Assembly (NCBI GenBank): GCA_041651415.1
Contig: JBAZJH010000003.1
Location: 15,309-79,308, forward strand
Origin: Minisyncoccota bacterium
GTDB taxonomy: Bacteria > Patescibacteriota > Minisyncoccia > UBA6257 > XYB1-36-10
Length of the DNA stretch: 64,000 bases
Direction of reading: 5' to 3'
Of this stretch, positions 1 through 64,000 are shown in pieces. Made by a program: the position numbers and the translations under genes. A model generated the notes under the pieces. The model worked only from the letters and a program-made list of their open reading frames with translations. It was not told where the DNA came from and did no database searches. How positions within the stretch are numbered: position 1 is the first letter of the stretch; every line of letters begins with the position of its first letter.

Positions 1-234
1 CCGCTCGATTATTTTATCGTCAACGTCAGTGATATTTTGAAGATAAAAAACTTTTATTTTCAGAGAGCGAAGATAGCGGACGAGGAGGTCGAAAGCGAGG
101 TAGGCGCGGGCGTGGCCCAAGTGCACGTCGTCATAAACCGTGGGACCGCAGACAAAAAGCTTCAAAGGGCCGCTTTTCGGAAGAGTAAGCGCCTTTTTTT
201 TTCCGGACAAAGTATCAAAGATTTTGATAGCCAT
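1..234 (-). CDS. cysS: cysteinyl-tRNA synthetase, N-terminal portion only (gene continues beyond window start)
   Basis: Manual translation of minus strand from ATG at 234: MAIKIFDTLSGKKKALTLPKSGPLKLFVCGPTVYDDVHLGHARAYLAFDLLVRYLRSLKIKVFYLQNITDVDDKIIER, class I HIGH motif (HLGH) and CysRS-like N-terminus; the plus-strand ORF 37..267 is antisense to it. Confidence 0.75.
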   Translation of the reverse strand, partial: MAIKIFDTLSGKKKALTLPKSGPLKLFVCGPTVYDDVHLGHARAYLAFDLLVRYLRSLKIKVFYLQNITDVDDKIIER

Positions 235-345
235 AACTTATTATTTACCCGAATTATAACAAGATAAAGAAAGGGGGGCAAAGCATTGCCAAAAAGAGAG
301 AAGTGTTATATTTTTTAGTTAGAACATAGAAAGGAGGTGATAAAA

Positions 346-741
346 GTGTTCGCGATAATTGAAGTGAAAAATGGGGAATTTGATGGAAGGACTATTGAGG
401 CAAGATTTTTTCTAGCCGAAGAAGCAAGAGTAAACGGCGATAATAGAGAACTGGCTGCCGTAATTGAAACGAAAAGCGGAGAAATATCTTTTCTCTCGGA
501 AAAATTAAAAGAAAGGAAGTTTTTTTTCTTTTTTCCGTTTGAAGAAAATTACGGGAGTTGCTTGTTCTTCAAGCCAGAAAATTGGGAGAACGCGGAAGGA
601 GGGTTTCAAAGAGGATGCGACAATATATCTTCTACAAATATTGTCCCCCAAAAAACACGGCTGGGAATTTTAATGGAACAAGGGAACCTGGCAGAAATGG
701 TTCTTATCAAAGGAGGAGAAAGAAGGTCTTTATTGAACTAA
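346..741 (+). CDS. hypothetical small protein
   Basis: ORF preceded by strong AGGAGG Shine-Dalgarno (331-336) with GTG start; no recognisable family. Confidence 0.3.
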   Translation: MFAIIEVKNGEFDGRTIEARFFLAEEARVNGDNRELAAVIETKSGEISFLSEKLKERKFFFFFPFEENYGSCLFFKPENWENAEGGFQRGCDNISSTNIVPQKTRLGILMEQGNLAEMVLIKGGERRSLLN

Positions 742-761
742 GTCACTTACCGGTTTAAAAA

Positions 762-792
762 GCCCCGCGGATTTCCGCAGGGCTTTTTTGTT
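762..792. terminator. bidirectional intrinsic terminator hairpin
   Basis: GCCCCGCGGATTTCCGCAGGGC hairpin flanked by A-run upstream and T-run downstream, between convergent ORFs. Confidence 0.4.
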
Positions 793-916
793 ACTCCAAC
801 GCTAAAAATTTTTTTATTTATAATAAAAATGAATAGCTTTATAGGTCGGAGTTTCGACTCCCAAAGAAGCGCTAAAAATTTAAAAAAGAAAACCCGTGAA
901 TGAACACGGGGAGTCT

Positions 917-1216
917 TTATTTTATTTTAACTTCGGTAAAATTCTGGCGATGGCCTTTCTTTTTGCGATAACGAGTCTTGGAATGATAGCGGAAAACAAT
1001 CACTTTTTTGGCGCGGCCCTGGCCTTCGATTAAAGCAGGGACGGAAACGCCTTCAAGATAGGGGCGGCCGATTTTAACCTCATCTTTATCGATAACAGCC
1101 AAGACCTTATCAAAAACAACTTCCTTTCCGGATTCCCCTTCAAGCTTCTCAATTTTTAATTTTTCTTCGGGAGAAACAAGATACTGTTTCCCGCCGGTTT
1201 CAATAATATAAAACAT
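917..1216 (-). CDS. rplU: 50S ribosomal protein L21
   Basis: MFYIIETGGKQYLV... canonical L21 N-terminus; hairpin CCCGTGAATGAACACGGG plus T-run just 3' of stop (about 885-910) acts as terminator. Confidence 0.9.
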   Translation of the reverse strand: MFYIIETGGKQYLVSPEEKLKIEKLEGESGKEVVFDKVLAVIDKDEVKIGRPYLEGVSVPALIEGQGRAKKVIVFRYHSKTRYRKKKGHRQNFTEVKIK

Positions 1217-1220
1217 AGAT

Positions 1221-1556
1221 TCAGTTGACGCTTATAATAACACCGACCTCCACTAAAATCAAGGCAGAGACAAAAAAGGACAGAAAGCCCAAAAAAAGCG
1301 AGAGAAGACGGAGACGGTTATAAAAGGCGCGGGCAAGGAAGAGATTGAGAATAGAAATAAGGAGAGAGGAAAAACAAAGGACAAGAAGAGAGGAAAAACT
1401 GCCAAAGCTCGAAATGCCGTGGCCGGAATTAAAGCGAAGAATGAGAGAAGTTCCGGAATCAAGATTAAAGAAATTACTAAAGGAAAAAAAGACTGCAACA
1501 AAAAAAAGAGCGAAACTCGCAAGAAAGGAAAAAATTATAAATTTATCTTTCCACAT
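1221..1556 (-). CDS. hypothetical membrane protein (Phe/Leu/Ser-rich)
   Basis: 111 aa hydrophobic ORF between galT and rplU on same strand; no family recognised. Confidence 0.3.
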   Translation of the reverse strand: MWKDKFIIFSFLASFALFFVAVFFSFSNFFNLDSGTSLILRFNSGHGISSFGSFSSLLVLCFSSLLISILNLFLARAFYNRLRLLSLFLGFLSFFVSALILVEVGVIISVN

Positions 1557-1557
1557 T

Positions 1558-2565
1558 TTATTTTTTCAGAAGTTTAGCGGCATCTTCGGGACTGACAACG
1601 GTTATTTCAATGCCGGAGCCGATTTCCATTCCGGCAGAAACAGAAAATTTGGGAACGATGTCAAAATGCCAATGATAGAAACCGAATTTGCTTTGATTTT
1701 TGAAGGGAGCGGAATGAAGATAAAAATTATAATCGGGATCATTCAAAGTTTTTTCCAAACGGGAAAGAGAAAATTGAAGAGCTTCAACAATAGAGCTTAA
1801 AACATCGGCAGGAGTTTCTTCAAAAGAAGAGAAGTGATTTTTAGGAAAAACGCGGACATCAAAAGGTTCTTTGGAAGCAAAGCGAGTGAAAGCGATGGCG
1901 CCTTTATTTTCAAAAATAACCCTTTTCCCCTCTTTTTGTTCAAGCTCAATAACAGAGCAATAAGCGCAATGCCTGTTATTCTTAAAAAATTTTTCGGAAC
2001 CGGAAAAAGAATGGCGGACGATTTCCGGAATAAGAGGCAGAGCCATAAGCTGATAATGCGGATGAAAAATGGAAGCGCCGGCGGAAGACCCCCAGTTATG
2101 AAAGAGAAGACCGTAGGCAGTGTTTTTATCTTGCTTATAAAATTTAAATCTTTCGGCGGCAGCCACAAGAACATTTAAGGCTTCATCTTTTTTAAGTTTT
2201 GAAAAATTGGCAGTATGGCTTTTAGTGACAATTAAATCGTGATAGCCATAGGCAGGTTGAGAAAAATAAAGAGCGCCTTCTTCGCTTATTTCATTTTTTT
2301 TAAGAGAAGGAAGAAGAGCGGGAAATTTATTTTCAAAAATTTGGGTTTTCCAATTTTTTAGGCAAGGCCAAACATAGGAAGGCGCGGGGTTGCCGGATTT
2401 TACCGGATTTTCAAAAGGACAAACGGATTTCGGAGAAGGTTGCCTTTTTTCTTTTCTTTTTTTAATCAAGTCGCCGGGCTTTTTATTCCGATTAGAAGCG
2501 ATAATCACCCAGTCGCCCGTGACAAGGTCCTGGCGAAGTTCGGGAGCGTTAGAGAAGTTATCCAT
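1558..2565 (-). CDS. galT: galactose-1-phosphate uridylyltransferase (HIT family, GalT-like)
   Basis: CPFENP zinc-binding region and HPHYQ HIT-like motif; start taken at internal Met (MDNFSNAPEL). Confidence 0.75.
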   Translation of the reverse strand: MDNFSNAPELRQDLVTGDWVIIASNRNKKPGDLIKKRKEKRQPSPKSVCPFENPVKSGNPAPSYVWPCLKNWKTQIFENKFPALLPSLKKNEISEEGALYFSQPAYGYHDLIVTKSHTANFSKLKKDEALNVLVAAAERFKFYKQDKNTAYGLLFHNWGSSAGASIFHPHYQLMALPLIPEIVRHSFSGSEKFFKNNRHCAYCSVIELEQKEGKRVIFENKGAIAFTRFASKEPFDVRVFPKNHFSSFEETPADVLSSIVEALQFSLSRLEKTLNDPDYNFYLHSAPFKNQSKFGFYHWHFDIVPKFSVSAGMEIGSGIEITVVSPEDAAKLLKK

Positions 2566-2689
2566 AATGGAAATATAATAACACAAAAAGTTGAAAGTTC
2601 GTAAAGTTTACAAAGTTAGGAAGCAAAAAAAAGATAAATTTGGTATAATAAAAAAAGCAAGAAAAAAGATTTTATAGGAGGAAGAAAAA

Positions 2690-2974
2690 ATGAAAATAAG
2701 GATAAAGAATTGCGATTGTCAGGAAACAGCGGAAAAAGCGGTGGAAAGCGGAGAATGCGAGTTTGCTTTTATCCCTTTTATGAATGAAAAAGGAGGAATG
2801 GAAACTCAAGTTTTTGGGAAAGGAAAGACAGCGCAAAAATTAAAGGAAAAGTTAGGAGAAAGAGAAAGAACAAACGGGCAAGTTTCGGATATATCTTCAT
2901 TTCTTTTCTTGGGAGTAAGTTCAAATCAAGCAGAAAATTTTATAAAGGATACATTTAGTCATTTTAGACCTTGA
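2690..2974 (+). CDS. hypothetical protein
   Basis: ORF with extended -10 TGGTATAAT about 40 nt upstream and GGAGGAAG SD; followed by hairpin terminator. Confidence 0.45.
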   Translation: MKIRIKNCDCQETAEKAVESGECEFAFIPFMNEKGGMETQVFGKGKTAQKLKEKLGERERTNGQVSDISSFLFLGVSSNQAENFIKDTFSHFRP

Positions 2975-3003
2975 CCGCTTTAAATTTAAGAGCGGTTTTT
3001 TTA
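2975..3003. terminator. bidirectional intrinsic terminator
   Basis: ACCGCTTTAAATTTAAGAGCGGT hairpin followed by T7 on plus strand and A-run on minus, between convergent genes. Confidence 0.5.
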
Positions 3004-4878
3004 TTCAACGGTTTTTTGATTCAAGCGATTGACGTAATACCAATAGAGAATTTCTTTGCCAATAGGAACGGCGTTTAAACTGCCTTCGCGGGCGTCCTCA
3101 ACTAAAATAAGAACGGCTATTTCGGGATTCTCGGCCGGAGCGTAAGCAACAAAAAAAGCATTGGTTTTTTTCTTATTTTCCACTTGAGCGCTGCCGGTTT
3201 TGGCGGCAACCTCAAAAGGCAGGTCGTTTAAGAGATTGGCGGTGCCGTAAGATTTAGAAACAGCATCTTCCATCCCCTTTTTAACCATGGAGATTTCGTC
3301 TTTTAAATAAGAAAGGTCTAAAAGAACTTTTTTGTCTTCGCTTTTTAAAAGATGCGGGACATAAGAAACACCGTCGTTTGCGATAACGGAAATATAATTC
3401 AAAAGTTCAAGCGGAGTGACGGCTAAATCACCCTGACCGATAGTGACGTTGTAAGTGTCGCCAACGCGCCAAGGTTCGCCGGTTTTTTCTTCCCTTTTTT
3501 CCGGGTCGGGAATGACGCCGACTTTTTCTCCGGGAAGATCAATGCCGGTTTTTTCCGCCAAGCCGAAAGTTTTCCACCACTTGATAAGACGAGAAACGCC
3601 AAGACCTTCAAAATCGCCGAAACCGCCGCCGACATAATAATAATAAACATTGCTGGAACGGGCCAAGGAAGAATAAAGGTCAACCCAGCCTTGAGGCTTC
3701 CAATCCAAAAAGCGGGATGGAGATTCGGGATGATAGGGATTTGGAACATCCAGATAGCCGGGAGAATAAAAAACTTTTTCCGGAGTGACGACGTTTTCAT
3801 TCAAGGCGGCAATAGCGACAAGGGGTTTAATGGTAGAGCCGGGGTTATAAACGCCGGAAACAAATCTGTTAAAAAGAGGGCGGTTTAAGGAATTCAGGAG
3901 TTTGGTTCTTGATTCGGAATTCGTCTCAGAAACGAAAATATTGCTGTCAAAATAAGGAAAAGAAAGGGCGGCAAGAATTTCTCCGTTCCTTGGGTCGAAA
4001 GCCAAACCGACACCGGAGTCGCGGCCAAGAGAGTCAAGATGAGCAAGCATGCGTTGGAAGAAAAAATTCTGAAATTCAGAATCAATGGTAAGAGTTAAAG
4101 CTTCGCCCGGAACAGGATTATTGACTTTCTTTTTTTCAATCACATCGCCTTTCGCGTCGCGGTAATCAATGATAGTTCCTTTTTGTCCGGCGAGTTTTTC
4201 ATCATAAAAAAGTTCCAAACCGATTTTTCCGATTTCGTCGCCGAAATCAAGATAGCTGTTTTTTTGAAGCTCTTCCAAATTGGCTTCGCCGGTATAACCC
4301 AAGACATGGCCGAAAGCGGAGCCGCTTAAATAATGGCGGCGATAATCATCAACAACAGAAACCGATTCAAGTTTCAAACTTTTGACAGTCAGAGCTTCGT
4401 CAAGAGAAATGTTTTTAGCGACGATAAGTTCGGCATTTTTTTCAAGGTCAAGAGAAAAAAGCTTTTCTTTTATTTTGGAAGGCTCAAAACTGCCAATGGA
4501 TTCGGAAAGCTTGAAAAGAGTTTCTTCCTGAATTTCCTGATTTTTAAAAAAAGGAACAAGATTCAAGACAACGGAAAAGGTTGGTTCGTTTTCAACCAAG
4601 GGACTGCCAAAACAGTCAAAGATGAGGCCGCGCGGCGCGGGAGTTTTTATTTCCCGATTAACATTTGCAACAGCTTTTTTTTGATAAAAACCGCCTTGAA
4701 TAACATTCAGAAAAAAAATCCGCCCAAAAACAATCAGAATCAAAACAAGAAGAAGAGAGGAAACCAGATTAAAAACGTTTCGGCCAATCGGCTTTTCCAT
4801 GGAACCAAAACGGCGATGACCGACGGTGTCAGCCACAATTTCATCAAAAGCGAAAGATTTTTCTTTTCTTTTAAACAT
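3001..4878 (-). CDS. mrdA: penicillin-binding protein 2 (peptidoglycan D,D-transpeptidase)
   Basis: STIKP (SxxK), SSN and KTGSA (KTG) motifs, N-terminal TM; last gene of mreBCD-pbp2 operon; start chosen at internal Met to limit overlap with mreD. Confidence 0.85.
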   Translation of the reverse strand: MFKRKEKSFAFDEIVADTVGHRRFGSMEKPIGRNVFNLVSSLLLVLILIVFGRIFFLNVIQGGFYQKKAVANVNREIKTPAPRGLIFDCFGSPLVENEPTFSVVLNLVPFFKNQEIQEETLFKLSESIGSFEPSKIKEKLFSLDLEKNAELIVAKNISLDEALTVKSLKLESVSVVDDYRRHYLSGSAFGHVLGYTGEANLEELQKNSYLDFGDEIGKIGLELFYDEKLAGQKGTIIDYRDAKGDVIEKKKVNNPVPGEALTLTIDSEFQNFFFQRMLAHLDSLGRDSGVGLAFDPRNGEILAALSFPYFDSNIFVSETNSESRTKLLNSLNRPLFNRFVSGVYNPGSTIKPLVAIAALNENVVTPEKVFYSPGYLDVPNPYHPESPSRFLDWKPQGWVDLYSSLARSSNVYYYYVGGGFGDFEGLGVSRLIKWWKTFGLAEKTGIDLPGEKVGVIPDPEKREEKTGEPWRVGDTYNVTIGQGDLAVTPLELLNYISVIANDGVSYVPHLLKSEDKKVLLDLSYLKDEISMVKKGMEDAVSKSYGTANLLNDLPFEVAAKTGSAQVENKKKTNAFFVAYAPAENPEIAVLILVEDAREGSLNAVPIGKEILYWYYVNRLNQKTVE

Positions 4879-5332
4879 AATTTTCAGAAAAAAACTTTTT
4901 AAGGAAAAAGAAGAAAAACCAGCCAATAATAAAATTCAGAACCGCTTCCAGAGCCACAATAAGAGGAGCGGAGAGCAAAAAAGAAGGGTTAATAAAAGAG
5001 TAAAAAATAAAAGTGGAAATGGCAAGAAAAAAAAGAAAACCGAAGGAAGACCCGAAAGAAATAAAATATCCAGAGCAATAAACAAGAAAGAGAAAAAGAG
5101 AGAAAGAAAAAAGCTCGCGAGAAAAAGACGGGAGCCAAGCCAAAGCCAGAAGAGAAAAGAAAGAAAGAAAAAAGAATTCAAGAAAACTTCTTTTTAAAGA
5201 AAGAAAAGAAATAAGAAAAATAAGAATGAGATTAGGCTTAGCGCCAAGGAAACCAAAAAGATTAAGATTCATCAAAAAAGCGGAAAGGAGAAGAAGCAGG
5301 AGAAAAAAAAGGTCAAGAAAAAAAGTTTTCAT
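4871..5332 (-). CDS. mreD: rod shape-determining protein MreD (putative)
   Basis: 153 aa polytopic hydrophobic protein positioned between mreC and PBP2 as in canonical operon. Confidence 0.5.
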   Translation of the reverse strand: MKTFFLDLFFLLLLLLSAFLMNLNLFGFLGAKPNLILIFLISFLSLKRSFLEFFFLSFFSLLALAWLPSFSRELFSFSLFLFLVYCSGYFISFGSSFGFLFFLAISTFIFYSFINPSFLLSAPLIVALEAVLNFIIGWFFFFFLKKFFSENYV

Positions 5333-5336
5333 AAAA

Positions 5337-6022
5337 TTATTTTTTAATGACGGTTACTTGCCGCAAGTCATTGAGATTGTAAGGAATTTCAACCAAGACC
5401 TCAAAGAAAGGGCTGCTTTCATCGCTTTTAATGCGGCCGACTTGGCCGATAACAAACTCGGAAGAGATAAGTTTCGGGTCGGCCGAAACGATAAGAGCGC
5501 CAACCTCTATTTTTTCTTTTTTGCTCAAAAGGACAACCTTTGGTTCGGAACCGGCCTGAAAAAGGCCGCGAGCAAGGTTTTGGCCGACATAAACCGGGAA
5601 TTCCCAGTCCGGGTCAAAAACAGTTTTAAAAACAGAGTAATGAGCCAAAGATTCAGAGATTTTACCAAGAAGAGTTTTTTCAAAAACAACAAGGTCATCG
5701 GAAGAGATTCCGTCATCTTTTCCCAAATTCAAAGTAAGAGAACTTTTGTCACTAAAAGGATAGCCGACAAAAACAGTCGCCAACTTTCCCTGGAGAGCAG
5801 TTTTAGAAGAAATAGAATCAGCTAAATCTTTTTTTAAACCATCGAGTTCCAAACGAAGAGAAAGGTTTTCTTGTTCAAGGGAAAATATCTTCTCATTTTC
5901 TTTTTCACCGAAAAGAGCGACTTTCAGTTTAAAAAAAAATTGTTGCCGGCAACCATGCTGATAAAAACAACAAAAGCGAAGATGATAACAAAAGTTTTAA
6001 AAATTTTTCCTTTTTTTTCCAT
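5337..6022 (-). CDS. mreC: rod shape-determining protein MreC, interrupted by frameshift in homopolymer
   Basis: N-terminal segment MEKKGKIFKTFVIIFAFVVFISMVAGNNFFLN stops after a T9 run (plus-strand A9 at 5931-5939); adding one T gives continuous MreC (coiled coil then beta domain DGISSDDLVV...); ATG at 6022 is 4 nt after mreB stop. Confidence 0.6.
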
Positions 6023-6026
6023 TTTT

Positions 6027-7073
6027 TTAAAGAGTGATATCTTTGGGGCGAAGAGGATTATCCAAAATATAACTTAATTTTTCATAGTTTTCAACAACAG
6101 AACCAATGCCGCGAATGGCGCAAGTCAGAGGCTCATCAACAACATAAGTCGAGATGCTGGTTTCTTTTTCTATCAATTCTCCCATACCGCGAAGAAGAGC
6201 GCTGCCGCCGGAAAGATAAATCCCCTGCTTTAACATATCGCCGACAAGCTCAGGCGGAGCCGATTCGATTATTTCGCGAACGGATTCAACGATGATTTTA
6301 ATCGGCTTTAAGATGGCAGAACGAGCATGAGTGCCGCGGACAATCACTTCGCGCGGCAAGCCGGAAGAAATATCGCGGCCGCGAACATTCATTTCCAGTT
6401 TTTCCCCGCCGGCGATAACGCCGGCGATATTTATTTTAATGTCTTCAGCGGTAGCTTCGCCGATAATAAGCTTAAATTCGTCTTTGACAAATTTAGAAAT
6501 TTCCTGATTGAGTTCATCGCCGGCAATTTTGAGACTTCTTGATATAACAATTCCACCCATAGAAATAATGGCGATTTCAGTCAGGCCGCCACCGATATCG
6601 ACGATAAGGTTGGAAGTCGGGTCTTCAATAGGAAGATTGGCGCCAAGAGCGGCGGCAATAGGCTCTTCGATGAGATGGGCATGACCGCCGCCCGCGCCGA
6701 TAACGGCATCCTCCACGGATTTTCTCTCAACTTCAGTCAAGTTGCTTGGAATACCGATAACAACTTTTTGAAAATTAAGGAGATTGGAATTATTAACCTT
6801 GCGCAAAAGAATTTTAAGCATTTCTTGAGTCATTTCAAAATCGGAAATAACGCCGCTTTTTAAGGGATGAATCACATCAATATGGAGAGGAGTGCGGCCA
6901 AGCATTTTTTTGGCTTCTTCGCCAACCGAAAGAATCTGCCCGGATTTGGAGTTGACGGCGGCGATACAAGGTTCGTTTACAACAATTCCCCTGCCTTTCG
7001 CATAAACCAAGACATTCGAAGTGCCAAGGTCAATGCCGATATCTTTGCCAAAAAATTTAAAAGGATTAAACAA
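6027..7073 (-). CDS. mreB: rod shape-determining protein MreB (actin-like)
   Basis: IGIDLGTSNVLVY, DIGGG, actin-fold phosphate motifs; TTG start. Confidence 0.9.
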   Translation of the reverse strand: MFNPFKFFGKDIGIDLGTSNVLVYAKGRGIVVNEPCIAAVNSKSGQILSVGEEAKKMLGRTPLHIDVIHPLKSGVISDFEMTQEMLKILLRKVNNSNLLNFQKVVIGIPSNLTEVERKSVEDAVIGAGGGHAHLIEEPIAAALGANLPIEDPTSNLIVDIGGGLTEIAIISMGGIVISRSLKIAGDELNQEISKFVKDEFKLIIGEATAEDIKINIAGVIAGGEKLEMNVRGRDISSGLPREVIVRGTHARSAILKPIKIIVESVREIIESAPPELVGDMLKQGIYLSGGSALLRGMGELIEKETSISTYVVDEPLTCAIRGIGSVVENYEKLSYILDNPLRPKDITL

Positions 7074-7341
7074 GAAAGTTAAAAGTTAAAAGTTTATAAA
7101 GTTGAAAAAATGGCTAATCCCGATTAAAAATAAATTTTTAACGGGACAAGTTAAGAATTTCTAATTAATGATTTAATAAAGAACCCTGGATTCTCGCATT
7201 CGCGAGAATGACAAAAGTTATCTAAACAGAGCAGGCCCTACAGGAATAGCCGTAAGCGAATTTCATAGGGCAAGCAAATTATAGTCCACGAGGGAATAAA
7301 AGTTCAAATATAAAGGGAAAAAAGAGAAAAAAGGAAAGATG

Positions 7342-8568
7342 TCAAACGGAAGCTTCTAAAAGAGAGGTGACCTCTTTAATACTTAGAAGCTCGGTTTTAT
7401 CCTCCCCTCTTTTTTTAACTTCAATTTTGTCTCCAGTTTTGGCGCTAACAACCAAACGATAAGGAAGGCCGATAAGGTCGGCATCGGCAAATTTTTCACC
7501 GGCTGTGAGGTCGCGATTATCAAAAAGAACCTCCAAACCGGAAGATTTTAATTCTTCATAAATAGAAACAGCGTCAGTTTCACCTAAAGAAAGAAGATGG
7601 GCCGGAAAAGGAGCGACGGATGCCGGCCAGATAATTCCTTTTTCGTCATGGTGAGTTTCAACAATCGTTCCCATAAGGCGACCAAGTCCGATGCCGTAGC
7701 AACCCATCAAAATTTCTTTTTCTTCTCCGTCTTCACCTTTCACCGATAAATCAAAAGCGCCGGAGAATTTATTTTTAAGCTTAAAAATATTTCCCACTTC
7801 AACAGCTTTTTCTTCGCGAAAACGAGAGTCACCACACTCTGGACAAGCGGGAGTTTCTTCTTTTATTTCTTTATTGACGGCAATGCCGCATTTCTCGCAA
7901 ATATAGATGGTGTCTTCGCCCGCTTCAGATACGGTTTGAAATTCGTGAGAATATTTGGAAAAAGAACCGCCGGAAGCGAAAGTTAAAAAAGTTAAATCGC
8001 CAAGCCCGACTTTTTCAAAAATGTTTTTGTAAGCGGAGACGGCGCGTTCATAAAAGGAATCAAGGTCGGATTCCGAAAGGTGAAAAGAATAAAGGTCTTT
8101 CATCATGAATTCGCGAGTTCGCAGAATTCCCGATTTGGAACGAAGCTCCATGCGAAATTTATTTTGAAATTGGAAAACCGATTTCGGCAGGTCGCGATAA
8201 GAATCAAGGAGCTTTTTAGCGAGAGGCGTGACGATTTCTTCGTGAGTCGGATTAAGAGCAAATTCGCGTCCGGAAGAATCGGTTACTTTATAAAGGTCAT
8301 CCATAGAATTCCAGCGTTCTGTCTTCTCCCAATTTTCTTTCGGAGCGAGAGTCGGCATAAAGATTTCCGAAGCGCCAAGATTTTCCATTTCGCAACGGAT
8401 GATGTTTTCAATTTTTTTCAGCGTTTTCAAACCGAGAGGAAGAACGGTATAGATGCCGGACATCAATTTGTCGATAAAGCCGGCGCGAATCAGAAGCTTG
8501 GCGTTAACGCTAACTTCATCGCTCGGCGCCTCTCTTAAAGTTTTAGAGAATAATTCTGTTTGAAGCAT
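7342..8568 (-). CDS. proS: prolyl-tRNA synthetase, short form lacking INS editing domain, with Cys4 zinc-ribbon insertion
   Basis: TLREAPSDEV...GIYTVLP, REFMMKDLYSFH class II motifs, C-terminal anticodon-binding domain; CEKCG...CPECG insert replaces INS. Confidence 0.85.
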   Translation of the reverse strand: MLQTELFSKTLREAPSDEVSVNAKLLIRAGFIDKLMSGIYTVLPLGLKTLKKIENIIRCEMENLGASEIFMPTLAPKENWEKTERWNSMDDLYKVTDSSGREFALNPTHEEIVTPLAKKLLDSYRDLPKSVFQFQNKFRMELRSKSGILRTREFMMKDLYSFHLSESDLDSFYERAVSAYKNIFEKVGLGDLTFLTFASGGSFSKYSHEFQTVSEAGEDTIYICEKCGIAVNKEIKEETPACPECGDSRFREEKAVEVGNIFKLKNKFSGAFDLSVKGEDGEEKEILMGCYGIGLGRLMGTIVETHHDEKGIIWPASVAPFPAHLLSLGETDAVSIYEELKSSGLEVLFDNRDLTAGEKFADADLIGLPYRLVVSAKTGDKIEVKKRGEDKTELLSIKEVTSLLEASV

Positions 8569-8620
8569 AATAGCTATAATATACTAACTTTTTTAAAGGC
8601 AGGCAAACATCAGTTAAATA

Positions 8621-9769
8621 TTAGAACAAATTGCTGACGTCGCGAATAGAGACAAGAATCATAAGAAGAATCAAAAGAGAAAAGCCGATGGCGTTAGACA
8701 AAATTTCAAATTTAGCCGGAAGAGGAGAACCTTTTATTTTTTCTATCAGAAGAAAAAGAAGGCGGCCGCCATCAAGCGCGGGAAAAGGAAGAATATTCAA
8801 AACGGCAAGATTCAAGGAAATCATACCGACCAAGTGAACGACATAAAGAAAACCGCTTTCCGCAACCACCGAGGCAATGCTGAAAATTCCCACCGGACCG
8901 ACAACGTTAAAACCGCCACCCGTGAAAAGATTTTTAAGAAGCGAGAAGAAAGAAGAAATGATGTAGGCAATGGAGGAGGCGGTGAATTTGGCGCTTTCTT
9001 TAAAACTGCCAAAAAAAGAAGATTTGGGAATGCCGGAATCAACCAAGGAAGCGCCGATGCGGCCTTCGGAAGGAGCGGCATTCGCGCGGGAGAAAACGGA
9101 AAGATTAAGAAGCTCTTCCCCTCTTTGCACTTTCAGAGAAACGGATTTTCCTTCATTCTCTGCCAAAAAAGAAATAAATTTTTCGGAACTTTCAAAATCA
9201 ACAATTTTATCGCCTTTTTCAAGACCGGAGGTCTCCGCCGGAGAAGAAGGAGAAACAGCAGCGACAATAACGGAAGACGGAGCGCCAATCATAAAAATAA
9301 AAGAAAAAAGAAACCAAGCGGAAATAATATTGAAAAGAACGCCGGCGGAAATAACAAGGGAACGCTTCCAGATTTTTTGCTTGTTGAATTCGCGGCTTTT
9401 TTTCGGAAGAGCAGGAGTTTCCGAAACGGTTATTTTTTCTTCCATAATTTCAATTCCCTTTTCCGAAATAGATTCTTTGAAAATGTCTATTTCCATTTTA
9501 GCGCCGGCGGAATTATTTTTTTCTTCAGGAATGATTTCCGCGGAAGAATTTTCGGAAGGAAGTTCGCCCGAGATTTTGACGAAGCCGCCGAAAGGAATCC
9601 AATTGACGCTATAAATCGTTTCCCCTATTTTCTTGCCGAAAAGGCGGGGCGGAAAACCGAAACCGAATTCCTCAACTTTAATGCCAAAAAACTTGGCAGA
9701 CAAAAAATGTCCCAACTCGTGGATTAAAATAATAAAGATAAGACCGAGAAAAACGGTTAGAAAAGACAT
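8621..9769 (-). CDS. rseP: RIP site-2 zinc metalloprotease RseP-like with PDZ domain
   Basis: HELGH motif in first TM, PDZ region, LDGG motif near C-terminus. Confidence 0.8.
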   Translation of the reverse strand: MSFLTVFLGLIFIILIHELGHFLSAKFFGIKVEEFGFGFPPRLFGKKIGETIYSVNWIPFGGFVKISGELPSENSSAEIIPEEKNNSAGAKMEIDIFKESISEKGIEIMEEKITVSETPALPKKSREFNKQKIWKRSLVISAGVLFNIISAWFLFSFIFMIGAPSSVIVAAVSPSSPAETSGLEKGDKIVDFESSEKFISFLAENEGKSVSLKVQRGEELLNLSVFSRANAAPSEGRIGASLVDSGIPKSSFFGSFKESAKFTASSIAYIISSFFSLLKNLFTGGGFNVVGPVGIFSIASVVAESGFLYVVHLVGMISLNLAVLNILPFPALDGGRLLFLLIEKIKGSPLPAKFEILSNAIGFSLLILLMILVSIRDVSNLF

Positions 9770-9807
9770 ATTAATAAAAAATTAATAAAAAATAAAATTT
9801 TAGAAGA

Positions 9808-10356
9808 TTACTCTTTAATTTCGGAAACTTTTTCTTCGAGCAAACTCTCCACTTTTTTATTTCCCTCATCAACGATTTTCTGGGCTCTTTCCTTATAGCG
9901 GAATTTTTGGTCTTCAGAAAAAGAATCGGTTTCTTCTTTTTCAACGATTTTTTTATTGACGGTGTCGCGGAGAGAACGGATTTTGATTCTCGCCTCTTCC
10001 GCTAATTTACTCGTCGCCTTAATCAAATCTTTTTTGCGCTCTTCGGTAAGCGGAGGAAGATTGATTCTAAGCAAGCTGCCGTCTGAGGAAGGGCTTAGTT
10101 CAATAGCTCCTTCAATGGCTTTAGAAACGGCCGAGATAAGCGATTTATCCCAAAGAGAAATGGAAATCTCGCGCGGAGGAGCGATAGAAATGGAGCCAAG
10201 CTGTTTTAAAAACATCCTCTCCCCGTAGACTTCAACTTTAATGTCTTCCACCAACTTTACAGTCGGGCGGTTGCCGCGAAGGGAAATAAACTCGGTTTTC
10301 AGGTCGCTCGCCACTTTTTCCACATTTATCTCAAATTCTTTAAGAATTTGTTCCAT
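9808..10356 (-). CDS. frr: ribosome recycling factor
   Basis: 182 aa, typical RRF length and sequence pattern (VKLVEDIKVEVYG...SPSSDG..LRINLPPLTEERRK). Confidence 0.9.
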   Translation of the reverse strand: MEQILKEFEINVEKVASDLKTEFISLRGNRPTVKLVEDIKVEVYGERMFLKQLGSISIAPPREISISLWDKSLISAVSKAIEGAIELSPSSDGSLLRINLPPLTEERKKDLIKATSKLAEEARIKIRSLRDTVNKKIVEKEETDSFSEDQKFRYKERAQKIVDEGNKKVESLLEEKVSEIKE

Positions 10357-10399
10357 ATTTATGATTATAGACGAAAAAAGAGCTCATGTCGAACGAAAA

Positions 10400-11131
10400 T
10401 TATTTTATATTATCGAGCAGAGAGAAAAGCTGGAGGCGGCGGTTCAAATTAAATTCGGAGAGGTCGGCGTTTTTTGAGAGGATTTTTTTCAAAACAGAGC
10501 TGTTTTTTTTCAAGTCTTTAGAAAGTTCAAAAATAAGAGAATCCAAAAAATCAGAACTGCTTTCGTGATTTTCATTTTTTTTGTCTTCTTCTAAAATTTT
10601 TTTCAAAATAGACATTTTAAGAGAGGGAGGGGCGGAAATAAATTTTTCGGCATCTTCTTTTTTTTTCAGAAGAGGCGTTTCTTTTTCCGGAAAAAAAACC
10701 AATTGAAAACGGGAAGCGATGGTTTTAAGAAGCGATTCCTTATTTTTAGAGAGAAGAATGATAAGGGAAGAAGAAAAAGGGTCTTCGCTGATTTTTAAAA
10801 GAGCGTTCCCCGCTTCTTTAGTGAGGCGTTCGGCGGATTTAATAGCAACAGTTCTTTTTGAGCTTGCGAAAGGTTTTTGCGAGAGAAAATTTTTTATTTC
10901 CCGAACTTCATCAATGCCGACAGAATTGCCGTTTTCGCCCAAGAAAAGAAAATCGGAAAGAGGCGGACTGCTTTCCTTTTCTTTATTTTCCAAAATTCTT
11001 GCCAAGTGAAGAACAAAACTTTCTTTAAGCGAAGAATCGCCGCCGTAAAAAATATAGCCGTGAGAAAGCTCCCCTTTCCCGATAAGAGAGCGGAAAGCGT
11101 CAAGCATTTTTAAAGCGAAGAGTTCGTCCAT
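10400..11131 (-). CDS. holB: DNA polymerase III delta-prime subunit-like (degenerate P-loop)
   Basis: AAA+ clamp-loader-like N-terminus (GELSHGYIFYGGDSS) with degenerate Walker A, typical of delta-prime. Confidence 0.45.
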   Translation of the reverse strand: MDELFALKMLDAFRSLIGKGELSHGYIFYGGDSSLKESFVLHLARILENKEKESSPPLSDFLFLGENGNSVGIDEVREIKNFLSQKPFASSKRTVAIKSAERLTKEAGNALLKISEDPFSSSLIILLSKNKESLLKTIASRFQLVFFPEKETPLLKKKEDAEKFISAPPSLKMSILKKILEEDKKNENHESSSDFLDSLIFELSKDLKKNSSVLKKILSKNADLSEFNLNRRLQLFSLLDNIK

Positions 11132-11135
11132 TAAG

Positions 11136-12143
11136 TTATCTTTTATTCAGGAGAGTCCTCTTATAAATATCCAAGTGGCTCAAAATAATTCCAGTGCCTT
11201 TAGCCACGCAATAAAGCGGCTCTTCCGCTTGATAAGTCGGAACGCCCAAAATTCTTTCGAAAAATTCATCAAGATTACGCAGGAGAGCACCGCCGCCCGA
11301 GAGAATAATTCCTTTATCCATAATATCGGCAACGAGCTCCGGCGGAGTGTTGTTAAAAACGCTTTGAACAGCGGAAGCAATGTCGTTTAAAAAATGCCCG
11401 AGAGCTTCAGCCATTTCGTTCGAGGTGACGATAAGATCTTTCGGCAAGCCGGAAATAAGGTCAAGGCCGCGAAGATTAAATTCCAATTTGTCTTTCAAGG
11501 GAAGAGCCGAGCCGATGGAAATTTTTACGTTTTCCGCCATTTGTTCGCCGATAGACAATGAATGCTTCTTTTTAATGTAGTCAATTATGGATTGGTCAAA
11601 TTTATTGCCGGCAACGCGGAGAGATTCCCAAGCAACGATGCCGCCCAAAGAAACAACGGCGACTTCGGCGGTGCCGCCGCCGATATTAACAATCATATTA
11701 CCGCAGTGAGAATTAATAGGAATGCCGGCGCCGAGAGCCGCCAAAATCGGTTCGCGGACAATAAAGACTTCTTTGGCGCCAGCTTCTTTCGCCGCATTCA
11801 TAACTGCGCGGCGCTCAGTCGGAGTGATGCCAGCCGGAACGGAAATAACAACTTCGGGGCGGATAACGTTAAAACGGCCGACAGCTTTATTGATAAAATA
11901 AGAAAGCATCGCTTTCGTAATGTAATAGTCGGCAATGACGCCGTCTTTTAAGGGGCGGTAAGAAATAATGTCTTCGGGAGTGCGGCCAAGCATTTCTTTA
12001 GCTTCACGGCCGACAGCCAAAACTTTATTTTCCGGTTTAGTAAGCGCAACGATAGTCGGTTCATTGATAATAAATCCCCGTCCCGGAACGAAGACGATAG
12101 TATTAGCAGTGCCAAGGTCGATGCCTATTTTTTTAGTGAACAT
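11136..12143 (-). CDS. MreB/Mbl actin-like paralog
   Basis: IGIDLGTANTIVF, NIGGGTAEV motifs; second MreB homolog in window. Confidence 0.85.
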   Translation of the reverse strand: MFTKKIGIDLGTANTIVFVPGRGFIINEPTIVALTKPENKVLAVGREAKEMLGRTPEDIISYRPLKDGVIADYYITKAMLSYFINKAVGRFNVIRPEVVISVPAGITPTERRAVMNAAKEAGAKEVFIVREPILAALGAGIPINSHCGNMIVNIGGGTAEVAVVSLGGIVAWESLRVAGNKFDQSIIDYIKKKHSLSIGEQMAENVKISIGSALPLKDKLEFNLRGLDLISGLPKDLIVTSNEMAEALGHFLNDIASAVQSVFNNTPPELVADIMDKGIILSGGGALLRNLDEFFERILGVPTYQAEEPLYCVAKGTGIILSHLDIYKRTLLNKR

Positions 12144-12240
12144 GATATTAAGTTAAAAGTTCATAAAGTTTGTAAAGTTTGTAAAGTTAAAAGTTCGTAA
12201 AGTTGAAAGTTCGTAAAGTTTGCAAGGTTAAAAGTTTAAA
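12144..12240. repeat. phased AAAGTT/AACTTT decamer array immediately upstream of mreB-paralog start
   Basis: gtaaagtttgtaaagtttgtaaagttaaaagttcgtaaagttgaaagttcgtaaagttt: about 10 units at about 10-nt period ending 5 nt before ATG; related arrays at 2591-2626, 7071-7108, 25515-25600, 26615-26645, 27508-27590 and a palindromic copy inside 23S at 60815-60895. Confidence 0.6.
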
Positions 12241-12271
12241 GCAAGACAGATTAGAAAATAAAAATCATTAA

Positions 12272-13573
12272 TTAATCAACTCTTTTAATATCGGCGCCGA
12301 GAGCTTGCAAACGTTCGTCTATTTTATAATAACCGCGGTCGATTTCCTCGATGCCGTCGATTTCGGAAGTTCCTTCCGCGACGAGAGCGGCAATCACGTG
12401 AGCCATGCCGGCGCGAAGGTCTTGGACTTTTAGATAGATTCCTTTTAAAGCGGAGGGGCCGGAAATGACGGCGCTGTGGGAAAAATTTTTTCCCTTGAAA
12501 CGGCAAGGCAGTTCGCCAAGACAGCGCGTAAACACTTTAATGTCCGCGCCCATTAAATTCAAGTCGCGAGTATAAAGGAAGCGGTCTTCATAAATCGTTT
12601 CATGGACAATAGAAACTCCTTTCGCCTGAGTCAAAAGAACCACAAAAGGCTGCTGCCAATCGGTCATAAAGCCGGGATGAGTGTCCGTTTCAATTTCCAA
12701 ACCTTCCAGTTTTCCGTTCTTGCGAAAAAAAGAAATGCCTTCGTTATTTTTAATTTCATATTCTCCTCCCACCTTGCGGATAGCGTTTAAAAAAGTGAGG
12801 AGATGGTCTTGAAGAGCGCCGCGCACAAAAACATTTCCATCAGTTGCAACAGCCAAGCAAGCGAAAGAAACCGCCTCATTTCTGTCAGGAAGAAGAAAAT
12901 GAGAAGCACCATGAAGACAGGAAACGCCATCGATAAAAATTTTGCGATTAGCGCCAAGTTCAATAATAGCTCCCATTTTTTGAAGCATTTTTATAAGGTC
13001 GATAACTTCCGGTTCAATGGCGGCATTTTCAATAACAGTGCGGCCGGACGCCAAGACGGCGGCTAAAATGATATTTTCCGTAGCGCCGACAGAAGGAAAA
13101 TCAAGAACAATGCGCGCGCCTTTCAAGCCGGTTTTAGCGGAGGCCCGATAGCAGTTTTCCAAAACTTCGATTTCCGCTCCCATCATTTTTAAAGATTCAA
13201 GATGAAGATTAACAGGGCGAGGGCCGATTTTGTCTCCACCTAAAATGGGAACTTCCGCAACGCCAGACCTTGAGAGAAGCGGGCCAAGAGCCAGAATAGG
13301 AATGCGATTTTTTCTAGAGAGAGAAGAAACGCGGAAATTTTTTATTTCCGGAGTCTCTATTTTTAAAGAATCGGGGGAAAAAGCAATCTTGCTTCCGATT
13401 TCGCGGCAAAGTTCGGCGGTTATTTCAATATCGCCAATTTTAGGGAAGTTAAAAAGCTCGCAAGGTTCATTGGTTAATAAAGAAGCGACCATGGCTTTAG
13501 AAGCGGCGTTTTTCGCTCCGAGAAGCGAAACCTCGCCAGAAAGCTTGTTTTTTCCACCGATTATGAATTTCAT
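12272..13573 (-). CDS. murA: UDP-N-acetylglucosamine 1-carboxyvinyltransferase
   Basis: MKFIIGGKNKLSGEVSLLGAKNAASK... canonical MurA N-terminus and length. Confidence 0.9.
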   Translation of the reverse strand: MKFIIGGKNKLSGEVSLLGAKNAASKAMVASLLTNEPCELFNFPKIGDIEITAELCREIGSKIAFSPDSLKIETPEIKNFRVSSLSRKNRIPILALGPLLSRSGVAEVPILGGDKIGPRPVNLHLESLKMMGAEIEVLENCYRASAKTGLKGARIVLDFPSVGATENIILAAVLASGRTVIENAAIEPEVIDLIKMLQKMGAIIELGANRKIFIDGVSCLHGASHFLLPDRNEAVSFACLAVATDGNVFVRGALQDHLLTFLNAIRKVGGEYEIKNNEGISFFRKNGKLEGLEIETDTHPGFMTDWQQPFVVLLTQAKGVSIVHETIYEDRFLYTRDLNLMGADIKVFTRCLGELPCRFKGKNFSHSAVISGPSALKGIYLKVQDLRAGMAHVIAALVAEGTSEIDGIEEIDRGYYKIDERLQALGADIKRVD

Positions 13574-13613
13574 GCTTTGACTAAATGGTTTTTCTTATAC
13601 TATAGTAATCTCT

Positions 13614-14954
13614 ATGACACGTAAAGCTAGAAGATTATTGTTTTATTTTCTGTTTGCGGCTTTTTTATTAATAGGCACTTTAGTTGTTTTTTATTCCATG
13701 GGCTGGAGAGTCGATTTTGACGACTTTACTTTAAAACAGACGGGAGGGATTTTTATTAAATCAAAGCCAAGAGAGATAGGAATAGAAATAGACGGAAAAG
13801 CGGTAGAACAGAGAAAGTGGCTGCTCGTATCCGGAACTCTTATAAAAAATCTGCTGCCAAAAACTTACGAAGTAAAAATAAGCAAAGACGGGTTCAGGGA
13901 TTGGAAAAATGAAATACCGGTTACAGCCAAAACGGTTTCAGAAATAAACGACACCGTTCTCTTACCAAAAGATTTTATTTTTGAGACAGCAGCATCATCA
14001 ACAAAAAATTTCTGGGTGGAAGAAGGAAAACTCGTAACTCTAAATAAAAAACTAGGATATAAAGAAAACTCATTTTCCGGAAGCAAATTTATCGGATTTT
14101 TAGGAAACGATAAAAAAGCGATCACTTACGATGAAAAGCAAAAAGCATATATATTAAATAATTTAGAGAAGAAAACAACTTCAAACTTAAGCCTGATTTT
14201 TTCCAATTTGAGGAAAAAAGACAGTGCGATAAAAGACCGTTCGGCGATAGAAAGGGTTATAACAAGAGAAGGAAACGAAGAAGAAGTCGCGGTGATTTCC
14301 AAAGAAGCAATCTATTCCATGAATATAGTTAAACCGGAGATTATTCAGCTTGAAAAGAAAACAGGAGGACTGGCGGATATCGGAAGCGAGAGATTTCTGC
14401 TTTTAGGCGCGGGAGAAAAAATAACTTTGTTTGATTTAACTTCCAAAGAAAAGGTTTATCAAAAAAGCATCGAAGGAGAAACGGCAAAAAGAGTGGAAAT
14501 GAACGAGATACAGAATGCCGGGGTTTTAATGGAAAGCGGGAATTTGTTTTACATAAAAGGAACGGAAATAAAGCAGATAGCGGAAGGAGTTTCCGTTTTC
14601 GCCTTAAATCAAAAAGATAGAATCGCCTTTATAGACAAAGACAAAAAAATAAAAATATATAATGCCGAAAAAGACAAAACAATCGAGGCGGAAATTCTTA
14701 ATCCGGAAAATATTCTAAGCCTGAACTTTTTGGAAGACAACCATATTTTAGCCGAGTATTCAGACGCTGTTTATCTTCTTGAAACAGCCAGCGAGAATCT
14801 GGAGCTAAAAGATTATTCTTTTTACTTTGAAAGAATAGCCGGATTTTCCGAAGCAATAAACAAATTTTATTTCGACAAAAACAGCAAAGAAATTTATATC
14901 TTAGACGGAGAAGGAAACTTGAAAAGATTAGATTATTTTAAGAATTCGCTTTAA
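13614..14954 (+). CDS. membrane-anchored PEGA-domain protein, hypothetical
   Basis: N-terminal TM helix, PEGA-like segment (KSKPREIGIEIDGKAV...YEVKISKDGFRDW), long beta-rich C-terminal region; TATACTATAGT -10-like element adjacent to ATG. Confidence 0.5.
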   Translation: MTRKARRLLFYFLFAAFLLIGTLVVFYSMGWRVDFDDFTLKQTGGIFIKSKPREIGIEIDGKAVEQRKWLLVSGTLIKNLLPKTYEVKISKDGFRDWKNEIPVTAKTVSEINDTVLLPKDFIFETAASSTKNFWVEEGKLVTLNKKLGYKENSFSGSKFIGFLGNDKKAITYDEKQKAYILNNLEKKTTSNLSLIFSNLRKKDSAIKDRSAIERVITREGNEEEVAVISKEAIYSMNIVKPEIIQLEKKTGGLADIGSERFLLLGAGEKITLFDLTSKEKVYQKSIEGETAKRVEMNEIQNAGVLMESGNLFYIKGTEIKQIAEGVSVFALNQKDRIAFIDKDKKIKIYNAEKDKTIEAEILNPENILSLNFLEDNHILAEYSDAVYLLETASENLELKDYSFYFERIAGFSEAINKFYFDKNSKEIYILDGEGNLKRLDYFKNSL

Positions 14955-15354
14955 AGCCGCGCAAGGCGCTATGAATGAAGCGAGCGGAGAAACCGCCTAT
15001 CAGGTCAAAAAGGAGGTCGCCAAGCGTATCCTGCAAGCTAATTTGACTCAAAGGCATAACGCCGCGATCGGCAAAGAAATAATCAAGAAAATATTCAAAA
15101 AATTCCCAAAGAACGCCAACTAAAGCGACGAAGCCCAAGACGATTATAAAATCAACAAAAAAATTATTTTTTCCAATAAGAAAAGGGAGGTTTTTCCTTG
15201 CCCAGAGAAAGAAAACAGCAATAAAAAAACCGCCTAAAAAATGCATAGGAATATCAAGCCAGCTCAAACTCCAATACCAACTCCGCCAAGTGCCGACTAT
15301 GTGAGTAAAAACAATAACCAAAAAAAGCGTAGAGAGAAATTTTATGTTGTCCAT
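14938..15354 (-). CDS. hypothetical polytopic membrane protein
   Basis: 138 aa with about 4 TM segments, Trp/Phe-rich. Confidence 0.4.
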   Translation of the reverse strand: MDNIKFLSTLFLVIVFTHIVGTWRSWYWSLSWLDIPMHFLGGFFIAVFFLWARKNLPFLIGKNNFFVDFIIVLGFVALVGVLWEFFEYFLDYFFADRGVMPLSQISLQDTLGDLLFDLIGGFSARFIHSALRGFKANS

Positions 15355-15552
15355 AGGGTTTTAATTATAGCAGAAAATTAATTTTAACTAAAAATCGGCA
15401 AGAAGCCGATTTTTAATTTTTATAATCAAATTTAATGTTTTCTCTAAAGTAGGTTTGGATTCTCGCCTGCGCGGGAATGACCCAGAGAAAACTAGCGTTT
15501 TATCAAAAAAGATAAGGAAGCTCCGACCAAAGTCGGAGCACAGTGGAGAAAA

Positions 15553-15966
15553 CTAGCGTTTTCTCCACTGTGGAGCGCGGCGGGCTTTTTTCAAACCAAA
15601 TTTCTTTCTCTCCACCATTCTCGGGTCGCGTTTCAAAAAACCGGCAGCTTTCAAATTTTTTCGAAGTTCCGGGTCCTTTAAAATAAGAGCGCGGGAAAGA
15701 CCATGGCGAACAGCTTCCGCTTGAGAAGAAGGACCGCCTCCTTTAACCAAAACACTCATTCCCAATTTTCCGAAGAGTCCGGTTAATTTAAGCGGGTCGG
15801 AAACAATTTTTTGGAACTTCTTTAAAGGAAAATATTTTTCTAAAGAGCGGCTGTTGACAGAAATATCGGAACCGGAAAAAATTCTGACTCGAGCGACAGA
15901 GGTTTTTCGACGGCCAACGCCGGCAAAATATTTTCCGGAAACTTTGGTTTTTTTAACTTCTTTTTC
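15553..15966 (-). CDS. rpsI: 30S ribosomal protein S9
   Basis: GVGRRKTSVARV and C-terminal ARRAPQWRKR; stop codon embedded in a perfect 15-bp hairpin. Confidence 0.9.
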   Translation of the reverse strand, partial: EKEVKKTKVSGKYFAGVGRRKTSVARVRIFSGSDISVNSRSLEKYFPLKKFQKIVSDPLKLTGLFGKLGMSVLVKGGGPSSQAEAVRHGLSRALILKDPELRKNLKAAGFLKRDPRMVERKKFGLKKARRAPQWRKR

Positions 15967-15973
15967 CATAAAA

Positions 15974-16318
15974 TTATTCTTCAATAATCAACTTTTTAAT
16001 TCTGACATTTCTTAATTTATTATCAGGAAGCATGCCGATAACCGCTTTTCTGATAATTTCAGAGATTCCTTTTTTAGCAACCAAATCTTTAAAGAAAATC
16101 TTTCTAATACCGCCTAGAAATCCAGAGTGGCGGAAATAATATTTTTTATCTTCTTTCTTGCCGCTTAGTTCAATCATCTTGGCATTTTTAACAATAACTC
16201 GAACATCGCCGGCTTTATTTTTTTCATAACTGGACTGATTTTTTCCCTGCAGAGCAGTCGCCGCTTCAGAAGCAAGACGCCCTAATTTTTTATTTTTTGC
16301 ATCAATAATGTAATCCAT
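15974..16318 (-). CDS. rplM: 50S ribosomal protein L13
   Basis: MDYIIDAKNKKLGRLAS... L13 N-terminus; start at internal Met to avoid overlap with rplQ. Confidence 0.9.
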   Translation of the reverse strand: MDYIIDAKNKKLGRLASEAATALQGKNQSSYEKNKAGDVRVIVKNAKMIELSGKKEDKKYYFRHSGFLGGIRKIFFKDLVAKKGISEIIRKAVIGMLPDNKLRNVRIKKLIIEE

Positions 16319-16319
16319 A

Positions 16320-16670
16320 TTAAACAAATTCAATAATGGCAATTTTTCCGCCGTCCCTTTTTCTGAAAGAATCAGTTTTGGTTATACGCAAAAATCCTCC
16401 GGCGCGTTTTTGATATTTGGGAGCGATTTCAAAGTAAAGCTTTTCGGCAGAACTTTTATCAAGTTTAGCGAGAAGGCGACGAAAATCAGCAAGAGTCTGT
16501 TTTTTAGCGACAGAAACAAGGCGTTCAACAAACGGCCTGATGGATTTGGCGCGCGCTTCAGTGGTTTCGATTTTTCCCTTTTTAATCAAATTGCCAGCCA
16601 AGCCTTTAAGAAAGGCCTTACGCTGCCCTTTTTTTCTGCCAAATTTTCTGCCTTCTTTTCCGTGAATCAT
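16320..16670 (-). CDS. rplQ: 50S ribosomal protein L17
   Basis: MIHGKEGRKFGRKKGQRKA... L17 N-terminus. Confidence 0.9.
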   Translation of the reverse strand: MIHGKEGRKFGRKKGQRKAFLKGLAGNLIKKGKIETTEARAKSIRPFVERLVSVAKKQTLADFRRLLAKLDKSSAEKLYFEIAPKYQKRAGGFLRITKTDSFRKRDGGKIAIIEFV

Positions 16671-16679
16671 GATAAAAAA

Positions 16680-17450
16680 TTATTTTTTACTTTTTTTCTT
16701 TTTAGTTTCCTTTTTGCCGGATTCTTCCGAATCTTCTTCCGCCGCAGTTTCTTTATCTTTGAAAAAATCGGAAATGACGGCAAAATGGTCTTTTAAAATT
16801 TCAGCTGACTTGAACAGCGCCACCGAAGGAAGAATAGTGCCATCAGTGAAAATCTCAAAATTTATTTTGTTGTAGTCAGTGCGGTCGCCGACGCGGATAT
16901 TGTCGATAGTATAATTAACTTTTATAACCGGAGAGAAGAAAGCGTCGATAGCAATATTGCCGACAGAGAGTTTTTCGTCTTTTCTCGTATCCGCCGGAGA
17001 ATAACCCAATCCTTTCTCCACTGTCAATTCCATTTCCAGTTCGGCTCCTTTAGCAGAAAGAGTGGCGATATGCTCGTCGGGATTAGCAATTTCAATATCG
17101 GAATTGAGTTTAATATCTTTTCCAGTCACTTCTTTTTCTCCTTTTATCTTAAGCTCAAGAATTTGCGGCTCATCGGCATACATCTTGAATTTTAACTTTT
17201 TTAAATTAAGAGTGAGTTCAATAACATCCTCAACCACGCCATCAATCGTGGAAAATTCATGATTAACCCCTTTGATTTTTATATAGGTGATGGCAGAGCC
17301 GGGAAGAGAAGAAAGAAGAATTCTTCTCAAAGAATTTCCAATAGTTAAGCCATAACCCGGATAAAGTCCGGAAATGGAAAATTCCCCCCTTTTTTCGGAT
17401 TCGGAAATTTTTTTAATTTCGATAGATTCGCCCAAGTTTAAATAATTCAT
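16680..17450 (-). CDS. rpoA: DNA-directed RNA polymerase alpha subunit, N-terminal domain only (no alpha-CTD)
   Basis: Alpha-NTD dimerisation/assembly sequence present; protein ends at 256 aa with acidic then Lys-rich tail instead of the about 80-aa CTD. Confidence 0.85.
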   Translation of the reverse strand: MNYLNLGESIEIKKISESEKRGEFSISGLYPGYGLTIGNSLRRILLSSLPGSAITYIKIKGVNHEFSTIDGVVEDVIELTLNLKKLKFKMYADEPQILELKIKGEKEVTGKDIKLNSDIEIANPDEHIATLSAKGAELEMELTVEKGLGYSPADTRKDEKLSVGNIAIDAFFSPVIKVNYTIDNIRVGDRTDYNKINFEIFTDGTILPSVALFKSAEILKDHFAVISDFFKDKETAAEEDSEESGKKETKKKKSKK

Positions 17451-17475
17451 ATGAAAAAATAAAAAATTATAAAAA

Positions 17476-18108
17476 TTATTTTGAATAAAATTCCGTTATT
17501 AAATTGACATCGAAAGGAAGTTCGACATCAACCGGAAGAGAGCTTATTTTGCCTCCCAAAATAGAGGGATCGACCACAAGCCAAATAGGAGCATCATATT
17601 TTTCAAGCTTCTCTTTCAAATTTTTGAAAATAGTTTTGTCCTTTGAATTTTGGTTTATAGAAACCACATCTTTAACTTTAACCTGAAAATTAGGAAAAGT
17701 AACCTTGCGGCCATTGACGGAAATATGCCCGTCTAAAATTATTTTTCTCGCGATTATTCTTGTTTGAGCAAGACCCATGCGGAAAACAACATTATCAAGC
17801 CGGCGTTCCAGAACATTAATCAAACATTCTTTAGTGTTAGTTTTGGCTTTAATAGCTTTTTTGAAAATTTCCACCAGCTGGTTTTCGCTCAAACCATAAG
17901 ATATTTTCATCTTCTGTTTTTCCTTAAGCTGGAGACCAAAGTCGGAAAGCGCTTTTACTCCCCTTTTGCGGTTATTGCCATGCTGCCCCGGTTTATAAGG
18001 CTTTTTTACCATAGCTGATTTCGGACTTAAAGACCGCTCAGCTTTCAAGCCTAATCTTTCTCCCAAAGCTCTCTCTTTTTTTTCTTTTGGACCTCTTAAT
18101 AAAAGCAT
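17476..18108 (-). CDS. rpsD: 30S ribosomal protein S4
   Basis: KKPYKPGQHG motif and S4 domain. Confidence 0.9.
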   Translation of the reverse strand: MLLLRGPKEKKERALGERLGLKAERSLSPKSAMVKKPYKPGQHGNNRKRGVKALSDFGLQLKEKQKMKISYGLSENQLVEIFKKAIKAKTNTKECLINVLERRLDNVVFRMGLAQTRIIARKIILDGHISVNGRKVTFPNFQVKVKDVVSINQNSKDKTIFKNLKEKLEKYDAPIWLVVDPSILGGKISSLPVDVELPFDVNLITEFYSK

Positions 18109-18114
18109 ATTTTT

Positions 18115-18567
18115 TTAAACTCTTCTTACTTTTTTAGGACGCGGACCGTTGTGCGGAATCGGCGTAACGTCATTAATGGAAAGAATATTGAAACCCTGGT
18201 TAACAAACGACCTAATAGTGGAATCACGGCCAGTGCCAATGCCTTTTATAAAAATATCGATATTAACCGGACCAGACTTTTTCAGCTTTTCAGAAAGAGC
18301 GGCAACGATTTTAGAAGCGGCAAAAGGAGTGGCTTTTTTAGGCCCATTGAAGCCGAGAGAGCCGGCGGAAGCCCAAGCAATAACCCCGCCTTTTTCATTA
18401 GTAACGGTGATAACAGTGTTGTTGTAAGAAGCATTAACGTAAACCCGTCCGTTTTCTATTCTTTTAGAAACAGCTTTACTTTTGGCTTTTTCAACGGCAG
18501 ATTCCACAACTCCTGCTTCTTTTATAGCTTCTTCTTTTGTTTGGCTGACTATTTTTTTCTTTCCCAT
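18115..18567 (-). CDS. rpsK: 30S ribosomal protein S11
   Basis: RVYVNASYNNTVITVTNEKGGVIAWASAG...KKVRRV. Confidence 0.9.
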   Translation of the reverse strand: MGKKKIVSQTKEEAIKEAGVVESAVEKAKSKAVSKRIENGRVYVNASYNNTVITVTNEKGGVIAWASAGSLGFNGPKKATPFAASKIVAALSEKLKKSGPVNIDIFIKGIGTGRDSTIRSFVNQGFNILSINDVTPIPHNGPRPKKVRRV

Positions 18568-18592
18568 GTTAGAAAATTAAAATTTAGAAATA

Positions 18593-18976
18593 TTATCTTA
18601 ACTCGACTTTGCGTTTTCCGCTACCGGCAGTTTTTCTGACATTGCCGCGAATAGTGCGACTGTTTCTTTTAGTGCTTTGGCCGCGAACCGGAAGATTCCG
18701 GCTGTGACGATTGCCGCGATAAGAACGAATATCTTTTAAACGCTGAATGTTTTGCTTGATTATCTGGCGAAGCTCTCCTTCGGTTTTTAAATTATTTTCC
18801 AAATAATTCTGAATTTTAGCAACTTCCTCAGAAGAAAGGTCTTTGGCTCTTTTTTCCAAATCAATTTTAATTTCTGAGAGAACTTTAATAGCCAAAGTTC
18901 GGCCGACTCCGTAGATGTAAGTGAGAGCTATTTTTACCTTTTTATTATCCGGTATTTCAACTCCTGAAACGCGCAT
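18593..18976 (-). CDS. rpsM: 30S ribosomal protein S13
   Basis: MRVSGVEIPDNKKVKIALTYIYGVG. Confidence 0.9.
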   Translation of the reverse strand: MRVSGVEIPDNKKVKIALTYIYGVGRTLAIKVLSEIKIDLEKRAKDLSSEEVAKIQNYLENNLKTEGELRQIIKQNIQRLKDIRSYRGNRHSRNLPVRGQSTKRNSRTIRGNVRKTAGSGKRKVELR

Positions 18977-18993
18977 ATTTTAAAAAAAATAAA

Positions 18994-19107
18994 TTAACCT
19001 TGGCGCTGTTTGTGCCGAGGATTTTTGCAAATAACATAAACTCGCCCTTTTCTTCTTATGGTTTTGCAATTTTTGCATCTTTTTTTAACTGAAGATTGAA
19101 CTTTCAT
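18994..19107 (-). CDS. rpmJ: 50S ribosomal protein L36
   Basis: Not in ORF track (too short); manual translation gives [37 protein letters not shown]. Confidence 0.85.
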
Positions 19108-19122
19108 TATTTTAAAAACAAA

Positions 19123-19335
19123 TTACAGACGCCGAATAATCCTCCCCTTGTCTATGTCGTAAGGGGTTTGTTCAACCAGGATTTTATCTCCGGGAATGAT
19201 TCTTATCCTATTAATACGAAGCTTCCCAGCAAGATGAACCAACAAATCGCGTCCGTCCTCCGTTTTGGCTCTGAATTTTAAACCAGGCAATGCTTCCTCC
19301 ACAACCGCCTTAATAACATTTTGATCTTTTTTCAT
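19123..19335 (-). CDS. infA: translation initiation factor IF-1
   Basis: S1-like IF-1 sequence, 70 aa. Confidence 0.9.
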   Translation of the reverse strand: MKKDQNVIKAVVEEALPGLKFRAKTEDGRDLLVHLAGKLRINRIRIIPGDKILVEQTPYDIDKGRIIRRL

Positions 19336-19353
19336 TAACTCTTGAGCGAGGGA

Positions 19354-19383
19354 ATTGTATCACAAAAAAAGCTTTTGTGTCAA
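19354..19383 (-). promoter_or_regulatory. sigma-70-like promoter for infA-rpmJ-rpsM... operon
   Basis: Minus-strand TTGACA, 17-nt spacer, TGATACAAT (extended -10) about 19 nt upstream of infA ATG. Confidence 0.45.
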
Positions 19384-19402
19384 TGGCTTTAAATAAACGC
19401 TT

Positions 19403-20965
19403 TTATTTTTCAAAAGAGACGTTAATTTTTTCGGAATTTTCCGGAACTTTATCAACCCAGAAAGGCCAAAAAGAAATGCGAGCATTTTCCACACCGACAG
19501 TGGAGATTATTTCCGCTTTCAGTTCGGAAGAATTTTTTCCCTTTATGCCATTTTTAAATTCATCAATATTTAAATCCCTTTGAGCCAAGCCGGAAGCGGA
19601 CGGTAGGAAGGTCATTTTTCCCGTTTCAAAATCAATTTTTACATCTTTTGGATTGAGAGCATATTCGAGAAGATTCACCTTAAACCCAAGGTTTTCAGAG
19701 ATTTCTTTCACCAAAAATTCTTCCAGCTGTTTTTTGGAAAAAGCCAGAACTTTCTTTTCCACTTCTCCATAGACCGAAAACTCTCCTTTTTCATTTGTTT
19801 CTTCTTTTACTTCCGTTTTAACTATTTTAAAACTGTCGGAACCGTCAATGGCTGTAAAATCTTCAGGAATGTTTAAAGAAGAAGCTAAGCTGTCTTTCAG
19901 AGTTTGCTCAATTTTAGTAATAGCTTCCTTTTTATCAGCGTCTGTCGGAAAAGCGGCAACGCCAATAAAACCACCTGTGGCCGGTTCTTTTGATTCGCCG
20001 TAAAAACTTTCATATTTGGAAGAACCCTGAAATCCGGGAATGGAAAATCTGGAAATCGGACCGATATTATATTCTTCTCCCGCCTTGTCGGCAATTATTT
20101 CCGCTTCTATGGAAGAAGGAATAATTTTCCCTTGTTCGATTTTAGCGCCCGGGACTGTTATTTTATTTACCAAGCGAAAAAGTTTTCCATCCGGAGCAAG
20201 AAGACGAGTGGAAGCAACCAGAATTTGACTTTGTGAACTATAAGCGTTGTAAATAATAACTTTACCTTTAGCTTTTCTTTCTATTTTTTTACTGCCGGAA
20301 GCGGGAAAGTTAAGAGTAATGTTTTTTCTTTCGGTAAAAAGCTCTCCACCAATAACAGATTTTTCAAGGTCAATATCGGAAGAATCGGTTTCGACAGACA
20401 AAGAATTTTTGCTTTCAAACGGATATTCTTTAAGAGTGAAAGCGATAGTGGCTTTCGGAGAAACGTTTTCAACCCCAACCCAGATAAGAGCGATCAAAAC
20501 CAAAGCGCCAATAAAAAAATAAGCTTTCTTTTTGGAAAATTTGCCTGTTTTTCTATTGAAACCTTTTTCGGTAAAATCAACAGTCACATCACTATTTTCT
20601 TCCGGAATAGTTTCTTCTTCCAGACGAGCTTCTTCTTTTTTCAGGGAAGAAGGAGCGCTTCCAGCTAAAGAAATTTCAGGAGCGATGATGTCGGACATGC
20701 TTTTTCTTCTTCCGGAAAGAAACGGATTTAAAGAAGCAATGCCGGCGGCTTGAGCCAAAGCCAAAACCTCTTCATCAACGGATTCAATAACAAGATTTTT
20801 ATTGTCGGCATCCGCCTCTCTCTTAATCAAGTGAAAGTTGGAAACTGAGCCGGCAAGTTTGGAAGATTTAGGAAGAACTATTACTAAGTCCTTTTCTTTT
20901 TCCCCCAAGATATTTTCCACAACGAAGGCCGGGTCGTCGTTTTTGCCAATAAATATTTTTTTCAT
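19403..20965 (-). CDS. hypothetical bitopic membrane protein (150-aa cytoplasmic N-domain, one TM, large extracytoplasmic domain)
   Basis: TM segment YFFIGALVLIALIWVGV; last gene of a 4-gene minus-strand cluster starting with a sigma factor. Confidence 0.5.
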   Translation of the reverse strand: MKKIFIGKNDDPAFVVENILGEKEKDLVIVLPKSSKLAGSVSNFHLIKREADADNKNLVIESVDEEVLALAQAAGIASLNPFLSGRRKSMSDIIAPEISLAGSAPSSLKKEEARLEEETIPEENSDVTVDFTEKGFNRKTGKFSKKKAYFFIGALVLIALIWVGVENVSPKATIAFTLKEYPFESKNSLSVETDSSDIDLEKSVIGGELFTERKNITLNFPASGSKKIERKAKGKVIIYNAYSSQSQILVASTRLLAPDGKLFRLVNKITVPGAKIEQGKIIPSSIEAEIIADKAGEEYNIGPISRFSIPGFQGSSKYESFYGESKEPATGGFIGVAAFPTDADKKEAITKIEQTLKDSLASSLNIPEDFTAIDGSDSFKIVKTEVKEETNEKGEFSVYGEVEKKVLAFSKKQLEEFLVKEISENLGFKVNLLEYALNPKDVKIDFETGKMTFLPSASGLAQRDLNIDEFKNGIKGKNSSELKAEIISTVGVENARISFWPFWVDKVPENSEKINVSFEK

Positions 20966-21007
20966 GCTTTTTCCAATAAATAAATTATACCAGTTTTTTC
21001 AAAAAAA

Positions 21008-22270
21008 TTAAGGGATCAGCCATTTGGCGCGGCGACGGGCCATTTTATTAAGCTGGTCTTCATGGCTAGAGAAATAATATTCCAAGAATCCGGAAATAGA
21101 GGAAAAAACCGACTCAATTTCCAATCCGGAAACTTCAGAAGAAACAGAAAAACCCAGTTTTTCGATTATTTTTAAAATATCCGGCTTTTCCAGTCTAGGC
21201 TTGTTTTTTTTGTCAAAAATAAAATCAGGAATATTTTTTTCATCCAAAACAAATATCCGGCTTTCTTTCTCAAGCTTTCCTTTAGAATATATTTTTTTGA
21301 AAAAAACATCCCACTCTTCAAGAAGAGAATCCTTGACAAATTTTTCAATTTTACCGGAAGAACTTTTTCCGGAAACAAGATTAATTACTTTAAAAGAAGT
21401 TTCATTATCAAGATTGAGCTTTTTACCAAGGCAAGAAGAAAGAAAAGAAGAATCCCATTCCAAACAACTTTCTTCTTTTAAAACAGGCAAAGAAATATCT
21501 TCCCGGCTGAGATTTTTGTAAAAGCTTTTTAAAATAAGAACAGATTCAGGAAAAAATCTCAATAAGGAAAAAGAGTTTTCAAAATTGAAAGAACGAAGAA
21601 TCGTTTCGGAATCAATCAGGCCAAGTTCAGAGATAAATTCTATTTTGAATTTTCTTCCGAGAGCTTCTTCAAGAGCTCGATAATAATCGCGATTAACAAA
21701 GGTTTCTTCTATTAAAAACTCAACAGTCTTAGCTTTAAAACCGATAGGATTCAAAACTTTGTGGCCATTTACTTTAACGCTCAAATTTCTGATGCCAGAA
21801 AGAAGAATATCGGATTCGCCGATACCGAGAAGATTAACCGCCTGCGGACGAAAAAGATTAAGAAATTTCCAAACCGCTTGAGAAATAAGATTTTCGATTT
21901 CTCCTTCGTTTATTTCTTCTTTATGATTCATTCTATCCACCCGCACCCAAGCCGGAACAGTGTAAACAAAGGAAGAAGCGCCAACGATGATAATTTTGCT
22001 GCCAGAAGGAATATTTGTTTCTTTTAAAAAATTTTTAACCGATTCAATGCTTATTTTTTTTTCCAAGCCCTCACCGGATAAATCCGAGTTTTTAAGAAGA
22101 CGGCTTGAAGAAGAAATTATATTTATTTTGTTTTCGGAAACTTCGAAAAAAGAACCGCGCAAAAAAGAATTGCCTATTTCAAGACAAAAGAACCTTTCCG
22201 TATTTTCTCCGGATAATATTTTTTTAAAATTTAAAGCCATTAGTCGGAATGCCTTTAAATGATTATACAA
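21008..22270 (-). CDS. PilM/FtsA-like actin-fold protein (putative pilus assembly platform protein)
   Basis: N-terminal CLEIGNSFLRGSFFEV resembles PilM/FtsA phosphate-1 motif (GLDIGSSSIK..); family assignment tentative. Confidence 0.4.
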   Translation of the reverse strand: MYNHLKAFRLMALNFKKILSGENTERFFCLEIGNSFLRGSFFEVSENKINIISSSSRLLKNSDLSGEGLEKKISIESVKNFLKETNIPSGSKIIIVGASSFVYTVPAWVRVDRMNHKEEINEGEIENLISQAVWKFLNLFRPQAVNLLGIGESDILLSGIRNLSVKVNGHKVLNPIGFKAKTVEFLIEETFVNRDYYRALEEALGRKFKIEFISELGLIDSETILRSFNFENSFSLLRFFPESVLILKSFYKNLSREDISLPVLKEESCLEWDSSFLSSCLGKKLNLDNETSFKVINLVSGKSSSGKIEKFVKDSLLEEWDVFFKKIYSKGKLEKESRIFVLDEKNIPDFIFDKKNKPRLEKPDILKIIEKLGFSVSSEVSGLEIESVFSSISGFLEYYFSSHEDQLNKMARRRAKWLIP

Positions 22271-22291
22271 TAAGGAGAAGAGGCCGTAAAA

Positions 22292-23536
22292 TCAAGGGAG
22301 AAAAAAGCCCCGCAGAATATTTGCCGAAGCGTTTTTTTCAAGAAAAGAGAAATCAAAAAAAGAAACGAAAATTTTATTCCATAAAGCTTCATGCTCGTGG
22401 TAAGAAAAACTTTTTCCGCCGTTTTTTTCGACCAGCGACATAGAATTATCAAGAAGGTCAAAACTTAAAGGAGATTTTTCACCGGCGAAGAACTCCGCCA
22501 CCCAATCCAAATCATTCCAAAAAGAAAGAGATTTTTTAAGAGCCGGAAAAGAATCGCCGAGAGCGCCAAGTTTCAGATAAGCCTTGGAATACAGCAAGGA
22601 TTCCGTATTTAAATGAGGAAAGAAAAGACGCCAATCGCGGGGGTCATCTTTTTCAAGATAACGCTGAATGACAAGCCAAGCATTTTTCTCCTTTGGACGA
22701 TTTTTTAAGACATCGCCTCTTAAAAGAGAAGCGAGATCGGAAGAAAAACCGGATTCATTTTCCCCCAGTTTTTTGATAATGCCGGAATAAAAAGGAACTT
22801 CTTCAAGATAATGAAAAAGAAGCCCGACAGTTCTTAGAATTTCGCCCTCAAGATTAGCGGAAAGAGGAAGAAGAAAGATAACTCCAAGCTCCTTCAAATG
22901 AGTAAGATTGTGCCTTTTGTGCCCGACAAATTCAGTGGCAGAGCTTTTCCATTTTTCACTCAAGCAAATTATTTTTATTTTTCTCATTTCAAAATCCGAA
23001 GGAGAAAGAGAGAGATATTTTTTAAAAAAGACGCCATTTAACCAAGCAGAATCTTCAATAAAACGAAGAGAAGCAAAAAGCTCAAAAAGGTCTTCTTTAG
23101 AAAGAGCTTCTTCAATAGTTTTATAACCCAAAAAAGAAAGAACTTTAAGAGGAGGGTTAGAAATTAAAAGCTCTCTGGCTTTCTTTTCTTTTAGAAAAAA
23201 TCCGGAAGGCAGACCGCGAGTTTCTTTAACAAAATCAGCAACTTTGACGCGGCCAGAGGAAGAATTCAAGTTGGGGTAACCAAGAAGCAAAGAAAGAGAG
23301 TCATTCCCCTCTTCAGCTTTCTTAAGCAAAGCCATTTTTACCGAAAGGAAAGAAGAGTCGGGATTGAGATTAAGAAGATTAAGCGCTTCTTCAATCTTTT
23401 TTTTATGTTCAAGAGAGATAAGAGCAAAAACACCTTTTTTGCCGGTTTTTTCAGAAAGAAGGCTGTCAATTTCCGCAAGAAAGGACGGGGCAATGCCGAG
23501 AAGGCGGGAAATTTTTTCCAAACCAAAAGATTCCAT
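22292..23536 (-). CDS. hypothetical protein
   Basis: 414 aa, no recognisable motif; co-directional between sigma factor and PilM-like gene. Confidence 0.5.
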   Translation of the reverse strand: MESFGLEKISRLLGIAPSFLAEIDSLLSEKTGKKGVFALISLEHKKKIEEALNLLNLNPDSSFLSVKMALLKKAEEGNDSLSLLLGYPNLNSSSGRVKVADFVKETRGLPSGFFLKEKKARELLISNPPLKVLSFLGYKTIEEALSKEDLFELFASLRFIEDSAWLNGVFFKKYLSLSPSDFEMRKIKIICLSEKWKSSATEFVGHKRHNLTHLKELGVIFLLPLSANLEGEILRTVGLLFHYLEEVPFYSGIIKKLGENESGFSSDLASLLRGDVLKNRPKEKNAWLVIQRYLEKDDPRDWRLFFPHLNTESLLYSKAYLKLGALGDSFPALKKSLSFWNDLDWVAEFFAGEKSPLSFDLLDNSMSLVEKNGGKSFSYHEHEALWNKIFVSFFDFSFLEKNASANILRGFFLP

Positions 23537-23590
23537 AAGATAAATTATAACATAAAAAAGAGCGCCTGCTTTTTAAACAGACGCTTTAAA

Positions 23591-24232
23591 TCAAAAAAAA
23601 TCAAATTCATCGCCGCGAAGAAGAAAACTTTTTTGAATAGTCCGAACCGCTCTTTTAAAAGATTGACGGACAGCTTCGGGAGTTATTTTTAGAAGACGAG
23701 CCACCTCTTTAAGAGTTCTCGGTTTTCTGTCTATTTCAAGAAATCTAAGCCGGATAACTTCCTTTTGCCTTTCCGTAAGAAGAGAAAGAGCTTTTTTTAA
23801 GAAAACGGATTTTTTCTTTCTCATTTCCCGAGAAGAAAGAGAATCTCTCGGAGAAGGAATATTCGAAACAAGATCGGAAAAGAAAGAAAAATAAGAATCA
23901 TCGTTTTCAAAAACAAGTTTCTGACTTTTAGGTTCTAATTCAAACCTTAAAATTTCTTCAATCTGCCTCAAAATTTTGAAATCAAGGTAAGTCACCAATC
24001 GACAGTCTTTAGAAAAATCAAAGCCTTTAATTGCTTCCCAAACGGCGATTTGTCCGGCGCGCATCAAATCGGAAAAAGAAAGCTTTAAAAAGGGATATTT
24101 TTTCCTAAATTCCGACATCTTTTTAGTAATCCAGTTTTCTTGGCTCTTAAAAAGGATTTCGAGCGCTTCCGAGTCGCCGTCTTTAGCTTTTGCGATAAGA
24201 AGATATTCTTCTTCTTTTTTCAGCCTATTCAT
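23591..24232 (-). CDS. RNA polymerase sigma factor, sigma-70 family (region 2 and region 4)
   Basis: Region 2 (FSDLMRAGQIAVWEAIKGFDFSKDCRLVTYLDFKILRQI) and region 4 HTH (RKPRTLKEVARLLKITPEAVRQSFKRAV). Confidence 0.7.
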   Translation of the reverse strand: MNRLKKEEEYLLIAKAKDGDSEALEILFKSQENWITKKMSEFRKKYPFLKLSFSDLMRAGQIAVWEAIKGFDFSKDCRLVTYLDFKILRQIEEILRFELEPKSQKLVFENDDSYFSFFSDLVSNIPSPRDSLSSREMRKKKSVFLKKALSLLTERQKEVIRLRFLEIDRKPRTLKEVARLLKITPEAVRQSFKRAVRTIQKSFLLRGDEFDFF

Positions 24233-24323
24233 AAGAAAAATCTCCTTTTAAAAAAGTTTGGCGTAAAAGAACTGATTTAAAAATAAAAGAAAAAAAGAAA
24301 GAAATCAATCAAACTTCGCAGCC

Positions 24324-24473
24324 TCAACGGCCGTGAAGTTTGATTTTTCGAAAGCCGTTTCTTTCCGTGTTTTTAAGACGCTTATAGAGACCAAACATAG
24401 AACGAAAAGAAGAAGGGGTGCGATAAGCCACGTTTTTTTTATTGCCAAGCTTGGAATAGTTTTTGGTTTTCAT
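24324..24473 (-). CDS. small basic protein (49 aa), hypothetical
   Basis: Manual translation MKTKNYSKLGNKKNVAYRTPSSFRSMFGLYKRLKNTERNGFRKIKLHGR, 9 nt downstream of PfkB stop on same strand; competes with plus-strand ORF 24333..24569. Confidence 0.3.
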   Translation of the reverse strand: MKTKNYSKLGNKKNVAYRTPSSFRSMFGLYKRLKNTERNGFRKIKLHGR

Positions 24474-24482
24474 AAAAAAATT

Positions 24483-25514
24483 TTAAAGTTTTTTGGAATA
24501 AACTTTAAGATTTTTGAAACGAGGAGAATTAAATTCTTTCAAAGAAAGAAGACCAGCTTTCGCGCCTAAAGATTCAACAACGGAAGTGGCGTTAGTCGAA
24601 CCGAGACGAATGGCAAATTCAATATTTTCTTGGCCGCAAATTCTTTTTTGGCAGTTTTCTTTCGATTTGATAAGGCCGGCGACAAAACCGGAGCCGAAAG
24701 CATCGCCCGCGCCGGTGCGGTCTTCTATTTTTTTATTTTTAAAGATGCCAGCACGCCAGAGAGTTTTGCCATCGGAAACCATCACTCCTTTTTGCCCTTC
24801 CGTCATAACAGCCAAGCCGCCGATAAGGGCATCAAATTTTTTAAAAATCCCCTTTTCGTTTTTGTAAGGAACTCCGGTTAAGAGACTGGCTTCTTCGCGA
24901 TTTAAAATAACAACAGCCATTTTTTGAAACAGCGGCTTTAATTTTTTAGAACCGAGAGCGAGAAGATTTTTAGAAGGATTAATGGCAAGCTTGGTTCCCT
25001 TTTTTTTCAGTTCTTCGGTTAAAGAAAGAAGAAAAGGAAAAGGAAAATTGCCGGGAGAAAGATAAGCCCAGGCAGGGCGGAAGCCATTTTCAGAAAAAGA
25101 GTTTTTGGGAAAATTTGGATTATTAGAACGAGAAACCAAAATGACGCGGCTGCCATTTTTGGAAATAAGAATTAAAGAGCGGTCAGTTCCCTCTTTTTCC
25201 ATTTTTACCGGAAAAGGAATGACATTTTCTTTTTCCAAATCTTTCAAAACAAACTGACCGAAGAGGTCAGAGCCGATTTTAAAAAAAGACGAAGTTTTGA
25301 AGCCGAGGCGAGCAAAAGAAACAGCGGCGTTCGTTGCTCCCCCGCCGGAAAAAATGGCGGAAACGGCGCCGATTTTATCGCCAAGAGAAAAACAAAGCTT
25401 GCCTTCTCCTTCCGATTTATCAGGCAAAATTCCGGTCTTAAAAAAAATATCAACGGTGGCTGTGCCAACGGTTAAAATATCTTGATTGCTAAAATTTAAG
25501 AAATTCCAGGACAT
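24483..25514 (-). CDS. PfkB-family carbohydrate/nucleoside kinase (ribokinase-like)
   Basis: GGGATNAAVSFARLG and GAGDAFGSGFVAGL signature motifs. Confidence 0.8.
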   Translation of the reverse strand: MSWNFLNFSNQDILTVGTATVDIFFKTGILPDKSEGEGKLCFSLGDKIGAVSAIFSGGGATNAAVSFARLGFKTSSFFKIGSDLFGQFVLKDLEKENVIPFPVKMEKEGTDRSLILISKNGSRVILVSRSNNPNFPKNSFSENGFRPAWAYLSPGNFPFPFLLSLTEELKKKGTKLAINPSKNLLALGSKKLKPLFQKMAVVILNREEASLLTGVPYKNEKGIFKKFDALIGGLAVMTEGQKGVMVSDGKTLWRAGIFKNKKIEDRTGAGDAFGSGFVAGLIKSKENCQKRICGQENIEFAIRLGSTNATSVVESLGAKAGLLSLKEFNSPRFKNLKVYSKKL

Positions 25515-25615
25515 GAAATAAAGTTAAAAGTTAATAAAGTTTTTAAAGTTGAAAGTTTATAAAGTTCATAAAGTTAAAAGTAACAAATTTAAAAAAGTTA
25601 AAAGCAGAGAAAAAA

Positions 25616-26611
25616 TTATTTTCTTTTGATGACTTTTTTGACGGCTTTTATGATGGAGCGGCTATCTAAGCCGTATTTTTTGATAAGCTCATCAGGACGG
25701 CCGGATTCGCCGAAAGAATCATTGACGCCGACGAACTCCATCGGCACGGGATATTTTTTGGAAAGCAGTTCGGAAACGGCGGAGCCGAGGCCGCCGGAAA
25801 TTTGATGTTCTTCAACCGTAACGACGGCTTTAGATTTTTTTGCAAGTTCCAAAATAGCCGATTCATCAAACGGTTTTAAAGTGTGAAGATTCAAAACGGA
25901 AACCGGAATTTTTTCAGCTTCCAGTTCACGGGCGGCGAGAAGCGCTTCATAAAGAATAGGACCGGCGCCGATAAGCGCAACTTCAGGTTTAGCGCGAAGA
26001 CCGGACTCCCATAAAAGATAGGAAGAGCCGGGATTAAAAGGAGTTCCATTAGAAGTGATAACGGGAGTAGCGGCGCGAGAGAAGCGAAGATAAACAGGGC
26101 CGTGAATTTTAGAAGCAGCAAGAGTCGCGCGTTTAGCTTCCAGAGCGTCACAAGGGATAAAAACGCGAAGATTGGGAAGAACACGGGCAAGAGCAAGATC
26201 TTCCAGAGCTTGATGAGAAGCGCCGTCCGGACCAACAGAGAGACCGGCGTGATGTCCGGCGATTTTTACATTGGAATCATTCAAGCAAATAGTGGTTCTT
26301 ATCTGTTCCCAGTTGCGGCCGGGAGAAAAAACAGCATAAGAAGAGATAAAAGGAATTTTTCCGGAAATGCCGAAACCAGCGGCGACAGCGGCGAGGTTTT
26401 GTTCAGCAACGCCAAGCTCAAAAAAACGCTCGGGAAAAAGATTTTTGAAATCGGAAAGACGGGTGGATTCCACAAGGTCAGCAGAAAGAACGACGACATT
26501 TTTATTTTCCTCGCCGGCTAAAACAAGACCTTCGCCAAAACCGTCGCGGAGAGCGCGACGCTCCGGATTATTAAAAATGTTTTTATTGAGTTTTAATTTG
26601 TCGTTTAACAT
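25616..26611 (-). CDS. transketolase, C-terminal (pyrimidine-binding) subunit
   Basis: Split transketolase C-section homology (GxxGxTHQ-like region ASHQALEDLA, C-terminal domain). Confidence 0.85.
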   Translation of the reverse strand: MLNDKLKLNKNIFNNPERRALRDGFGEGLVLAGEENKNVVVLSADLVESTRLSDFKNLFPERFFELGVAEQNLAAVAAGFGISGKIPFISSYAVFSPGRNWEQIRTTICLNDSNVKIAGHHAGLSVGPDGASHQALEDLALARVLPNLRVFIPCDALEAKRATLAASKIHGPVYLRFSRAATPVITSNGTPFNPGSSYLLWESGLRAKPEVALIGAGPILYEALLAARELEAEKIPVSVLNLHTLKPFDESAILELAKKSKAVVTVEEHQISGGLGSAVSELLSKKYPVPMEFVGVNDSFGESGRPDELIKKYGLDSRSIIKAVKKVIKRK

Positions 26612-26652
26612 GAATCAGTTAAAAGTTTATAAAGTTAAAAGCAGAGAAAAAA

Positions 26653-27507
26653 TTATTCTTCTTCAAGGCGGCCGCCAAGCGTGCGAAGTTTCTTTAAAGC
26701 AATTCTAGCTTCTTGCTCCGTAGGCGATTTGCCGTGCCAAGTGAAATCGCTTTCCATAAAATCAACGCCCTTCCCCGGAATGGTGTGAGCGATAATCGCG
26801 GTCGGACGTTCAAAAATAGCTTTAGCTTCGTTCACAGCATCCACAATCGATTCAAGATTATGGCCGTCGATTTCAAGAACCTGCCAGTTGAAGGATTCAT
26901 ATTTGCGACGGAGAGATTCGAGAGGCATCACGTCTTCCGTAAAACCGCTGATTTGAATATTGTTCCGGTCAATAATGGCAGTGAGATTGTTCAGGCGATA
27001 TTTTCCGGCAAGCATAATGGCTTCCCAAGTATTGCCACAGTCATGTTCGCCATCGGACATCAAACAAAAAACATGGTTTTTCTTTTTATCAAGCTTTAAA
27101 GAAAGAGAAAGACCGATAGCTTCGGAAAGTCCAGAACCAAGAGGGCCGGAGGAAATTTCCACGCCAGAGAGGCGGCCGCGGCGCGGATGGCCTTCGAGGC
27201 GAGAATTGAGCTTGCGCAGAGTTCCAAGCTCTTCTAAAGGAAAATAACCAGCGCGAGCGAGCGAGGCATAAAGGATAGGACAGATGTGGCCGTTTGAAAG
27301 AAGCAGAAAGTCGCGGGCGGGCCAGGCCGGTTTTTTCGGATTGTGATTCAAAATAAAAAAATAAAGAGCGGAAAAAATATCAGCCATACCGAGAGAGCCG
27401 GCAGAGTGGCCGGAACCAGCCATAGCCAGCATTTCAATAACATCCTGTCTTAAGGTGTTAGCCATAAATTCAAGGTGCTTTATTTTTTTTTCCGAAAGTT
27501 CAGGCAT
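26653..27507 (-). CDS. transketolase, N-terminal (TPP-binding) subunit
   Basis: GSGHSAGSLGMADIF, GHPRRG..GVEISSGPLGSGLSEAIG, SDGE TPP-binding motifs. Confidence 0.85.
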   Translation of the reverse strand: MPELSEKKIKHLEFMANTLRQDVIEMLAMAGSGHSAGSLGMADIFSALYFFILNHNPKKPAWPARDFLLLSNGHICPILYASLARAGYFPLEELGTLRKLNSRLEGHPRRGRLSGVEISSGPLGSGLSEAIGLSLSLKLDKKKNHVFCLMSDGEHDCGNTWEAIMLAGKYRLNNLTAIIDRNNIQISGFTEDVMPLESLRRKYESFNWQVLEIDGHNLESIVDAVNEAKAIFERPTAIIAHTIPGKGVDFMESDFTWHGKSPTEQEARIALKKLRTLGGRLEEE

Positions 27508-27713
27508 GAAAGAAAGTTAAAAGTTAATAAAGTTTGTAAAGTTGAAAGTTTATAAAGTTCATAAAGTTAAAAGTAAAAATAACAAATTCCAAATAAATTA
27601 CAGCATTAAATTACTAATATTAAAAAGATAAACTCATTGTTTATTTTACAACAAATGGAGAAAATTTAGTATGTGAATAAAAAAATCCGACGCAAGGATA
27701 AGAAAAAAATATT

Positions 27714-29426
27714 TTATTCGCGGATGACGCGGAGAATTTCTTCTATAGTAGTCGAGCCAAGTTCAGCTTTTTTAATGCCATCTTCAAACATAGTCGACAT
27801 CCCCTCTTTTTTAGCTTGCGATTTTAAAGAATCAAGAGAAAAATTGCGGTCGGTAATAAGGTTCCGGATATTTTCGGAAACATTTAGAATTTCGAAAATG
27901 CCGATTCTGCCTTTATAGCCGGTGCCGCCGCAAACAGGGCAGCCAGCGCCTTTATAAAGAACTTTAGGAATAACAGGATTTTCAATAGAAGGGTCAATTT
28001 CTTTCAACTGACGCTTAATAGAAGATATAACATCCGCGCTCGGCTTAAAAGAAGCAATACAGGAAGAACAGATTTTTCTAACAAGACGCTGAGCAATAAT
28101 AATATTTAGAACAGCAGAAACCAAAAAGGGAGGGATTTTCATATCAAGAAGACGCGGAATAGCAGTAGTGGCATCGTTTGTATGTAAAGAAGAAAGAAGA
28201 AGATGGCCGGTCAAAGCCGCATTAACGGAAATATCAGCGGTTTCCTCATCGCGAATTTCACCAACCAAGATGATGTTCGGATCTTGACGAAGAATAGAAC
28301 GAAGACCGTTCGCAAAAGTGATACCAGCCTTTGCATTAATTTGAGTTTGATTGACATATTTTATTTCGTATTCAATAGGGTCTTCAACAGTAACAATGTT
28401 AACTTCGGGAGTATTCAACATATTCAAAATAGAATAAAGCGTAGTGGTTTTACCGGAGCCAGTCGGACCGCAAACAATAATCATACCAAAAGATTTTTTG
28501 ATATTTTCTTTAACAATTGGCACCAGACTTCCGGCAATACCAAGTTCTTCCAAAGACATCGGTTTTTGAGTGGAAGGCAAAAGACGTAAAACGGCTTTTT
28601 CGCCGTGAAAAGTCGGCATAATGGAAACTCTGATATCAATAACTTCTTTGCCAATCTTATAACGGAAACGACCATCTTGAGGTTTGGAATGCTCATCTAG
28701 TTTGAGACTCGCAAGAAGTTTGATTCTCGCCACCATCGGGAGAAGAACATCAACAGGAATTTGAACGATTTCCCGCAAGATACCATCAACGCGAAAACGA
28801 ATAAGGATGGAAGTTTCGAGAGGTTCAAAATGAATATCGGAAGAGCCGAGAGAAAAAGCGTAAGAAACAACATTATTAACAAGGGCGACAATCGGAACAT
28901 CGGCAGCAGCTTCTTCCAATCCTTTGGATTTACTACCTAAAGAGGCGCGAATGTTTTCTTCAATAAGCTCTTTAAAATCTTTAGTGAATTTTTGGCTGTA
29001 AACGGAGAAAATCTGATTTAAATCTTCAGAGGTGGCGAGAAACGGATTTAAAGAAGTTTTCAACAAACTGGAAAGAAATTCAATCGTCTCAAGATCGCTC
29101 GGATTTTCCATAGCCACATCAAAAGAGCCGTCTTCATTTTTTTTGAAAATTACCGCGCGACGAGATCTAGCCACATCTTCCGGTAAAAGACGGACTAGAG
29201 ACTCATCGAGAGAAGCAATATTAATGTCAGCATGATCAACGCCAAAATATCTGGAGAGAAGAGAAACAAAATATTTAGAAGAAATGATATTTCTCGAAAC
29301 AAGAATATCAACCACATCTTGGCTAAGACGAACAGCTTCCAAAAGAAGCGCGTCAAATTCTTCAGGAGTAATGAGCTTATCCTGAATTAAAAATTCTTTC
29401 AGTTTTTCGGCAGGGATTTGAGACAT
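27714..29426 (-). CDS. pilB: type IV pilus assembly ATPase PilB (GspE family)
   Basis: Walker A VCGPTGSGKTTTLYS, Asp/His boxes, C-terminal CPVCGGTGYKGR zinc tetracysteine. Confidence 0.9.
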   Translation of the reverse strand: MSQIPAEKLKEFLIQDKLITPEEFDALLLEAVRLSQDVVDILVSRNIISSKYFVSLLSRYFGVDHADINIASLDESLVRLLPEDVARSRRAVIFKKNEDGSFDVAMENPSDLETIEFLSSLLKTSLNPFLATSEDLNQIFSVYSQKFTKDFKELIEENIRASLGSKSKGLEEAAADVPIVALVNNVVSYAFSLGSSDIHFEPLETSILIRFRVDGILREIVQIPVDVLLPMVARIKLLASLKLDEHSKPQDGRFRYKIGKEVIDIRVSIMPTFHGEKAVLRLLPSTQKPMSLEELGIAGSLVPIVKENIKKSFGMIIVCGPTGSGKTTTLYSILNMLNTPEVNIVTVEDPIEYEIKYVNQTQINAKAGITFANGLRSILRQDPNIILVGEIRDEETADISVNAALTGHLLLSSLHTNDATTAIPRLLDMKIPPFLVSAVLNIIIAQRLVRKICSSCIASFKPSADVISSIKRQLKEIDPSIENPVIPKVLYKGAGCPVCGGTGYKGRIGIFEILNVSENIRNLITDRNFSLDSLKSQAKKEGMSTMFEDGIKKAELGSTTIEEILRVIRE

Positions 29427-29432
29427 AAGATT

Positions 29433-30047
29433 TTAGAAATTAAAAGAAGTAAATTGAAGCAATCTCCAAATTTCCATTCCTTCAAGCCAATTACTAATTA
29501 TTATAACAAATAAAGCGGATGGCACCCATAAAAAAAGAAAAGGAATTCTGGGAGGTTCTTTCAGCTCAGAGGAGGGACGCAACTTAAAAATCAAAAAGAA
29601 AAAAAGAGAAACAAAAAGCTGAGAAAAGAGCAGAAAAATTATAAAAAAGATAAGCCCGGGATAGCCGGAAAGAAGAAGAGAAGAGGCGGCAAGATAGGGT
29701 TCTTCATGATAAAACAGCCTCTCTCCTAATTTTTTATTTATTTTTTTCAAAAGAAAAATAATAAGAAAAGAGGAAAGAAGAGAAACAAGAAAAGGAGCAA
29801 AAAAACGAGCAAGAGAGAACTCGAAGAGATAGCTCCAATCGTTAAAAGGGGGAAGGAATTTTTCAGTGAGAGGATTATTTTTCCAAGTTTTATACTGGGC
29901 AAAGACAAGATAAACTCTCGAAAGAAAAAGAAAAAAAATCGAAAAGAAGAAAAAGAAACGAGACGCTTTGAAAGAAGCGTCTCGTTTAAAGATTTGGACC
30001 AAAAATAAAATCAGAAGAACAGAAAGAGAAAAGTAGAAAGAAACCAT
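29433..30047 (-). CDS. hypothetical polytopic membrane protein
   Basis: 204 aa Phe/Leu-rich with several TM segments; between pilB and pilin array; lacks prepilin peptidase motifs. Confidence 0.35.
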   Translation of the reverse strand: MVSFYFSLSVLLILFLVQIFKRDASFKASRFFFFFSIFFLFLSRVYLVFAQYKTWKNNPLTEKFLPPFNDWSYLFEFSLARFFAPFLVSLLSSFLIIFLLKKINKKLGERLFYHEEPYLAASSLLLSGYPGLIFFIIFLLFSQLFVSLFFFLIFKLRPSSELKEPPRIPFLFLWVPSALFVIIISNWLEGMEIWRLLQFTSFNF

Positions 30048-30051
30048 TTAG

Positions 30052-30639
30052 TTAAAGATCTAAGCCGGGGTCAGTGCCAAGCTCATAGATAGTGGCCGAA
30101 CTTCCACCGTCCTTATTATCATAATCTTCGGTTGTGAGATACTTAGTGCTTTCAAAAACAGTATCAAGCTCAAAAGTAGTATTAGTATTATCACAAGCGT
30201 AAGAGTAGAAATAAGTGGCGTCATTCGTCGGGTCAATAGGAAGAACAGACAAGGGGGAACCGCCGGGGATATTAGAAAAAACCACCGGGATCCAACCAGT
30301 ACCATCAATAGTCCTATCCGCATCAGTCGTTGAGAGTCGAGCGGCGGCATGACGACCGCCACAGTTAGCGGTAATATCCGAAGCATTAGTAAAGCATTTA
30401 TTAGAACAACTTGATATAGCGGCGTCCAAGTCAGGAGAAGAAACATTCGTGACGTAAAGGCTTAAAGCCTCGTTTAAGGTGGAGAGGTCAGAAATTCTAG
30501 TAGAATCTCTAGCTTGTTTTAAAAGTTCAGCAGGATTCAAAACCAGAGTAGCAGCGGTGGTTAATACCGCCAGGACACCAATAACAATAAGAAGTTCCAT
30601 CAAAGTGAAACCTTTGCTGTTTTTAAGAATTGAAGCCAT
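30052..30639 (-). CDS. type IV pilin-like protein (paralog A)
   Basis: Class III signal KG/FTLMELLIVIGVLAVL with Glu+5; conserved N-terminal helix and C-terminal TYFYSYACDNT...TTEDYD...GTDPGLD block; variable centre. Confidence 0.8.
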   Translation of the reverse strand: MASILKNSKGFTLMELLIVIGVLAVLTTAATLVLNPAELLKQARDSTRISDLSTLNEALSLYVTNVSSPDLDAAISSCSNKCFTNASDITANCGGRHAAARLSTTDADRTIDGTGWIPVVFSNIPGGSPLSVLPIDPTNDATYFYSYACDNTNTTFELDTVFESTKYLTTEDYDNKDGGSSATIYELGTDPGLDL

Positions 30640-30656
30640 AATAATTTTTTAAAAAA

Positions 30657-31253
30657 TTATATATCCAAACCTGGGTCAGTGCCAAGCTCATAAGTAGTGG
30701 CTGAACTTCCTCCGTCTTCCGCATCATAATCCTCGGTTGTGAGATACTTAGTACTTTCAAAGACAGTGTCGAGTTCGAAAGTTTTGTTAGTGTTATCACA
30801 GGCGTAAGAGTAAAAATAGGTGGATGTGTTAGTCGGGTCAATAGGAAGAACGGCAAGAGGAGCGCCGCCGGGAATATCGGCAAAATCGACTGGAACCCAA
30901 CCATTAGCATCAACTTCGCGAGTGGCGTCGATGGTAGTGGTTTTTCCGGTATGCCGGCTATCACAATTAGCAGCCACACCTGTTGTAGCCGTATAACAAA
31001 GAGTGGAACAAGAATCTGTGCCACCATCAAGGTCGGGAGCACTGACATTCGTGACGTAAAGGCTTAAAGCCTCGTTTAAGGTGGAGAGGTCAGAAATTCT
31101 AGTAGAATCTCTAGCTTGTTTTAAAAGTTCAGCAGGATTCAAAACCAGAGTAGCAGCGGTGGTTAATACCGCCAGGACACCAATAACAATAAGAAGTTCC
31201 ATCAAAGTGAAACCTTTGCTTTCTTTTATCTTGCTAAATAAATTCTTAAACAT
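30657..31253 (-). CDS. type IV pilin-like protein (paralog B)
   Basis: Same leader/helix (nt-identical for about 210 nt with paralog C); distinct central region. Confidence 0.8.
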   Translation of the reverse strand: MFKNLFSKIKESKGFTLMELLIVIGVLAVLTTAATLVLNPAELLKQARDSTRISDLSTLNEALSLYVTNVSAPDLDGGTDSCSTLCYTATTGVAANCDSRHTGKTTTIDATREVDANGWVPVDFADIPGGAPLAVLPIDPTNTSTYFYSYACDNTNKTFELDTVFESTKYLTTEDYDAEDGGSSATTYELGTDPGLDI

Positions 31254-31298
31254 AGTAAATGAATAATTTTATGATTTTTGTAAATTGAATTTTAGAAG

Positions 31299-31889
31299 TT
31301 AGATATCTAACCCCGGCTCGGAACCCACTTCATAAGTAGTAGCTGAACTTCCTCCGTCTTCCGCATCATAATCCTCGGTCGTGAGATATTTAGTGCTTTC
31401 AAAAACAGTGTCAAGTTCGTAAGTTTTGTTAGTGTTATCACAGGCGTAAGAATAAAAATATGAAGTCGTATTGGAAGGATCGATAGGAAGAACAGCAAGA
31501 GGAGCGCCGCCGGGAATGTCAGTGAAATCGACCGGAATCCAGCCATTACCATCCACTTCGCGAGTAGTGTCAACTAAAGAAGCTCCAACATGCCTTCCGC
31601 CACAGTTAGCGGCAATGCCAGCAATATGGACAAAACAACTAACAGAACAATCTTGCGCGCCATCCATATCAGGAGAAGAAACATTCGTGACGTAAAGGCT
31701 TAAAGCCTCGTTTAAGGTGGAGAGGTCAGAAATTCTAGTAGAATCTCTAGCTTGTTTTAAAAGTTCAGCAGGATTCAAAACCAGAGTAGCAGCGGTGGTT
31801 AATACCGCCAGGACACCAATAACAATAAGAAGTTCCATCAAAGTGAAACCTTTGCTTTCTTTTATCTTGCTAAATAAATTCTTAAACAT
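31299..31889 (-). CDS. type IV pilin-like protein (paralog C)
   Basis: Same leader/helix; distinct central region; C-terminal block shared with B. Confidence 0.8.
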   Translation of the reverse strand: MFKNLFSKIKESKGFTLMELLIVIGVLAVLTTAATLVLNPAELLKQARDSTRISDLSTLNEALSLYVTNVSSPDMDGAQDCSVSCFVHIAGIAANCGGRHVGASLVDTTREVDGNGWIPVDFTDIPGGAPLAVLPIDPSNTTSYFYSYACDNTNKTYELDTVFESTKYLTTEDYDAEDGGSSATTYEVGSEPGLDI

Positions 31890-32029
31890 GAGATATTTTA
31901 TACTTACGACTTTTTTATAAACTAACGTTTTTATTTTCTACTCTTTCTATTTTTCTAAACTTTTTCAAATTATGGATATATTTTTATTTTAAAGCATGGT
32001 AAACATAATGTTTATTGTTTTTTTATAAA

Positions 32030-32629
32030 TCAGATATCCAAATCAGGGTCAGTGCCGATTTCGTAAGTGGTGGCGGAATTGCCGCCGTCAGTGCCGTCAT
32101 AATCCTCGGTTGTGAGATACTTAGTACTTTCAAAGACAGTGTCGAGTTCGAAAGTTTTGTTGGTGTTGTCGCAAGCGTAAGAGTAAAAATAAGTGGCATC
32201 ATTCGTCGGGTCAATAGGAAGAACAGATAAGGGGGAACCGCCGGGGATATCGGCAAAATCAATCGGAATCCAGCCGGTGCTATCAACTTCGCGAGTGGAA
32301 TCTTCGGTAGTGGTTTTAGTGGAATGGCGGCCGCCGCAGTTAGCGGTAACACTTGAGGCATTAACATAACAAAGAGTGGAGCAAGAGGTTGTGCCGCCGT
32401 CCAAATCCGGGGAATCAACACCGGTAACATAAACGCCGATAGCGTTTTTTAAGCTAGCCAAATCAGAAACGCGGGTAGCGTCTCTTGATTGCCTTAAGAT
32501 TTCAATCGGATTTAAAACAAGAACAGTAGCAGTGGCAAGAACCGCCAGGACACCAATAACAATAAGAAGTTCAAGCAGAGTAAATCCTTTTTGATTGCTT
32601 TTATTCATTTTTTCTTTATTTAATTTCAT
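32030..32629 (-). CDS. type IV pilin-like protein (paralog D, more divergent)
   Basis: QKGFTLLELLIVIGVLAVLA leader; C-terminal block GGSPLSVLPIDPTNDATYFYSYACDNT identical to paralog A. Confidence 0.8.
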   Translation of the reverse strand: MKLNKEKMNKSNQKGFTLLELLIVIGVLAVLATATVLVLNPIEILRQSRDATRVSDLASLKNAIGVYVTGVDSPDLDGGTTSCSTLCYVNASSVTANCGGRHSTKTTTEDSTREVDSTGWIPIDFADIPGGSPLSVLPIDPTNDATYFYSYACDNTNKTFELDTVFESTKYLTTEDYDGTDGGNSATTYEIGTDPDLDI

Positions 32630-32652
32630 TGTAGCACAAAGGAAAAAATATC

Positions 32653-33336
32653 CTATGTTGATAAAAATTTTTCAAAAATTTCCGGCGGGTCGGCCTCCAG
32701 TCTTATCTTAGTTCCATCCAAAAGAGGAAACTCCAGAGAAAGAGCGTGAAGATAAAGCGGAATTTCTTTATCAGTTTTTTTACCATAAAGCTTATCGCCT
32801 AAAATCGGGTGATTAAGAGAAGCAAGATGAACTCTGATTTGGTGAGTGCGGCCGGTTTTCGGCATAACTTTTAAGACAGAGAAATCCCCGCCATTTTCTA
32901 CTCTTTTAATGACCTGAAAAAAAGTCAAAGCTGGTTTAGCCAGTTTTTCCGAAAAAACGGAATGTTTAATCGTGCCGGATTTCAAGCCGATCGGCTTATT
33001 AATCTCCCCCTTATCCTCTTTTATAAAACCATGGACGACGGCAAGATAAGTTTTTTCTATTTTTCTTTCCTGAAAAAGATTTTTTAAATAAAGAAAAGCG
33101 GCCTGATTTTTAGCAAGGAGAAGAATTCCGGAAGTGTCGCGGTCTAAGCGATGGACTATGCCGGGGCGTTCTTTGGGATTATCGCCGACAGAAGAAGCCG
33201 AGGGAAATTTTTTAACGAAAAAATCGGCTACAGTTTCTTGAGATGACTTTTTTCCAGAAAGGCCGTGAGTCAAAACGCCGGCCGGCTTATTAACCGCCAG
33301 AATGTTTTCGTCTTCAAAAACAGTTTCTATTTCCAT
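32653..33336 (-). CDS. RluA-family pseudouridine synthase
   Basis: HRLDRDTSGILLLAKN catalytic Asp motif. Confidence 0.8.
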   Translation of the reverse strand: MEIETVFEDENILAVNKPAGVLTHGLSGKKSSQETVADFFVKKFPSASSVGDNPKERPGIVHRLDRDTSGILLLAKNQAAFLYLKNLFQERKIEKTYLAVVHGFIKEDKGEINKPIGLKSGTIKHSVFSEKLAKPALTFFQVIKRVENGGDFSVLKVMPKTGRTHQIRVHLASLNHPILGDKLYGKKTDKEIPLYLHALSLEFPLLDGTKIRLEADPPEIFEKFLST

Positions 33337-33338
33337 AA

Positions 33339-34472
33339 TTACCGAAGAAGAGCGGATTCAAAGCGAGTAAGATTCTTTTTCTTTTCGATAAAAGAATCTT
33401 CCGCCAGAGAAATTATTCTTCTTAAAAGATTGGGGAGTTCCAAACCGCTTGCCTTCCATAAATGCTGTTGAAGAGAGCCAGGAATAGTATTGATTTCATT
33501 AATAAAGACTCCACCCGAAGAGTCAAGAAGAAAATCCACGCGGGAAACGCCGGAACATTCAAGAAGACCGAAGATTTTTTTGGAAAGGTTTTCTATTTTT
33601 TCTCTTGTCGCTTCGCCGACAACGGCGGGGATTTTTACTTTAGTTTTAGCGCCAGCCATAGTGCCTCCTCCTTTTTTTCCTTCGCCGATATATTTTTCTT
33701 CAAAGGTGAGAAATTTAGAGTAATGAACCGGCTCTTCAAGAAGAGAGGTTTCTTTTTCTTTGAAACCGATAACGGCGCAATTTATTTCTCTTACTTCTTT
33801 TATCCCCTCTTCGGCAATTATTTTTCTGGCATAACGGACAGCCACCTCAATGGCGTCCTCAAGAGTTCTTTCGTCGTCAGCTTTAGTGATGCCGATAGAA
33901 GAACCCAGATTAGCCGGTTTGATAAAAATAGGAAAATGAAGCTTTTCCATTATTTTATCTTTTATTTTTTTCTGGTCTTTTTCCCATTCTTCGCGATAAA
34001 ACCAGAGGTAATCAACAATAGGAAGATTATTGGCGCGACAAATATCTTTAGTGATTACTTTATCCATACCGACAGCGGAACCCAAAACCGAAGGGCCGAC
34101 AAGAGGGACATTGGCAGTTTCAAAAAACCCCTGAAGCGTGCCGTCTTCGCAGTTATTGCCATGAACCATGGGAAAAGCGATATCAATGATTATTTTTTTG
34201 CCGAAAAACCAATTTTTTTTAAGAACAAGTTTTTCCGAAGAAGGATTAAAGAGAACATGGACATTGCTTTTACTTCCTCTTTTTTCTTTAAGTTCGCGGA
34301 AAGAAGGAAAGTTTTTGAAAATAATCCATTCACCGCGGGGAGTGATATAAATCGGAACAACTTTATATTCGGATATCAGGTTTTCAAATCCCCTGTTAAT
34401 AATTTTTGCGGAAACGACAGAAACATCATGTTCCACGCTTTTGCCGCCGAAGAAAAGTCCTATGGTTTTCAT
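33339..34472 (-). CDS. ddl: D-alanine--D-alanine ligase
   Basis: MKTIGLFFGGKSVEHDVSVVSAK N-terminus, ATP-grasp core; large antisense ORF 33462..34475 judged spurious. Confidence 0.85.
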   Translation of the reverse strand: MKTIGLFFGGKSVEHDVSVVSAKIINRGFENLISEYKVVPIYITPRGEWIIFKNFPSFRELKEKRGSKSNVHVLFNPSSEKLVLKKNWFFGKKIIIDIAFPMVHGNNCEDGTLQGFFETANVPLVGPSVLGSAVGMDKVITKDICRANNLPIVDYLWFYREEWEKDQKKIKDKIMEKLHFPIFIKPANLGSSIGITKADDERTLEDAIEVAVRYARKIIAEEGIKEVREINCAVIGFKEKETSLLEEPVHYSKFLTFEEKYIGEGKKGGGTMAGAKTKVKIPAVVGEATREKIENLSKKIFGLLECSGVSRVDFLLDSSGGVFINEINTIPGSLQQHLWKASGLELPNLLRRIISLAEDSFIEKKKNLTRFESALLR

Positions 34473-34782
34473 TGATAAAATTTTAGCTTTTTATATAAAA
34501 ACAAGCAAATAAGGGCGTTCCTGTTTGAAATTTGAAAAAAGAAGAGTTTTGCTGTTAAAATAACAGGAGAACAAACAAGAAAGGAGACGAGTTTATGAGA
34601 AAAGCGATTGTCGGAAATTTAGTGGGAATAAAAAGTGTTATGGTTTGACTGTTTTATTTAAAGAGCCCTGAAAAGGGTTCTTATTTTTGACAAAAACAAA
34701 TATTAGAGTAGAGTGTGAGAAGCTTTTTAAAATCAAAAAAAAACGGAATCAAATTTGTCTACTGACAAAAAGGAGAAAAAAA

Positions 34783-35052
34783 ATGAAAAAAACCGGGTGT
34801 CTACACACAAATGGAGTAATTTGCGTTATCACAGCTTTGATTTTTCTTGGAAACATTATTTTTAAAATTCTTTCGCCGTCAACGCAAACTGAAATAGGAG
34901 AAGAAACATATGACCTGGTAAACAATATAGCAATTATGCTTCTTCTTGGATTTTTCGCGGGCTTGTTTTTTCTTTGGAACATCTCGGCAAAAATTGATTC
35001 TTTTTTAACAGCGGTTTTAATGGTTGAAAAAGAAAAGAAAAACGGAGATTAA
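34783..35052 (+). CDS. small membrane protein, hypothetical
   Basis: AAGGAG SD before ATG; TTGACA-17-TAGAGT promoter-like at about 34684-34712; hairpin AGGAACGCTTTTGCGTTCCT plus T-run terminator at about 35070-35100. Confidence 0.4.
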   Translation: MKKTGCLHTNGVICVITALIFLGNIIFKILSPSTQTEIGEETYDLVNNIAIMLLLGFFAGLFFLWNISAKIDSFLTAVLMVEKEKKNGD

Positions 35053-35104
35053 TGATTTCCAGCAATATTCAGGAACGCTTTTGCGTTCCTTTTTTTTATT
35101 AAAT

Positions 35105-35175
35105 CTTCGCAAAAACCCCGCTCTAGGCGAGATAAAACTTTAAGATTCCGCGGCCGTAAGGCCGCGGAGTTTCAT
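35105..35175 (-). repeat. conserved two-hairpin 3' element, copy B (after murF)
   Basis: Reverse complement CTCCGCGGCCTTACGGCCGCGGAATCTTAAAGTTTTATCTCGCCTAGAGCGGGGTTTTT matches copy at 42741-42806 with compensatory stem changes. Confidence 0.45.
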
Positions 35176-35182
35176 TTAAAAA

Positions 35183-36640
35183 TCAGAGATAATTGTCCGG
35201 CCAGTCGTTTTGAAAAAGAATCACGTCTCCTTCTTTTAAAATACCGAAAAGAGAATTTTGGAGTTCAGGCATAGAATTAAATTCTTTAATATTTTCTGCC
35301 GAAAAACCGGATTCAAGAAGCCCTTTTTTAATAAAGCCGGAAGCGGAGGTTTTAATAAGAAGAACAAGGTCGGCGACGCGGCTTAAATCACGCCCGATTC
35401 CAAAATGAACGCGTTCCATATCTTTTCCCATTTCCACCAAACCCGGGGTGGCAAAAATTTTTCTTCTGCTTGAAAATCTTTCAAGGGTTGAAACAGCTTC
35501 TTTAACACCTTCGGGATTGCCGTTATAGCTGTCGTCAATCACCAAAATATTATTGCCGCGGCGAGAAAGATTCAGGCGATGCGGAGCGGGACGCGCTTCA
35601 AAAACTCCCCGCAAAATTTCTTGTTCGGAAAGACCGAAAAATTGACCGATTAAAGCGGAGGCAGAAACAACGCCGATAATATAAGAAGGAAGAAAACCGG
35701 TTTTAAAAGGTCCGAGATCTTGGCCGGAACTCGAAAGAATAAATTCCAAACCGGAACCGTCTTCTAAAAATTTCAGGCCGCGGGGATTAAATTTGGAGAG
35801 ATGATTAGGTTTCGAGGAAAAGAAAAAAACTTTTCTATTGCCAAGATATTTTTCAAAATTAGCCACGATCTTGCTATCGTCGGCATTAAAGAAAACGGAA
35901 GCGTTATTTTTAGAAAAACGGACGATTTCAAATTTAGCGGAAATTGTGTTTGCCAAATTGCCAAAACGTTCCAGATGGCTTTCATTAATGCCGGTTAAAA
36001 CAGCGACATCGGGAGGAGCGAGAAGACAAAGCTCTTTGATGTCCCCTTTTTTGTAGGCGCCCATCTCCACAATAAAGATTTCCGTTTCAGGAGGAAGTTC
36101 TTTCAGAATAAATCTCGCAATACCAAGAGGCGTGTTGATATTTTCAGGAGTTTTGGCAACTTTAAATTTTTCAGAAAGAACGGAAAAAATCATTTCTTTC
36201 ATGGTGGTTTTGCCATAGCTTCCGGTGATGCCGATTATTTTTATTTTAGAGAGGCGAGAAAGTTTCTTTTTGGCGCGAGAGACGATGAATTTTTTTGCCA
36301 GAAAATCAAAAGGAGAAAGAAGCCAAGAAGAAATAAGGAGAGGGAGAAAGAAAAAATAAGATAAAAAAACAAAAGAAAGGAATAGAATAAAAATTTTTAA
36401 AAATAGAGAAGCGGTTTTAAAAAAAGGAAACCAGAAAATCAAAAGCGGGAGAAAAAAAAGGAGGAGAACAGAAAGAGAAAACAAAAGGACAGCTTTTAAG
36501 GTAAAGACTAGTTCCTGTCTTCTTAAATTTTTTGAGGAAAAAAGGCGGGAAAAAGAAAGCTTCAGAAAGCGAAAACGGCTGTAGTTCTCAAGCTGGAAGA
36601 GGTAGAGAAAAAAAGTGAAATGATTAAAAAACGATGACAT
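35183..36640 (-). CDS. murF: UDP-MurNAc-tripeptide--D-Ala-D-Ala ligase with atypical hydrophobic N-terminal extension
   Basis: GITGSYGKTTMKEMI P-loop, Mur ligase middle and C-terminal domains; first about 130 codons Phe/Leu-rich TM-like instead of usual N-domain. Confidence 0.8.
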   Translation of the reverse strand: MSSFFNHFTFFLYLFQLENYSRFRFLKLSFSRLFSSKNLRRQELVFTLKAVLLFSLSVLLLFFLPLLIFWFPFFKTASLFLKIFILFLSFVFLSYFFFLPLLISSWLLSPFDFLAKKFIVSRAKKKLSRLSKIKIIGITGSYGKTTMKEMIFSVLSEKFKVAKTPENINTPLGIARFILKELPPETEIFIVEMGAYKKGDIKELCLLAPPDVAVLTGINESHLERFGNLANTISAKFEIVRFSKNNASVFFNADDSKIVANFEKYLGNRKVFFFSSKPNHLSKFNPRGLKFLEDGSGLEFILSSSGQDLGPFKTGFLPSYIIGVVSASALIGQFFGLSEQEILRGVFEARPAPHRLNLSRRGNNILVIDDSYNGNPEGVKEAVSTLERFSSRRKIFATPGLVEMGKDMERVHFGIGRDLSRVADLVLLIKTSASGFIKKGLLESGFSAENIKEFNSMPELQNSLFGILKEGDVILFQNDWPDNYL

Positions 36641-36644
36641 ATTC

Positions 36645-37478
36645 TTATTTTACAAAATTAAAGAGGATTTTCGAAAATTCTTCAGGCTGGTCGAGAAAGT
36701 TGAAATGGCCGGCGTCTTTAATGATTTCCAAACGGGAATTTTTAATTTTTCGACGGAAAGTTTCAGCCATATAAAGCGGGGTAGTTTTGTCTTCTTCTCC
36801 CCAAACAAGGAGCGTTTCAGCTTTTATTTTCGGAAGAAGCGGTTCTAAATTTTCTTTAATGACATTCAAGAAAACATTCTTTAAGGCGGGAGTGGCAAGA
36901 TAATCGTCGGAACCGAGAAGTTTATAGATTTTCGGACGGAAGGATTTTAAAAACGGAAGTTTAAAAAAAGGCTTGAAAATTTTAGCCATAATTTTGAGAA
37001 AAGTTTTTTTATTTTTCGGCGGAAGGCCGGCGCTGCCGACTAAAACAAGTTTATCAATAAATTCCGGAAAAAGAGAGGAGAATTTTAAAGTAATGCGTCC
37101 GCCGAAAGAATGGCCAATCAGGCAAACTTTTTTCAAGTTTTCCTTTTTAATAAAATCTTTAATGAGAACAGCGTATTTTTCCAAATCAAAATTTTCCGGA
37201 GGATTTTCAGAGGAGCCGAAGCCAGGAAGGTCCAGAGCAAAAGGCCTAAATCCCCTTTTTTCCGCTTGTTCCATAATTTTAAACCAAGCGGCGCCTTGTG
37301 AGCGCCAGCCGTGCAAAAAGACAAGCGGATAGCCGGAATTTTTGGAAAAAAGAAAATTTATAACAATATCTTCCAAAACAAGCTTTTTCTGTTCGATCAT
37401 TATTTTAATAATAAAGGAAAAAGGGGCAGAAAAAAAGAAGGAGAAAAGTAAATTGATGTTCCGATAAAATCGGAGCAT
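36645..37478 (-). CDS. alpha/beta-fold hydrolase
   Basis: VFLHGWRSQGAAW oxyanion region and GHSFGG nucleophile elbow. Confidence 0.75.
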   Translation of the reverse strand: MLRFYRNINLLFSFFFSAPFSFIIKIMIEQKKLVLEDIVINFLFSKNSGYPLVFLHGWRSQGAAWFKIMEQAEKRGFRPFALDLPGFGSSENPPENFDLEKYAVLIKDFIKKENLKKVCLIGHSFGGRITLKFSSLFPEFIDKLVLVGSAGLPPKNKKTFLKIMAKIFKPFFKLPFLKSFRPKIYKLLGSDDYLATPALKNVFLNVIKENLEPLLPKIKAETLLVWGEEDKTTPLYMAETFRRKIKNSRLEIIKDAGHFNFLDQPEEFSKILFNFVK

Positions 37479-37501
37479 TTTTTAGCTCTGGCTAAAAAAT
37501 G

Positions 37502-37574
37502 TGGACCGTACCGGATTTGAACCGGTGACCTCCACATTGCAAATGTGGCGCTCTACCAACTAAGCTAACGGCCC
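37502..37574 (-). tRNA. tRNA-Ala(TGC)
   Basis: GGGCCGTTAGCTTAGTTGGTAGAGCGCCACATTTGCAATGTGGAGGTCACCGGTTCAAATCCGGTACGGTCCA; G3:U70 identity pair, anticodon TGC; CCA not encoded. Confidence 0.85.
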
Positions 37575-37669
37575 GAAGTTATTACAGAAAGATAATAACA
37601 GATTTAGGATTTTAGACAAGAAAAAGGAAAGCGGTTTTCGCTTAGAGCGAAAACCGCTTGATTAAAAAT

Positions 37670-38077
37670 TCAGGTTATTTTGGATCTCGGAATTGAAAAA
37701 TCCGGGAGAAAACTCCCAGAAAAACTTAAGGATGAGGGAGTTTCGTCATATCCTTCAGGAACTCCCCCAGCCTTTTTACTGGAGATAGAAGAAATAACAG
37801 GATTCCATTTTTCCAAAAGTTCAGGAATATTAAGGATCGCCGAAAGAAGTTTTTGCAGAAAAGTGAGATTAGAAAAACCGTTTTCTCCATAAATTATATT
37901 TTGAAGTAAGGAAAAATCGGTTTTATTAAGAAGAATTCTTAGATCAGAAGTAACAACAACATCACATTTAGATGCTGCAGCCTTATCTCTGACAGAATTC
38001 TCACTTATCCCAAGAAGCAGGTGAAATTTCCCGCTTTTTTTACAAACAGCCAGAAATAATTCTTTTGATTCCGTCAT
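37670..38077 (-). CDS. hypothetical protein
   Basis: 135 aa ORF between tRNA-Val and tRNA-Ala; weak GGAAAGGAA SD; no family recognised. Confidence 0.3.
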   Translation of the reverse strand: MTESKELFLAVCKKSGKFHLLLGISENSVRDKAAASKCDVVVTSDLRILLNKTDFSLLQNIIYGENGFSNLTFLQKLLSAILNIPELLEKWNPVISSISSKKAGGVPEGYDETPSSLSFSGSFLPDFSIPRSKIT

Positions 38078-38110
38078 TTTTTTAATTCCTTTCCGTTATT
38101 CAGACATTTA

Positions 38111-38140
38111 AAAAACTGTGTAATTTATAACACAGTTTTA
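38111..38140 (-). terminator. intrinsic terminator after tRNA-Val
   Basis: AACTGTGT-AATTTATA-ACACAGTT perfect 8-bp inverted repeat followed by T6 on minus strand (could alternatively be an operator). Confidence 0.4.
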
Positions 38141-38160
38141 GCGATAAAACAATAAAAAGG

Positions 38161-38234
38161 TGCGTCCTGGGGGACTCGAACCTCCGACCTCTTGCGTGTC
38201 ATGCAAGCGCTCTAACCAGCTGAGCTAAGGACGC
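38161..38234 (-). tRNA. tRNA-Val(GAC)
   Basis: GCGTCCTTAGCTCAGCTGGTTAGAGCGCTTGCATGACACGCAAGAGGTCGGAGGTTCGAGTCCCCCAGGACGCA; anticodon GAC. Confidence 0.85.
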
Positions 38235-38342
38235 ATTTTATTATCCTCTTAATCCGCCAGTTGGCGGAGGAGCACAATTTTTTAGCTTTAGTAATAAATC
38301 TTTTGAAGCTCCGATATAATCGGAGCCCCGATAAAATCGGGG

Positions 38343-38414
38343 TGGGTGTGGGAGGGATCGGACCTCCGGCCTCTGTCTTATCAGGACAGCGTTCTACCAC
38401 TGAACTACACACCC
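38343..38414 (-). tRNA. tRNA-Ile(GAT)
   Basis: GGGTGTGTAGTTCAGTGGTAGAACGCTGTCCTGATAAGACAGAGGCCGGAGGTCCGATCCCTCCCACACCCA; anticodon GAT. Confidence 0.85.
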
Positions 38415-38686
38415 CTTTTGAATAGCCAAGGAAAATTATTATCAGTTATAACCTTATTGATAATATCTTTCCTTTTGTATTTTTTCAATTTATATTCAAA
38501 ACCTCTCGCTTGTCTTAACGATTCACACTCAAGAAAAGATTCTAAAACAAGAGGCCTGATATTCTTTGTTGACAGCACTCTTCCGGAAATATGGTCTTTA
38601 AATCTTCTTTCAATATTGTCAGTGCTTCCTATATAAAATCTTTTATTTTTTAAACTTCTTAATATATAAACACCGCTTTTCTTCAT
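38405..38686 (-). CDS. GIY-YIG domain nuclease (small, 93 aa)
   Basis: GVYILRSLKNKRFYIGSTDNIERRFKDH = GIY-YIG motif with catalytic Arg/Glu context; stop codon TAG lies inside tRNA-Ile acceptor/D-arm (GGGTGTGTAG). Confidence 0.7.
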   Translation of the reverse strand: MKKSGVYILRSLKNKRFYIGSTDNIERRFKDHISGRVLSTKNIRPLVLESFLECESLRQARGFEYKLKKYKRKDIINKVITDNNFPWLFKRGV

Positions 38687-38695
38687 AAATTGAAA

Positions 38696-38773
38696 GCGTT
38701 CTACTCCGATCTCTTCCGATAAATCGGAATCATCGGAGTCCGACTTAGGGTCGGACCACTGAACTACACACCC
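38696..38773 (-). repeat. direct repeat of tRNA-Ile 5' half (acceptor + D-arm) with 50-nt palindromic insert
   Basis: GGGTGTGTAGTTCAGTGG[50 nt]TAGAACGC matches intact tRNA-Ile 5' 26 nt; together with downstream tRNA-Ile flanks the GIY-YIG ORF. Confidence 0.55.
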
Positions 38774-38813
38774 TTAAAAACAACTAAAATATCATAAACC
38801 AACAACCCGGGAA

Positions 38814-39041
38814 TTATTTCAAAACTTCTTCCGCGCCGTTCAAATTGAATTGAGAAGAAGTGGAAGCGGACTTGATGTTTAAATTGAAAGCCGAGTTAAA
38901 ACTGTCCACCAGAAAACTGATACTACTAACCAAATACCAAAGAACAATGATTAACATTAAAACGCCAAGAAGGAGGAAAGTCAATTCTCGTTTGTCTTTA
39001 AAAATAGCGAGGAGATTATTTTTTAATTCTTCTTTATTCAT
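38814..39041 (-). CDS. small single-TM protein, hypothetical
   Basis: 75 aa with TM FLLLGVLMLIIVLWYLV. Confidence 0.3.
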   Translation of the reverse strand: MNKEELKNNLLAIFKDKRELTFLLLGVLMLIIVLWYLVSSISFLVDSFNSAFNLNIKSASTSSQFNLNGAEEVLK

Positions 39042-39043
39042 AA

Positions 39044-39595
39044 TTATTCAAGACGATAAATGATTTTGCCGCGAGCAAAAAGGCGAAGCTTGTCTTTTTC
39101 TCCCAAGATTGTATTGACGTCAAAATTATCAAACTGAACGAGAAAACGGCTCTTCTCCACCTTTTTCAGAAATCTGATAATGTTTGTGAAAGAGCCGTCA
39201 ACGGAAACAGAAACGCCAGCTTTGCCAAGAAGCCCATTTTTTTCTTCAGTTTCTCCGGTAAAAGAAGAAGAAACTTCAACATTGGTGTCTTTGGCAATGG
39301 AAGCAAAATCTTCTTGAAGCTTCAGGAGGTCGTCTTTAGAAGCAAGTTTTTCTTTAAGCTTAATTTCAAGAGGAGCGGCTTTTTCGGATTCTTTTTTCAG
39401 AAGAAAATGATTCTCTAGAATGTTGGCTTTACCTTGAATTTCTTGATTAACTCTTTTTATTTTTTCAATGGTTGCGGTAATGCTTTCCTTAATGTAGCTA
39501 TTTAAAAAAAGCATAATAAAAATACCGAGAAGAGAAAGAGCGGCTCCCAAGCCGAAAAGAAGCTTAAAGTTTTTTAAGATTTTTTTGAAATCCAT
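39044..39595 (-). CDS. bitopic membrane protein with coiled coil (PilN/PilO-like topology), hypothetical
   Basis: N-terminal TM then coiled-coil then beta region; topology resembles pilus alignment proteins but no motif evidence. Confidence 0.35.
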   Translation of the reverse strand: MDFKKILKNFKLLFGLGAALSLLGIFIMLFLNSYIKESITATIEKIKRVNQEIQGKANILENHFLLKKESEKAAPLEIKLKEKLASKDDLLKLQEDFASIAKDTNVEVSSSFTGETEEKNGLLGKAGVSVSVDGSFTNIIRFLKKVEKSRFLVQFDNFDVNTILGEKDKLRLFARGKIIYRLE

Positions 39596-39659
39596 AGTCT
39601 CCCGTTTATTTTAACATTTTGAGAAAAAAGAAAAAACAGCTTGTGGTACAATTTCAAGA

Positions 39660-40691
39660 ATGGAGGAAGCGGCATTTTACAACGCAATCAATATCGTCTT
39701 AGACGGACAATACAAAAAAATCGCCAGACTGAAAGAAAAATACGGAAGCTTTGAAAAAGCGTATTTTTCAGGAGAAGGAGAAATAGAAAAAGCGGAAGTG
39801 GAAAAAGAGTGGGAGAAATTAAAGGCAGCGGGAATAAAATTGATTTTAGCGGAGGCGGAAGAATATCCGAAAGCCTTGAAAGAAATTCCCTGGCCGCCGA
39901 TGGGAATTTATTTTAAAGGAAAGCTGCCGGAAAAAAATGAAAGGATAATAGCGATGGTCGGGACAAGAAAAGCGACTTTCGAGGGAAAAAGATTCGCCAA
40001 GGAAACGGCGGAGAAGCTGGCAAAAATCGGAATCGGAATAATCAGCGGGCTGGCTTTCGGCATAGACACGGAAAGCCACGAAGGAACCTTGAGAAGCGGA
40101 GGAAAAACTTACGCGGTTTTAGCCAACGGACTTTCTTCAATATATCCGAAGCAAAATGAAAATTTGGCAAAGAAAATTTTGGAAGCGGGGGGCGGATTAA
40201 TTTCAGAGTATCCGATGGACGCCACGCCCTATAAAGACAGATTCATTGAAAGAAACCGAATCGTGAGCGGAATAGCAGAAGGAGTTTTGATTATAGAAGC
40301 GCCGGAGAGGTCAGGGTCGCTTGCAACGGCAAGATTCGCCATTGAACAGAATAAAGACGTTTATGTGGCGCCGGGGCCGTTTTATCATGCCAATTACAAA
40401 GGTTCGGCAAAACTTCTTCGGGAAGGAGCAAGAATAGTGACGACAGCCGAAGATTTGTTGGAAGACCTCGGAATAACAGAAGAGGAGGAAAAAGAAGAAG
40501 CGGCGGAAAAAAATATATTTTCAGAAAAACAAAGAACGATTTTTGAAGCTTTAAAAATGGAAGCCCGGCCGTGTTCAATTGACAAAATAATTCAAATAAG
40601 TAAGATTAACCCCCAAGAGTTAAACCAGGAATTAGCGGAAATGACGCTTATCGGTATAATAAAGGAAGAAGGCGGACTTTACCGCTTATAA
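39660..40691 (+). CDS. dprA: DNA processing protein DprA (Smf)
   Basis: Rossmann-like DprA core (GTRKATFEGKRFA...ISGLAFGIDTESH), C-terminal WH domain; TGGTACAAT extended -10 ends 11 nt before ATG (near-leaderless). Confidence 0.85.
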   Translation: MEEAAFYNAINIVLDGQYKKIARLKEKYGSFEKAYFSGEGEIEKAEVEKEWEKLKAAGIKLILAEAEEYPKALKEIPWPPMGIYFKGKLPEKNERIIAMVGTRKATFEGKRFAKETAEKLAKIGIGIISGLAFGIDTESHEGTLRSGGKTYAVLANGLSSIYPKQNENLAKKILEAGGGLISEYPMDATPYKDRFIERNRIVSGIAEGVLIIEAPERSGSLATARFAIEQNKDVYVAPGPFYHANYKGSAKLLREGARIVTTAEDLLEDLGITEEEEKEEAAEKNIFSEKQRTIFEALKMEARPCSIDKIIQISKINPQELNQELAEMTLIGIIKEEGGLYRL

Positions 40692-40703
40692 AAAACAAAC
40701 CAG

Positions 40704-42740
40704 ATGGCCAAATTAGTAATTGTGGAATCGCCGACCAAGGCAAACACTATCGGAAAATTTTTAGGAAAAGATTATATTGTGGATTCTTCTTTCGGGCATG
40801 TTCGGGATTTGCCGAAAAGCAAACTCGGCATAGACACAGAAAAAAATTTCGAGCCACAATACGTGATTCCAACCAAGGCGCGCAAGCAAGTAAATAAACT
40901 AAAGAAAGAGGCGGCAAAAGCGGAAGAAGTGATTCTCGCGACTGACGAGGACCGCGAGGGAGAAGCAATCGCCTATCATTTGGTGGAAGTTTTAGATTTA
41001 CAAAAAAAAGAAAGCGAAGGAAAAGTGAAAAGAATCGCATTTCACGAGATAACGGAAGAAGCGATAGCGGAAGCTTTGGAAAATCCGAGAGAAATAAATT
41101 ATCACTTGGTAAACGCGCAACAGGCGAGAAGGATTTTAGACCGACTGGTCGGATATAAGCTCTCCCCTTTCTTATGGAAAAAAGTGATGAGAGGGCTTTC
41201 CGCCGGCAGAGTGCAATCGGTGGCGGTGAGACTAATCGCCGAGAGAGAAAAAGAAATAAGAGGATTCAAACCGGAAGAATATTATACCATCTCCGGGCTT
41301 TTCACTTTTTCCGGACGAGAACCGGTTCTTTTCAATCTTTATAAAATAGAAGGAGAAGCGATTGAAAAGCCGGGCATAAAAGGAAAAGAAAAAGCGGAGG
41401 AAATCATAGCGGATTTAAAAGAAGCCAAACATAAAGTTCTTAAGATAACAAAGAAGGAGGTGAAGAGAAATCCCCTGCCGCCGTTTATCACAAGCACGCT
41501 GCAGCAGGAAGGCGCGAGACGATTGGGATTTTCTTCCAAAAAAACCATGATGCTGGCGCAAAGACTTTACGAAAACGGACTCATCACTTATATGAGAACC
41601 GATTCGGTGAATATTTCCAAAGAAGCGCTCGCGGCAGCGGAAAAATTAATAAAAGAAAAATACGGAGAAAAATACAGCTTGTCAAAACCGAGAAGATTCA
41701 CGGGGAAATCAAAATTGGCGCAAGAAGCGCACGAAGTGATAAGGCCGGCAAAGCCGAAGATATTGCCGGAAGATTTAAGCGCGGAAAAAGACGAAAAAAG
41801 ACTTTATGATTTAATCTGGAAGAGATTTATTTCCAGCCAAATGCCGCAAGCCGTGATGTCGGCGACCGCAATAGAAATGGCATCAGAAAATGGGAAGAAA
41901 AAATACGCTTTCAGAGCGAACGGAAACATAATGATTTTTGACGGATTTTTGAAAGTCTGGCCGGCCAGCGTGAAAGAAGAAATTTTGCCGGAAATAAAAG
42001 AAAAAGAATCGCCGGAAAAAGCGGAAATAAAAGAAGAACAGCACTTTACCGAACCGCCGGCGAGATTCAACGAAGCAAGCTTAATAAAAACCATGGAAGA
42101 AAACGGCATTGGCCGGCCATCCACTTACGCTTCCATAATCTCCGTGATTCAAACAAGAAATTACGTGAAAAAGAACGAGCAGAAAAGGTTTGAGCCGACG
42201 GAAATCGGAGAGAAAGTGAATGACCTTTTAATGGAGCATTTCCCAAAAATAGTCGATATCGGATTTACAGCCGACATCGAAGAAGAGTTAGACGAAGTGG
42301 CTTTAGGAGTTTCCAAATGGCAGGAAATTATCAGAGAATTTTATGAGCCGTTTAATAAAAGATTGGAAGAAAAATACAAGGAAGTAGAAAAGAAAGACAT
42401 TATGCCGGAAGAAAAAACGGATGAGAAATGCGAAAAATGCGGGAAAGCGATGGTAATAAAAATGGGAAGATTCGGAAAGTTTATGGCTTGTTCCGGATTT
42501 CCGGAATGCAAGAACACCAAAAAAGTGGAAGGAGGCGGAGCGATTGTTGGAAGATTCGAGCCGCAAAAAACAGGACTTCCCTGCCCCGACTGCAAAGTGG
42601 GAGAAATAGTTTCAAGGAGAGTTTCTAAAGGAAGAGCGCGCGGGAAGATTTTCTGGGGATGTTCAAGGTATCCGGAGTGTAAATACGCCAGTTGGGAAAA
42701 TCCGGCGAAAAAAGATAAAGAAAATTCCGACGCTCAATAA
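40704..42740 (+). CDS. topA: DNA topoisomerase I
   Basis: TOPRIM N-terminus (VIVESPTKANTIGKFLG), catalytic Tyr region, two C-terminal C4 zinc ribbons. Confidence 0.9.
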   Translation: MAKLVIVESPTKANTIGKFLGKDYIVDSSFGHVRDLPKSKLGIDTEKNFEPQYVIPTKARKQVNKLKKEAAKAEEVILATDEDREGEAIAYHLVEVLDLQKKESEGKVKRIAFHEITEEAIAEALENPREINYHLVNAQQARRILDRLVGYKLSPFLWKKVMRGLSAGRVQSVAVRLIAEREKEIRGFKPEEYYTISGLFTFSGREPVLFNLYKIEGEAIEKPGIKGKEKAEEIIADLKEAKHKVLKITKKEVKRNPLPPFITSTLQQEGARRLGFSSKKTMMLAQRLYENGLITYMRTDSVNISKEALAAAEKLIKEKYGEKYSLSKPRRFTGKSKLAQEAHEVIRPAKPKILPEDLSAEKDEKRLYDLIWKRFISSQMPQAVMSATAIEMASENGKKKYAFRANGNIMIFDGFLKVWPASVKEEILPEIKEKESPEKAEIKEEQHFTEPPARFNEASLIKTMEENGIGRPSTYASIISVIQTRNYVKKNEQKRFEPTEIGEKVNDLLMEHFPKIVDIGFTADIEEELDEVALGVSKWQEIIREFYEPFNKRLEEKYKEVEKKDIMPEEKTDEKCEKCGKAMVIKMGRFGKFMACSGFPECKNTKKVEGGGAIVGRFEPQKTGLPCPDCKVGEIVSRRVSKGRARGKIFWGCSRYPECKYASWENPAKKDKENSDAQ

Positions 42741-42806
42741 AACTCCATGGCCTTACGGCCGTAGAATCTTAAAGTTTCACCCTGTCTGTGGCGGGGTTTT
42801 ATTAAA
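42741..42806 (+). repeat. conserved two-hairpin 3' element, copy A (after topA)
   Basis: CTCCATGGCCTTACGGCCGTAGAATCTTAAAGTTTCACCCTGTCTGTGGCGGGGTTTTATT; second hairpin plus U-tract resembles intrinsic terminator. Confidence 0.45.
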
Positions 42807-42850
42807 CCTTCATTTTTGCCATTTTATGAAAAACTGATAGATTAAAGGAA

Positions 42851-44296
42851 ATGATAAAGGAGCTTATAAAAGAAAAACCGGATGGAATAATAGCGAAAGC
42901 TTACGCTTTTGCCGAGAAAAAACATAACGGACAAAAAAGAAAAACAGGAGAGCCGTATTTTAACCATCCTATAGCAACCGCCACGCAATTATTTAAATGG
43001 GGACTAGACGAGGAAACAATAGCGGCAGGATTATTGCACGATGTTTTGGAAGACACAAAAACAACAATAGAAGAAATGGAGAAAGAATTCGGCGAAAAGA
43101 TAACAGCGATAGTGGCGGGAGTTTCCAAAATCGGAAAAGTAAAATACCGAGGCAAGGAAGCGCAGGCGGAACTTCTCCGCAAAATGATGCTGTCTTTATC
43201 AGACGATGTCCGGACGGTTTTTGTGAAATTAGCCGACCGATTGCATAATATGAAAACTTTAGGAGCGCTGCCTCTCCAAAAACAAAAAAGAATCGCTTTA
43301 GAAACCGCAGAAATTTACGCGCCACTCGCCTATCGCCTCGGCATGAGAGAGCTTTCAGGAGAACTGGAAGATTTGGCTTTTCCTTTTATCGACCCGAGAA
43401 ATCACGAAATGATTCTGAGGCTGGTAGAAAAGCATTACGGAAGAAGAGAAAGGTATCTTTTAAAAGTTAAACCGATAATAGAGGAAGCGCTTTTGAAAGG
43501 AGGAATAAACGAACATGAGATAAGTTTTCGGGCGAAAAAATATTACAGCCTTTTCAAAAAGCTGAAGAAATACGATATGGAGATAGAAAATATTTACGAC
43601 TTGGTGGCTTTTCGAATAATCGCGCCGACTCTCGAAAAATGCTACACAACTCTTGGGATAATTCATTCTCTGTGGCCGCCAGTGCCAGGAAGAATAAAAG
43701 ATTATATCGCCAATCCAAAACCGAACGGATATAGGAGTTTGCACACTACGGTTTTTTGCTTGGACGGAAAAATAACAGAGTTTCAGATAAGGACAAAAGA
43801 AATGCACGAGGAAGCGGAAAACGGAATAGCCGCCCACTGGATTTATAAAAGAGCCGGAGAATTCAACAAAATAAAATATAAGAATTTAAGCCAGCTTTCC
43901 AAAGAAACGGAATGGTTAAAAAAAACAAAAAAGCAAAAAACGGATTTTAAAAGCGCGGAAGTATTCATCAACGCGCTGAAAGTTGATTTCTTTAAAGACA
44001 GAATCTACGCCATCACACCGAAGGGAGAAGTGATTGACCTGCCAGCCAAAGCGACGCCGGTTGATTTCGCTTATAAAGTGCACAGTTTACTCGGGCACGA
44101 AACTGTCGGAGCAAGAATAAACGGCAAGATAGCGCCTTTAAGTTTTAAGCTTAATTCCGGAGACATAGTGGAAATTTTAAGACAAAGAGGAAAAAAGCCA
44201 TCAAAAGATTGGCTGGGATTTGTGGCGACAGAAAGCGCCAAAGACCATATAAAAAATTACTTGAATAAGAAAGAAAAAAGATTAAAAGAAAATTAG
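42851..44296 (+). CDS. rel: bifunctional (p)ppGpp synthetase/hydrolase, short RelA/SpoT homolog (HD + synthetase + TGS, no ACT)
   Basis: HD motif HDVLED, synthetase domain, TGS region (ITPKGEVIDLP...). Confidence 0.85.
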   Translation: MIKELIKEKPDGIIAKAYAFAEKKHNGQKRKTGEPYFNHPIATATQLFKWGLDEETIAAGLLHDVLEDTKTTIEEMEKEFGEKITAIVAGVSKIGKVKYRGKEAQAELLRKMMLSLSDDVRTVFVKLADRLHNMKTLGALPLQKQKRIALETAEIYAPLAYRLGMRELSGELEDLAFPFIDPRNHEMILRLVEKHYGRRERYLLKVKPIIEEALLKGGINEHEISFRAKKYYSLFKKLKKYDMEIENIYDLVAFRIIAPTLEKCYTTLGIIHSLWPPVPGRIKDYIANPKPNGYRSLHTTVFCLDGKITEFQIRTKEMHEEAENGIAAHWIYKRAGEFNKIKYKNLSQLSKETEWLKKTKKQKTDFKSAEVFINALKVDFFKDRIYAITPKGEVIDLPAKATPVDFAYKVHSLLGHETVGARINGKIAPLSFKLNSGDIVEILRQRGKKPSKDWLGFVATESAKDHIKNYLNKKEKRLKEN

Positions 44297-45378
44297 AGAC
44301 TTTCCCCGTCTTTAGAAACACGATTAATGATGCTTTTCAGTTCTTCGGCAGAACTGAAGGAGATGGTGATTTTTCCGGTTTCGCCGTTTTTATCAACTTT
44401 TACTTTAGTGCCGAGAAGCTCGGAAAGAGTTTCTTCCAGATATTTTATTTCCGGGTCGATACTAGCGAAGCGGTTAATGGCGTTTAGGCGAGTGTTGGTG
44501 GAAACAATGCGATTTTTTAGTTCACGGACGCTAAGATTGTTTTTAAGCAAATCTTCAAAAATCTTCTGTTGGTTATCAAGGTTGGAAACAGAAAGAAGAA
44601 GGCGGGCCTGACTCTCCCCTATTTTTCCTTCTTCGACAGCCTGCTGAATATAAGAAGGAAGGGAAAGAAGACGCATAGAGTTAGCGACCACTTCGCGGCT
44701 TTTGCCGAGGCGAGAAGCGATTTCACGCTGAGTCATGCCGTATTCGTCTTGAAGCTTGGCGAAGGCGCGGGCCGATTCAATCGGATTCAAATCTTCGCGC
44801 TGGAGGTTTTCAATAATAGCCAGTTCCAGTTTTTCTTTTTTAGGAGTGGAGTTTTTAACGATAACCGGCACGCGTTCCAGACCGGCCAGTTTAGAAGCCA
44901 TCAAGCGGCGTTCGCCGGCGATAAGCTCGTATTCCACTTCGGCGCCAGTCGGCGTGTCTTTGATATTTTTTGTGACGACTAAAGGCTGAAGAACGCCGAA
45001 TTCACGAATGGAAGAAGCAAGTTCTTTTAAGGCCTCTTCGTCAAAAAAGCGGCGGGGCTGATAAGGATTAGGTTTGATTTTTTCAACTTCGATATGAAAA
45101 ATATGACCGACAGCTTCCGGTTCTTTTCCTTCCCGAGAAAAATCAGCGGCGGGAGCGGAAGAGAGAATTTCTTTAGGTTCCGCAACAGACAGATTTCCGA
45201 GCGGCGCGGGAGAGGCCGGCAAAGAAACCGGTTCAGCTGGAAGAAAGGTCGGCGTTTCTTTTTTCGGTTCTTCAAAATTGGCGTTCGGATTATCGCCTAA
45301 AGAAAAATTCACGGGAGAATTATTTTCTTCTTTTTTGCTGTTGTCGGGTATCAAAGACCCAAGTCCAAGTCCTTGCAT
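44293..45378 (-). CDS. parB: chromosome partitioning protein ParB/Spo0J with about 110-aa low-complexity N-terminal extension
   Basis: ParB box GERRLMASKLAG, HTH; Pro/Ala/Glu-rich N-terminus. Confidence 0.85.
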   Translation of the reverse strand: MQGLGLGSLIPDNSKKEENNSPVNFSLGDNPNANFEEPKKETPTFLPAEPVSLPASPAPLGNLSVAEPKEILSSAPAADFSREGKEPEAVGHIFHIEVEKIKPNPYQPRRFFDEEALKELASSIREFGVLQPLVVTKNIKDTPTGAEVEYELIAGERRLMASKLAGLERVPVIVKNSTPKKEKLELAIIENLQREDLNPIESARAFAKLQDEYGMTQREIASRLGKSREVVANSMRLLSLPSYIQQAVEEGKIGESQARLLLSVSNLDNQQKIFEDLLKNNLSVRELKNRIVSTNTRLNAINRFASIDPEIKYLEETLSELLGTKVKVDKNGETGKITISFSSAEELKSIINRVSKDGESL

Positions 45379-45380
45379 AA

Positions 45381-46193
45381 TTAAAATTTGATATTAAAAT
45401 TTCCAAAATCTTTTTGAATGTCGGGGAGAGCGCGTTCCTGGTCGATGACTTCTTTCGCAAGGCGCTTATAAGCAAGAGCGCCGGGAGAGTCGGGGTGATA
45501 GAGAATAACGGGTTTGCCAAAACTCGGAGCTTCCGCAAGAGAGACGGAACGGGGAATTTCCGTTTCAAAAACATGATGGCGGAAATGACGGCGAATTTCT
45601 TTAGCGACCTCGCGTGCCAAGCGTTCTCTTTTATCAAACATAGTAATGAGAGCGCCGGAAATTTTTATGGGGTGACTCATATTATTTTGGATAAGGTAAA
45701 TAGTTTCAAGAAGCTGGCTCAAACCTTCCAAACTGTAATATTCGGCTTGAACGGGTATAAGAACTTCGTCGGAAGCCACCATGCCGTTTACCGTTAATAA
45801 ACTCAAGCTCGGAGGAAGGTCAACTAAAATATAATCGTAGCGATGGCGGAAATTGTTAAGAAATTTTCTTAAATAGTATTCCCTTTCCGGAACATTAACG
45901 AGTTCAACCAAAGCTCCGGCCAAATGATTGTTGGCGGGAATGTAGTGAAGATTGATAACGGGAGAGCCGCGAAGAATTTTTTCCGGAGAAACGAGGCCGG
46001 CAATACCGTGATAAATGCTTTCTTCGCTTAAGTTGTGGCGATGGCCCAAACCGGAAGAAGCATTGCCTTGCGGGTCAAAATCAACAAGCAAAACTCTCCG
46101 GCCAAGCGCGGCAAGATACGCTCCTAAATTGACGGAAGTGGTAGTTTTTCCCGTTCCCCCTTTTTGATTTATAACAGAGATGACGCGAGCCAT
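45381..46193 (-). CDS. parA: chromosome partitioning ATPase ParA/Soj
   Basis: Deviant Walker A KGGTGKTT. Confidence 0.9.
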   Translation of the reverse strand: MARVISVINQKGGTGKTTTSVNLGAYLAALGRRVLLVDFDPQGNASSGLGHRHNLSEESIYHGIAGLVSPEKILRGSPVINLHYIPANNHLAGALVELVNVPEREYYLRKFLNNFRHRYDYILVDLPPSLSLLTVNGMVASDEVLIPVQAEYYSLEGLSQLLETIYLIQNNMSHPIKISGALITMFDKRERLAREVAKEIRRHFRHHVFETEIPRSVSLAEAPSFGKPVILYHPDSPGALAYKRLAKEVIDQERALPDIQKDFGNFNIKF

Positions 46194-46307
46194 AGATGTA
46201 AAAATATCAAATCACAAAAAACAAATTACAAATAAAGACGGATTTTGATTTTTTCGGATTTATTATCTATTATATCAAGAGCTAAGCTTTAAATAAAGAA
46301 GGAAGCC

Positions 46308-46375
46308 CGAGTGGCGGAACCCCGACCTTAAAAAGTCGGGGCGAGATTGCTAAAGTCATAGCAATAGACATAAAG
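46308..46375 (+). other. degenerate tRNA-Leu-like fragment (acceptor/D 5' part plus TAA anticodon stem-loop, no T-arm)
   Basis: GCCCGAGTGGCGGAAC identical to 5' 16 nt of adjacent tRNA-Leu; CCCCGACCTTAAAAAGTCGGGG anticodon-like hairpin; no GTTCGA T-loop. Confidence 0.3.
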
Positions 46376-46403
46376 CAAAGCAATTTAAAAATTTCAAAAA
46401 TAT

Positions 46404-46485
46404 GCCCGAGTGGCGGAACTGGTATACGCGCACGACTCAAAATCGTGTCTCGTAAGAGGTGTGGGTTCGACTCCCACCTCGGGCA
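46404..46485 (+). tRNA. tRNA-Leu(CAA)
   Basis: GCCCGAGTGGCGGAACTGGTATACGCGCACGACTCAAAATCGTGTCTCGTAAGAGGTGTGGGTTCGACTCCCACCTCGGGCA; long variable arm, anticodon CAA. Confidence 0.85.
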
Positions 46486-46522
46486 CCGAAATTAGTTTAT
46501 TAGTTTAAAAGTTAAATATTCA

Positions 46523-47071
46523 ATGGAAAAAGAAATTTTTAAACAAATAAAGAAGAAATATGGAAATTATGCAAGTTTTGCAATTTGGGGAAAAGATTTA
46601 AATAATGTAAATATTATTGAGAAAAATGTAGAGATTCTTCACGGAAAGATTGTTTTTGTTGGTCTTAACATTTCAAAGTCAATAAATAAATTCCAAAATT
46701 TTCATTTTAAACATAAAGGTGGAAGGGATAACTGGTTAAAGGAATTATTAAATGATTCCTTTATTTTTAAAGGAGCTTATATGACAGATATAATAAAAAA
46801 CAATATTTCTTCTAGACAAAATAAATTAAAGATGAGTGATAAAGAGAAAGAGAAAAATCTTGAATTATTTGAAAAAGAATTAATAGCTTTAAATACAAAA
46901 CCGGAATTGATTGCTTTCGGAAATAAAACTTATAAATTATTAGATAAAATTCCTGAAAAATTATACAAGGATAGATATAAAGTTTCTCACTATGCCAGTT
47001 GGATAAAGAAAAATGATTTTTTTAGAGAAGTAAAAAAGGTGGAAAATAAAATTTTAAGTAAAAATAAATAG
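46523..47071 (+). CDS. hypothetical protein, possible uracil-DNA glycosylase-superfamily fold (tentative)
   Basis: Markedly AT-rich versus neighbours; motif order VFVGLNIS / AYMTDIIKN / LIAFGNKTYKLL / SHYASWIK parallels UDG motifs (GEAPG / Y.TN.VKC / .ALG..A / HPSP). Confidence 0.4.
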   Translation: MEKEIFKQIKKKYGNYASFAIWGKDLNNVNIIEKNVEILHGKIVFVGLNISKSINKFQNFHFKHKGGRDNWLKELLNDSFIFKGAYMTDIIKNNISSRQNKLKMSDKEKEKNLELFEKELIALNTKPELIAFGNKTYKLLDKIPEKLYKDRYKVSHYASWIKKNDFFREVKKVENKILSKNK

Positions 47072-47399
47072 TTGACAAAAATTGAGAAAAGAATAGAATT
47101 AAAAAATTAACCTTTTGGTTAAAAGAAAGAACTTTTAAAAGCGTTAGGAGAGTATTATGGGAAGTTTGTTTTCTTCAAATGGGAATGGTTTTGCTCCGGG
47201 AAAAGCAGGTGTTTGTTCAGGTTGTGTAAGAAAAGATGAACGAAAAAGGTGCAAAGCCGGAGTAACAAGTTTACCGATTATCGGAGGAAAGTGTTTCTGC
47301 GGACGGAAACAAATAGCGGCTAATAGGATTTTACCGCCTCAAAAAGAGGGAAAATTTCTTCAACAAAAAAATATTTAGCACAAAATAAAATACCCTCGC

Positions 47400-47933
47400 T
47401 TAGTTTAAGCGGGGGTTTTCTTTTTCTTTAAAAAAGAGGGGCTTAAGCAAAAATGGAATAAAGGAAGCGATAATAGCGCCGAAGATGACATCAGTCGGCC
47501 AATGAGCGCCAACAATGATTCTGGAGATTCCAACAAGAAAAGAGAGGGCTATAAAAATCGAACCCCATTTTTTATTAAAAATCCAAACGCAAAAAGCGAG
47601 GGTAAAAAGAAAGGTGGCGTGGCCGGAAGGAAAAGAAAATCCGGAGCCGCGGATAACCGGTTCAAAATCAAGATAGTCGGCCGGACGCTCGCGGCGAAAA
47701 GCATAATTAAGAATTTCAAAAATAACGCCGCGCGAGACAAAAAGAGAAGCGAGAGACAGAGCAAAAAAATAAAATTTATGGCGCCAATCTTTCATTCTCC
47801 AGCCCAAGAAAATGGCGGCAAAAACCAAAATAAAAATAACGTATTTCGCGAAAAAAACAGAAAGAGCGTCGATAACCCAATTTTTTTCAGCCAAACTTCG
47901 AAAAATTTGGAAAAAATAAAGGTCAAAAGCCAT
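47400..47933 (-). CDS. PAP2-family membrane phosphatase (undecaprenyl-PP/PG-P phosphatase-like)
   Basis: KxxxxxxRP, PSGH and SRxxxxxHxxxD motifs (RRERP, FPSGHA, SRIIVGAHWPTD). Confidence 0.7.
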   Translation of the reverse strand: MAFDLYFFQIFRSLAEKNWVIDALSVFFAKYVIFILVFAAIFLGWRMKDWRHKFYFFALSLASLFVSRGVIFEILNYAFRRERPADYLDFEPVIRGSGFSFPSGHATFLFTLAFCVWIFNKKWGSIFIALSFLVGISRIIVGAHWPTDVIFGAIIASFIPFLLKPLFFKEKENPRLN

Positions 47934-47941
47934 AATGAATT

Positions 47942-48163
47942 TTAAGAATGCTTGGTACCGGTTCTTTTAGTGGTGTAAGGAAGGAGAGCCATAAAACGAG
48001 CTCTTTTGACAGCTTCCGAGAGAGCTCGCTCATGTTTGGCGCAAGTGCCGGTGTGTCCCGGATTTATTATTTTACACTGCGAAGAAACAAACCTTTTGAT
48101 AAGGTCGATATCTTTAAAATCGATTTGTTTAAGATTTTGCGAACAAAAGAAACACTGTTTCAT
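47942..48163 (-). CDS. rpsR: 30S ribosomal protein S18
   Basis: CFFC...IDFKDIDLIKRFVS...KRARFMALLPY. Confidence 0.9.
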   Translation of the reverse strand: MKQCFFCSQNLKQIDFKDIDLIKRFVSSQCKIINPGHTGTCAKHERALSEAVKRARFMALLPYTTKRTGTKHS

Positions 48164-48180
48164 AATATTTAAAATAATTT

Positions 48181-48648
48181 TTAAAAAGGAAGGTCCTCGT
48201 CTTTTATCCCATCGGCTTCTATTTCAATAGTGGGAATTTCTTCTTTCGGCTTTATTTCGTCGTTATTATTCTGGAAAGAAGGTTTTTTGCTTTGAGAAAA
48301 TGAACCGCCGGATACGCCCGCGGGACGCGGACCAAGCTGAAGCCTTTCCGAAATAATTTCGGTGGTTTTTCTGTTTTGCCCTTCTTTATCCTGCCAAGTT
48401 CTTGTTTGAAGACGGCCTTCAATCATCACCATGCTGCCTTTAGTCAGAAACTGACCGGCAACTTCGGCTTGCCTGCCCCAAACAACCACATTATGAAATT
48501 CAGTTTCTTCTTTTTTTTGGCCGGCTTTATCGGTCCAAACGCGATTAGTAGCCACGGAAAAAGAACTGACGGATTGGCCGGAAGGAGTGGTTCTAATAAC
48601 AGGGTCAGCAGTCAAACGGCCAATGATAAAGACTTTATTGAGGTTCAT
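48181..48648 (-). CDS. ssb: single-stranded DNA-binding protein
   Basis: OB-fold (FIIGRLTADPVIRTTPSG...VVWGRQAE) and acidic DDLPF tail. Confidence 0.9.
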   Translation of the reverse strand: MNLNKVFIIGRLTADPVIRTTPSGQSVSSFSVATNRVWTDKAGQKKEETEFHNVVVWGRQAEVAGQFLTKGSMVMIEGRLQTRTWQDKEGQNRKTTEIISERLQLGPRPAGVSGGSFSQSKKPSFQNNNDEIKPKEEIPTIEIEADGIKDEDLPF

Positions 48649-48692
48649 AAGATTAAGTTAATAGATAAAGATAGTTTTGTAAAGTTTTTAAA

Positions 48693-49139
48693 TTAGCCTA
48701 AGATTTCTTCCAGCTTTTTTTCCAAAGCTTCATTACTCAATGAAGAAACTTTTTCCGAAATTATCTCCGGTTCTTTTTCTTCTTTTTCCGGAGAAATTTC
48801 CGGTTTGATTCTTTTTTCTTCCGGAGCTTTTTCGCTTCTCTCTTTGTTCTCAATTTTGGCAAACGGCAAAACTATGAGAAAACGGAGAATTTCGCTCTTA
48901 AGATTAAGTTCTTTTGAAATGTTTAAAACATCGGCCGGAGCCACGGAAAAAATAAAGAAACCGAAGAAGGCTTCGCTATATTTTTTCACTTTGTAAGCCA
49001 AAGGTATTTTTTTAAGGATATTATCTTTTTTTTCTATCTCCGAACCATAGCGTTCCAAAACGGCAAAAATATCGGCAAGAGATTCTTCGCTTTTCAAGAG
49101 AAAAGATATTTCGTATTTTTTCTTAGTTATTTCTTCCAT
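48693..49139 (-). CDS. rpsF: 30S ribosomal protein S6 with acidic/Lys-rich C-terminal tail
   Basis: YEISFLLKSEE... S6 fold; rpsF-ssb-rpsR synteny. Confidence 0.85.
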   Translation of the reverse strand: MEEITKKKYEISFLLKSEESLADIFAVLERYGSEIEKKDNILKKIPLAYKVKKYSEAFFGFFIFSVAPADVLNISKELNLKSEILRFLIVLPFAKIENKERSEKAPEEKRIKPEISPEKEEKEPEIISEKVSSLSNEALEKKLEEILG

Positions 49140-49183
49140 AGTAAAAACGGTAAAAGAATATCAGATAAACAAGGGAAAGTCAA

Positions 49184-52100
49184 TTATGATTTTTCCTCTT
49201 CGCCTTTTCCCCTATCCTCATCGTCAAAACTTTCCACAAAACCTTCTTTGGTGTGATGTTTAAAGCCGGTGCCGACAGGAATCAAGCGGCCGATAATGAC
49301 ATTTTCCTTAAGTCCGCGGAGATGGTCAACTTTACCGCAAGTGGAAGCGGAAACGAGAACCCGCGCGGTTTCCTGGAAAGAAGCGGCGGAAAGGAAGCTT
49401 TCCGAAGAAAGAGAAACTTTAGTGATGCCTAAGATAAGCTGCTGGGATTTAGCCGGTTCTTTGCCTTCTTTTTTCATCTCGCGATTAACTTCAAGAAAAC
49501 GAGAGCGGTCGGCAATATCGCCGAAAAGGAATTCCGTGTCGCCCGGTTCGGTTATTTTTACGCGAGAGAGCATCTGCCTGATAATTATTTCAATATGCTT
49601 GTTATTTATCGGCGCACCTTCAGAAGCATAAATCTTTTGAATTTCTTTAATGATGTATTTTTGGACTTCTTCTTCGCCGCGATATTTCATCAGTTCTTTC
49701 AAATCCAAGTGGCCGCTCGAAAGCTGAGTTCCTTTTTCCACCACATCGCCGACTTTAAAGAAAATATCGGAAGTTTTATGAATGGAATATTCCACCACTT
49801 TCGGCTTTTTACCGGAGATTTTGAAATAAATAGTTTTGAGCGAGCCGCTTTCTTTTATTTCCTCGATAACACCATCGGCTTCGGCGAGAATGCCTTTAGT
49901 CTTCGGAATCCTGGCTTCAAAAAGTTCTTCCACCCGAGGCAAACCATGCGTGATGTCAGCGCCAGCGGTTCCTCCAATGTGGAAGGTTCGAAGAGTAAGC
50001 TGAGTGCCAGGTTCGCCGATTGATTGAGCGGCAACAACACCGACCGCTTCGCCAATTTCGATTTCTTTATTAAGAGCAAGGTCAAGCCCGTAGCATTTAG
50101 AACAGACGCCAAAAAGAGATTTGCAAGTTAAAGGAGAGCGGACAATAACAGACTTTACGGATTCATCTTGCTGAATTTCTTCCGCAATTTCACGCGTGAT
50201 AATTTCTCCGGCTTTAACCAAAGTTTTATGTCCGGATTTAACATCAAGAAGAGCGGCGCGGGAGAAAATTCTGGAAGAAAACGACTGACCAAAACTATCG
50301 CCGCCATCTTCTCTTAAAATAGTAACGCCTTCTTTTCCCTTGCAATCTTTTTCCCGAACTATTATTTCTTGAGCAACATCAACCAAGCGACGAGTCAGGT
50401 ATCCGGCTTGAGCGGTTTTCAAAGCGGTGTCAGTTAAACCTTTTCTCGAACCGTGAGTGGAAATAAAATATTCAAGCACGCCAAAGCCTTCTTTAAAGGA
50501 AGATTTAATCGGAAGCTCAATAACTTCGTTTTTTGGATTCTGCACGAGACCCTTCATACCAATCATCTGCACCGGCTGAGTCCAAGAACCGCGGGAACCG
50601 GAATCGATAATGCTGTAGATAGGATTATTTTCCTTAAAAGATTTCGGAACAACTTCGGCAATTTCAACGCGAACTTTATTCCAAACGGAAATAACCCGGT
50701 TTCTTTTTTCAGAACGAGTAAGAATTCCTTCCAAATACTGGCTTTCAATTTTTTGAATTTCTTTTTCGGCTCTTGCCATAATTTCTTTCTTTTCCAGAGG
50801 AATAATGAGGTCCGCCATAGCCCAAGTGATTCCGGAAACAGTGGCGTATTTAAAACCAAGAGTTTTAACCTTATCAAGAGTGTCGGAAGCTATTTCAAAT
50901 CCGTATTGGTCGATGATTTTATCAATAATTTTAGTAAGGTCTTTCTTTTTCATCACTTTATTAACATAAGGAAAGTCCGGCGGAAGAATGCTGTTGAAAA
51001 TAACGCGGCCGCAAGAAGTTTCTTCGGCCTTAGAAGAGCCGATTTTAACCAAAGAATTTATATCGACAAGGTCATTTTCAAGAGCGATTAAAGCTTCATC
51101 ATTGGAAGAAAAGATTTTTCCGGCGCCTTTTCCATTCGCTACGGTTTTTGTTAGATAGTAGCATCCCAAAATAATATCCTGAGTAGGAGTAGCAACCGGG
51201 TCGCCGTTAGCCGGTTTTAAGAGATTGCCGGAGGAAAGAAGCTTGGTTCTCGCTTCTTCTTGAGCTTCGTCGGAAAGAGGCAAATGGACTGCCATTTGGT
51301 CGCCGTCAAAGTCAGCGTTAAAAGCGGAACAAACCATCGGAGGAATTTGAATAGCAAAGTCTTCCGTCAAAAGCGGACGAAAAGCCTGAACGCTCAAGCG
51401 GTGCAAAGTCGGAGCGCGGTTCAAAAGAACTTTTCTATCAGCGATAACTTCTTCCAAAATAGCCCAAACTTCCGGAGGAGCCTGTTCAATCAAGCGATTG
51501 GCGTTTCTGATATTGTGAGCCAAACCGCGGCCTATAATTTGAGAAATAACAAAAGGCTTGAAAAGTTCAAGAGCCATTTTTTTCGGAAGACCGCATTCGT
51601 TTAAGCGAAGTTTCGGACCAACGACAATAACGGAACGTCCGGAATAATCGACGCGTTTGCCGAGAAGATTCTGGCGGAATCTTCCTTGTTTTCCTTTCAA
51701 CATATCGGAGAGGGAACGCAAGGGACGGCGACTGGAAGACATTTGCTGATTGCTGCCGACGCGAGCGGAATTGTCAATTAAAGCATCAATGGCTTCTTGA
51801 AGCATTCTTTTTTCATTAACAACAATAACGTCCGGAGCTTTCAGGTCGATGAGTTTTTTCAAGCGATTATTGCGATTGATAACGCGGCGATAAAGGTCAT
51901 TCAAGTCGCTTGTAGCATAACGTCCGCCGTCCAACGGAACCATCGGGCGAAGGTCCGGAGGAAGAACCGGAAGAACGGAAATAATCATCCATTCCGGACG
52001 AATTTTATTTCTTTCCATAGACAAAAGAAGTTTCTGCCTCTTTAAGAGACGAACTTTTTTAGTGGCGTCTTTAACATAAGCAAGCTCTTCTTCCGTTTTT

Positions 52101-52777
52101 TTGATCTCTTTTTTGAGATCCATATTTTTCAGAATTTTTTTCAAAGCTTCAGCGCCATGACCGGCTTCAAAAACATCGCCGAATTTTCGAGAAAGATTGA
52201 AATAATCCAACTCGGAAAGAATGTGACCGATAGACAAAGATTCAAGAGAATCTTTGGTTTTTTCAGCGGCATCTTCCAAAGCTTTCAAATCTTCTTTGGA
52301 AGATTCATCCTTTTTTCTAGAAACAAGTTCCTTGCTTAATTCGCCGAGAGCGCGTTTTTTATTTTCTTCATTAACGTTAGTGACTATAAAAGAAGCGTAA
52401 TAAACAACTCTCTCAAGCTTTTGAGAAGAAACATTCAAAACCAAGCCGAGTTTGGAGGGAACATTCTTGAAAAACCAAATATGGCAAACCGGACAAGCGA
52501 GTTCGATATGGCCCATGCGTTCGCGGCGGACAATAGAGCGGGTAACTTCCACGCCGCATTTGTCGCAAACTATGCCTTTGTAGCGGATACGCTTATATTT
52601 TCCGCAGTAGCATTCGTAATCTTTGGCCGGACCGAAAATTCTTTCAGAAAAAAGCCCGTCCTTTTCAGGCCTTTGAGTGCGATAATTGATAGTTTCCGGC
52701 TTGATAACTTCTCCGTAAGACCATTTCAAAATATCTTCGGGGGAAGCGACGGTTATTTTTAAAGCATCAAATTGCAT
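49184..52777 (-). CDS. rpoC: DNA-directed RNA polymerase subunit beta-prime
   Basis: Zinc-binding CxxC...CxxC N-terminus, NADFDGD catalytic motif, 1197 aa. Confidence 0.95.
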
Positions 52778-52797
52778 AATTTTTGGCTTTTTAATGA

Positions 52798-55700
52798 TTA
52801 ATTATTTTCTACGGTTTTATTTTTTTGAATCAGCTCGATATTAAAACCGAGAGATTTTAACTCGCTTAAAAGCACATTAAAGGAAGCGGGAATATTGGGG
52901 CTTTTTATTTTTTCACCCCGAATAATCGATTCAAAAGTGGCGGAGCGTCCCATAATGTCGTCTGATTTTATCGTAATCATTTCCTGGAGAGTGTGCGCGG
53001 CGCCATAACCTTCAAGAGCCCAGACTTCCATTTCTCCAAAACGCTGACCGCCGAATTGCGCTTTTCCGCCGAGAGGCTGCTGGGTAATCAGAGAATAAGG
53101 GCCGATGGAACGGGAGTGAATCTTATCTTCAACCAAGTGGTTGAGTTTCAGCATATAGATGTAGCCGACAGTGACCCGGTTTTTTATTTTATCGCCGGTG
53201 CGACCGTCAAAAATTTCTATTTTTCCGTCTTCCGGAAGGCCGGCTAATTTCAATTCATTTTTTATTTCCTCTTCGGAAGCGCCGGAAAGAGGAGGCGTGA
53301 TGGCGCGATAGCCGAGAGCGTGGGCGGCCCAGCCAAGATGGGTTTCAAGAACCTGTCCAAGATTCATACGAGAAACAACGCCAAGAGGATTTAAGACAAT
53401 ATCAACCGGAGTGCCATCTGCAAGATAAGGCATATCTTCCACCGCGCGGATTTGAGAAATAACTCCTTTATTGCCATGGCGGCCGGCCAATTTATCTCCC
53501 ACTTTTACTTTTCTGACTTGAGCGACATCAACTTGAATTTTTTTAATCACACCCGGTTCAAGATTGTCGCCATGTTCGCGGGAAAATATTTTGATACCGA
53601 CAACGCGCCCGCGTTTGCCGTGCGGAAGAGACAAAGAGCTGTCTTTAACGTCTTTGGCTTTCTCGCCGAAAATAGCGCGAAGCAAACGTTCTTCAGAAGT
53701 AAGGTCGGCTTCCCCTTTCGGAGAAATTTTTCCAACCAGAATATCGCCGGAGTTAACCTCAGAACCGACTCTGATTATTCCCTCTTCGTCAAGATTTCTT
53801 AATTTATCTTCGGAAACATTAGGAATGTCAGGAGAGGTTTCTTCAGGGCCAAGTTTGGTGTCGCGAACATCGCAATAAAAATTTTCAATATGAACGGAAG
53901 AAAAAACATCGCGTTCGGCGGCGCGTTCCGAAAGAACGATAGCGTCTTCAAAATTAGCGCCTTCAAAAGAAAGAAAAGCGACAAGGAGATTTTGGCCCAA
54001 AGCCAAAATGCCGTTTTCAGTGGAAGGACCATCGGCCAAAACTTCGCCTTTTTTCACTTTCTGCCCTTTTTTAACAAGAGGATGCTGAGAAATGGAACCG
54101 AACTGATTGGAACGTTTGAACTTAATAAGCTCATATTCTTTCACTTCATCTTTGTATTTAACCTTGATGCTGTTTCCGTCAACGGCGGCGATTTCTCCCG
54201 CTCCTTCCGCAATAATCAAATAACCGGAATCTCTGGCCGCTTTTTCTTCCATACCGGTTGAAACAAACGGAGCTTCCGGACGAAGAGGGATGACGGCCTG
54301 GCGCTGCATATTGGAACCCATGAGAGCGCGGTTGGCATCGTCATGCTTTAAAAATGGAATAAGAGAAGTGGCAACGCTTAAAAATTGATGGGGAGAAACA
54401 TCGATAAAATCTATTTCTTCAGCCGAACAGGTGCCCGGGTCTCCTTTAATTCTCGCTTCCACGATTTCATCGATAATTTTTCCGGCCGGAGTAAGATTGA
54501 TGTCCGAGGGAGCAATTTTATATTTTTCTTCTTCAAAAGCGTCAAGCCAAACTATTTCTTCCGTCACTTTTCCGTTTTTAACGCGAAAATAAGGAGTTTC
54601 AAGAAAACCCAAATTATTAAGGCGAGAAAAGTTTGCCAAATGATTGACAAGACCAATGTTGGAACCTTCCGGAGTTTGAATCGGACAGATTCGGCCATAA
54701 TAAGAACTATGAACATCTCTGACTTCAAAACCGGCGCGCTCTCTGACAAGTCCGCCCGGACCCATGGAAGAAAGACGGCGTTTATGCTCAATTTCAGAAA
54801 GCGGGTTAATCTGGTCCATAAATTGAGAGAGCTGGGAAGAGGAGAAAAATTCTTTAACGATGGCCATTAAAATGCGCGGGTTGATAAGCTGAGCGGAGGT
54901 GATGTCGGTTTCAATAAAAGTGGACATGCGGTCTTGAATAACGCGGCGAAGCCTGGCAAAACCGATGCGAAGGCGAGCTTCCAGAAGTTCGCCGACAGGA
55001 CGAATGCGGCGATTGCCAAGATGGTCAATGTCGTCAGCTTCTTGTTCTTGAAAATTATTAAGGCGAATGACTTCTTTAAGAATGGCAACGAGGTCATCAA
55101 GGTCGAGCAAGCGATTATCTTTTTTAACATCCAAGTCAAGACGCTGATTGATTTTAAACCGACCCACCTCGGAGAGGTCATAGCGGTCATTTCTCCTGAA
55201 CATGGAGTCAATGAGATTCTTGGCGTTTTCGGCAGTAGCCAAATCGCCCGGCCGGACTCTTTTATAAATTTCGAGATAAGAAGAAGAAACATTTTTAGCA
55301 ATGTCTTTCGCTAAAGTGTTTTCAATGTATTTTACGGAATTTTGGTCAATGTCCTTGAAAGCTTTCAAAATATCCTCATTTGTTTCAAGACCAAAAATGC
55401 GAAGAAGACAGGAAACGGGAGTTTTGCGATTGCGGTCGATTTTAACGCCCAAAGAACCATTCGCTTCCGTTTCAAATTCCAACCAAGCCCCGCGATTGGG
55501 AATTATTTTCGCTCCGAAAAGTTTTCGGCCGCGCCAAGAACTGGCAGTAAAGTAAACGCCGCTTGAGCGGACAAGCTGAGAGACGACGATTCTTTCCACG
55601 CCATTAATAATGAAAGTGCCGCGATTAGTCATCACCGGCAAATCGCCAAGATAAATTTCCTGCGTTTCTTCTTTTTTTGTCCTTTTATTTATAAGGCGAA

Positions 55701-55968
55701 GAGTGGCGCGAAGAGCGGCTTCATATGTGGCGTCGCGGTAGCGGGCTTCCGCTTCCGTGTATTTCGGCTCGTCAAAATAATAATCTTCAAAAATAAGGTC
55801 AAACTCTTTTCCGGTATAATCGCTGACAGGAGAAATTTCGGAGAATAATTCTTTTAAACCTTTTTTTAAAAACCAATCGTAAGAATTCTTTTGAATCTCA
55901 TCAAGCTTGGGTTGCTCGATGACATACTGATTATTGGAAGAAAAAACCTTAGTTGATAAATTCGCCAT
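52798..55968 (-). CDS. rpoB: DNA-directed RNA polymerase subunit beta
   Basis: 1056 aa with conserved beta subunit regions (GEMEVWALEGYGAA etc.). Confidence 0.95.
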   Translation of the reverse strand: MANLSTKVFSSNNQYVIEQPKLDEIQKNSYDWFLKKGLKELFSEISPVSDYTGKEFDLIFEDYYFDEPKYTEAEARYRDATYEAALRATLRLINKRTKKEETQEIYLGDLPVMTNRGTFIINGVERIVVSQLVRSSGVYFTASSWRGRKLFGAKIIPNRGAWLEFETEANGSLGVKIDRNRKTPVSCLLRIFGLETNEDILKAFKDIDQNSVKYIENTLAKDIAKNVSSSYLEIYKRVRPGDLATAENAKNLIDSMFRRNDRYDLSEVGRFKINQRLDLDVKKDNRLLDLDDLVAILKEVIRLNNFQEQEADDIDHLGNRRIRPVGELLEARLRIGFARLRRVIQDRMSTFIETDITSAQLINPRILMAIVKEFFSSSQLSQFMDQINPLSEIEHKRRLSSMGPGGLVRERAGFEVRDVHSSYYGRICPIQTPEGSNIGLVNHLANFSRLNNLGFLETPYFRVKNGKVTEEIVWLDAFEEEKYKIAPSDINLTPAGKIIDEIVEARIKGDPGTCSAEEIDFIDVSPHQFLSVATSLIPFLKHDDANRALMGSNMQRQAVIPLRPEAPFVSTGMEEKAARDSGYLIIAEGAGEIAAVDGNSIKVKYKDEVKEYELIKFKRSNQFGSISQHPLVKKGQKVKKGEVLADGPSTENGILALGQNLLVAFLSFEGANFEDAIVLSERAAERDVFSSVHIENFYCDVRDTKLGPEETSPDIPNVSEDKLRNLDEEGIIRVGSEVNSGDILVGKISPKGEADLTSEERLLRAIFGEKAKDVKDSSLSLPHGKRGRVVGIKIFSREHGDNLEPGVIKKIQVDVAQVRKVKVGDKLAGRHGNKGVISQIRAVEDMPYLADGTPVDIVLNPLGVVSRMNLGQVLETHLGWAAHALGYRAITPPLSGASEEEIKNELKLAGLPEDGKIEIFDGRTGDKIKNRVTVGYIYMLKLNHLVEDKIHSRSIGPYSLITQQPLGGKAQFGGQRFGEMEVWALEGYGAAHTLQEMITIKSDDIMGRSATFESIIRGEKIKSPNIPASFNVLLSELKSLGFNIELIQKNKTVENN

Positions 55969-56096
55969 GTTTTTTAAAAAGTTAAGCCGACAAAGAGAAA
56001 GGCGCCTTAGACTCGCGCTTTAATTTTAAAAATAAAAAAATTTTAAAAAATAAACACAAAAAATAAAATAATGTTTTTGCTTTGTGTTTGCTAATT

Positions 56097-56891
56097 TTAC
56101 AAATATCTCCTTATGTTAGCGATATGTTCTTCCAAAGTTTTGCTGAAAATGGTTTTTTTTGTCTTTGGATCACTTAGATAATACCAGTAAGGCGAGCTTT
56201 TCGCCTCCAAAACCGACATTATCGCCTCTTCCCCAGGATTTGAGATGGGAGCAGGCGGCAAGCCCTTGTATTTATAAGTGTTATAAGGAGAGTCGACTTC
56301 CTTGTCTTGTTTTGTTAAAGGATAACAGCTTTTCAAACCAGAGTCAACTTCGGCTTCAGTTTTCGCCAAGTTGTTAATCGAGTAAGCGTGGCTTTTAACA
56401 TAGCATAAGGAAGCATCGATTTGCAAGGGCATGCCGGTTTCCAGTCTTTTTAAAAGAATTCCGGCCACTATTTTTCTTTCTTCAAAGCGAGGCACTTCTC
56501 TTTCAATCAAGGAAGCCAGAATAAGATTGCGGTCATAATTGGCGGAATCTTTTGAAAGAAGCGGGTCGGCTTTTTTATAAAAATTTTCCAAAATCTTTTC
56601 AACAACAACGACAGCGCTGGAATCTTTAAAAAAACGGTAAGTGTCCGGAAAAAGACGCCCTTCAAGAGGACGTCCTAAAGCAAGAAGACTTTCGCCATTT
56701 TTAAAAATTCCCAAATCTTTCAAGTTGTCGTCTATTTCACGAACAGTCTGACCTTCATAAATAACCACTGTTATTTCTCTCGGTTCTTTTTTATTTCTAA
56801 GTAAAAAAAATTCAAAAATAAAAAAAACGCCGAGAACGATTAGAGCGGCTGTAAAAACCGGTTTTCCAAGCTGTTTAAGAACGTAAAGCAA
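56097..56891 (-). CDS. mltG: YceG/MltG-like endolytic murein transglycosylase
   Basis: N-terminal TM, C-terminal YNTYKYKGLPPAPISNPG YceG signature. Confidence 0.75.
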   Translation of the reverse strand: MLYVLKQLGKPVFTAALIVLGVFFIFEFFLLRNKKEPREITVVIYEGQTVREIDDNLKDLGIFKNGESLLALGRPLEGRLFPDTYRFFKDSSAVVVVEKILENFYKKADPLLSKDSANYDRNLILASLIEREVPRFEERKIVAGILLKRLETGMPLQIDASLCYVKSHAYSINNLAKTEAEVDSGLKSCYPLTKQDKEVDSPYNTYKYKGLPPAPISNPGEEAIMSVLEAKSSPYWYYLSDPKTKKTIFSKTLEEHIANIRRYL

Positions 56892-57933
56892 TTGAATTTA
56901 TTATAGCCACCATAATAAAACTCGTCAATAAGTTGGAACCTCCGTAGCTTACAAAAGGAAAAGGCAGACCAATAACAGGAGTGAGGCCGAGAGCGGAACC
57001 GGCATTTAAGATAAAATGAATGCTGAAAATTATAACCGCACCAAGACAGACAAACCGGTCAAAATTGTCGGAAGCAAAATAAACGCTGATGCCGATTATT
57101 TCATAAATAAGAAAAGCGAAAGATAAAATAAGAAGAAGACCGCCAAGAAGTCCCCACTCTTCAATAGCGCCCGCAAGAATAAAATCCGTTTGGGCTTCCG
57201 GCAAAAATCCGAGCTGAATTTGAGTCCCCTGTCCAAAACCTTTGCCAAAAAAACCGCCAGAGCCGATGGCAATTTTTGATTGAATAACATTATAGTTTAT
57301 GCCAAGCGGGTCCCGCTCCGGATAAAAAACTCCGGCGATTCTTTCTTTTTGATAAGGAGCTAAAAAATAAGACCAAGCCAGGATAAAGCCAGCAATCAAA
57401 ATAAAAGAACCGACGAGAAGATGCTTAAAACGAAGCCCGCTAATTAAGAGAAAACCAAGCCACATACCGAAAAGAACAATAGTGGAGCCAAGGTCCGGCT
57501 GTTTTAAAATAAGAAGCGCGGGAAGAAAAAAAATAAAAAAAGGAATCAGAATATTTTTCAAATGAGCGAGACCGGTATAGCGTTTAGCAAAAAAATAAGC
57601 GAAAAGAAGAAGAAGAGAAATTTTTACAAGTTCCGCCGGTTGAAAATTAAATAAGCCGAAATGAATCCAGCCCTTAATGCCTCTTATCGGAGAAGAAAAA
57701 AGGGCGGCGACAAGAAGCGCGAGAGAAAAAAAATAAAAAAAGACCAAAAGTTCCCGATTTTTTATAATTCCCCGCAAATCAAAAAACCAGAAGAAAACAA
57801 CAATCAAAGTTCCGAGAATCACCCAAAATAACTGAGACCAAAATAAGGAAAAATTGATGCTTGAAATCACAAGCAAACCTAAGAAAGAAAGAAAATAAAC
57901 AGGAAAAAGAAGCTTAAAAGAAGAAGAAAACAT
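56875..57933 (-). CDS. SEDS-family peptidoglycan glycosyltransferase (FtsW/RodA)
   Basis: 10-TM SEDS architecture, conserved PELVK.. and C-terminal SYGGSNLL-like motif. Confidence 0.8.
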   Translation of the reverse strand: MFSSSFKLLFPVYFLSFLGLLVISSINFSLFWSQLFWVILGTLIVVFFWFFDLRGIIKNRELLVFFYFFSLALLVAALFSSPIRGIKGWIHFGLFNFQPAELVKISLLLLFAYFFAKRYTGLAHLKNILIPFFIFFLPALLILKQPDLGSTIVLFGMWLGFLLISGLRFKHLLVGSFILIAGFILAWSYFLAPYQKERIAGVFYPERDPLGINYNVIQSKIAIGSGGFFGKGFGQGTQIQLGFLPEAQTDFILAGAIEEWGLLGGLLLILSFAFLIYEIIGISVYFASDNFDRFVCLGAVIIFSIHFILNAGSALGLTPVIGLPFPFVSYGGSNLLTSFIMVAIINSIALRS

Positions 57934-57935
57934 AG

Positions 57936-58718
57936 TTAAAAAGAATCAAAAGGAAAGCCGAAAACTCCAGGACGTTTGGCATAAATAAGGACTTTGGTTT
58001 TAGAAAGGTCGGCGTTGATAACGGGATGGCTGACAAAAAAAGTTTTTTCTCCGAAGCTTTGAATATCTTCGATAATGGTTTTAGAAGCGCCAAGAATGTT
58101 CCCAACGCCATCGTAAAAAAGAACATTAACCAGAACTTCCGGAAAAGGAACAGTTTCGCTATTTAAAACAGAACCGGAAACATTGATGAATTTCCCTTCG
58201 ACGGCAATTTTTAAGTCGCGATATTGTATTTTAGGAATTTTAAAAGAATCGCGGGAAGCCCATTCTTCGTTTTTTAAATCAATATTTATTTCAGAAACGG
58301 AATCGGGAGAAAGTTCTATCCCCGGTTCAATAATATATTTCGATTCGCCGGCATAAATAAAAGACGCGCCGGTTTTGTCAAAGATATTCTGACCGGAAGA
58401 ATTTTTGGCGGAGAGATGATAAGAAAGAGAAGAAGCGCCAAAATTATTAAGCGGGTTGGAAATTTCAATTAAAAAAGTGGAAAGGCTGTTTCCGGCCGAG
58501 AGGATTTTTTTGCTTGTTATTTTTAATCCGGAGGATTTTTTTATTTCACAGGGAACGCAAGAGCCGCCGCAATCAACTTCGGTTTCATCGGAATTTTTTT
58601 TCAAGTCAGAACAAGAGGGAGAGGGTTTAAAATAAAGAAAAATAAGAAAGCCAAATAAAGAAAAAACCGAGAGATAAAAAAGACCGTATAAAAATTGTTT
58701 TAAAAACCGATTTTTCAT
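57936..58718 (-). CDS. hypothetical membrane-anchored protein
   Basis: ORF-track start at 58784 would overlap 5S rRNA; internal Met (MKNRFLKQFLYGLFYLSVF, TM) preferred. Confidence 0.4.
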   Translation of the reverse strand: MKNRFLKQFLYGLFYLSVFSLFGFLIFLYFKPSPSCSDLKKNSDETEVDCGGSCVPCEIKKSSGLKITSKKILSAGNSLSTFLIEISNPLNNFGASSLSYHLSAKNSSGQNIFDKTGASFIYAGESKYIIEPGIELSPDSVSEINIDLKNEEWASRDSFKIPKIQYRDLKIAVEGKFINVSGSVLNSETVPFPEVLVNVLFYDGVGNILGASKTIIEDIQSFGEKTFFVSHPVINADLSKTKVLIYAKRPGVFGFPFDSF

Positions 58719-58774
58719 TTCTAATTCATTATATAATCCACCAACTTTTGAAGCAAACAAAAAAGAGCTTTGGT

Positions 58775-58889
58775 ATGCCGGCAAAACCTACTTTCGCCCC
58801 GAAGGACTATCATCGGTTCCGCGCCGTTTCACTTCCGAGTTCGGAATGGATCGGGTGTTTCCAGCGCGAGTTAATCACCGGCAAACCAA
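58775..58889 (-). rRNA. rrf: 5S ribosomal RNA
   Basis: GGTTTGCCGGTGATTAACTCGCGCTGGAAACACCCGATCCATTCCGAACTCGGAAGTGAAACGGCGCGGAACCGATGATAG...GCCGGCAT; helix I pairing of ends, loop C/E consensus (CCGAAC, AGTGAAAC). Confidence 0.8.
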
Positions 58890-59160
58890 AACTCTTTTTT
58901 GGTTTACTTTGAAAAGCCAAATAAAACGAAGTTTCACGCGGCTTTATTAAAACCGCAGTTGAACTTCACCCCGACCAAAGCCGGGGTTTATCAAATCTTA
59001 AAGATTTAATAAAAAAACAAAACATATCTCTTTAATCATCCCACCATTGAGATGATCGGATAGGCCATTAGTACTCCTTGGCTAAACGCGTTGCCGCGCT
59101 TACACCTAGAGCCTATCAACGTGATAGTCTTTCACGAGGCCATATATCTAATCTTGGGAG

Positions 59161-59194
<34 letters not shown>

Positions 59195-59335
59195 CGTCCG
59201 AACATAGCTACCCAGCACTTCAGTTGGTACCAAAGCTGGTAGACCAGAGGTTCGTCCAACCCGGTCCTCTCGTACTAGGGTCAGCTTCCCTCAAATATTA
59301 ACGCCTGCAGCAGATAGAGACCAACCTGTCTCACG

Positions 59336-60078
59336 CATAAATTTTTTTCATTTATTACTAAATGGATCGGACTATACCATCACCCCGACCAAACTGTCGG
59401 GGGACTGACGTATTAGCATTCACTTGAACGCTCTGTTTTTAAAAACAAGTCTCTACGGGGTCAATGCACGTTCTTTTCTTCTTTTGGAATAATTAAGTTC
59501 GCGATAGCGATTAATAATTTTAAGAAGATTTTTGAAATCGTTAGCATTTTTAATTGTCTTTTTTCGCCGGATAATTTCAAGCATAAGATTTATTTGTTTC
59601 TTTTTTAAAACCGAATAAGGTTTTATCGCCTTTAGAAATTCTTGAATATCTTCGATTTTTCCTATAACACATTCGAGAATTCCATCAGAACGAATACGGA
59701 GTTTTCCGCATCCGACAAGAGAACAAATTTCTTCAAAGCTTTTTTGACATTTTTTTGATTGGAAAAAAACAACATAAAGCGCTATCTGAAAACCGTATCG
59801 ATAAGTTCGATTCGGCTTCGCTTGCGCATAAATGCTGCCATCACCATCAAGAAAACCAGCGATATAGGACTTTTTTATTTTGGATAACGATTTTAACATA
59901 CACGACTTCCCTCGGTATTATCCTAACATATGACAGGTTGAAAATCATATGAGGACTTCACCGATATGAGTCAGTTTATTCAGTCCACATTACTGTGGCT
60001 CCGATATTTTAATCGGAGTTCTGACTTTTAAAGTCAGAAAAAGCCGCCGTTTTTTTTATTACCTCGTGTTCAATTTTG
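59336..60078 (-). mobile_element. group I intron in 23S domain V at/near the I-CreI-type site (E. coli about 2593), carrying a LAGLIDADG ORF
   Basis: About 743-nt insertion between ...GGTTCAAACCGT and CGTGAGACAGGTTGG exon sequences; ends with G; contains HE ORF. Confidence 0.8.
59453..59899 (-). CDS. LAGLIDADG homing endonuclease (intron-encoded)
   Basis: IAGFLDGDGSIYAQ LAGLIDADG motif; single-motif about 148 aa (I-CreI-like homodimer type). Confidence 0.85.
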   Translation of the reverse strand: MLKSLSKIKKSYIAGFLDGDGSIYAQAKPNRTYRYGFQIALYVVFFQSKKCQKSFEEICSLVGCGKLRIRSDGILECVIGKIEDIQEFLKAIKPYSVLKKKQINLMLEIIRRKKTIKNANDFKNLLKIINRYRELNYSKRRKERALTP

Positions 60079-60210
60079 ACGGTTTGAACCCAGCTCGCGT
60101 ACCTTTTTAATTGGCGAACAGCCAAACGCTTGGGACCTTCTCCAGCCCCGCGCTAAGATGAGCCGACATCGAGGTGCCGAACCGCGCCGTCGCTATGGAC
60201 GCTCGGGCGC

Positions 60211-60241
<31 letters not shown>

Positions 60242-61582
60242 GCCGTTGTCTCCGACCTTCCTGTAAAGGTTCGTCGGGTCACTAAGTTCTGCTTTCGCAT
60301 CTGCTCGACTTGTAAGTCTTGCAGTTAAGCCGGCTTATGCCTTTACACATTAGGCTCGATTTCCATCCGAGCCAAGCCGACCTTTAAACTCCTCCGTTAC
60401 TTTTTAGGAGGATTCCGCCCCAGAAAAACTGCCCGCCAGACACTGTTCCAATAAAGTTTACCTTTCGGACTCTTTATCGGTTAGAACTTAAATCATTAAA
60501 GGGTGGTATCTCATTTGCGGCTCCACTCTGACCGAAATCAAAGTTTCAAAGCCTGCCACCTATGCTGCGCAGCAACAATTTAAGGCCAATATCAAGCTAC
60601 AGTAAAGCTCCCGGGGTCTTTTCGTCCCGCTGCAGGTATCCCGCGTCTTCACGGGAATCGCATTTTCACCGAGCTTCTCGCTGAGACAGTTCTCCAGTCG
60701 TTACACCTTTCGTGCGCTCCGGAACTTACCCGGAAAGGAATTGCGCTACCTTAGAACGATTATAGTTATCGCTGACATTGACGAGGGCTTCGGGCAGTCA
60801 GCACGCGCTGCGCGCAAGTTATAAAGTTTATAAAGTTGAAAGTTAAAAGTATTTGTTTTTACTTTTTGAACTTTATGAACTTTTTTCTTTATAAACTGCG
60901 TGCAACGCATACCGCCACCGTTAACCTTCTCGCATCGGTCAGGTGTCACCCCCTATACATCCACTTGCGTGTTAGCAGGGAGCTGTGTTTTTGGTAAACA
61001 GTCGCCAGAGAAACTTTAGCTGCGGGTCCGATAAAATCGGACCAGGCCTTATTGCGAACTTACGGCCGCTTTTTTGCCGAGTTCCTTAGCGAGAAATCAC
61101 TCGTTCTCCTTGGGCTCCTCGCCCTATCCACCTGTGTCGGTTTCCGGTACGGATACCTATAAATTAACCCTAGAGGCTTTTCTTGGAAGGCTCTTCAGCC
61201 AAATCGCCTTAGCCAAAGCTAAAGCTTTCGCCTTATTTTGAAGTTTCCATTAAAGGAAGACGCGCGCATTTGTCGCGAGCCGCTTCTTAAATATAGCAAC
61301 GCCAAACCATTAAGGCGTTTGACCTTATTTCCTCCGTCCCCCCGTTAGAATTTATAGGCAGGGCTGGAATATTAACCAGCTACCCATCGGCTGCGGCTTT
61401 CGCCATCGCCTTAGGACCGCCTAACCCGTGGATGATTGCCAGTGCCACGGAAACCTTGAATTTTCGGAGAGCCGATTTCCCATCGGCTTTGTGGTTACTC
61501 ATGCCAGCATTCTCTCTTCCATCCGCTCCACGAGCCCTCGCGGGTCTCGCTTCGGCGCAAATGGAATGCTCTCCTACCACCA

Positions 61583-61680
61583 GCCCCACTTTTGTTCGTG
61601 ATATCAATATAACTTATCAGCGTTTTAAAAAATATCGCTGTTAATTTTTGAATCAACGTCATAAACAAAAGTGGAGCTGG
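61583..61680 (-). other. extended AU-rich hairpin in 23S helix-45 region (candidate intervening sequence)
   Basis: CCACTTTTGTT...AACAAAAGTGG long stem replacing the about 22-nt helix-45 tip, a classical IVS site. Confidence 0.45.
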
Positions 61681-63337
61681 TCCGCAACGTCGGTAGCTTA
61701 CTTAGCCCCGCACATTTTCGGCGCGCCTTGCCATTCGTCATAAAGGCGAATCGAATAGTGAGTTGTTACACACTCTTTAAAGGATGGCTACCTCTGAGCC
61801 CACCTCCTATCTGTCTATGGCACGACACTACCTCCTTTGCACTTAGTAAGCATTTAGGGACCTTAGTTGGCGGTCTGGGCTGTTTCCCTTTCGAACATGG
61901 AGCTTAGCCCCCACATTCTAACTCCCGAGCTATATTGTATGGTATTCGGAGTTTGATTAGTCTGGCGGAGTTTCCCCCTACTCAGACTATCCAGTGCTCT
62001 ACCCCCACACATAAACGCTCAAGGCTAGCCCTAAAGCTATTTCGGAGAGAACCAGCTATTACCGAGTTCGATTAGCTTTTCACTCCTTACCCCAGTTCAT
62101 CCGAAGATTTTGAACGGTCTACCGGTTCGGGCTTCCCTCCGATTTTCATCGGAGTTCACCCTGACCAGGGCAAGCTCACCCGGCTTCGGGTCTTATCCGG
62201 CTCCTCATACGCGCTATTAACGCTCGCTTTCACTACGCCTTCCTCCCGTAGGAGTTAGACAAAGGAGACAGATAAACTCGCTGGCTCATTCTTCAATAGG
62301 CACACGGTTACCCTTACGGGCTTCCGTTCCTTGTAAGCATAAGGTTTCAGATTCTATTTCATCGGCCTCACCGGCCTGCTTTTCACCTTTCCCTCACGGT
62401 ACTAGTTCGCTATCGGTCGCCAAGGATATTTAGCCTTACGAGACAGTTCTCGCAGATTCCCTCGAAGTGTTCATTTCTCGAGGTACTTAAGGATAAATAC
62501 GAAAAGTTTGTTTGTTTTCGCCTACGGGGCTTTCACCCTCTTTGGCGCGGCTTTCCAGCACGCTTCCGCTAACAAACAAATTTTTGACTTTTCTCCCAGC
62601 CAATAACTCTTCCATAAAAATTTTTAAAGAAGAGTTATTAGCTGAAAATGTACTTACCTTACAACCCTTAATTTTCAGCAAGCTGAAAATTCAGTTTAGG
62701 CTCTTCCCCGTTCGCTCGCCGCTACTAAGGGAATCATAGTTATTTTATCTTCCTCCGGGTACTGAGATGTTTCACTTCCCCGGGTGCGCTCTCCGACCGA
62801 AGTCAGAGTTGCAAGAGTTTATCTTGCAGGGTTTCCCCATTTGGAAATTCTCGGATCATAGGTTGCTACACACCTTCCCGAGACGTTTCGCCGCTACGCC
62901 GCGTCCTTCATCGCTCCTTGGTGCCAAGGCATCCACCTTACGCTCTTAATTCCGACCATCTCAATAATGAGATAGTTTTTGAACCCATTCCTATAAAATA
63001 GGCGAGGGTTCTTGATTAGAGAATGCTTTGCTTTTTATTTTACCTTCGCGCTCTTTTGGCGCGAAAGAATACCTGTTATTTTACTTAGCTTTTCAGTTGT
63101 AAACGTTCCGTCGAGGCATTCGTTAAACTTCCTTTTCTTTCAGCCTGGAATCTTTTTTAAAAAGAGCCCAGGCCGAGAGAAAAAGCGGATTCAATTTTAC
63201 TAAACTTTTTGCCTAAAAGCAAGGAGGGAAAAATAGAGATAAAAAAACCGCGTTTTACGCGGCTACAACAACCAAACACAGGACTTTTTTAGCCGCTTGT
63301 TTTTTGTTCTTTTTCCTTGATACTCATAAGCTTTTTT

Positions 63338-63367
63338 ATTGTAATATAGGCGAGCAATAAAAGTCAA
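63338..63367 (-). promoter_or_regulatory. candidate promoter of 23S-5S operon
   Basis: Minus-strand TTGACT-18 nt-TACAAT (TATATTACAAT) about 370 nt upstream of mature 23S 5' end. Confidence 0.4.
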
Positions 63368-63391
63368 TGGCGAAAAGGTGGAAAAATAAAA

Positions 63392-63426
63392 AACCGGTCT
63401 AGTTTGATTGGACCGGTTTTTTATTT
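63392..63426 (-). terminator. intrinsic terminator of upstream membrane-protein gene
   Basis: AACCGGTCCAATCAAACTAGACCGGTT hairpin followed by T-run on minus strand immediately after stop at 63438. Confidence 0.5.
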
Positions 63427-63437
63427 AAAAACGAGTG

Positions 63438-63977
63438 TTAGTCCTCAATCTTATCGCGGAATTTAGCAATCAAGTGAGAAGCGTAATCTTTTCCGCCAAT
63501 ACCAAAAGCGATACCGCCGGCTAAAGCAATCATGGCAATAAGTCCGGTGATAACCGTATTGATAATGGTTGTGGCAACATTAAGCTGAACTAGAGCCGCT
63601 AAAAATCCGAAAATAGCGATTGAATACCAAGTTAAAGCTCCGAGGAATTTTGCCGCATGCAGACGAGCAGACAAGACAGAGCCACGAACGATTTTTTCCG
63701 AAAGATTAGCAAGAACAATCGCAGCCAAGAGAATCAAAACGGCAATAATGATGTTTGGAATATAAGACAAAACATCAGTTAGGAAAGCGGAAAGAGCGTA
63801 GAACTTTAAGATGTCGGTGGCAGCCAAAAGAAAAGCGATAACCAAGAACCAAAAGACAATGCGGTCAAAAAATTTGGCCGAGTCCAGGTTAATGCCGGCG
63901 CGGTCAAAATATTTTTCCACACCGAGCTTTCTTAATCCCTCATCAATCTTCAGAACGGAAATTATTTTCCCAACCAA
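63438..63977 (-). CDS. conserved hypothetical polytopic membrane protein
   Basis: 179 aa with 3-4 TM helices; N-terminus may extend beyond window. Confidence 0.5.
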   Translation of the reverse strand: MVGKIISVLKIDEGLRKLGVEKYFDRAGINLDSAKFFDRIVFWFLVIAFLLAATDILKFYALSAFLTDVLSYIPNIIIAVLILLAAIVLANLSEKIVRGSVLSARLHAAKFLGALTWYSIAIFGFLAALVQLNVATTIINTVITGLIAMIALAGGIAFGIGGKDYASHLIAKFRDKIED

Positions 63978-64000
63978 AGTGCCTAAAGCGGAGGCAACAA

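Follow-up and report, generated by a model that had tools for sequence, protein, structure and literature searches.

Tandem AACTTT arrays next to start codons in a Minisyncoccota genome, a probable lineage-specific class of heptamer-type simple-sequence repeats

The window, by which we mean the whole 64,000-nt stretch of contig JBAZJH010000003.1 (Minisyncoccota bacterium, assembly GCA_041651415.1) that was analysed, carries a set of tandem arrays built on a single hexamer (Table 1). The region flagged in the first-pass annotation, 12144-12240, consists of tandem AAAGTT on the plus strand. In the sense of the mRNA, which is that of the minus strand, the arrays consist of consecutive AACTTT hexamers and terminate immediately 5' of start codons. 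Tandem Repeats Finder (TRF) reports periods of 7, 9, and 16 nt for the flagged region and detects similar arrays at each of the other locations that had been proposed, and the motif itself identifies each of them as an AACTTT array in the sense of the minus-strand genes. Gene calls in the window are ORF-based. Judging from the names attached to the nearest transketolase homologs, the organism belongs to the class Paceibacteria of the Patescibacteria/CPR. The Pfam identities of the array genes, namely a GalT-like protein, two MreB proteins, a PfkB kinase, and the C and N subunits of transketolase, agree with those given to them beforehand. With regard to ssb, for which a weak array had been suggested, only a decayed remnant is observed. 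A further copy, in inverted-repeat form, is located in the 23S rRNA gene.

Table 1. Arrays with the AACTTT core in the window, with positions counted from its first nucleotide.
Feature	Coordinates	Strand	Units	Location
A1	2587..2617	(-)	4 AACTTT units (9, 9, 7)	5' of the galT-like gene, ORF 1558-2586
A2	7075..7103	(-)	4 units (9, 7, 7)	ends 1 nt 5' of the TTG start of mreB-1 (6027-7073)
A3	12149..12236	(-)	11 units	flagged locus; occupies most of the murA-mreB-2 spacer
A4	25520..25599	(-)	8-10 units	ends 5 nt 5' of the pfkB ATG 25514
A5	26616..26636	(-)	2 units and a degenerate unit (taactg)	41-nt tktN-tktC spacer
A6	27513..27574	(-)	8 units	ends 5 nt 5' of the tktN ATG 27507
Array remnant	48649..48695	(-)	one exact unit and degenerate units; decayed	5' of ssb
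A7	60803..60909	(-)		107-nt insertion in the 23S rRNA

The clustering of AAAGTT/AACTTT in the window is far beyond chance. Same-strand pairs of the hexamer were observed 10 times at a spacing of 7 nt and 20 times at a spacing of 9 nt, compared with 0.2 and 0.13 expected, respectively, from 200 second-order Markov simulations, in which the maxima were 2. The period of about 10 nt that had initially been described is not recovered, as no pairs occur at a spacing of 8 or 10 nt and the actual units are either 7 nt long, with the composition AACTTT+Y, or 9 nt long, with the composition AACTTT+AYR. Higher-order periods of 16 and 25 nt are also reported by TRF, the former being repeated 4.3 times in A3 and the latter 3.6 times in A4. 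The AACTTT core is near-invariant, with three mismatches in 174 interior positions when the anchors were allowed one mismatch, and the spacer positions between the cores are variable. The arrays contain only 3% G. They are direct repeats, as are the heptamer-class simple-sequence repeats (SSRs), with units of 7 and 9 nt and not of 7 nt alone. The arrays are recovered without a single base difference in an independent Logan assembly, the contigs of which break inside them. A search of Rfam at E<=10 with the flagged array returned no match. Mini-uORFs are opened by ATG spacers within three of the arrays.

Each of the six arrays that precede protein-coding genes (6/6) is intergenic, forward-oriented, near a start codon, and devoid of a Shine-Dalgarno (SD) motif in the spacer. 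The arrays had been described as ending 3-6 nt before the start. Their position near the start holds, but the distance from the last unit to the start codon actually ranges from 0 to 12 nt, with the exception of the galT-like gene, whose true start is probably the ATG at 2565, 21 nt downstream of A1. In A3, the last unit is degenerate and ends 5 nt 5' of the ATG at 12143. The TTG start of mreB-1 is considered real because the N-terminus of its product (MF...) matches those of its orthologs. Upstream of this gene, a promoter-like TTGAAC-18-TATAAT is present at 7307-7278, which, taken together with the TTG start, would place A2 inside a 5' UTR of approximately 200 nt. Another promoter-like site lies upstream of A1, at 2696-2669.

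With regard to translation initiation, the absence of an SD from the array genes was correctly noted in the first-pass annotation, but the clear AGGAGG that it attributed to the other genes is not found: SD-like motifs are present in 6 of the 60 ORF-called genes of the window. A TATAAT-like box is located 5-10 nt from the start in 12 of these 60 genes, a geometry that corresponds to leaderless transcripts; the arrangement TATAAT + 7 nt + ATG is found in the leaderless genes of the window and in front of tktN in relatives. The array leaders, which are 107-146 nt long, exhibit minimum free energies (MFEs) of -2 to -9 kcal/mol, that of the 134-nt murA-mreB leader containing A3 being -2.1 kcal/mol. 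None of these values is better than those of shuffled sequences, and z is >= -0.8 for the array-dominated leaders. A search by folding for a hidden partner arm of the mRNA arrays of the window found none. Between positions -60 and +30, the mean MFE is -5.4 kcal/mol for the six array genes versus -11.3 kcal/mol for the 54 other genes (Mann-Whitney p = 0.0017). The array genes are thus, as far as predicted folding is concerned, among those with the least structured initiation regions in the window. A TAAAAT block approximately 100 nt upstream of tktN is conserved in three relatives.

The arrays also contain, in mRNA sense, five exact copies of the 9-mer of the T7 gene 10 enhancer, TTAACTTTA, one copy of this 9-mer being located 4 nt from the ATG of pfkB. 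If the presence of the arrays is taken as given, the number of 9-mers exceeds chance only marginally (6 occurrences vs 1.9 expected). The T7 gene 10 epsilon/Enh element (UUAACUUUA; PMC8748333) resembles the arrays in this 9-mer, which they repeat five times, and in the unstructured, A/U-rich character of the upstream region. In contrast to the arrays, which are not accompanied by an SD, the T7 element is present in a single copy and aids a strong SD in E. coli. Its effect is probably mediated by S1 rather than by pairing with rRNA (PMC8748333). A pairing of the array unit with the 5' end of the 16S rRNA (AGAGUUUG) or with the segment equivalent to positions 458-466 of E. coli was considered on paper and was set aside, the pairing model being experimentally unsupported for T7 (PMC8748333). 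No 16S rRNA gene is present in the window, and the 23S rRNA gene is not linked to one.

The inverted-repeat hairpin that had been proposed within the 23S rRNA is confirmed by the predicted fold of A7, which reaches -43.5 kcal/mol (z = -8.4). The 107 nt of A7 replace a 12-nt apical loop at positions ~1891-1903 of the LSU model, just 5' of H69, in a helix that we take to be H68 based on the E. coli sequence. The insertion comprises a GC-rich stem extension capped by a (AAAGUU)n-loop-(AACUUU)n hairpin, of which the AAAGUU arm lies at ~60861-60890 and the AACUUU arm at 60816-60850. It forms an extra helix at the tip of a conserved helix, as do 23S intervening sequences and expansion segments, and it is also present in the ENA assembly. 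Among the fetched loci, no 23S genes were found with which the tip of H68 could be compared.

The upstream regions of orthologous genes in relatives, the comparison on which a conserved signal would depend, exhibit arrays that are either absent or reduced, and the arrays turn over rapidly. The closest syntenic relative, whose TktN shares 91% amino acid identity, has no array in the tktN, tktC, and pfkB spacers. In a relative at 79% identity, only a seed of one or two units, cactttcAACTTTtcttATG, is present where the window has the eight units of the tktN array, and a relative at 77% has a single spacer with three units. In more distant relatives, the ATG of tktN is preceded, at a distance of 7-8 nt, by TATAAT or TAGAAT. 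Among 80 CPR mreB orthologs fetched from metagenomes, a single one has an AAAGTT/AACTTT element upstream. Judging from these close relatives, which have the same genes without the arrays, the arrays are dispensable. Within the window itself, A4 and A6 share 71 of the 73 positions that end with the ATG, beyond which their sequences diverge at once, and the 5' flank of A4 is identical to that of A5. A6 is the likely source of the A4 copy because its flank is shared by the relatives. The identity between A4 and A6 and the seed observed in the relative together indicate that arrays have grown in place and have also been duplicated from one spacer to another of the same genome. The differences between species at the tkt spacers are consistent with a gain or loss of units; no copy-number polymorphism was seen, the available assemblies of the same population being identical.

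In order to describe the element beyond this genome, we used a scan with AACTTTNNNAACTTTNAACTTT of one genome per species, which gave at least 120 loci. The matches listed belong mostly to Bacteroidota, Ignavibacteria, and Chlorobiota, together with many lineages of Patescibacteria, these proportions being indicative only. The same unit recurs across phyla. Among the matches listed, the Y and AYR spacers are found again in the arrays of other genomes, and approximately 38% of the elements are two-armed, with AAAGTT on the 5' side and AACTTT on the 3' side in a ratio of 31:1 when the arms are identified by motif. Cryptic partner arms identified by folding contribute, among the same matches, a further 14:1 of the same polarity. 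The two-arm elements correspond to long AU hairpins, some of which lie between tRNA genes (locus L021). The orientation of the listed arrays is not fixed, as, in spacers between tandem genes, 31 are in the AACTTT sense and 26 in the AAAGTT sense, and 10 convergent and 9 divergent spacers are also represented. The stop codon of the preceding gene often marks the beginning of an AAAGTT array or even forms part of it. The outer ('head') end of the array adjoins a gene boundary in ~51 of the 112 single arrays among the matches listed, and the inner end in ~17. In some Bacteroidota, the array is subterminal in a discrete multicopy element of 130-150 nt, with conserved inverted termini (GAGTYCRGTYTAAAAAG...CTTTTTARACYGRACTC) and no target duplications visible at the ends of the element. 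Whereas the array genes of the window belong to the cytoskeleton and to sugar metabolism, the genes located downstream of start-adjoining arrays elsewhere are diverse and include those of an ABC ATPase, AtpA/G, NifU, PyrD, SecY, Nth, HU, ArgC, and TetR. Viral contigs yielded 24 hits in 2.9 million, and the hypothesis of a phage feature was rejected in view of these few hits. A full-text literature search with the array strings gave no match.

Period 7 is also favoured in CPR DNA at large. In a set of 530 kb, comprising the window and 84 loci, tandem repeats exhibit a sharp peak at this period, and periods 5, 6, 8, and 10 are rare. This set contains 45 period-7 arrays, 38 of which are intergenic, intergenic DNA representing ~9% of the total. 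The units vary from genome to genome (TTAGAAA, AATCCTA, AACCTAA, TTGAAAA, and others) and often adjoin the start of mreB.

The closest described counterparts are the TAACTGA heptamers of marine Beggiatoaceae, cyanobacteria, and five Bacteroidetes, which are mostly located a few nucleotides upstream of start codons (MacGregor 2015, PMC4679880). In the spacers that contain them, SDs are rare and no RNA structure is predicted; the repeats follow no functional pattern, are absent from the shorter spacers of close relatives, and break contigs, and S1, Csp, and CsrA have been put forward as candidate binders (PMC4679880). The AACTTT arrays share with them the forward-oriented position upstream of genes, the rarity of SDs, the lack of structure, the diversity of downstream functions, the absence from close relatives, and the contig breaks, and reverse-oriented and post-stop copies are likewise found in some species (PMC4679880). 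They differ in that they are composed of AACTTT and a spacer of 1 or 3 nt, in a mixture of 7- and 9-nt units, and not of a fixed heptamer, and in that their hosts are Patescibacteria and the Bacteroidota/Ignavibacteria group. In addition, inverted two-arm hairpins are frequent here, whereas a single inverted repeat was reported for BOGUAY (PMC4679880), and one array copy lies inside a 23S rRNA. Units of the AACTTT type are not mentioned in PMC4679880, and TAACTGA itself has a single occurrence, at the end of A5, the array unit being AACTTT(Y/AYR) otherwise. Based on this comparison of sequences, the AACTTT arrays are a distinct sequence family of start-codon heptamer repeats and the same sort of element as TAACTGA.

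According to the summary of Mrazek 2007 given in PMC4679880, heptanucleotide repeats are the commonest class of long SSRs, for which slippage was proposed. In Nostoc, heptamers are found within 30 nt of start codons and have modest effects (bioRxiv 10.1101/2022.06.06.494920). The arrays resemble both in their period of 7, their intergenic and start-near position, and their lineage specificity, and differ from both in their fixed hexamer core, their alternating 7- and 9-nt units, and the recurrence of their unit across phyla. As in the contingency loci of H. influenzae (hmw, 7 bp) and V. cholerae (ctxAB, TTTTGAT), where the number of heptads between promoter and start can grade expression, the repeats lie upstream of the start. 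In contrast, those loci concern surface and virulence functions with copy-number switching, whereas the genes concerned here are housekeeping genes.

Several other explanations of the arrays have to be weighed against these observations. The shared motif had been taken to suggest a regulon, and a cis-regulatory array recognised, as DNA or RNA, by one sequence-specific protein would have precedents in the heptad operators of ribbon-helix-helix repressors and in the repeated RNA sites of TRAP and HutP. An invariant hexamer core separated by variable spacers is what such a binder could require, spacers of 1 or 3 nt would suit the binding of a single strand, a given genome tends to employ one unit family repeatedly, at several loci, and the motif is common to several phyla; the authors of the TAACTGA and Nostoc studies also propose a putative binder. 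Nevertheless, the arrays are absent at the orthologous genes of close relatives, whether at those of the 91% relative or at 79 of the 80 mreB orthologs, the downstream functions are diverse, the number of units ranges from 2 to more than 20, the orientation varies, and the motif is found within a 23S rRNA and between tRNAs. The arrays do not constitute a conserved regulon signal, and we consider a regulon-forming binding array decidedly improbable. Promoter elements in the DNA, either as the curved, UP-element-like DNA with repeated -35 hexamers suggested in the first-pass annotation or as stacked TTTACA -35 and TAACTT -10 hexamers giving a leaderless transcript, appear more improbable still. 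The sequence TAACTT + 6 nt + ATG, present in A3, A4, and A6, is indeed similar to TATAAT + 7 nt + ATG, and TTTACA does occur within the 9-nt units. However, no sigma-70-like match is detected inside any array at the threshold of the tool, the candidates being located upstream of A1 and A2, and 15 nt separate the hexamers of the best TTTACA/TAACTT pairs. Curvature prediction indicates no bend: with a wedge model, the predicted path of the arrays is straight, with ratios of end-to-end distance to contour length of 0.97-0.99, compared with 0.57 for a phased A-tract control. The AA/TT dinucleotides exhibit no 10.5-nt signal, and the spacing of 7 and 9 nt does not match the helical phase of DNA. 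Moreover, TTG starts such as that of mreB-1 are poorly suited to leaderless initiation, and half of the arrays elsewhere, among the matches listed, face a stop codon or a convergent gene.

A platform for RNA processing seems just as improbable. AC↓UUU would be a site of the RNase E type (consensus RN↓WUU), and RNase III would act on the two-arm form; cleavage would separate cistrons, tRNAs, and rRNA pieces and leave mRNAs with very short leaders. The presence of the motif in intercistronic spacers, between tRNA genes (L021), and in the 23S rRNA, from which RNase III classically removes intervening sequences, is compatible with this role, but the correspondence is one of sequence resemblance, and the RNase E consensus accommodates any AU-rich RNA. 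A heptameric SSR of H. influenzae is described in PMC12721329 as acting together with a 5' UTR element targeted by RNase III. The arrays could also be remnants of a mobile palindromic element of the MITE or REPIN type, in which case the complete element would be the two-arm hairpin composed of an AAAGTT array, a loop, and an AACTTT array, the arrays of the window would be solo ends that were later expanded, and their proximity to genes would reflect the survival of insertions in short spacers only; this is unlikely, although it deserves more credit than the preceding explanations. Its main arguments are the strong polarity of the two arms (31:1 and 14:1 among the matches listed), the proximity of the head end to gene boundaries (~51 of 112, against ~17 for the inner end, among the same matches), the 130-150-nt copies with inverted termini in Bacteroidota, the copies in tRNA spacers and in the 23S rRNA, and the copying of A6 into A4. 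As REP, REPIN, and MITE sequences do, the elements are intergenic, adjoin gene ends, form hairpin pairs, and are multicopy, and in Bacteroidota they are discrete, with conserved inverted termini. In contrast to these sequences, their arms consist of a variable number of tandem 7- and 9-nt units, the window copies are one-armed, and no GTAG/CGTC tag, RAYT, transposase, or target duplication is associated with them. The mRNA arrays of the window have neither a partner arm nor terminal repeats nor target duplications, the tktN array resembles an in-place expansion of the seed of the relative, and the hits in viral contigs are few (24 in 2.9 million). Among the window genes covered by the Pfam scan, there is no transposase or RAYT gene, and no Csp or RRM gene either. 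An origin of the 7- and 9-nt units as footprints of transposon target duplication was also considered, and no evidence for it was found.

We consider it probable that the arrays are lineage-specific long SSRs of the heptamer class, made by slippage and conversion, which constitute structure-free, SD-independent leaders. The arrays would arise and change by replication slippage in steps of 7, 9, 16, and 25 nt, and ectopic copying between spacers would spread them. Their sites would be mRNA leaders and intercistronic spacers, and they lie directly against the start codon. As the organism rarely uses SD pairing, initiation would require no more than open, A/U-rich sequence 5' of the start, and G-poor, unfoldable arrays would be tolerated because SD-poor initiation needs such an open region. 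Where two arrays form a head-outward pair, with AAAGUU on the 5' side and AACUUU on the 3' side, they would fold into a long AU hairpin, and this two-arm form may be tolerated in structural RNA, here at the tip of helix 68 of the 23S rRNA. The arrays may have originated by slippage, may be transcribed as leaders, and may have a positive effect on translation, while their anatomy, non-randomness, lack of predicted structure, rapid turnover, copying within the genome, and recurrence across phyla are observed.

Among the functions initially put forward, the SD-independent leader or S1-binding platform is the one that survives, as the arrays are G-poor, predicted to be open, and without SD, even though relatives manage without them. 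It is conceivable that the arrays serve as a single-strand platform for an OB-fold protein such as S1, in the manner put forward for the T7 gene 10 enhancer, in which case the number of units would tune the length of the leader. Neutral slippage alone would not account for the same hexamer with Y/AYR spacers in distant phyla, for the favoured period of 7 in CPR, or for a core that is kept while the spacers drift. The conservation of the core and the cross-phylum unit, which resist an explanation by slippage, keep alive the hypothesis of a single-strand binder, S1 or Csp-like. In its strongest form, AACUUU(Y/AYR) arrays would be a natural substitute for the SD in SD-poor phyla: S1 or another OB-fold protein would recruit the ribosome, with approximately one domain per unit, or, in this organism, the complementary AAAGUU arm of H68 in the 23S rRNA would pair with the arrays transiently, and slippage in the number of units would act as an evolvable rheostat of expression. 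A conserved core with free spacers, the recurrence across phyla, and the adjacency to start codons are as expected for such a substitute. We regard this strong form as rather doubtful. The orientation is not fixed across taxa, and arrays are also found at convergent and post-stop sites, which argues against a single function at the RNA level.

Start-codon heptamer repeats have long been noticed in Beggiatoaceae and cyanobacteria. The AACTTT family with 7- and 9-nt units fills the same niche in the ultra-small genomes of CPR and in Bacteroidota, and the intergenic DNA of CPR exhibits a general, sharp peak of period-7 repeats. Between close relatives these arrays turn over, and within a genome they are copied from spacer to spacer. 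With regard to annotation, such arrays should not be read as regulon motifs, and they explain contig breaks in MAGs. The present results link the phenomenon of start-codon heptamer repeats to lineages that do not rely on SD pairing. The arrays of the window are real and, as far as can be judged from their sequence, may be tolerated or favoured as open, G-poor leaders.

Tandem repeats with a 7-nt period are sharply enriched between genes in Patescibacteria (CPR): in 530 kb of CPR DNA, comprising the window and 84 further loci (L147-L230), 38 intergenic arrays were found. The repeated unit is specific to each genome (TTAGAAA, AATCCTA, AACCTAA, TTGAAAA and TTTTCAT, among others), and both inverted pairs and abutment to a start codon are frequent, as in the CPR locus L184, which carries (AATCCTA)5-ATG. 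The window itself holds a separate array of this period, which lies 9-42 nt 5' of the start (46193) of a parA-like gene. A longer, 27-nt repeat, which contains repeated -10-like TATACAA/TATAAT motifs, is found between two large unannotated ORFs (19403-20965 and 21008-22270).

In Bacteroidota, an AACTTT array makes up the right arm of a palindromic element that is about 130-150 nt long, occurs in multiple copies and has conserved inverted termini, GAGTYCRGTYTAAAAAG...CTTTTTARACYGRACTC. This element was found at loci L026, L031 (two copies), L084, L094, L116, L117, L042, L089, L076 and L083; neither a target duplication nor a transposase was seen for it in this set of loci. AAAGTT/AACTTT hairpins also lie between two tRNA genes or directly adjoin tRNA genes in L021 (about 1150-1270), L019 and L079, which come from Falkowbacteria, Ignavibacteria and Bdellovibrionales MAGs. 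At L114, a seven-unit AAAGTT array stands directly against an ATG, on a contig from a MAG binned as a putative Micrarchaeia (DPANN) archaeon. Public short-read assemblies of the population studied here break at the array loci, and one ENA contig also stops near duplicated pilin-like genes (window about 31809).

Features of the window and of the array leaders
Feature	Position	Strand	Details
7-nt array upstream of parA-like gene	46202-46235		AAATAAC on plus strand; xATTTGT in mRNA sense
27-nt tandem repeat	20939-21008		2.6 copies; unit GTTTTTTCCAATAAATAAATTATACAA
Mini-uORF, mreB-2 leader (array A3)			MNF*; ends 9 nt before mreB-2 ATG
Mini-uORF, pfkB leader (array A4)			MNFINFQL*
Mini-uORF, tktN leader (array A6)			MNFINFQLYKLY*; ends 16 nt before tktN ATG
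LAGLIDADG homing-endonuclease-like ORF	59453-59899	minus	148 aa; PF00961; motif IAGFLDGDGS
Small GIY-YIG domain ORF	38405-38686	minus	
Duplicated pilin-like genes	30657-31253 and 31299-31889		N-termini identical

The rRNA operon is split, and the 23S gene has no 16S gene upstream of it (62959-63437); what precedes the 23S gene is an ORF for a membrane protein and, after it, a terminator-like hairpin. The LAGLIDADG ORF, one of the few window genes with a Shine-Dalgarno (SD)-like motif, sits between the 5S gene (58776-58882) and the 23S 3' end (60008). The GIY-YIG ORF, located inside a tRNA cluster, overlaps one of the tRNA genes (38343-38414) at its edge and may be a homing endonuclease remnant.

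Within the arrays of the mreB-2, pfkB and tktN leaders, ATG-containing spacers open mini-uORFs (at 12122-12134 and 25486-25513, among other positions). Over all window genes, an SD-like motif is present in only six of 60, and 12 of the 60 exhibit a TATAAT-like hexamer 5-10 nt 5' of the start codon. The arrangement 'cgcctataat', 7 nt and ATG is seen in many CPR mreB orthologs. The position of the TATAAT-like hexamers near the starts suggests that leaderless mRNAs are widespread.

Follow-up and report, generated by a model that had tools for sequence, protein, structure and literature searches.

An RNA polymerase alpha subunit without a C-terminal domain, and its distribution in the Paceibacteria (Parcubacteria)

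[quoted passage not shown] It encodes only 256 amino acids, as a first-pass annotation had proposed, and the translation of 16680..17450 (minus strand) ends in ...KDKETAAEEDSEESGKKETKKKKSKK (also written ...DFFKDKETAAEEDSEESGKKETKKKKSKK). Public databases hold an identical protein, P0001, where it is labelled RpoA from a MAG of Candidatus Paceibacterota. [quoted passage not shown]

16680..17450, minus strand: rpoA coding sequence, ATG start, TAA stop, 256 aa consisting of an N-terminal domain (NTD) and a short tail
16761..17450, minus strand: alpha-NTD, residues 1-230, dimerisation and insert domain (Pfam, alignment invariants, AF2, Foldseek)
16716..16760, minus strand: acidic spacer, residues 231-245, KDKETAAEEDSEESG, at the position of the interdomain linker, fast-evolving
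16683..16715, minus strand: Lys-rich terminal block, residues 246-256, KKETKKKKSKK
16671..16679, minus strand: spacer of 9 nt between the rpoA stop and the rplQ start, equal in length in sister genomes
16320..16670, minus strand: rplQ (L17; Ribosomal_L17, Pfam PF01196), start at 16670
17476..18108, minus strand: rpsD, canonical cluster, upstream of rpoA
18115..18567, minus strand: rpsK, canonical cluster, upstream of rpoA
18593..18976, minus strand: rpsM, canonical cluster, upstream of rpoA
18994..19107, minus strand: rpmJ, canonical cluster, upstream of rpoA
19123..19335, minus strand: infA, canonical cluster, upstream of rpoA
49184..52777, minus strand: rpoC, 1197 aa (Pfam), partner of the alpha-NTD dimer
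52798..55968, minus strand: rpoB, 1056 aa (Pfam), partner of the alpha-NTD dimer

The adjacency of rplQ had been recognised at first pass, with a distance of 10 nt that is here corrected to 9 nt; because rplQ starts 9 nt past the rpoA stop, there is no space for a C-terminal domain (CTD) between the two genes. Sister genomes with RpoA proteins 94% (L081 and L082 (= GCA_028709185.1)) and 86% (L083) identical to that of the window match it in RpoA length, gene order, the 9-nt spacer and the terminal KKETKKKKSKK.

Elsewhere in the window, a 213-aa ORF at 23591-24232 (minus strand) has sigma-70 region 4 as its sole Pfam match. At the syntenic site of L081 and L083, flanked by the PfkB gene on one side and a 414-aa ORF on the other, only a 46-47-aa ORF is found, and the sigma-like gene is therefore either genome-specific or lost from the sisters. 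Four tandem paralogues of ~195-199 aa (30052-32629, minus strand) have type IV pilin-like N-termini (KGFTLMELLIVIG), end in a conserved ...Y E [LVI] G [TS] [DE] P [GD] L D [IL], and adjoin a T2SS/T4P ATPase-like gene at 27714-29426. The region ~58800-64000 is poor in ORFs and includes a LAGLIDADG endonuclease ORF (59453-59899, minus strand; PF00961). Ribosomal RNA operons with intron-encoded homing endonucleases are common in CPR, and this region is probably one of them.

The alpha-NTD is intact, in agreement with the first-pass annotation. Pfam assigns RNA_pol_L (PF01193) to residues 31-223 (8e-21), split by a match to the full RNA_pol_A_bac model (PF01000) at residues 57-173 (2e-34). Two NCBIfam equivalog models of RpoA score above their cut-offs, NF003519 with 288.3 bits (cut-off 277) and TIGR02027 with 259.6 bits (cut-off 227.8), their matches ending at model positions 254 of 320 and 233 of 298, respectively; six further RpoA sub-models remain below their own cut-offs for this protein. 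The GNxLRRxLLSS assembly motif is retained, including R42 and R43, which are alignment invariants. An AF2 model based on 32 homologues has a mean pLDDT of 84, exceeding 90 across most of the NTD and falling below 50 for residues 237-256, and Foldseek aligns the modelled NTD with solved alpha-NTDs at an rmsd of 1.6-2.0 A over ~220 columns. Codon changes in the NTD relative to L081 number 76 synonymous and 15 nonsynonymous, and rpoA is therefore under purifying selection. From the assembly motif, the presence of rpoB and rpoC in the window and this selection on the NTD, we infer that the protein would assemble into alpha2-beta-beta' and support transcription. Archaeal RpoD/RpoL and eukaryotic Rpb3/Rpb11 likewise consist of dimerisation and insert domains only, without a CTD, but they are not orthologous at the family level: assignment to the RpoD/Rpb3 type was rejected, since the RpoD model NF001988 scores 23.2 bits against a cut-off of 153. 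Judged by these matches, the window RpoA is an alpha subunit of the bacterial, homodimer type.

Canonical RpoA, as in E. coli, B. subtilis and T. thermophilus, is a protein of ~310-330 aa in which the NTD is followed by a linker and a CTD that binds UP elements, activators and sigma region 4. The window protein is orthologous to it, sharing the rpsM-rpsK-rpsD-rpoA-rplQ context and an NTD that is 38-48% identical and superposes at 1.6-2.9 A, but in place of the ~80-aa helix-hairpin-helix CTD (PF03118) it has a 26-aa acidic-then-basic tail. No RNA_pol_A_CTD (PF03118) match is found by Pfam in the window RpoA even at E<=1, and solved alpha subunits (314-329 aa) align with it only through their residues ~235-246. 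What follows residue ~230 is a stretch of 26 residues, predicted to be disordered, in which the acidic spacer precedes KKETKKKKSKK; with its length, its predicted disorder and the lack of a PF03118 match at that threshold, a divergent CTD hidden in the tail is ruled out. A profile made from eight Paceibacteria CTDs and that of E. coli was run in six frames (hmmsearch, --max, E<=10) over the window and 80 related loci, where it matched only the eight full-length genes, with zero matches in the 64-kb window and in the +-6 kb around 71 other short rpoA genes. The first-pass description of an alpha subunit with no CTD and a tail that is first acidic and then Lys-rich thus stands: homology to full-length alpha subunits stops at ~235-246 with no divergent CTD beyond, and no stand-alone alpha-CTD is encoded within the window or near the related rpoA loci.

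This architecture extends well beyond the window. The best 120 matches in a collection of 5.8 billion proteins are all 238-280 aa long with PF01193 and PF01000 only, and those that are named belong to Paceibacterota, Pacebacteria, Wolfebacteria, Liptonbacteria or Patescibacteria. Scanning the GTDB species representatives yielded 80 loci, all of Parcubacteria/Paceibacteria type, of which 79 have a complete rpoA (that of L044 runs off its contig). The CTD is lacking in 71 of these 79 ORFs (239-298 aa) and present in the other eight (307-345 aa), which are labelled Azambacteria, Wildermuthbacteria, Portnoybacteria and Minisyncoccales, among others. When the search was seeded with one of the long forms, at least 120 further proteins of 288-333 aa were recovered, all with PF03118 and one labelled Nealsonbacteria. 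Among representatives clustered at 50% identity, 94 of the best 150 have the CTD and ~22 clusters are short with Lys-rich ends, the rest being fragments or frameshifted products. Because PF03118 is carried by the eight loci and by at least 120 homologues, the CTD is ancestral in the class and kept in some orders.

The representatives search also returned the RpoA-like P0242 (526 aa), which has a tandem pair of diverged alpha-NTDs and then one alpha-CTD; it may be an alpha heterodimer in covalently linked form. P0241 (569 aa) repeats its sequence exactly in tandem and resembles an assembly artefact.

In a neighbour-joining tree of NTD sequences with a Firmicutes root, which as a single-domain tree of modest support is indicative only, the window belongs to a large CTD-less clade (bootstrap 108/200) and other CTD-less sequences lie among CTD-bearing ones, L080 and L067 having no clear position. 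The identity contrasts provide the stronger argument. The NTDs of L066, L070, L072, L076 and L078, all CTD-less, are 75-81% identical to CTD-bearing proteins versus 57-59% to the main CTD-less clade, and that of L071 is 67% identical to CTD-bearing proteins versus 57% to the main CTD-less clade. Nesting in the tree and, above all, these contrasts point to at least two independent losses of the CTD, and probably to three or more. Our preferred reading is that the window gene encodes a genuine, inherited CTD-less alpha subunit of the kind that characterises a large Paceibacteria (Parcubacteria, CPR) clade, and, taken together with the full explanation developed below, we consider it likely to be correct.

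The C-terminal ends of the short proteins have a character of their own. The fraction of K+R in the last 15 residues averages 0.49 in 72 short RpoAs versus 0.21 in 766 neighbouring ORFs, a comparison set that includes many ribosomal proteins (Mann-Whitney p = 2e-35), and it reaches 0.4 or more in 92% of the former versus 13.8% of the latter; an acidic instead of a basic end is seen in ~5% of the short forms. Tails are enriched in K (33%) and E (16%) and depleted in N (0.9%), R (2.2%) and G (3.5%), the last two including the Arg-AGR and Gly-GGR codons. Within the window lineage, 8 of the 11 codon changes between the window and L081 tails are nonsynonymous and all eight fall within the acidic spacer, while KKETKKKKSKK is unchanged in L081 and L083 despite the divergence of the spacer.

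It is possible, though doubtful, that such a tail has no function in its own right, being a K/E-rich remnant of the linker continued by read-through into purine- or A-rich DNA that serves to initiate rplQ translation or overlaps rplQ, with an alpha subunit that is simply NTD-only. CTD-bearing relatives already have K/E-rich linkers, and the estimated gap between rpoA and rplQ is zero or negative in ~24 of 69 short loci; in L071 the two genes overlap by ~17 nt. In five loci, an independently CTD-less group, the final ~12 codons of rpoA are the start of rplQ read in another frame, with an overlap of ~32-35 nt:

L066, ~825-860: out-of-frame rpoA/rplQ overlap
L070, ~6735-6771: out-of-frame rpoA/rplQ overlap
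L072, ~4435-4467: out-of-frame rpoA/rplQ overlap
L076, ~3330-3366: out-of-frame rpoA/rplQ overlap
L078, ~5770-5806: out-of-frame rpoA/rplQ overlap

The pattern K[VI]KH[AE]K..KK.KKTK shared by these five loci was accordingly rejected as a conserved peptide motif: it is the L17 N-terminus MRK.KKGRKLSR read out of frame, and it is therefore no evidence for selection on the tail. Purines are also enriched at four-fold degenerate third positions in tails (0.50 vs 0.41, p = 9e-6), and since this modest bias remains, a contribution at the nucleotide level is kept as part of the explanation by read-through. Against a functionless tail, the enrichment is specific to Lys, with the Arg-AGR, Gly-GGR and A-rich Asn codons depleted; in no GC class does the tail prefer AAA to AAG more than the NTD does; Arg in the tails of GC-richer loci is mostly encoded by CGN; and loci at 52-60% GC retain a K+R fraction of 0.43 over the last 15 residues. 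The codon tests and the amino-acid spectrum show that A-rich DNA cannot by itself account for the Lys tail. Moreover, CTD-bearing relatives translate rplQ without such a tract, and in the window lineage, where rpoA does not overlap rplQ, the K block is invariant next to a spacer that is changing.

Our own reading of these patterns is that positive charge at the C-terminus of RpoA appears to be selected. The most likely role would be electrostatic contact with a polyanion, for which upstream DNA is the obvious candidate because of where the alpha linker exits the enzyme; that the tail does contact DNA we put forward tentatively. Basic DNA-binding tails occur elsewhere, in the AT-hooks of HMGA, the PAKKA-type tail of mycobacterial HupB and the Lys repeats of actinobacterial topoisomerase I. 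The tail predicted here from sequence is likewise low in complexity, disordered and strongly basic, but in the window its basic part is merely 11 residues long, and the tail GKKETKKKKSKK lacks an RGR(P) core. Four tails of other proteins do contain an RGRP core in a KRGRPKK-like, AT-hook-like setting (P0035, L051, P0277 and P0319), where a rough estimate gives ~0.03 as the chance expectation, and the tail of P0119 has PAKK-like repeats resembling those of histone H1 or HupB. Even in the best of the RGRP-bearing tails, the Pfam AT_hook model (PF02178) scores 13.1 and 10.6 bits, below its cut-off of 17.4. The first-pass suggestion that the Lys-rich tail makes nonspecific contact with DNA is therefore favoured by the conserved, recurrent basic end and by a few RGRP cores, and weakened by AT_hook scores that stay below threshold.

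Two other explanations concern the CTD itself. A split alpha subunit, whose CTD would come from a gene at another site in the genome, as a small protein by itself or as part of a fusion, and be recruited in trans, is very improbable: the six-frame profile found only the eight full-length genes and nothing in the window or at the 71 short loci, and with recurrent independent losses and no linked gene it is unlikely that every lineage supplies a CTD in trans. That a misassembly, frameshift or premature stop shortened rpoA in this contig, or left it a pseudogene, might be suspected from the short ORF and from an A-rich 3' end prone to homopolymer errors, but the chance of this is negligible, given that the identical protein is known from several sources, that independently assembled sister genomes share the ORF end and the 9-nt gap to rplQ, that the six-frame search leaves no CTD remnant in any frame, that the NTD is under strong purifying selection (76 synonymous versus 15 nonsynonymous changes), and that hundreds of homologues have the same architecture. 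The first-pass annotation had also judged truncation by assembly unlikely, while allowing that full-length homologues in sister genomes would suggest a local error; the sisters prove to be equally short, with the same junction. The window gene is thus almost certainly a genuine, inherited RpoA without a CTD.

A second unusual feature of the window is a set of (AACTTTNN)n arrays of 4-9 copies with a period of 8-9 nt, which lie on the coding strand and reach the start codons of five minus-strand genes, namely a GalT/HIT-like gene, two mreB paralogues, a PfkB kinase gene and the gene for the transketolase N-terminal subunit:

2587-2617, minus-strand sense: (AACTTTNN)n array
7075-7103, minus-strand sense: (AACTTTNN)n array
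12156-12236, minus-strand sense: (AACTTTNN)n array
25520-25575, minus-strand sense: (AACTTTNN)n array
27495-27568, minus-strand sense: (AACTTTNN)n array

No GGAGG occurs within the five arrays. In the sister genomes (94% and 86% RpoA identity) the same genes have ordinary AT-rich leaders with at most 1-3 copies of the motif, and only one small cluster was found in ~800 kb from the 80 related loci. Because the sisters carry only 1-3 copies at the same places, the arrays have, on this comparison, expanded very recently and in this genome alone, within 5' leader or promoter regions, and a role as a translation or promoter element is possible. The first-pass annotation had suggested that the tail and the loss of the CTD may be linked to these A-tract arrays, a link that finds no support: the arrays are confined to this genome, whereas the alpha subunit without a CTD and its tail are old and widespread, and a co-occurrence of the two is ruled out by the lack of arrays in the sisters and in nearly all of the 80 related loci. 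Both MreB paralogue genes, which are preceded by AACTTT arrays, are full-length (6027-7073 and 11136-12143, minus strand; Pfam 1e-121 and 1e-130), and this in a small CPR genome.

In E. coli and B. subtilis, viability or normal growth is considered to depend on the alpha-CTD, and its removal in model bacteria impairs growth and lowers the expression of rRNA, ribosomal-protein and carbon-source genes (PMC4495994). Its loss in Parcubacteria is the subject of one sentence in a 2021 paper, which describes natural CTD-less alpha subunits in Hodgkinia and Tremblaya and cites those of Euglena plastids (PMC8321222). The source given there for the Parcubacteria, Nelson & Stegen 2015 (PMC4508563), lists rpoA only as a core gene, with domain loss absent from its text and from the supplements consulted, and no further description of the loss in Parcubacteria was found in open-access papers and preprints. 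The loss is, then, already in print, and the feature is real and not a new category. No description was found of how far it extends across the Paceibacteria, of its repeated appearance next to sisters with a CTD or of the conserved Lys-rich end, and these points appear to be new.

In Hodgkinia, Tremblaya and Euglena plastids, too, the NTD is kept and the CTD lost, in reduced genomes with few transcription factors. The Paceibacteria differ in forming a large and diverse environmental clade with genomes of 0.5-0.9 Mb, not tiny and organelle-like ones, and in repeated losses beside CTD-bearing sisters, with a conserved Lys-rich end, which PMC8321222 does not describe.

Engineered alpha subunits offer another comparison. 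In work by Igarashi and Ishihama and by Hayward, RNA polymerase with an alpha(1-235)-type truncation reportedly assembles and transcribes. The alpha(1-235)-type truncations of E. coli and RpoA-del of B. subtilis have the same architecture as the window protein, and such polymerase assembles and transcribes (PMC4495994). These truncations fail to give normal viability or growth, whereas in the window lineage the CTD-less form is the natural state.

Our findings suggest the following course of events and mode of action. The intact alpha-NTD would dimerise and scaffold beta and beta', a platform role proposed because in E. coli a fragment of alpha comprising residues 1-235 is enough for assembly and basal transcription. 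The CTD would have been deleted down to the linker, leaving rpoA to end 9 nt before rplQ, and the remaining disordered tail would have been kept strongly positive over its last ~10-15 residues, this basic block making non-specific electrostatic contact with upstream promoter DNA or with another polyanion. Promoter strength would then rest on contacts between sigma and DNA and on regulators independent of the alpha-CTD, which would contact sigma, beta or beta'.

The alpha-CTD mediates UP-element binding and class I activation. Organisms with the short alpha subunit would thus, with high probability, neither read UP elements nor use class I activation, and would recognise their promoters through sigma and through regulators acting on sigma, beta and beta'. 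This mode of promoter recognition would fit small genomes with few regulators. A more far-reaching proposal, which we regard as unlikely, is that a minimal basic tail, in some lineages a bona fide AT-hook, has repeatedly and convergently taken the place of the alpha-CTD and clamps the minor groove of AT-rich DNA upstream of the -35 element. If this were true, the tails from two alpha-NTDs would constitute a sequence-unspecific, domain-free substitute for UP-element binding and a new way for a bacterial RNA polymerase to grip upstream DNA.

It is commonly assumed that every bacterial RNA polymerase has an alpha-CTD. Shedding of the domain is known from reduced genomes, and a major bacterial clade without it is noteworthy to specialists in transcription. 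A large, diverse and uncultivated clade without an alpha-CTD, which appears to have lost it several times, would indicate that small-genome, symbiotic lifestyles can do without this layer of promoter control, and promoter models and regulator predictions derived from model bacteria would not be applicable to these organisms. A simple biochemical hypothesis follows from the conserved Lys-rich end, and CTD-bearing and CTD-less sisters whose NTDs are 75-81% identical provide a natural experiment on how loss of the CTD affects promoters, sigma factors and regulators.

Follow-up and report, generated by a model that had tools for sequence, protein, structure and literature searches.

A tandem array of four type IV pilin genes in Candidatus Paceibacterota, three of them with a common 5' block and divergent heads

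The pilin array and its neighbours

The stretch of DNA that was analysed, referred to below as the window, is 64 kb long and comes from a metagenome-assembled contig of an uncultured member of Candidatus Paceibacterota (CPR). Its GC content is 40%, which is moderately low only and tempers the "low-GC genome" of the preliminary description. Four complete type IV prepilin genes, named A to D, are arranged in tandem on the minus strand near the gene of a PilB assembly ATPase. The public record labels the pilin genes only as "type II secretion system protein". The genes of the locus are the following:

32030-32629, minus strand: pilin D ("type 1"); open reading frame with matches to PF07963 (34.9 bits) and TIGR02532
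31299-31889, minus strand: pilin C ("type 2"), 196 amino acids; open reading frame and profile match; MFA5173353.1
30657-31253, minus strand: pilin B ("type 2"), 198 amino acids; open reading frame and profile match; MFA5173352.1
30052-30639, minus strand: pilin A ("type 2"), 195 amino acids; open reading frame and profile match; MFA5173351.1
29433-30047, minus strand: conserved polytopic membrane protein, 204 amino acids; syntenic in L001-L006, L010 and L030
27714-29426, minus strand: PilB/GspE-family assembly ATPase with an N-terminal MshEN domain; PF00437 (E = 1e-122) and PF05157

The preliminary description recognised here four tandem and complete type IV pilin genes, and all three parts of that statement stand. 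With PF07963 (N_methyl) the four full-length minus-strand reading frames score 27-35 bits, above the gathering score of 21.2, and with TIGR02532 they score 26-30 bits, where the cut-off is 16.3. The ATG, leader and cleavage site are present in all four copies. The leaders are positively charged and end in Gly (...SKG or ...QKG), and the mature proteins start with FTLMELL or FTLLELL, having Phe at +1 and Glu at +5, as is found in class III signal peptides. The leader of A, MASILKNSKG, is distinct. The AF2 model of B (pLDDT 89.6) consists of a 53-residue N-terminal helix and a globular head, the "lollipop" shape in which a long hydrophobic α1 helix carries a globular α/β head. Together with the nearby pilB gene, these properties identify the proteins as type IV pilins. 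The head may have a CPR-specific fold without a solved counterpart. The GAST content of the pilins is 0.35-0.38, compared with 0.18-0.29 in most of the cytoplasmic neighbours and 0.33 in ribosomal protein S11.

Two types of pilin are found across the relatives. The type represented by D is always single-copy and adjoins RluA in every relative, whereas the type represented by A, B and C is present in one to three copies. Both types are ancient and conserved across the relatives. Two or three such genes are regularly present at the same locus in syntenic relatives, and the earlier remark that the array is unusual for the lineage is thus not supported. The orthologs of D in P0001 (93% identity), L007 and L004 begin at the equivalent of M8, and the true start of D is probably the matching internal ATG at 32608 (MNKSNQKGFTL...). 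B is 100% identical to P0014, which is MFA5173352.1.

A sister species with about 83% nucleotide identity to the window is represented by the assemblies L007, L029 and L010. It has an ortholog of C (STF2_126; L007, 2569-3159) and an ortholog of A (L029, 546-1145, and also L010 from base 2). An ortholog of B is absent from it, the nearest centre being that of copy 3 in the genome L004. Synteny with L007, L029 and L010 supports the order D-C...A; the order of B and C across their 209-nt repeat is dependent on the assembler.

The pilB gene lies two genes away from the pilin array, and its product scores 509 bits with TIGR02538, which is below the equivalog cut-off. In the relatives, the gene of the 204-residue membrane protein is always situated between the last pilin gene and pilB, and its product is a candidate pilus-associated component. 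Sequence searches of Pfam, NCBIfam and the PDB gave no match to this protein, even with a seven-member alignment. It was also considered as a divergent prepilin peptidase, a reading that was rejected since inspection by eye found no GxGD-type motif. A PilO-like protein (39044-39595) and DprA, the latter 7 kb from the array, are encoded in the window as well, while PilC, PilD and PilT were not found among its annotated reading frames.

Shared and divergent segments of the pilin genes

Long stretches are common to the 5' ends of A, B and C, and shorter ones link the 3' parts of A and B with that of D:

30443-30618, minus strand: block copy in A, encoding SKG followed by FTLMELLIVIGVLAVLTTAATLVLNPAELLKQARDSTRISDLSTLNEALSLYVTN; identity with C extends to 30431
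31045-31253, minus strand: block copy in B; the three-way part is 31045-31220, and identity with C runs up to position 31253, the first letter of the start codon
31669-31889, minus strand: block copy in C; 31669-31856 matches A exactly and 31681-31889 matches B exactly
30184-30270, minus strand: A side of the A/D conversion tract, 87 nt, IPGGSPLSVLPIDPTNDATYFYSYACDNT; partner in D at 32162-32248
30724-30788, minus strand: B side of the exact B/D tract, 65 nt, TFELDTVFESTKYLTTEDYD region; partner in D at 32097-32161

The block that is exactly identical in A, B and C measures 176 nt (30443-30618, 31045-31220 and 31681-31856), in good agreement with the approximately 170 nt reported at first. Pairwise, the identity extends to an exact run of 188 nt between A and C and of 209 nt between B and C (31045-31253 and 31681-31889). 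The latter run, previously estimated at about 210 nt, ends precisely at the ATG. The block codes for the last three residues of the leader, the cleavage site and the entire α1 helix, and mature residues 1-55 are identical among A, B and C. As the contig was assembled from a metagenome, bubble-popping could have turned "nearly identical" into "identical". D does not have the identical block; its nucleotide identity in this part is 71-72%, with a dS of about 0.8.

Within the block dS is 0-0.02 among A, B and C, as opposed to about 0.8-2.6 in the centre and C-terminus. A GENECONV-like permutation test gave p<1e-4 for each of the pairs A/B, A/C and B/C. About 15 tandem pilin pairs from related genomes served as the background. 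These pairs are not homogenised: their third-position identity in the equivalent block is 0.28-0.75, and their longest exact runs are 11-35 nt, with one of 81 nt. The identity of the block therefore exceeds the synonymous background, which was the comparison by which the preliminary description proposed that its reading be judged. A PHI-like test, which drew on 38 quartet-informative sites, did not reach significance (p = 0.28); its power is low with four sequences, because the main signal, which separates A, B and C from D, contributes no such sites. Run-length permutation and the comparison with orthologs took its place.

The central segments, earlier called unrelated, can in fact be aligned at 56-70% nucleotide identity and have in common four conserved Cys residues and the motifs ANC..RH and GW.P. 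Among the four heads, 38 of the 59 central columns differ. Between paralogs the synonymous sites of the centre and C-terminus are near saturation (pS 0.47-0.71, at the dS values given above).

The mosaic character of the 3' parts, also reported earlier, is real at the nucleotide level. In the A/D tract the two window genes differ at 7 of 87 nt, compared with 17 differences between each of them and its own ortholog, and there is a run of 10 concordant polymorphic sites (permutation p = 8e-4). For the B/D tract, B and D differ at 1 of 60 nt, compared with 9 differences to their orthologs (permutation p = 2e-4). The 3' tracts cluster by genome, like the 5' block.

Gene conversion and other readings of the array

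The history of the separate segments was followed by comparing the window pilins (W_A, W_B, W_C and W_D) with those of the sister species (S_A and S_C) and with copy 3 of L004 (L4_3). In NJ bootstrap analysis of the centre, W_A groups with S_A (100) and W_C with S_C (99.8). The same analysis of the N-block groups W_A, W_B and W_C together (95.6) and S_A with S_C (100). The nucleotide identity of the centres is 0.77 for W_A and S_A, 0.80 for W_C and S_C, and 0.77 for W_B and L4_3; among the window paralogs themselves it is 0.56-0.62, the value for W_C to both W_A and W_B being 0.62. L4_3 is nearest to W_B by distance only, with a clade support of 34%. The N-block is 0.98-1.00 identical inside the window and likewise 0.98-1.00 inside the sister species, compared with 0.80-0.86 between the two, where its synonymous pS is 0.55-0.74. 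The two type-2 genes of the sister species are identical over 229 nt from the ATG, as seen in a JGI contig of independent origin that crosses the junction.

Thus, the 5' block groups paralogs by genome while the centre follows the ortholog tree. Since their centres have orthologs in another species, the A and C paralogs predate speciation. The centres are older than the species split and have evolved under purifying selection (dN/dS between orthologs of 0.13-0.16). This selection is strongest in D, whose dN/dS with respect to the sister species is 0.01-0.03. A recent horizontal acquisition of the B centre from an L004-like lineage was also considered; there is no evidence for it, because the flanking genes have an identity of 0.83-0.86, which the 0.77 of the centre does not surpass.

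These comparisons settle the reading of the 5' block as concerted evolution by gene conversion, independent in the two lineages, and they uphold the earlier preference for gene conversion, recent or ongoing, over an old duplication. The type-2 paralogs of L004 are not homogenised, being 84% identical in the N-block with a pS of 0.55; therefore, conversion is episodic and not obligatory in the family. Non-reciprocal homologous recombination has homogenised the 5' 180-210 nt (approximately) within each genome, in the window and in the sister species alike, and shorter conversion tracts connect D with A, and D with B, in conserved 3' segments. Conversion may begin in the part coding for the filament-core helix, where purifying selection keeps the paralogs sufficiently alike for RecA-type strand exchange, and it would stop, or be selected against, at the diverged centres. 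The outcome would be a constant core combined with distinct surfaces. It is likely, on the whole, that the locus is a four-gene pilin array that serves the adjacent PilB machine, its core homogenised by gene conversion and its surfaces kept distinct.

Concerted evolution by gene conversion is known for duplicated bacterial genes such as tufA/tufB and the rRNA operons. There, as here, the copies inside one genome resemble each other more closely than they resemble their orthologs in other genomes. The conversion in the window differs in being sub-genic, which results in a mosaic with opposite phylogenies inside one gene.

The preliminary description saw in the array a pilE/pilS-like system of antigenic or phase variation, in which one expressed pilin is rewritten from donors and the centres are shuffled often in the population. 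In Neisseria, a single expressed pilin gene is accompanied by silent cassettes that lack a promoter and are truncated at the 5' end, as well as by a G4-forming element and its sRNA, and variable pilin segments are transferred at high frequency. The window resembles this system in having multiple linked type IV pilin copies, tandem and related, with common flanking homology and clear conversion tracts that point to non-reciprocal recombination guided by conserved segments; the window also encodes DprA, and recombination dependent on RecA is plausible. However, all four copies are complete, where an expression locus with truncated silent cassettes would be expected, and neither silent nor truncated pilin copies were found elsewhere in the 64 kb by blastn and tblastn with the four genes. 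There is no G4 motif (G3+N1-7 x4) on either strand between 27000 and 34500. A search for the invertible segment of a Moraxella Q/I-type invertase system gave only short AT-rich inverted repeats attributable to chance, the four genes are in direct orientation, and no site-specific recombinase was found in the neighbourhood reading frames. Homopolymer or other slipped-strand phase-variable tracts were likewise not found. The segments that are exchanged are the conserved ones, whereas the centres persist from species to species as stable lineages of orthologs, with purifying selection acting on them and no sign of high-frequency replacement in this comparison between species. Programmed variation of this type is therefore very unlikely, and the locus clearly exemplifies a pattern already known, not an antigen-switching system. 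Two scans of metagenome contigs for population variants, one with an exact 50-mer taken from the block and one with a degenerate pattern back-translated from the N-block, gave 0 matches.

The identity of the blocks might also be an artefact of short-read metagenome assembly, produced by stringing together strain variants or by collapsing or polishing repeats to a false identity. The contig does belong to a MAG, and related assemblies break exactly here, L007 ending and L010 starting inside the block and L011 ending at it, which shows that the repeats trouble assemblers. Yet the junctions are all unique sequence: no two of the three spacers are the same, and A has a leader of its own. The order D-C...A-membrane protein-PilB is the same in independent sister-species assemblies from two projects, and one sister-species contig of 1,245 nt spans a whole copy and both neighbouring junctions, with the same identical block. 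Moreover, an assembler collapses repeats; it does not create tandem copies whose centres diverge. Such an artefact is highly improbable.

A very recent duplication of one type-2 gene to three copies, in which the centre and 3' half then diverged rapidly under diversifying selection, would agree with the variation of the type-2 copy number from 1 to 3 among the relatives and with the identity of B and C right up to the ATG. This reading is already refuted by the segment phylogenies, in which the centres of A and C match their sister-species orthologs, that of B being nearest to L004 copy 3 by distance only. Positive selection after a recent duplication is excluded because selection on amino acids cannot saturate synonymous sites, and the dN/dS of the orthologs speaks against it as well. 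Least credible of all, with hardly any probability left to it, is a function at the nucleotide level (a regulatory RNA inside the block, a structure of the mRNA or a signal for translation) that holds the block constant: the start codon does mark the exact end of the B/C identity, and the translation-initiation region does lie within the block, but the sister species differs at 14-20% of the block positions, the L004 paralogs diverge within it, and the region has no Rfam match.

Transcription, filament assembly and related systems

Three features outside the shared segments bear on the expression of the array:

31890-32029, minus strand: spacer between D and C, 140 nt, AT-rich, with a promoter-like site
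30656-30685, minus strand: σ70-like promoter match TTGGCA-18-TATAAT, 11/12; consensus match only
29956-29987, minus strand: terminator-like hairpin with a 13-bp stem and a T-run; consensus match only

The statement that each pilin gene has its own upstream region holds in part: the spacers measure 140 nt between D and C, 23-44 nt between RluA and D, 45 nt between C and B, and as little as 17 nt between B and A. The D-C spacer is likely to be the start of a C-B-A transcription unit, and the equivalent spacer in L007 also has a promoter-like site (10/12). The 11/12 promoter match immediately upstream of A is made of the last codons and the stop codon of B. No terminator-like site was found in the spacers between C, B and A. 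The hairpin lies 65 nt 3' of the A stop codon, within the first 30 or so codons of the next reading frame. It is kept in the sister species with one change, situated in the loop, and is present also in the L029 tail.

One machine could process and polymerise all four subunits, given that A, B and C do not differ in mature residues 1-55. The product could be a mosaic heteropolymeric pilus, or else a set of alternative pili differing in surface chemistry, which would attach to partner cells or surfaces. The heteropolymeric pilus is favoured, because the gaps between C, B and A are 45 and 17 nt, with no terminator-like site between the genes and one after A. We infer the status of "major pilin" and the co-assembly of the four subunits from the gene sequences.

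Among the systems compared, the closest analogue is the multi-major-pilin locus of Streptococcus sanguinis (pilE1/pilE2, or pilA1/pilA2/pilA3), in which, according to PMC10628169 and PMC11121087, two or three major pilins with an identical α1 form stochastic heteropolymers. The locus has two or three adjacent full-length major pilin genes, whose copy number differs among strains, with α1 identical between paralogs (PilA1 = PilA3, amino acids 1-53) and the differences residing mostly in the globular head. A, B and C have the same organisation of adjacent full-length genes, identical α1 and divergent heads, and in both cases the cell envelope lacks an outer membrane. The systems differ in that the passages searched in PMC10628169 and PMC11121087 do not mention concerted evolution at the nucleotide level, which the comparison with orthologs shows for the window. 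Furthermore, sequence homology between the two systems is not detectable beyond α1, and the four pilin genes of the window, with a putative co-assembly of their products, fall into two ancient types.

Archaea likewise have several type IV pilin-like paralogs with a strictly conserved N-terminal core and divergent outer domains. The hydrophobic N-terminal domain is identical in PilA1-6 of Haloferax volcanii, and tandem archaellin genes also occur in archaea. ArlB1 and ArlB2 of the Methanocaldococcus villosus archaellum form heteropolymeric filaments (cited in PMC10628169). These systems differ from the window in belonging to another domain of life and in using different machinery and another class of signal peptidase.

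Type IV pili are the best-supported means of host attachment and movement in CPR/Patescibacteria, from work on Saccharibacteria (PMC9894109, PMC11623550), in which natural competence has been described as well (PMC10187176). Almost nothing is known of type IV pili in Paceibacteria, and literature searches found no account of pilin arrays or gene conversion in Parcubacteria/Paceibacteria. The locus suggests that a lineage of Paceibacterota keeps up to four interchangeable subunits, providing one filament core with several surfaces. It also shows active maintenance of this constant-core arrangement by homologous recombination in a small genome. The array is a concrete candidate for heteropolymeric pili outside Streptococcus; no new mechanism is revealed.

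Diversification of the host or partner range by the array is a possibility. In a more specific form, which appears unlikely, the constant 5' cassette and the conserved 3' segments would be kept as homology arms for swapping head modules between array members or importing them from DNA taken up by the same pilus, DprA being encoded 7 kb away. This would make the array an evolvable determinant of host or partner range, and the resulting mosaic pilus would have a surface composition that depends on the heads present. The repeats also account for the breaks of the related MAG assemblies at this locus.

The pilin array and its neighbourhood

The interval 30052-32629 on the minus strand contains four complete pilin open reading frames, named here D, C, B and A in the order of transcription.

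32030-32629, minus strand, pilin D, 199 aa as the longest ORF
31299-31889, minus strand, pilin C, 196 aa, NCBI MFA5173353
30657-31253, minus strand, pilin B, 198 aa, 100% identical to MFA5173352.1
30052-30639, minus strand, pilin A, 195 aa, NCBI MFA5173351

All four match PF07963 at 27-35 bits (threshold 21.2) and TIGR02532 above its curated threshold. Each leader ends in ...KG; the mature N-terminus reads FTL(M/L)ELL, with Glu at +5. The public records of A, B and C (MFA5173351-53, consecutive accessions on a 79.6-kb contig of a Candidatus Paceibacterota bacterium MAG) are labeled only "type II secretion system protein". The longest reading frame of D starts at 32629 (MKLNKEKMNKSNQKG...), whereas its orthologs begin at the equivalent of an internal Met (MNKSNQKG...). 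The former start is probably wrong; initiation at 32608 would shorten the product to 192 aa and leave 44 nt between RluA and D.

Along the direction of transcription the genes are MurF, Ddl, RluA, D, C, B, A, a 204-aa membrane protein, a PilB/GspE ATPase carrying an MshEN domain, two transketolase halves and PfkB. All four pilin genes are full-length; they represent two ancient types, and the array lies next to pilB. The upstream regions of the pilin genes measure just 17, 45, 140 and 23-44 nt, so that the preliminary description went too far in crediting each gene with an upstream region of its own; "low-GC" was likewise too strong for a window of 40% GC. Between pilB and the gene for the N-terminal transketolase half, the spacer contains a 25-nt tandem repeat at 27513-27574 (AAAGTTAAAAGTTAATAAAGTTCAT, 2.5 copies, 86% matches).

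The polytopic membrane protein (29433-30047, minus strand) has homologues of 188-204 aa in relatives, always between the final pilin gene and pilB, with invariant motifs LPP, FY.EE and LWV..A.FVI. It has no match in Pfam, NCBIfam or PDB sequences, including with a 7-sequence profile, and may represent a pilus component peculiar to this lineage and not described before. Among the other products of the window are a PilO-like protein, DprA, two MreB paralogs and ribosomal proteins; 23S and 5S rRNA are encoded as well. At 39044-40691, about 7 kb from the array, the PilO/T2SS-M-like protein (183 aa, minus strand) and DprA (343 aa, plus strand) are encoded back to back, a pair that hints at pilus-linked DNA-uptake capacity.

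With D as query, 1,349 proteins were found at E ≤ 1e-5; the listed matches come from Paceibacterota, Harrisonbacteria, Wolfebacteria, the Parcubacteria group (CPR/Paceibacteria) or an unclassified "bacterium". The layout RluA, pilins, membrane protein, PilB is shared by related loci L001-L006 and L030-L033, which have two or three pilin genes. In relatives the D-like type (type 1) is always single-copy and adjoins RluA, and the A/B/C-like type (type 2) is present in one to three copies. The closest genome, the GTDB representative MAG STF2_126 (the sister species), is colinear with the window at about 83% nucleotide identity. Its locus is split across contigs L007 and L010, which an independent JGI contig of 1,245 nt (L029) joins at 100% and 99% identity, respectively. 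The sister-species array is thus D, C-ortholog, A-ortholog, membrane protein.

Gene conversion in the 5' block

The 5' block is identical in A, B and C over 176 nt (30443-30618, 31045-31220 and 31681-31856), slightly longer than the approximately 170 nt first described. The identity of A and C extends to 188 nt and that of B and C to 209 nt, ending precisely at the A of the ATG. The block covers the end of the leader (three residues), the cleavage site and all of the α1 helix (SKG↓FTLMELL...LYVTN). The preliminary description overstated the sharing, which holds for A, B and C and does not extend to D, as the synonymous distances demonstrate.

Nei-Gojobori estimates for each segment
5' block among A, B and C: dS 0-0.02, dN 0-0.015
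5' block, A, B and C versus D: dS 0.76-0.83, dN 0.27
Centre, pilin paralogs: dS 1.1-2.6, dN 0.24-0.46
C-terminal third, pilin paralogs: dS 0.8-2.0, dN 0.04-0.13

Upon GENECONV-style permutation of polymorphic sites, the A/B, A/C and B/C tracts had p<1e-4, and shorter tracts were found for A/D (codons 137-146, p = 8e-4) and B/D (codons 159-177, p = 2e-4). Among about 15 tandem pilin pairs of related genomes, the third-position identity of the block is 0.28-0.75 and the longest exact runs are 11-35 nt, apart from one of 81 nt. This background, a comparison called for in the preliminary description, lies far below the window block, which is a clear outlier.

As the window is a metagenome assembly, smoothing by the assembler could have made the 176-209-nt identity look slightly more exact than it is; the order of B and C across the 209-nt repeat depends on the assembly and is supported by synteny. 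Contigs of related MAGs start or stop within the pilin 5' block (L007 3217-3316, L010 1-2, L011 6613-6837), which fits repeat-induced breaks at a real repeat. Counts of pilin genes in short-read CPR MAGs are therefore probably too low.

Clade support in bootstrapped neighbor-joining trees, one per segment
5' block, window A, B and C: 95.6%
5' block, sister-species A- and C-orthologs: 100%
Centre, window A and sister-species A-ortholog: 100%
Centre, window C and sister-species C-ortholog: 99.8%

In the centre, A and C are nearest to their sister-species orthologs (identity 0.77 and 0.80, respectively) and B to the third pilin copy of L004 (0.77), while the window paralogs are 0.56-0.62 identical among themselves. 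In the 5' block, identity is 0.98-1.00 inside the window and inside the sister species, but 0.80-0.86 between them (pS 0.55-0.74); the two type-2 genes of the sister species share their first 229 nt, counted from the ATG, without a difference. Because the centres pair with genes of other species while the 5' block groups by genome, the paralogs predate the species split, and their 5' blocks were homogenised after it, independently in both lineages. Nucleotide-level functional constraint on the block is excluded, since its synonymous sites diverge freely between species. Recent duplication followed by fast divergence is excluded by the saturated synonymous sites of the centres and by the matching orthologs of A and C. 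The pattern is one of concerted evolution, and the gene conversion proposed earlier is strongly supported. Conversion at the sub-genic scale keeps A, B and C identical in α1.

The 3' tracts follow the same pattern. Over the 87-nt IPGG...DNT tract, A and D of the window have 7 differences, against 17 for each from its own ortholog; over the 60-nt TFELD...EDYD tract, B and D have 1 difference, against 9 from their orthologs. Conversion is episodic, not universal: the two type-2 genes of L004 are merely 84% identical in the 5' block. Tandem pilin pairs in more distant genomes, recorded as "uncultured Candidatus Saccharibacteria" (L024 5995-7253, L025 3286-4547), are identical for 461-491 nt from codon 2 and differ solely near the 3' end, a tract geometry unlike that of the window.

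Pilin heads and switching features

An AlphaFold2 model of B (69 homologues, mean pLDDT 89.6) shows an N-terminal helix at residues 17-69 and, beyond it, a head containing few regular elements. Foldseek found nothing significant in the PDB for this model, and a profile search of PDB sequences gave a match confined to α1. The proteins are type IV pilins whose head resembles no solved one. Family-wide variability peaks at residues 71-129, from α1 to the conserved YFYSYACDNT strand, where the mean column entropy is 1.62, compared with 0.91 in α1 and 1.15 in the C-terminal third, and 38 of the 59 columns vary among the four paralogs. By analogy with general pilin architecture, these residues would be surface-exposed in the filament. 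The centres, previously called unrelated, align at 56-70% nucleotide identity and have four conserved cysteines and several conserved motifs. They evolve more quickly than the remaining protein, yet under overall purifying selection (centre dN/dS between orthologs 0.13-0.16 for type-2 genes, 0.03-0.12 for D).

The preliminary description was mostly correct and statistically solid; its reading as pilE/pilS-like antigenic or phase variation was not borne out. No invertible segment was found at the array, no phase-variable repeats or homopolymers within or upstream of the pilin genes, no G4 motif near the array, no Rfam match in the pilin region, and no further full or partial (silent) pilin copies in the remaining ~61 kb of the window. 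The defining features of such a system are therefore absent here, and it is the conserved part that recombines, not the variable part.

Transcription, proposed working and other observations

The C-B and B-A spacers (45 and 17 nt) contain no terminator-like site. A terminator-like hairpin (29956-29987, minus strand; 13-bp stem with 6 GC pairs, T-run) lies 65 nt past the A stop. This places it among the ~30 opening codons of the membrane-protein ORF, the N-terminal end of which is conserved as well. The hairpin is kept in the sister species (L010 507-538 and the L029 tail), the stem being unchanged and the loop having one difference. The short spacers, their lack of terminator-like sites and the conserved hairpin suggest that C-B-A is probably one transcription unit, and the hairpin could attenuate transcription from highly expressed pilins into the downstream machinery genes. 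The best σ70-like match of the region (30656-30685, minus strand; TTGGCA-18-TATAAT, 11/12) lies just upstream of the ATG of A and is built from the conserved last codons of B (…ELGTDPGLDI) and its stop; it may be a coding-embedded promoter or chance. The GAST content of the pilins is 0.35-0.38, compared with 0.18-0.29 in most cytoplasmic neighbours and 0.33 in ribosomal protein S11, which, judged by the criterion applied to Saccharibacteria (PMC11623550), agrees with abundant structural pilins.

The α1 helix would be the filament core and the substrate of the peptidase and the assembly platform, so that subunits of identical α1 would be interchangeable for one machine, their heads giving different surfaces. 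Co-transcription of C-B-A would favour joint expression of the subunits and their assembly into a mosaic, heteropolymeric pilus, although they may also be used alternatively. Conversion would probably start in the 5' block, where purifying selection keeps similarity sufficient for strand exchange, and probably stop once the sequences have diverged too far or selection favours distinct heads.

The nearest functional analogue of the array is the major-pilin locus of Streptococcus sanguinis. There, two or three adjacent major pilin genes, strain-variable in number, encode subunits of identical α1 that polymerise stochastically in a single filament (PMC10628169, PMC11121087). A similar logic is seen in archaeal multi-archaellin and multi-pilin loci, whereas Neisseria pilE/pilS shares with the array only the use of gene conversion. 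For cultivated Saccharibacteria, two distinct pilus systems have been described, each with a single major pilin (PMC11623550), and the chaperone-usher-like "Pam" pilus of CPR (bioRxiv 10.64898/2026.03.03.709456) is unrelated. A literature search for pilin arrays or gene conversion in Paceibacteria found no report. The array is a well-documented locus of several probable major pilins whose core helix evolves in concert; pili are important in this phylum but have been little studied.

Three successive large ORFs (520, 420 and 414 aa; 19403-23536, minus strand) lie downstream of a sigma-factor-like gene. They have no Pfam or NCBIfam assignment except a weak sub-threshold match to the GlxA β-barrel; L002 and L003 have the 414-aa ORF in a syntenic position. 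Two MreB/Mbl paralogs (6027-7073 and 11136-12143, minus strand) lie less than 5 kb apart in the same region as PBP2 (3001-4926), and a RodA/FtsW-family protein is encoded away from it, at 56875-57933. The paired paralogs, together with PBP2 and RodA/FtsW, are noteworthy for a very small CPR cell.

Follow-up and report, generated by a model that had tools for sequence, protein, structure and literature searches.

A putative terminator-carrying mobile repeat at gene ends in a lineage of Candidatus Paceibacterota

The 64-kb stretch of DNA analysed here (the window) contains, downstream of murF and of topA, two copies of an element that is probably a lineage-restricted, non-autonomous mobile repeat carrying an intrinsic terminator, which, judging from its sequence, targets gene ends at sites of the AAAAT^AAAA type and restores any stop codon that it interrupts. 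The element, which is ~75–125 nt long, appears to be MITE-like and, in its function, SPRITE-like, and to belong to a narrow lineage of Candidatus Paceibacterota (CPR). The initial annotation had offered a terminator family with an extra upstream stem, a small 3′-UTR-derived sRNA and a REP/MITE-like unit as possible readings. The last of these is supported by filled and empty sites at two unrelated loci, by dispersed copies in both orientations, and by constant ends and a constant target.

The element and its copies

Reading of the sequence reveals two ~75-nt elements in opposite orientation, one 3′ of murF (minus strand) and one 3′ of topA (plus strand). This agrees with the initial annotation, apart from the extents, which are corrected to 35098–35173 and 42739–~42811. 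A search for the pattern GGCC-N4-GGCC-N3-GAATCTTAAAGTTT finds exactly two occurrences in the window, and none in 100 shuffles that preserve dinucleotides. Alignment of the two copies, referred to as w1 and w2, shows identity over AAACTCC..GGCCTTACGGCCG..GAATCTTAAAGTTT and over GCGGGGTTTT. The initial annotation had proposed folding both copies and looking for more of them; each folds into two hairpins with a U-run after the second (z = −3.9 and −2.5). The gene upstream of w1 is murF (UDP-MurNAc-tripeptide--D-Ala-D-Ala ligase; 35183..36640, minus strand) and that upstream of w2 is topA (type I DNA topoisomerase; 40704..42740, plus strand), as evidenced by Pfam matches of the two ORFs to Mur ligase and type I topoisomerase and by identical database proteins from a "Candidatus Paceibacterota bacterium" MAG that are named MurF and type I DNA topoisomerase. 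Elsewhere in the window, two MreB/Mbl paralogs lie within 6 kb of one another (6027–7073 and 11136–12143, both minus strand) in the company of MreC and a PBP2-like transpeptidase; with a RodA/FtsW-family protein at 56875–57933, these make up a full rod-shape machinery in a CPR genome.

Copy w1 is a short form of 76 nt (35098..35173, minus strand) that begins 9 nt past the murF stop, where the junction reads TGA-TTTTTAAAT followed by GAAACT. From its left end, 5′-GAAACTCC, it continues on the minus strand through hairpin 1 (35147–35168), the linker GAATCTTAAAGTTT.. (35133–35146), hairpin 2 (35116–35132) and a T5 run (35111–35115) to the right end, GCGAAGATTTAAT-3′ (35098–35110), a tail that belongs to the element. 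Copy w2 is a core form on the plus strand (42739..~42811, the right limit being approximate). Its left end, AAAACTCC, starts at 42739 and is followed by hairpin 1 (42744–42765), the linker (42766–42779), hairpin 2 (42780–42796), which is flagged as terminator-like, TTTTATTA (42797–42804) and, after 42804, ATTAAACCTT, a stub of the 3′ module described below. Homology with the other copies identifies the last two A residues of the topA TAA stop (42738–42740) with the first two of w2, such that the stop straddles the junction. Neither copy therefore begins right after the stop codon, as had been described, w1 lying 9 nt beyond it and w2 overlapping it.

We scanned a metagenome collection with the pattern GCC-N4-GGC-N4-GAATCTTAAAGTTT and recovered five more copies, all on a pair of long contigs from the same JGI metagenome (Ga0265297_10000188 and Ga0265297_10000099), neither of which is the window. 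These copies adjoin unrelated genes (GDSL lipase/grpE, FtsX/glycerate-kinase-like and CsgG-like) and occur in both orientations. Two diverged copies, w3 and w4, were recovered from the window itself with a core-based covariance model and a long-form HMM. The core set comprises seven copies (w1, w2, L001, L002, L003, L004 and L005). The metagenome pattern fixes the linker, and linker conservation is partly due to how the copies were found; the invariance of the linker among the metagenome copies therefore carries no weight, and only its identity between w1 and w2, which were found without a search pattern, does.

The copies are non-coding, 76–124 nt long and dispersed among unrelated neighbours, at a density of ~1 per 20–100 kb of sampled sequence. 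Their alignment defines a common core of ~70 nt, consisting of AAT followed by RAAACTYC, hairpin 1, GAATCTTAAAGTTT-CAC, a GC-rich hairpin 2 and TTTTATTA. Hairpin 1 is a 9-bp stem with a GGCC core, in which the inner stem is invariant and the loop is variable (six sequences in seven copies). The conserved linker AAUCUUAAAGUUU separates it from hairpin 2, which is GC-rich and is followed by UUUUAUUA. The second hairpin had been described as a 5-bp stem plus U-tract; the U-tract stands, while the stem has 7–8 pairs, including G·U. Four copies have an extra ~55-nt 3′ module that ends in AGATTTAAT and forms a third hairpin (ATTAAATCTT...AAGATTTAAT; ATTAAATCTTTACCGC ... GCGGAGATTTAAT). Copy w1 ends in ...GCGGGGTTTTTGCGAAGATTTAAT, and is thus equivalent to the long form minus the stretch between two GCGGGGTTTT repeats; short forms of this kind seem to have arisen by internal deletion between these repeats. 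Two versions of the third-hairpin arms are found, CCGCGAAAAC/GTTTTCGCGG and CCGCTTCAAAC/GTTTGAAGCGG. The arms are matched in L001 and L004, and L002 (5469–5527) and L003 (5745–5802) contain one arm of each type, so that their third hairpins pair poorly. On the sequence, the mixed arms suggest recombination between copies of the element.

The first of the diverged copies, w3, is 88 nt long (58923..59010, plus strand; covariance model score 19.8 bits, nhmmer E = 6e-6) and has the ends of the other copies, reading AAAT before AAAAC ... AAGATTTAAT and AAAA after it. Its hairpin 1 is different or inverted, its hairpin 2 matches the one in L002 almost exactly, and its 3′ module has collapsed to ATCAAATCTTAAAGATTTAAT. 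It is located antisense to the rRNA operon in the spacer of ~1.1 kb (58883–60007) between 23S (60008–62958, minus strand) and 5S (58776–58882, minus strand). The same spacer also holds a LAGLIDADG homing-endonuclease-like ORF of 148 aa (59453–59899, minus strand; Pfam E = 1.4e-9), which lies outside the 23S gene since the 23S match is full length without a large insertion. Another nuclease-domain ORF, a stand-alone GIY-YIG ORF of 93 aa (38405–38686, minus strand), slightly overlaps tRNA-Ile (38341–38414, minus strand) within a tRNA-Ile/Val/Ala cluster, apart from the rRNA genes.

The weakest member is w4, a degenerate fragment (24309..24342, minus strand; 23.1 bits, E = 0.045) recognized also by its left-end motif, for which homology to the element is probable rather than certain. 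It reads AAT, then CAAACTTCACGGCC-GTTGA-GGCTGCGAAGTTTGA, then a T-rich run, and consists of the left end and a hairpin 1 that lacks the TCTTAAA bulge; hairpin 2 is absent. The copy overlaps a small, very basic ORF of ~47–50 aa (MKTKNYSKLG...RTPSSFRSMFGL.KRLKN.ERNGFR) directly downstream of pfkB, at ~24325–24475 (minus strand) in the window and at 11559–11702 in the relative L008. The C-terminus of this ORF is altered relative to L008 (..RKIKLHGR* instead of ..RRIREK*) because it reads into the hairpin of w4. A segment of ~790 nt (~23559–24349, minus strand), which contains w4 and an ORF (23591–24232; 213 aa) whose product has a sigma-70 region 4 domain, is absent from the syntenic interval between pfkB and the gene for a 414-aa protein in L008, where a 52-nt spacer with a different terminator is found. 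We considered the sigma-70-like ORF as cargo or transposase and rejected it, since this is an ordinary gene for a sigma-like factor that has a terminator of its own and lacks a matching right end.

Searches outside these loci indicate that the family is narrow, as no true match was found in GTDB, IMG/VR, phage and plasmid records or Rfam. Exact-pattern scans of GTDB species-representative genomes gave no match and then a single chance match in GC-rich Verrucomicrobia sequence, motif scans of IMG/VR viral contigs gave none, and BLAST against phage and plasmid records found no match. At the gathering threshold, the Rfam matches in the window are rRNA and tRNA only; at an E-value threshold, the best scores on the element are 16–27 bits against gathering scores of 50–60, and no family is assigned. 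Element models found no further copy in ~8 kb more of the source contig, and full-text searches of the literature on such repeats in Patescibacteria returned nothing relevant. Since dprA adjoins topA, a DNA uptake sequence was also considered; the idea was rejected on the size and density that characterize DUS/USS.

Insertion sites, ends and target

The case for mobility is carried by sites that are filled in one genome and uninterrupted in its relatives. Orthologous murF loci were reached via MurF homologs in L008 and L009 (both 74% identical) and L010 (89%). In these relatives the site is uninterrupted, with TTTTTAAAT joined to AAAAAAAAG-terminator, and all three read murF stop, TTTTTAAAT, AAAAAAAAGAGCGC-loop-GCGCTC, a hairpin flanked by A- and T-runs and common to a convergent small ORF. 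In the window, the same stretch reads murF stop, TTTTTAAAT, the element (GAAACTCC...76 nt...GAAGATTTAAT) and AAAAAAAAGGAACGC-loop-GCGTTCC. The 76 nt are therefore a precise insertion relative to L008, L009 and L010, and the flanks rejoin exactly. The native terminator hairpin at this site, AGGAACGC-TTTT-GCGTTCCT (35071..35090, plus strand), is followed by a T-run on the plus strand, and the A-run on its other side, which is A8 when read on the murF strand, is where w1 inserted; in the relatives, the equivalent hairpin directly follows TTTTTAAAT.

A second filled and empty pair is found at the GDSL-lipase site. In L003 this site reads GAAAAAT, the element (GAAACTTC...122 nt...GATTTAAT) and AAATCAGATTTTAT, and in the 84%-identical ortholog L017 it is uninterrupted, with GATAATT joined to AAAACAGATTTTTT. 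The comparison places the element after the T of the original TAA stop, where its own GA restores an in-frame TGA. The grpE promoter downstream is kept in both L003 and L017. A promoter-like CTTGACG-N17-TAGAAT/TAAAAT upstream of grpE is conserved in three related genomes, at L003 (5840–5880), L017 (3820–3860) and L019 (2727–2766), whether the element is inserted or not. At topA, the element is absent from the topA–relA spacer of L012, a 92%-identical relative. This spacer is wholly different and has its own terminator, AAAACCGGC-GAATA-GCCGGTTTTT; we therefore take it as evidence of absence and rejected it as a clean empty site. A covariance model search of ~67 kb of the relatives' loci found no copy.

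The element has constant ends, 5′-RAAACTYC ... RAGATTTAAT-3′. For each of the six copies whose two ends are defined, the boundaries are the same, from RAAAC... to ...AGATTTAAT (AAC in L001), and the target is an A-rich AAAAT^AAAA-type site, with ...AAAAT as the left flank (AAAAA in L004) and AAAA... as the right flank. Three of these six targets immediately precede, on the 5′ side, the A-tract of a native GC-rich terminator hairpin. The junction splits a stop codon in w2, L002 and L003. The rejoined target contains TAA, so that in these three junction and stop codon coincide, which explains the impression in the initial annotation that the copies begin right after the stop. Insertion is often between the T and AA of a TAA stop or at the A-tract of a native terminator, and the GA or AA of the element then rebuilds the stop.

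Four of the six full copies are flanked by AAT on both sides, and the repeat is imperfect in L001 (AAT/AAC) and L004 (AAA/AAT). As AAT is invariant between copies, a 3-bp target duplication is not distinguishable from a target/end motif; the repeat may be such a duplication, with weak inverted ends, or a motif for cleavage at target and right end, as in IS200/IS605. Compared by eye, the left end GAAACTTCACG and the reverse-complemented right end AAATCTTCGCG agree at 5–8 of 10–11 positions across copies, and RAAWCTTCRCG at about 7–8 of 11; the match is imperfect, short and rich in A and T. Neither a transposase nor a recombinase or HUH domain was found among the window's 61 ORFs, 53 of which were scanned, with the other eight covered by Pfam annotation computed beforehand for the same or orthologous loci. 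Nor was an autonomous copy or a parent IS with matching ends found in the 64-kb window or the loci searched with element models. A transposase or recombinase encoded elsewhere would move the element in trans, presumably by recognizing its ends and/or its hairpins. The likeness between the murF and topA copies would reflect common descent from a mobile element, and no shared regulatory role.

Termination, RNA structure and alternative explanations

Intrinsic terminators were called on a GC-rich stem of at least 5 bp, a loop of 3–8 nt and a U-rich tract thereafter, downstream of a gene. On these criteria, hairpin 2 with its U-tract is a predicted terminator in five of the seven core copies (w2, L001, L002, L004 and L005). 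It is a borderline case in w1, where a stem with G·U pairs precedes UUUUUGCG, and there it falls short of a simple T-tract criterion; in L003 it is weak as a terminator. Read in the antisense direction, hairpin 1 followed by AAGTTTYATTT, a tail made up of the element's left end and the AAAT of the target, is a predicted terminator in four of the seven. The combination of hairpin 2 in sense and hairpin 1 in antisense looks, from its sequence, like a terminator cassette usable both ways. Four copies (w1, w2, L002 and L003), and probably L001, are sense-downstream of genes; L004 lies between co-directional genes and is antisense to both neighbours, and L005 lies between divergent genes. This range of positions (sense, antisense, divergent and rRNA spacer) would fit a two-way cassette. 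Between topA and relA/spoT, w2 is the only predicted terminator, and the relative has a native one there. The idea of a terminator family thus survives insofar as a hairpin and U-tract resembling a terminator form part of the element. A candidate outward promoter in the 3′ module (TTGACA ... TTTAAT) was rejected, given its spacer of 19–20 nt and that it was not called in the scan.

After insertion, hairpin 2 and the U-tract would terminate sense transcription, and hairpin 1 with AAGUUUYAUUU, formed together with the flank, could terminate antisense transcription. With termination in both directions, insertions at gene ends would be tolerated, and might even replace native terminators, as for example between topA and relA.

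The conservation of sequence well beyond what a Rho-independent terminator needs raises the question of whether the element is instead a domesticated, factor-dependent terminator motif, spread by gene conversion with no transposition, in which a protein recognizes a bulged hairpin 1 or the linker. The analogy would be with TRIT (Tuberculosis Rho-independent terminator motif) of Mycobacterium, which Gardner et al. (2011) found in 147 copies per genome, making up the majority of the stable 3′ structures (PMC3152330). Like the present element, TRIT is sequence-conserved, palindromic, largely bidirectional in its terminator-like features, tied to stop codons and confined to a narrow group, in its case one genus (PMC3152330), and the narrow distance to the stop codon in several of our copies is as reported for TRIT (PMC3152330). 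A basal stem UGAAAC/GUUUCA that leaves a AAUCUUAA bulge, predicted in some copies, could serve in such recognition. This extended stem was not adopted, as it is broken by A·C mismatches in three of the seven copies. The present family, in contrast to TRIT, is rare and demonstrably inserted relative to close relatives, and most terminators in the window are ordinary hairpins. The insertions are precise and the ends fixed, and they include a 3′ module downstream of the terminator, for which a pure terminator motif would have no need. Together, these observations make a domesticated motif unlikely.

An active, terminator-seeking mobile cassette is an equally long shot. It would possibly involve a new type of recombinase in CPR, specific for the T/AA junction of a stop or the A-tract of a terminator, and a co-opted bidirectional terminator whose bulged hairpin 1 (AAUCUUAA) binds a dedicated protein. 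If true, it would mean that minimal genomes contain mobile, exchangeable gene-end modules.

The initial annotation had favoured a selected RNA structure, on the basis of compensatory variation between a palindromic and a non-palindromic first hairpin. The palindrome used in that comparison, TACGGCCGTA, is non-homologous to the stem it was set against. When the first stems of w1 and w2 are aligned homologously, one compensatory pair (G-C/A-U), one C-G to U·G change and one C·A mismatch are seen, such that only a single pair is truly compensatory. In the covariation test across the seven copies, 91% of cells pair and no more than 2 of the 16 pairs show double changes, a level that 117 of 500 column shuffles also reach. 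Folding energy reveals no strand preference; hairpin 1 gives −15.9 in sense and −18.5 in antisense, and hairpin 2 gives −10.5 and −10.0. Compensatory variation as a sign of selected RNA structure is not supported. Indeed, kept stems with varying loops are what any palindromic mobile repeat would show, and do not single out an RNA function.

A host-selected structured RNA, either a conserved 3′-UTR element or a 3′-UTR-derived small RNA, is accordingly improbable, and somewhat more so than the two explanations above. Its presence downstream of several genes would be due to independent recruitment or to selective retention. Its hairpins and the single-stranded AAUCUUAAAGUUU linker would act in trans or bind a protein. 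The folds are stable (z = −2.5 to −9 vs shuffles), double changes are seen at two pairs of hairpin 1, many pairs are G·U, the linker is identical in w1 and w2, and ~5 of the nine copies (seven core and two diverged) are sense-downstream of a gene, all of which speak for such an RNA. Against this, the element is absent at the orthologous sites of relatives whose flanking proteins are 74–92% identical, and the antisense strand folds as well or better. Moreover, L004, L005 and w3 are placed antisense to both neighbours, between divergent genes and antisense in the rRNA operon, respectively. The element belongs to no Rfam family, which together with its absence from the relatives' sites speaks against the 3′-UTR-derived sRNA suggested at first, and, as it abuts the stop codon, it has no space for its own promoter.

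Least probable of all is a REP/REPIN-type or IS200/IS605-derived (PATE-like) element, moved as single-stranded DNA by a single-copy HUH tyrosine transposase and inserted 3′ of AAAT without duplication. The fixed left flank (AAAT, with AAT invariant) and the similar right end TTTAAT are what left and right cleavage sites of an IS200/IS605 PATE would look like, the hairpins are prominent on both strands, and there are no convincing terminal inverted repeats. IS608-type ends, however, have left and right hairpins that are related in sequence, and here hairpin 1 and the right-end hairpin are unrelated. With REP, BIME and REPIN sequences and their RAYT, the element shares imperfect palindromes downstream of genes in either orientation, a non-autonomous nature and a proposed role at mRNA ends or as terminators (PMC3733652, PMC3337134). 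It differs in being a composite of different hairpins with non-palindromic ends and in its far lower copy number (~1 per 20–100 kb), and no RAYT gene, that is, no Y1_Tnp (Y1 HUH) domain, is seen among the window ORFs scanned or previously annotated. A REP is further defined by a GTAG or CGTC tag at one end of a 20–40-nt palindrome (PMC3733652). Hairpin 1 reads YNNGGCC-loop-GGCCGYRG and has no such 5′ tag; GTAG occurs in only four of the seven copies, on the 3′ side and inside the stem, where the CTAC...GTAG polarity varies (GTGG, GCGG).

Relation to known repeats and implications

Streptococcus pneumoniae, with a genome of ~2.2 Mb, carries the SPRITE repeat at roughly 1 per 70 kb, and we regard SPRITE as the closest analogue of the present family, by analogy of function and architecture only. 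SPRITE is an AT-rich, non-coding repeat of <200 bp with a stem and a U-rich tract, located near gene 3′ ends and between convergent pairs (PMC3049150). It is present in 30 copies per genome in one species group, has no known matching IS, transposase or target duplication and no obvious TIR, and is thought to be tolerated or co-opted as a terminator (PMC3049150). The likeness is drawn from its description; no sequence relationship is claimed, and the phylum is a different one (Paceibacterota/CPR). The present element has two to three hairpins that are terminator-like in both directions, whereas SPRITE has one 18-bp duplex, and empty sites here define the AAAAT^AAAA target and the exact ends, which the authors of the SPRITE work could not do.

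MITEs are the other natural comparison. As in MITEs, the copies are short, dispersed and non-coding, with precise filled and empty sites at murF and at GDSL-lipase/grpE. In Correia elements the TIRs are clear and 26 bp long, and the duplication is TA. In contrast, this family has weak TIRs (about 8 of 11) and an invariant AAT repeat, and a parent IS was not seen. With Correia and other prokaryotic MITEs the family has in common a length of <500 bp, AT-richness, an intergenic location, strong folding, truncated or modular variants, and the capacity of such elements to affect neighbouring transcripts (PMC10969869).

Small interspersed repeats have hardly been described in CPR/Patescibacteria. 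The family is a clean, small example of a terminator-carrying mobile element at stop codons and terminator A-tracts. Reduced CPR genomes are usually thought to be repeat-poor. Elements of this kind can pass for conserved regulatory RNAs or sRNAs in comparative scans, and they are usable as strain-level markers in metagenomes. Since MITE-, SPRITE- and TRIT-like repeats at gene ends are already known in other phyla, the finding extends this picture without changing it. The mobilizing enzyme and the apparent preference for stop codons and terminator A-tracts could raise its interest.
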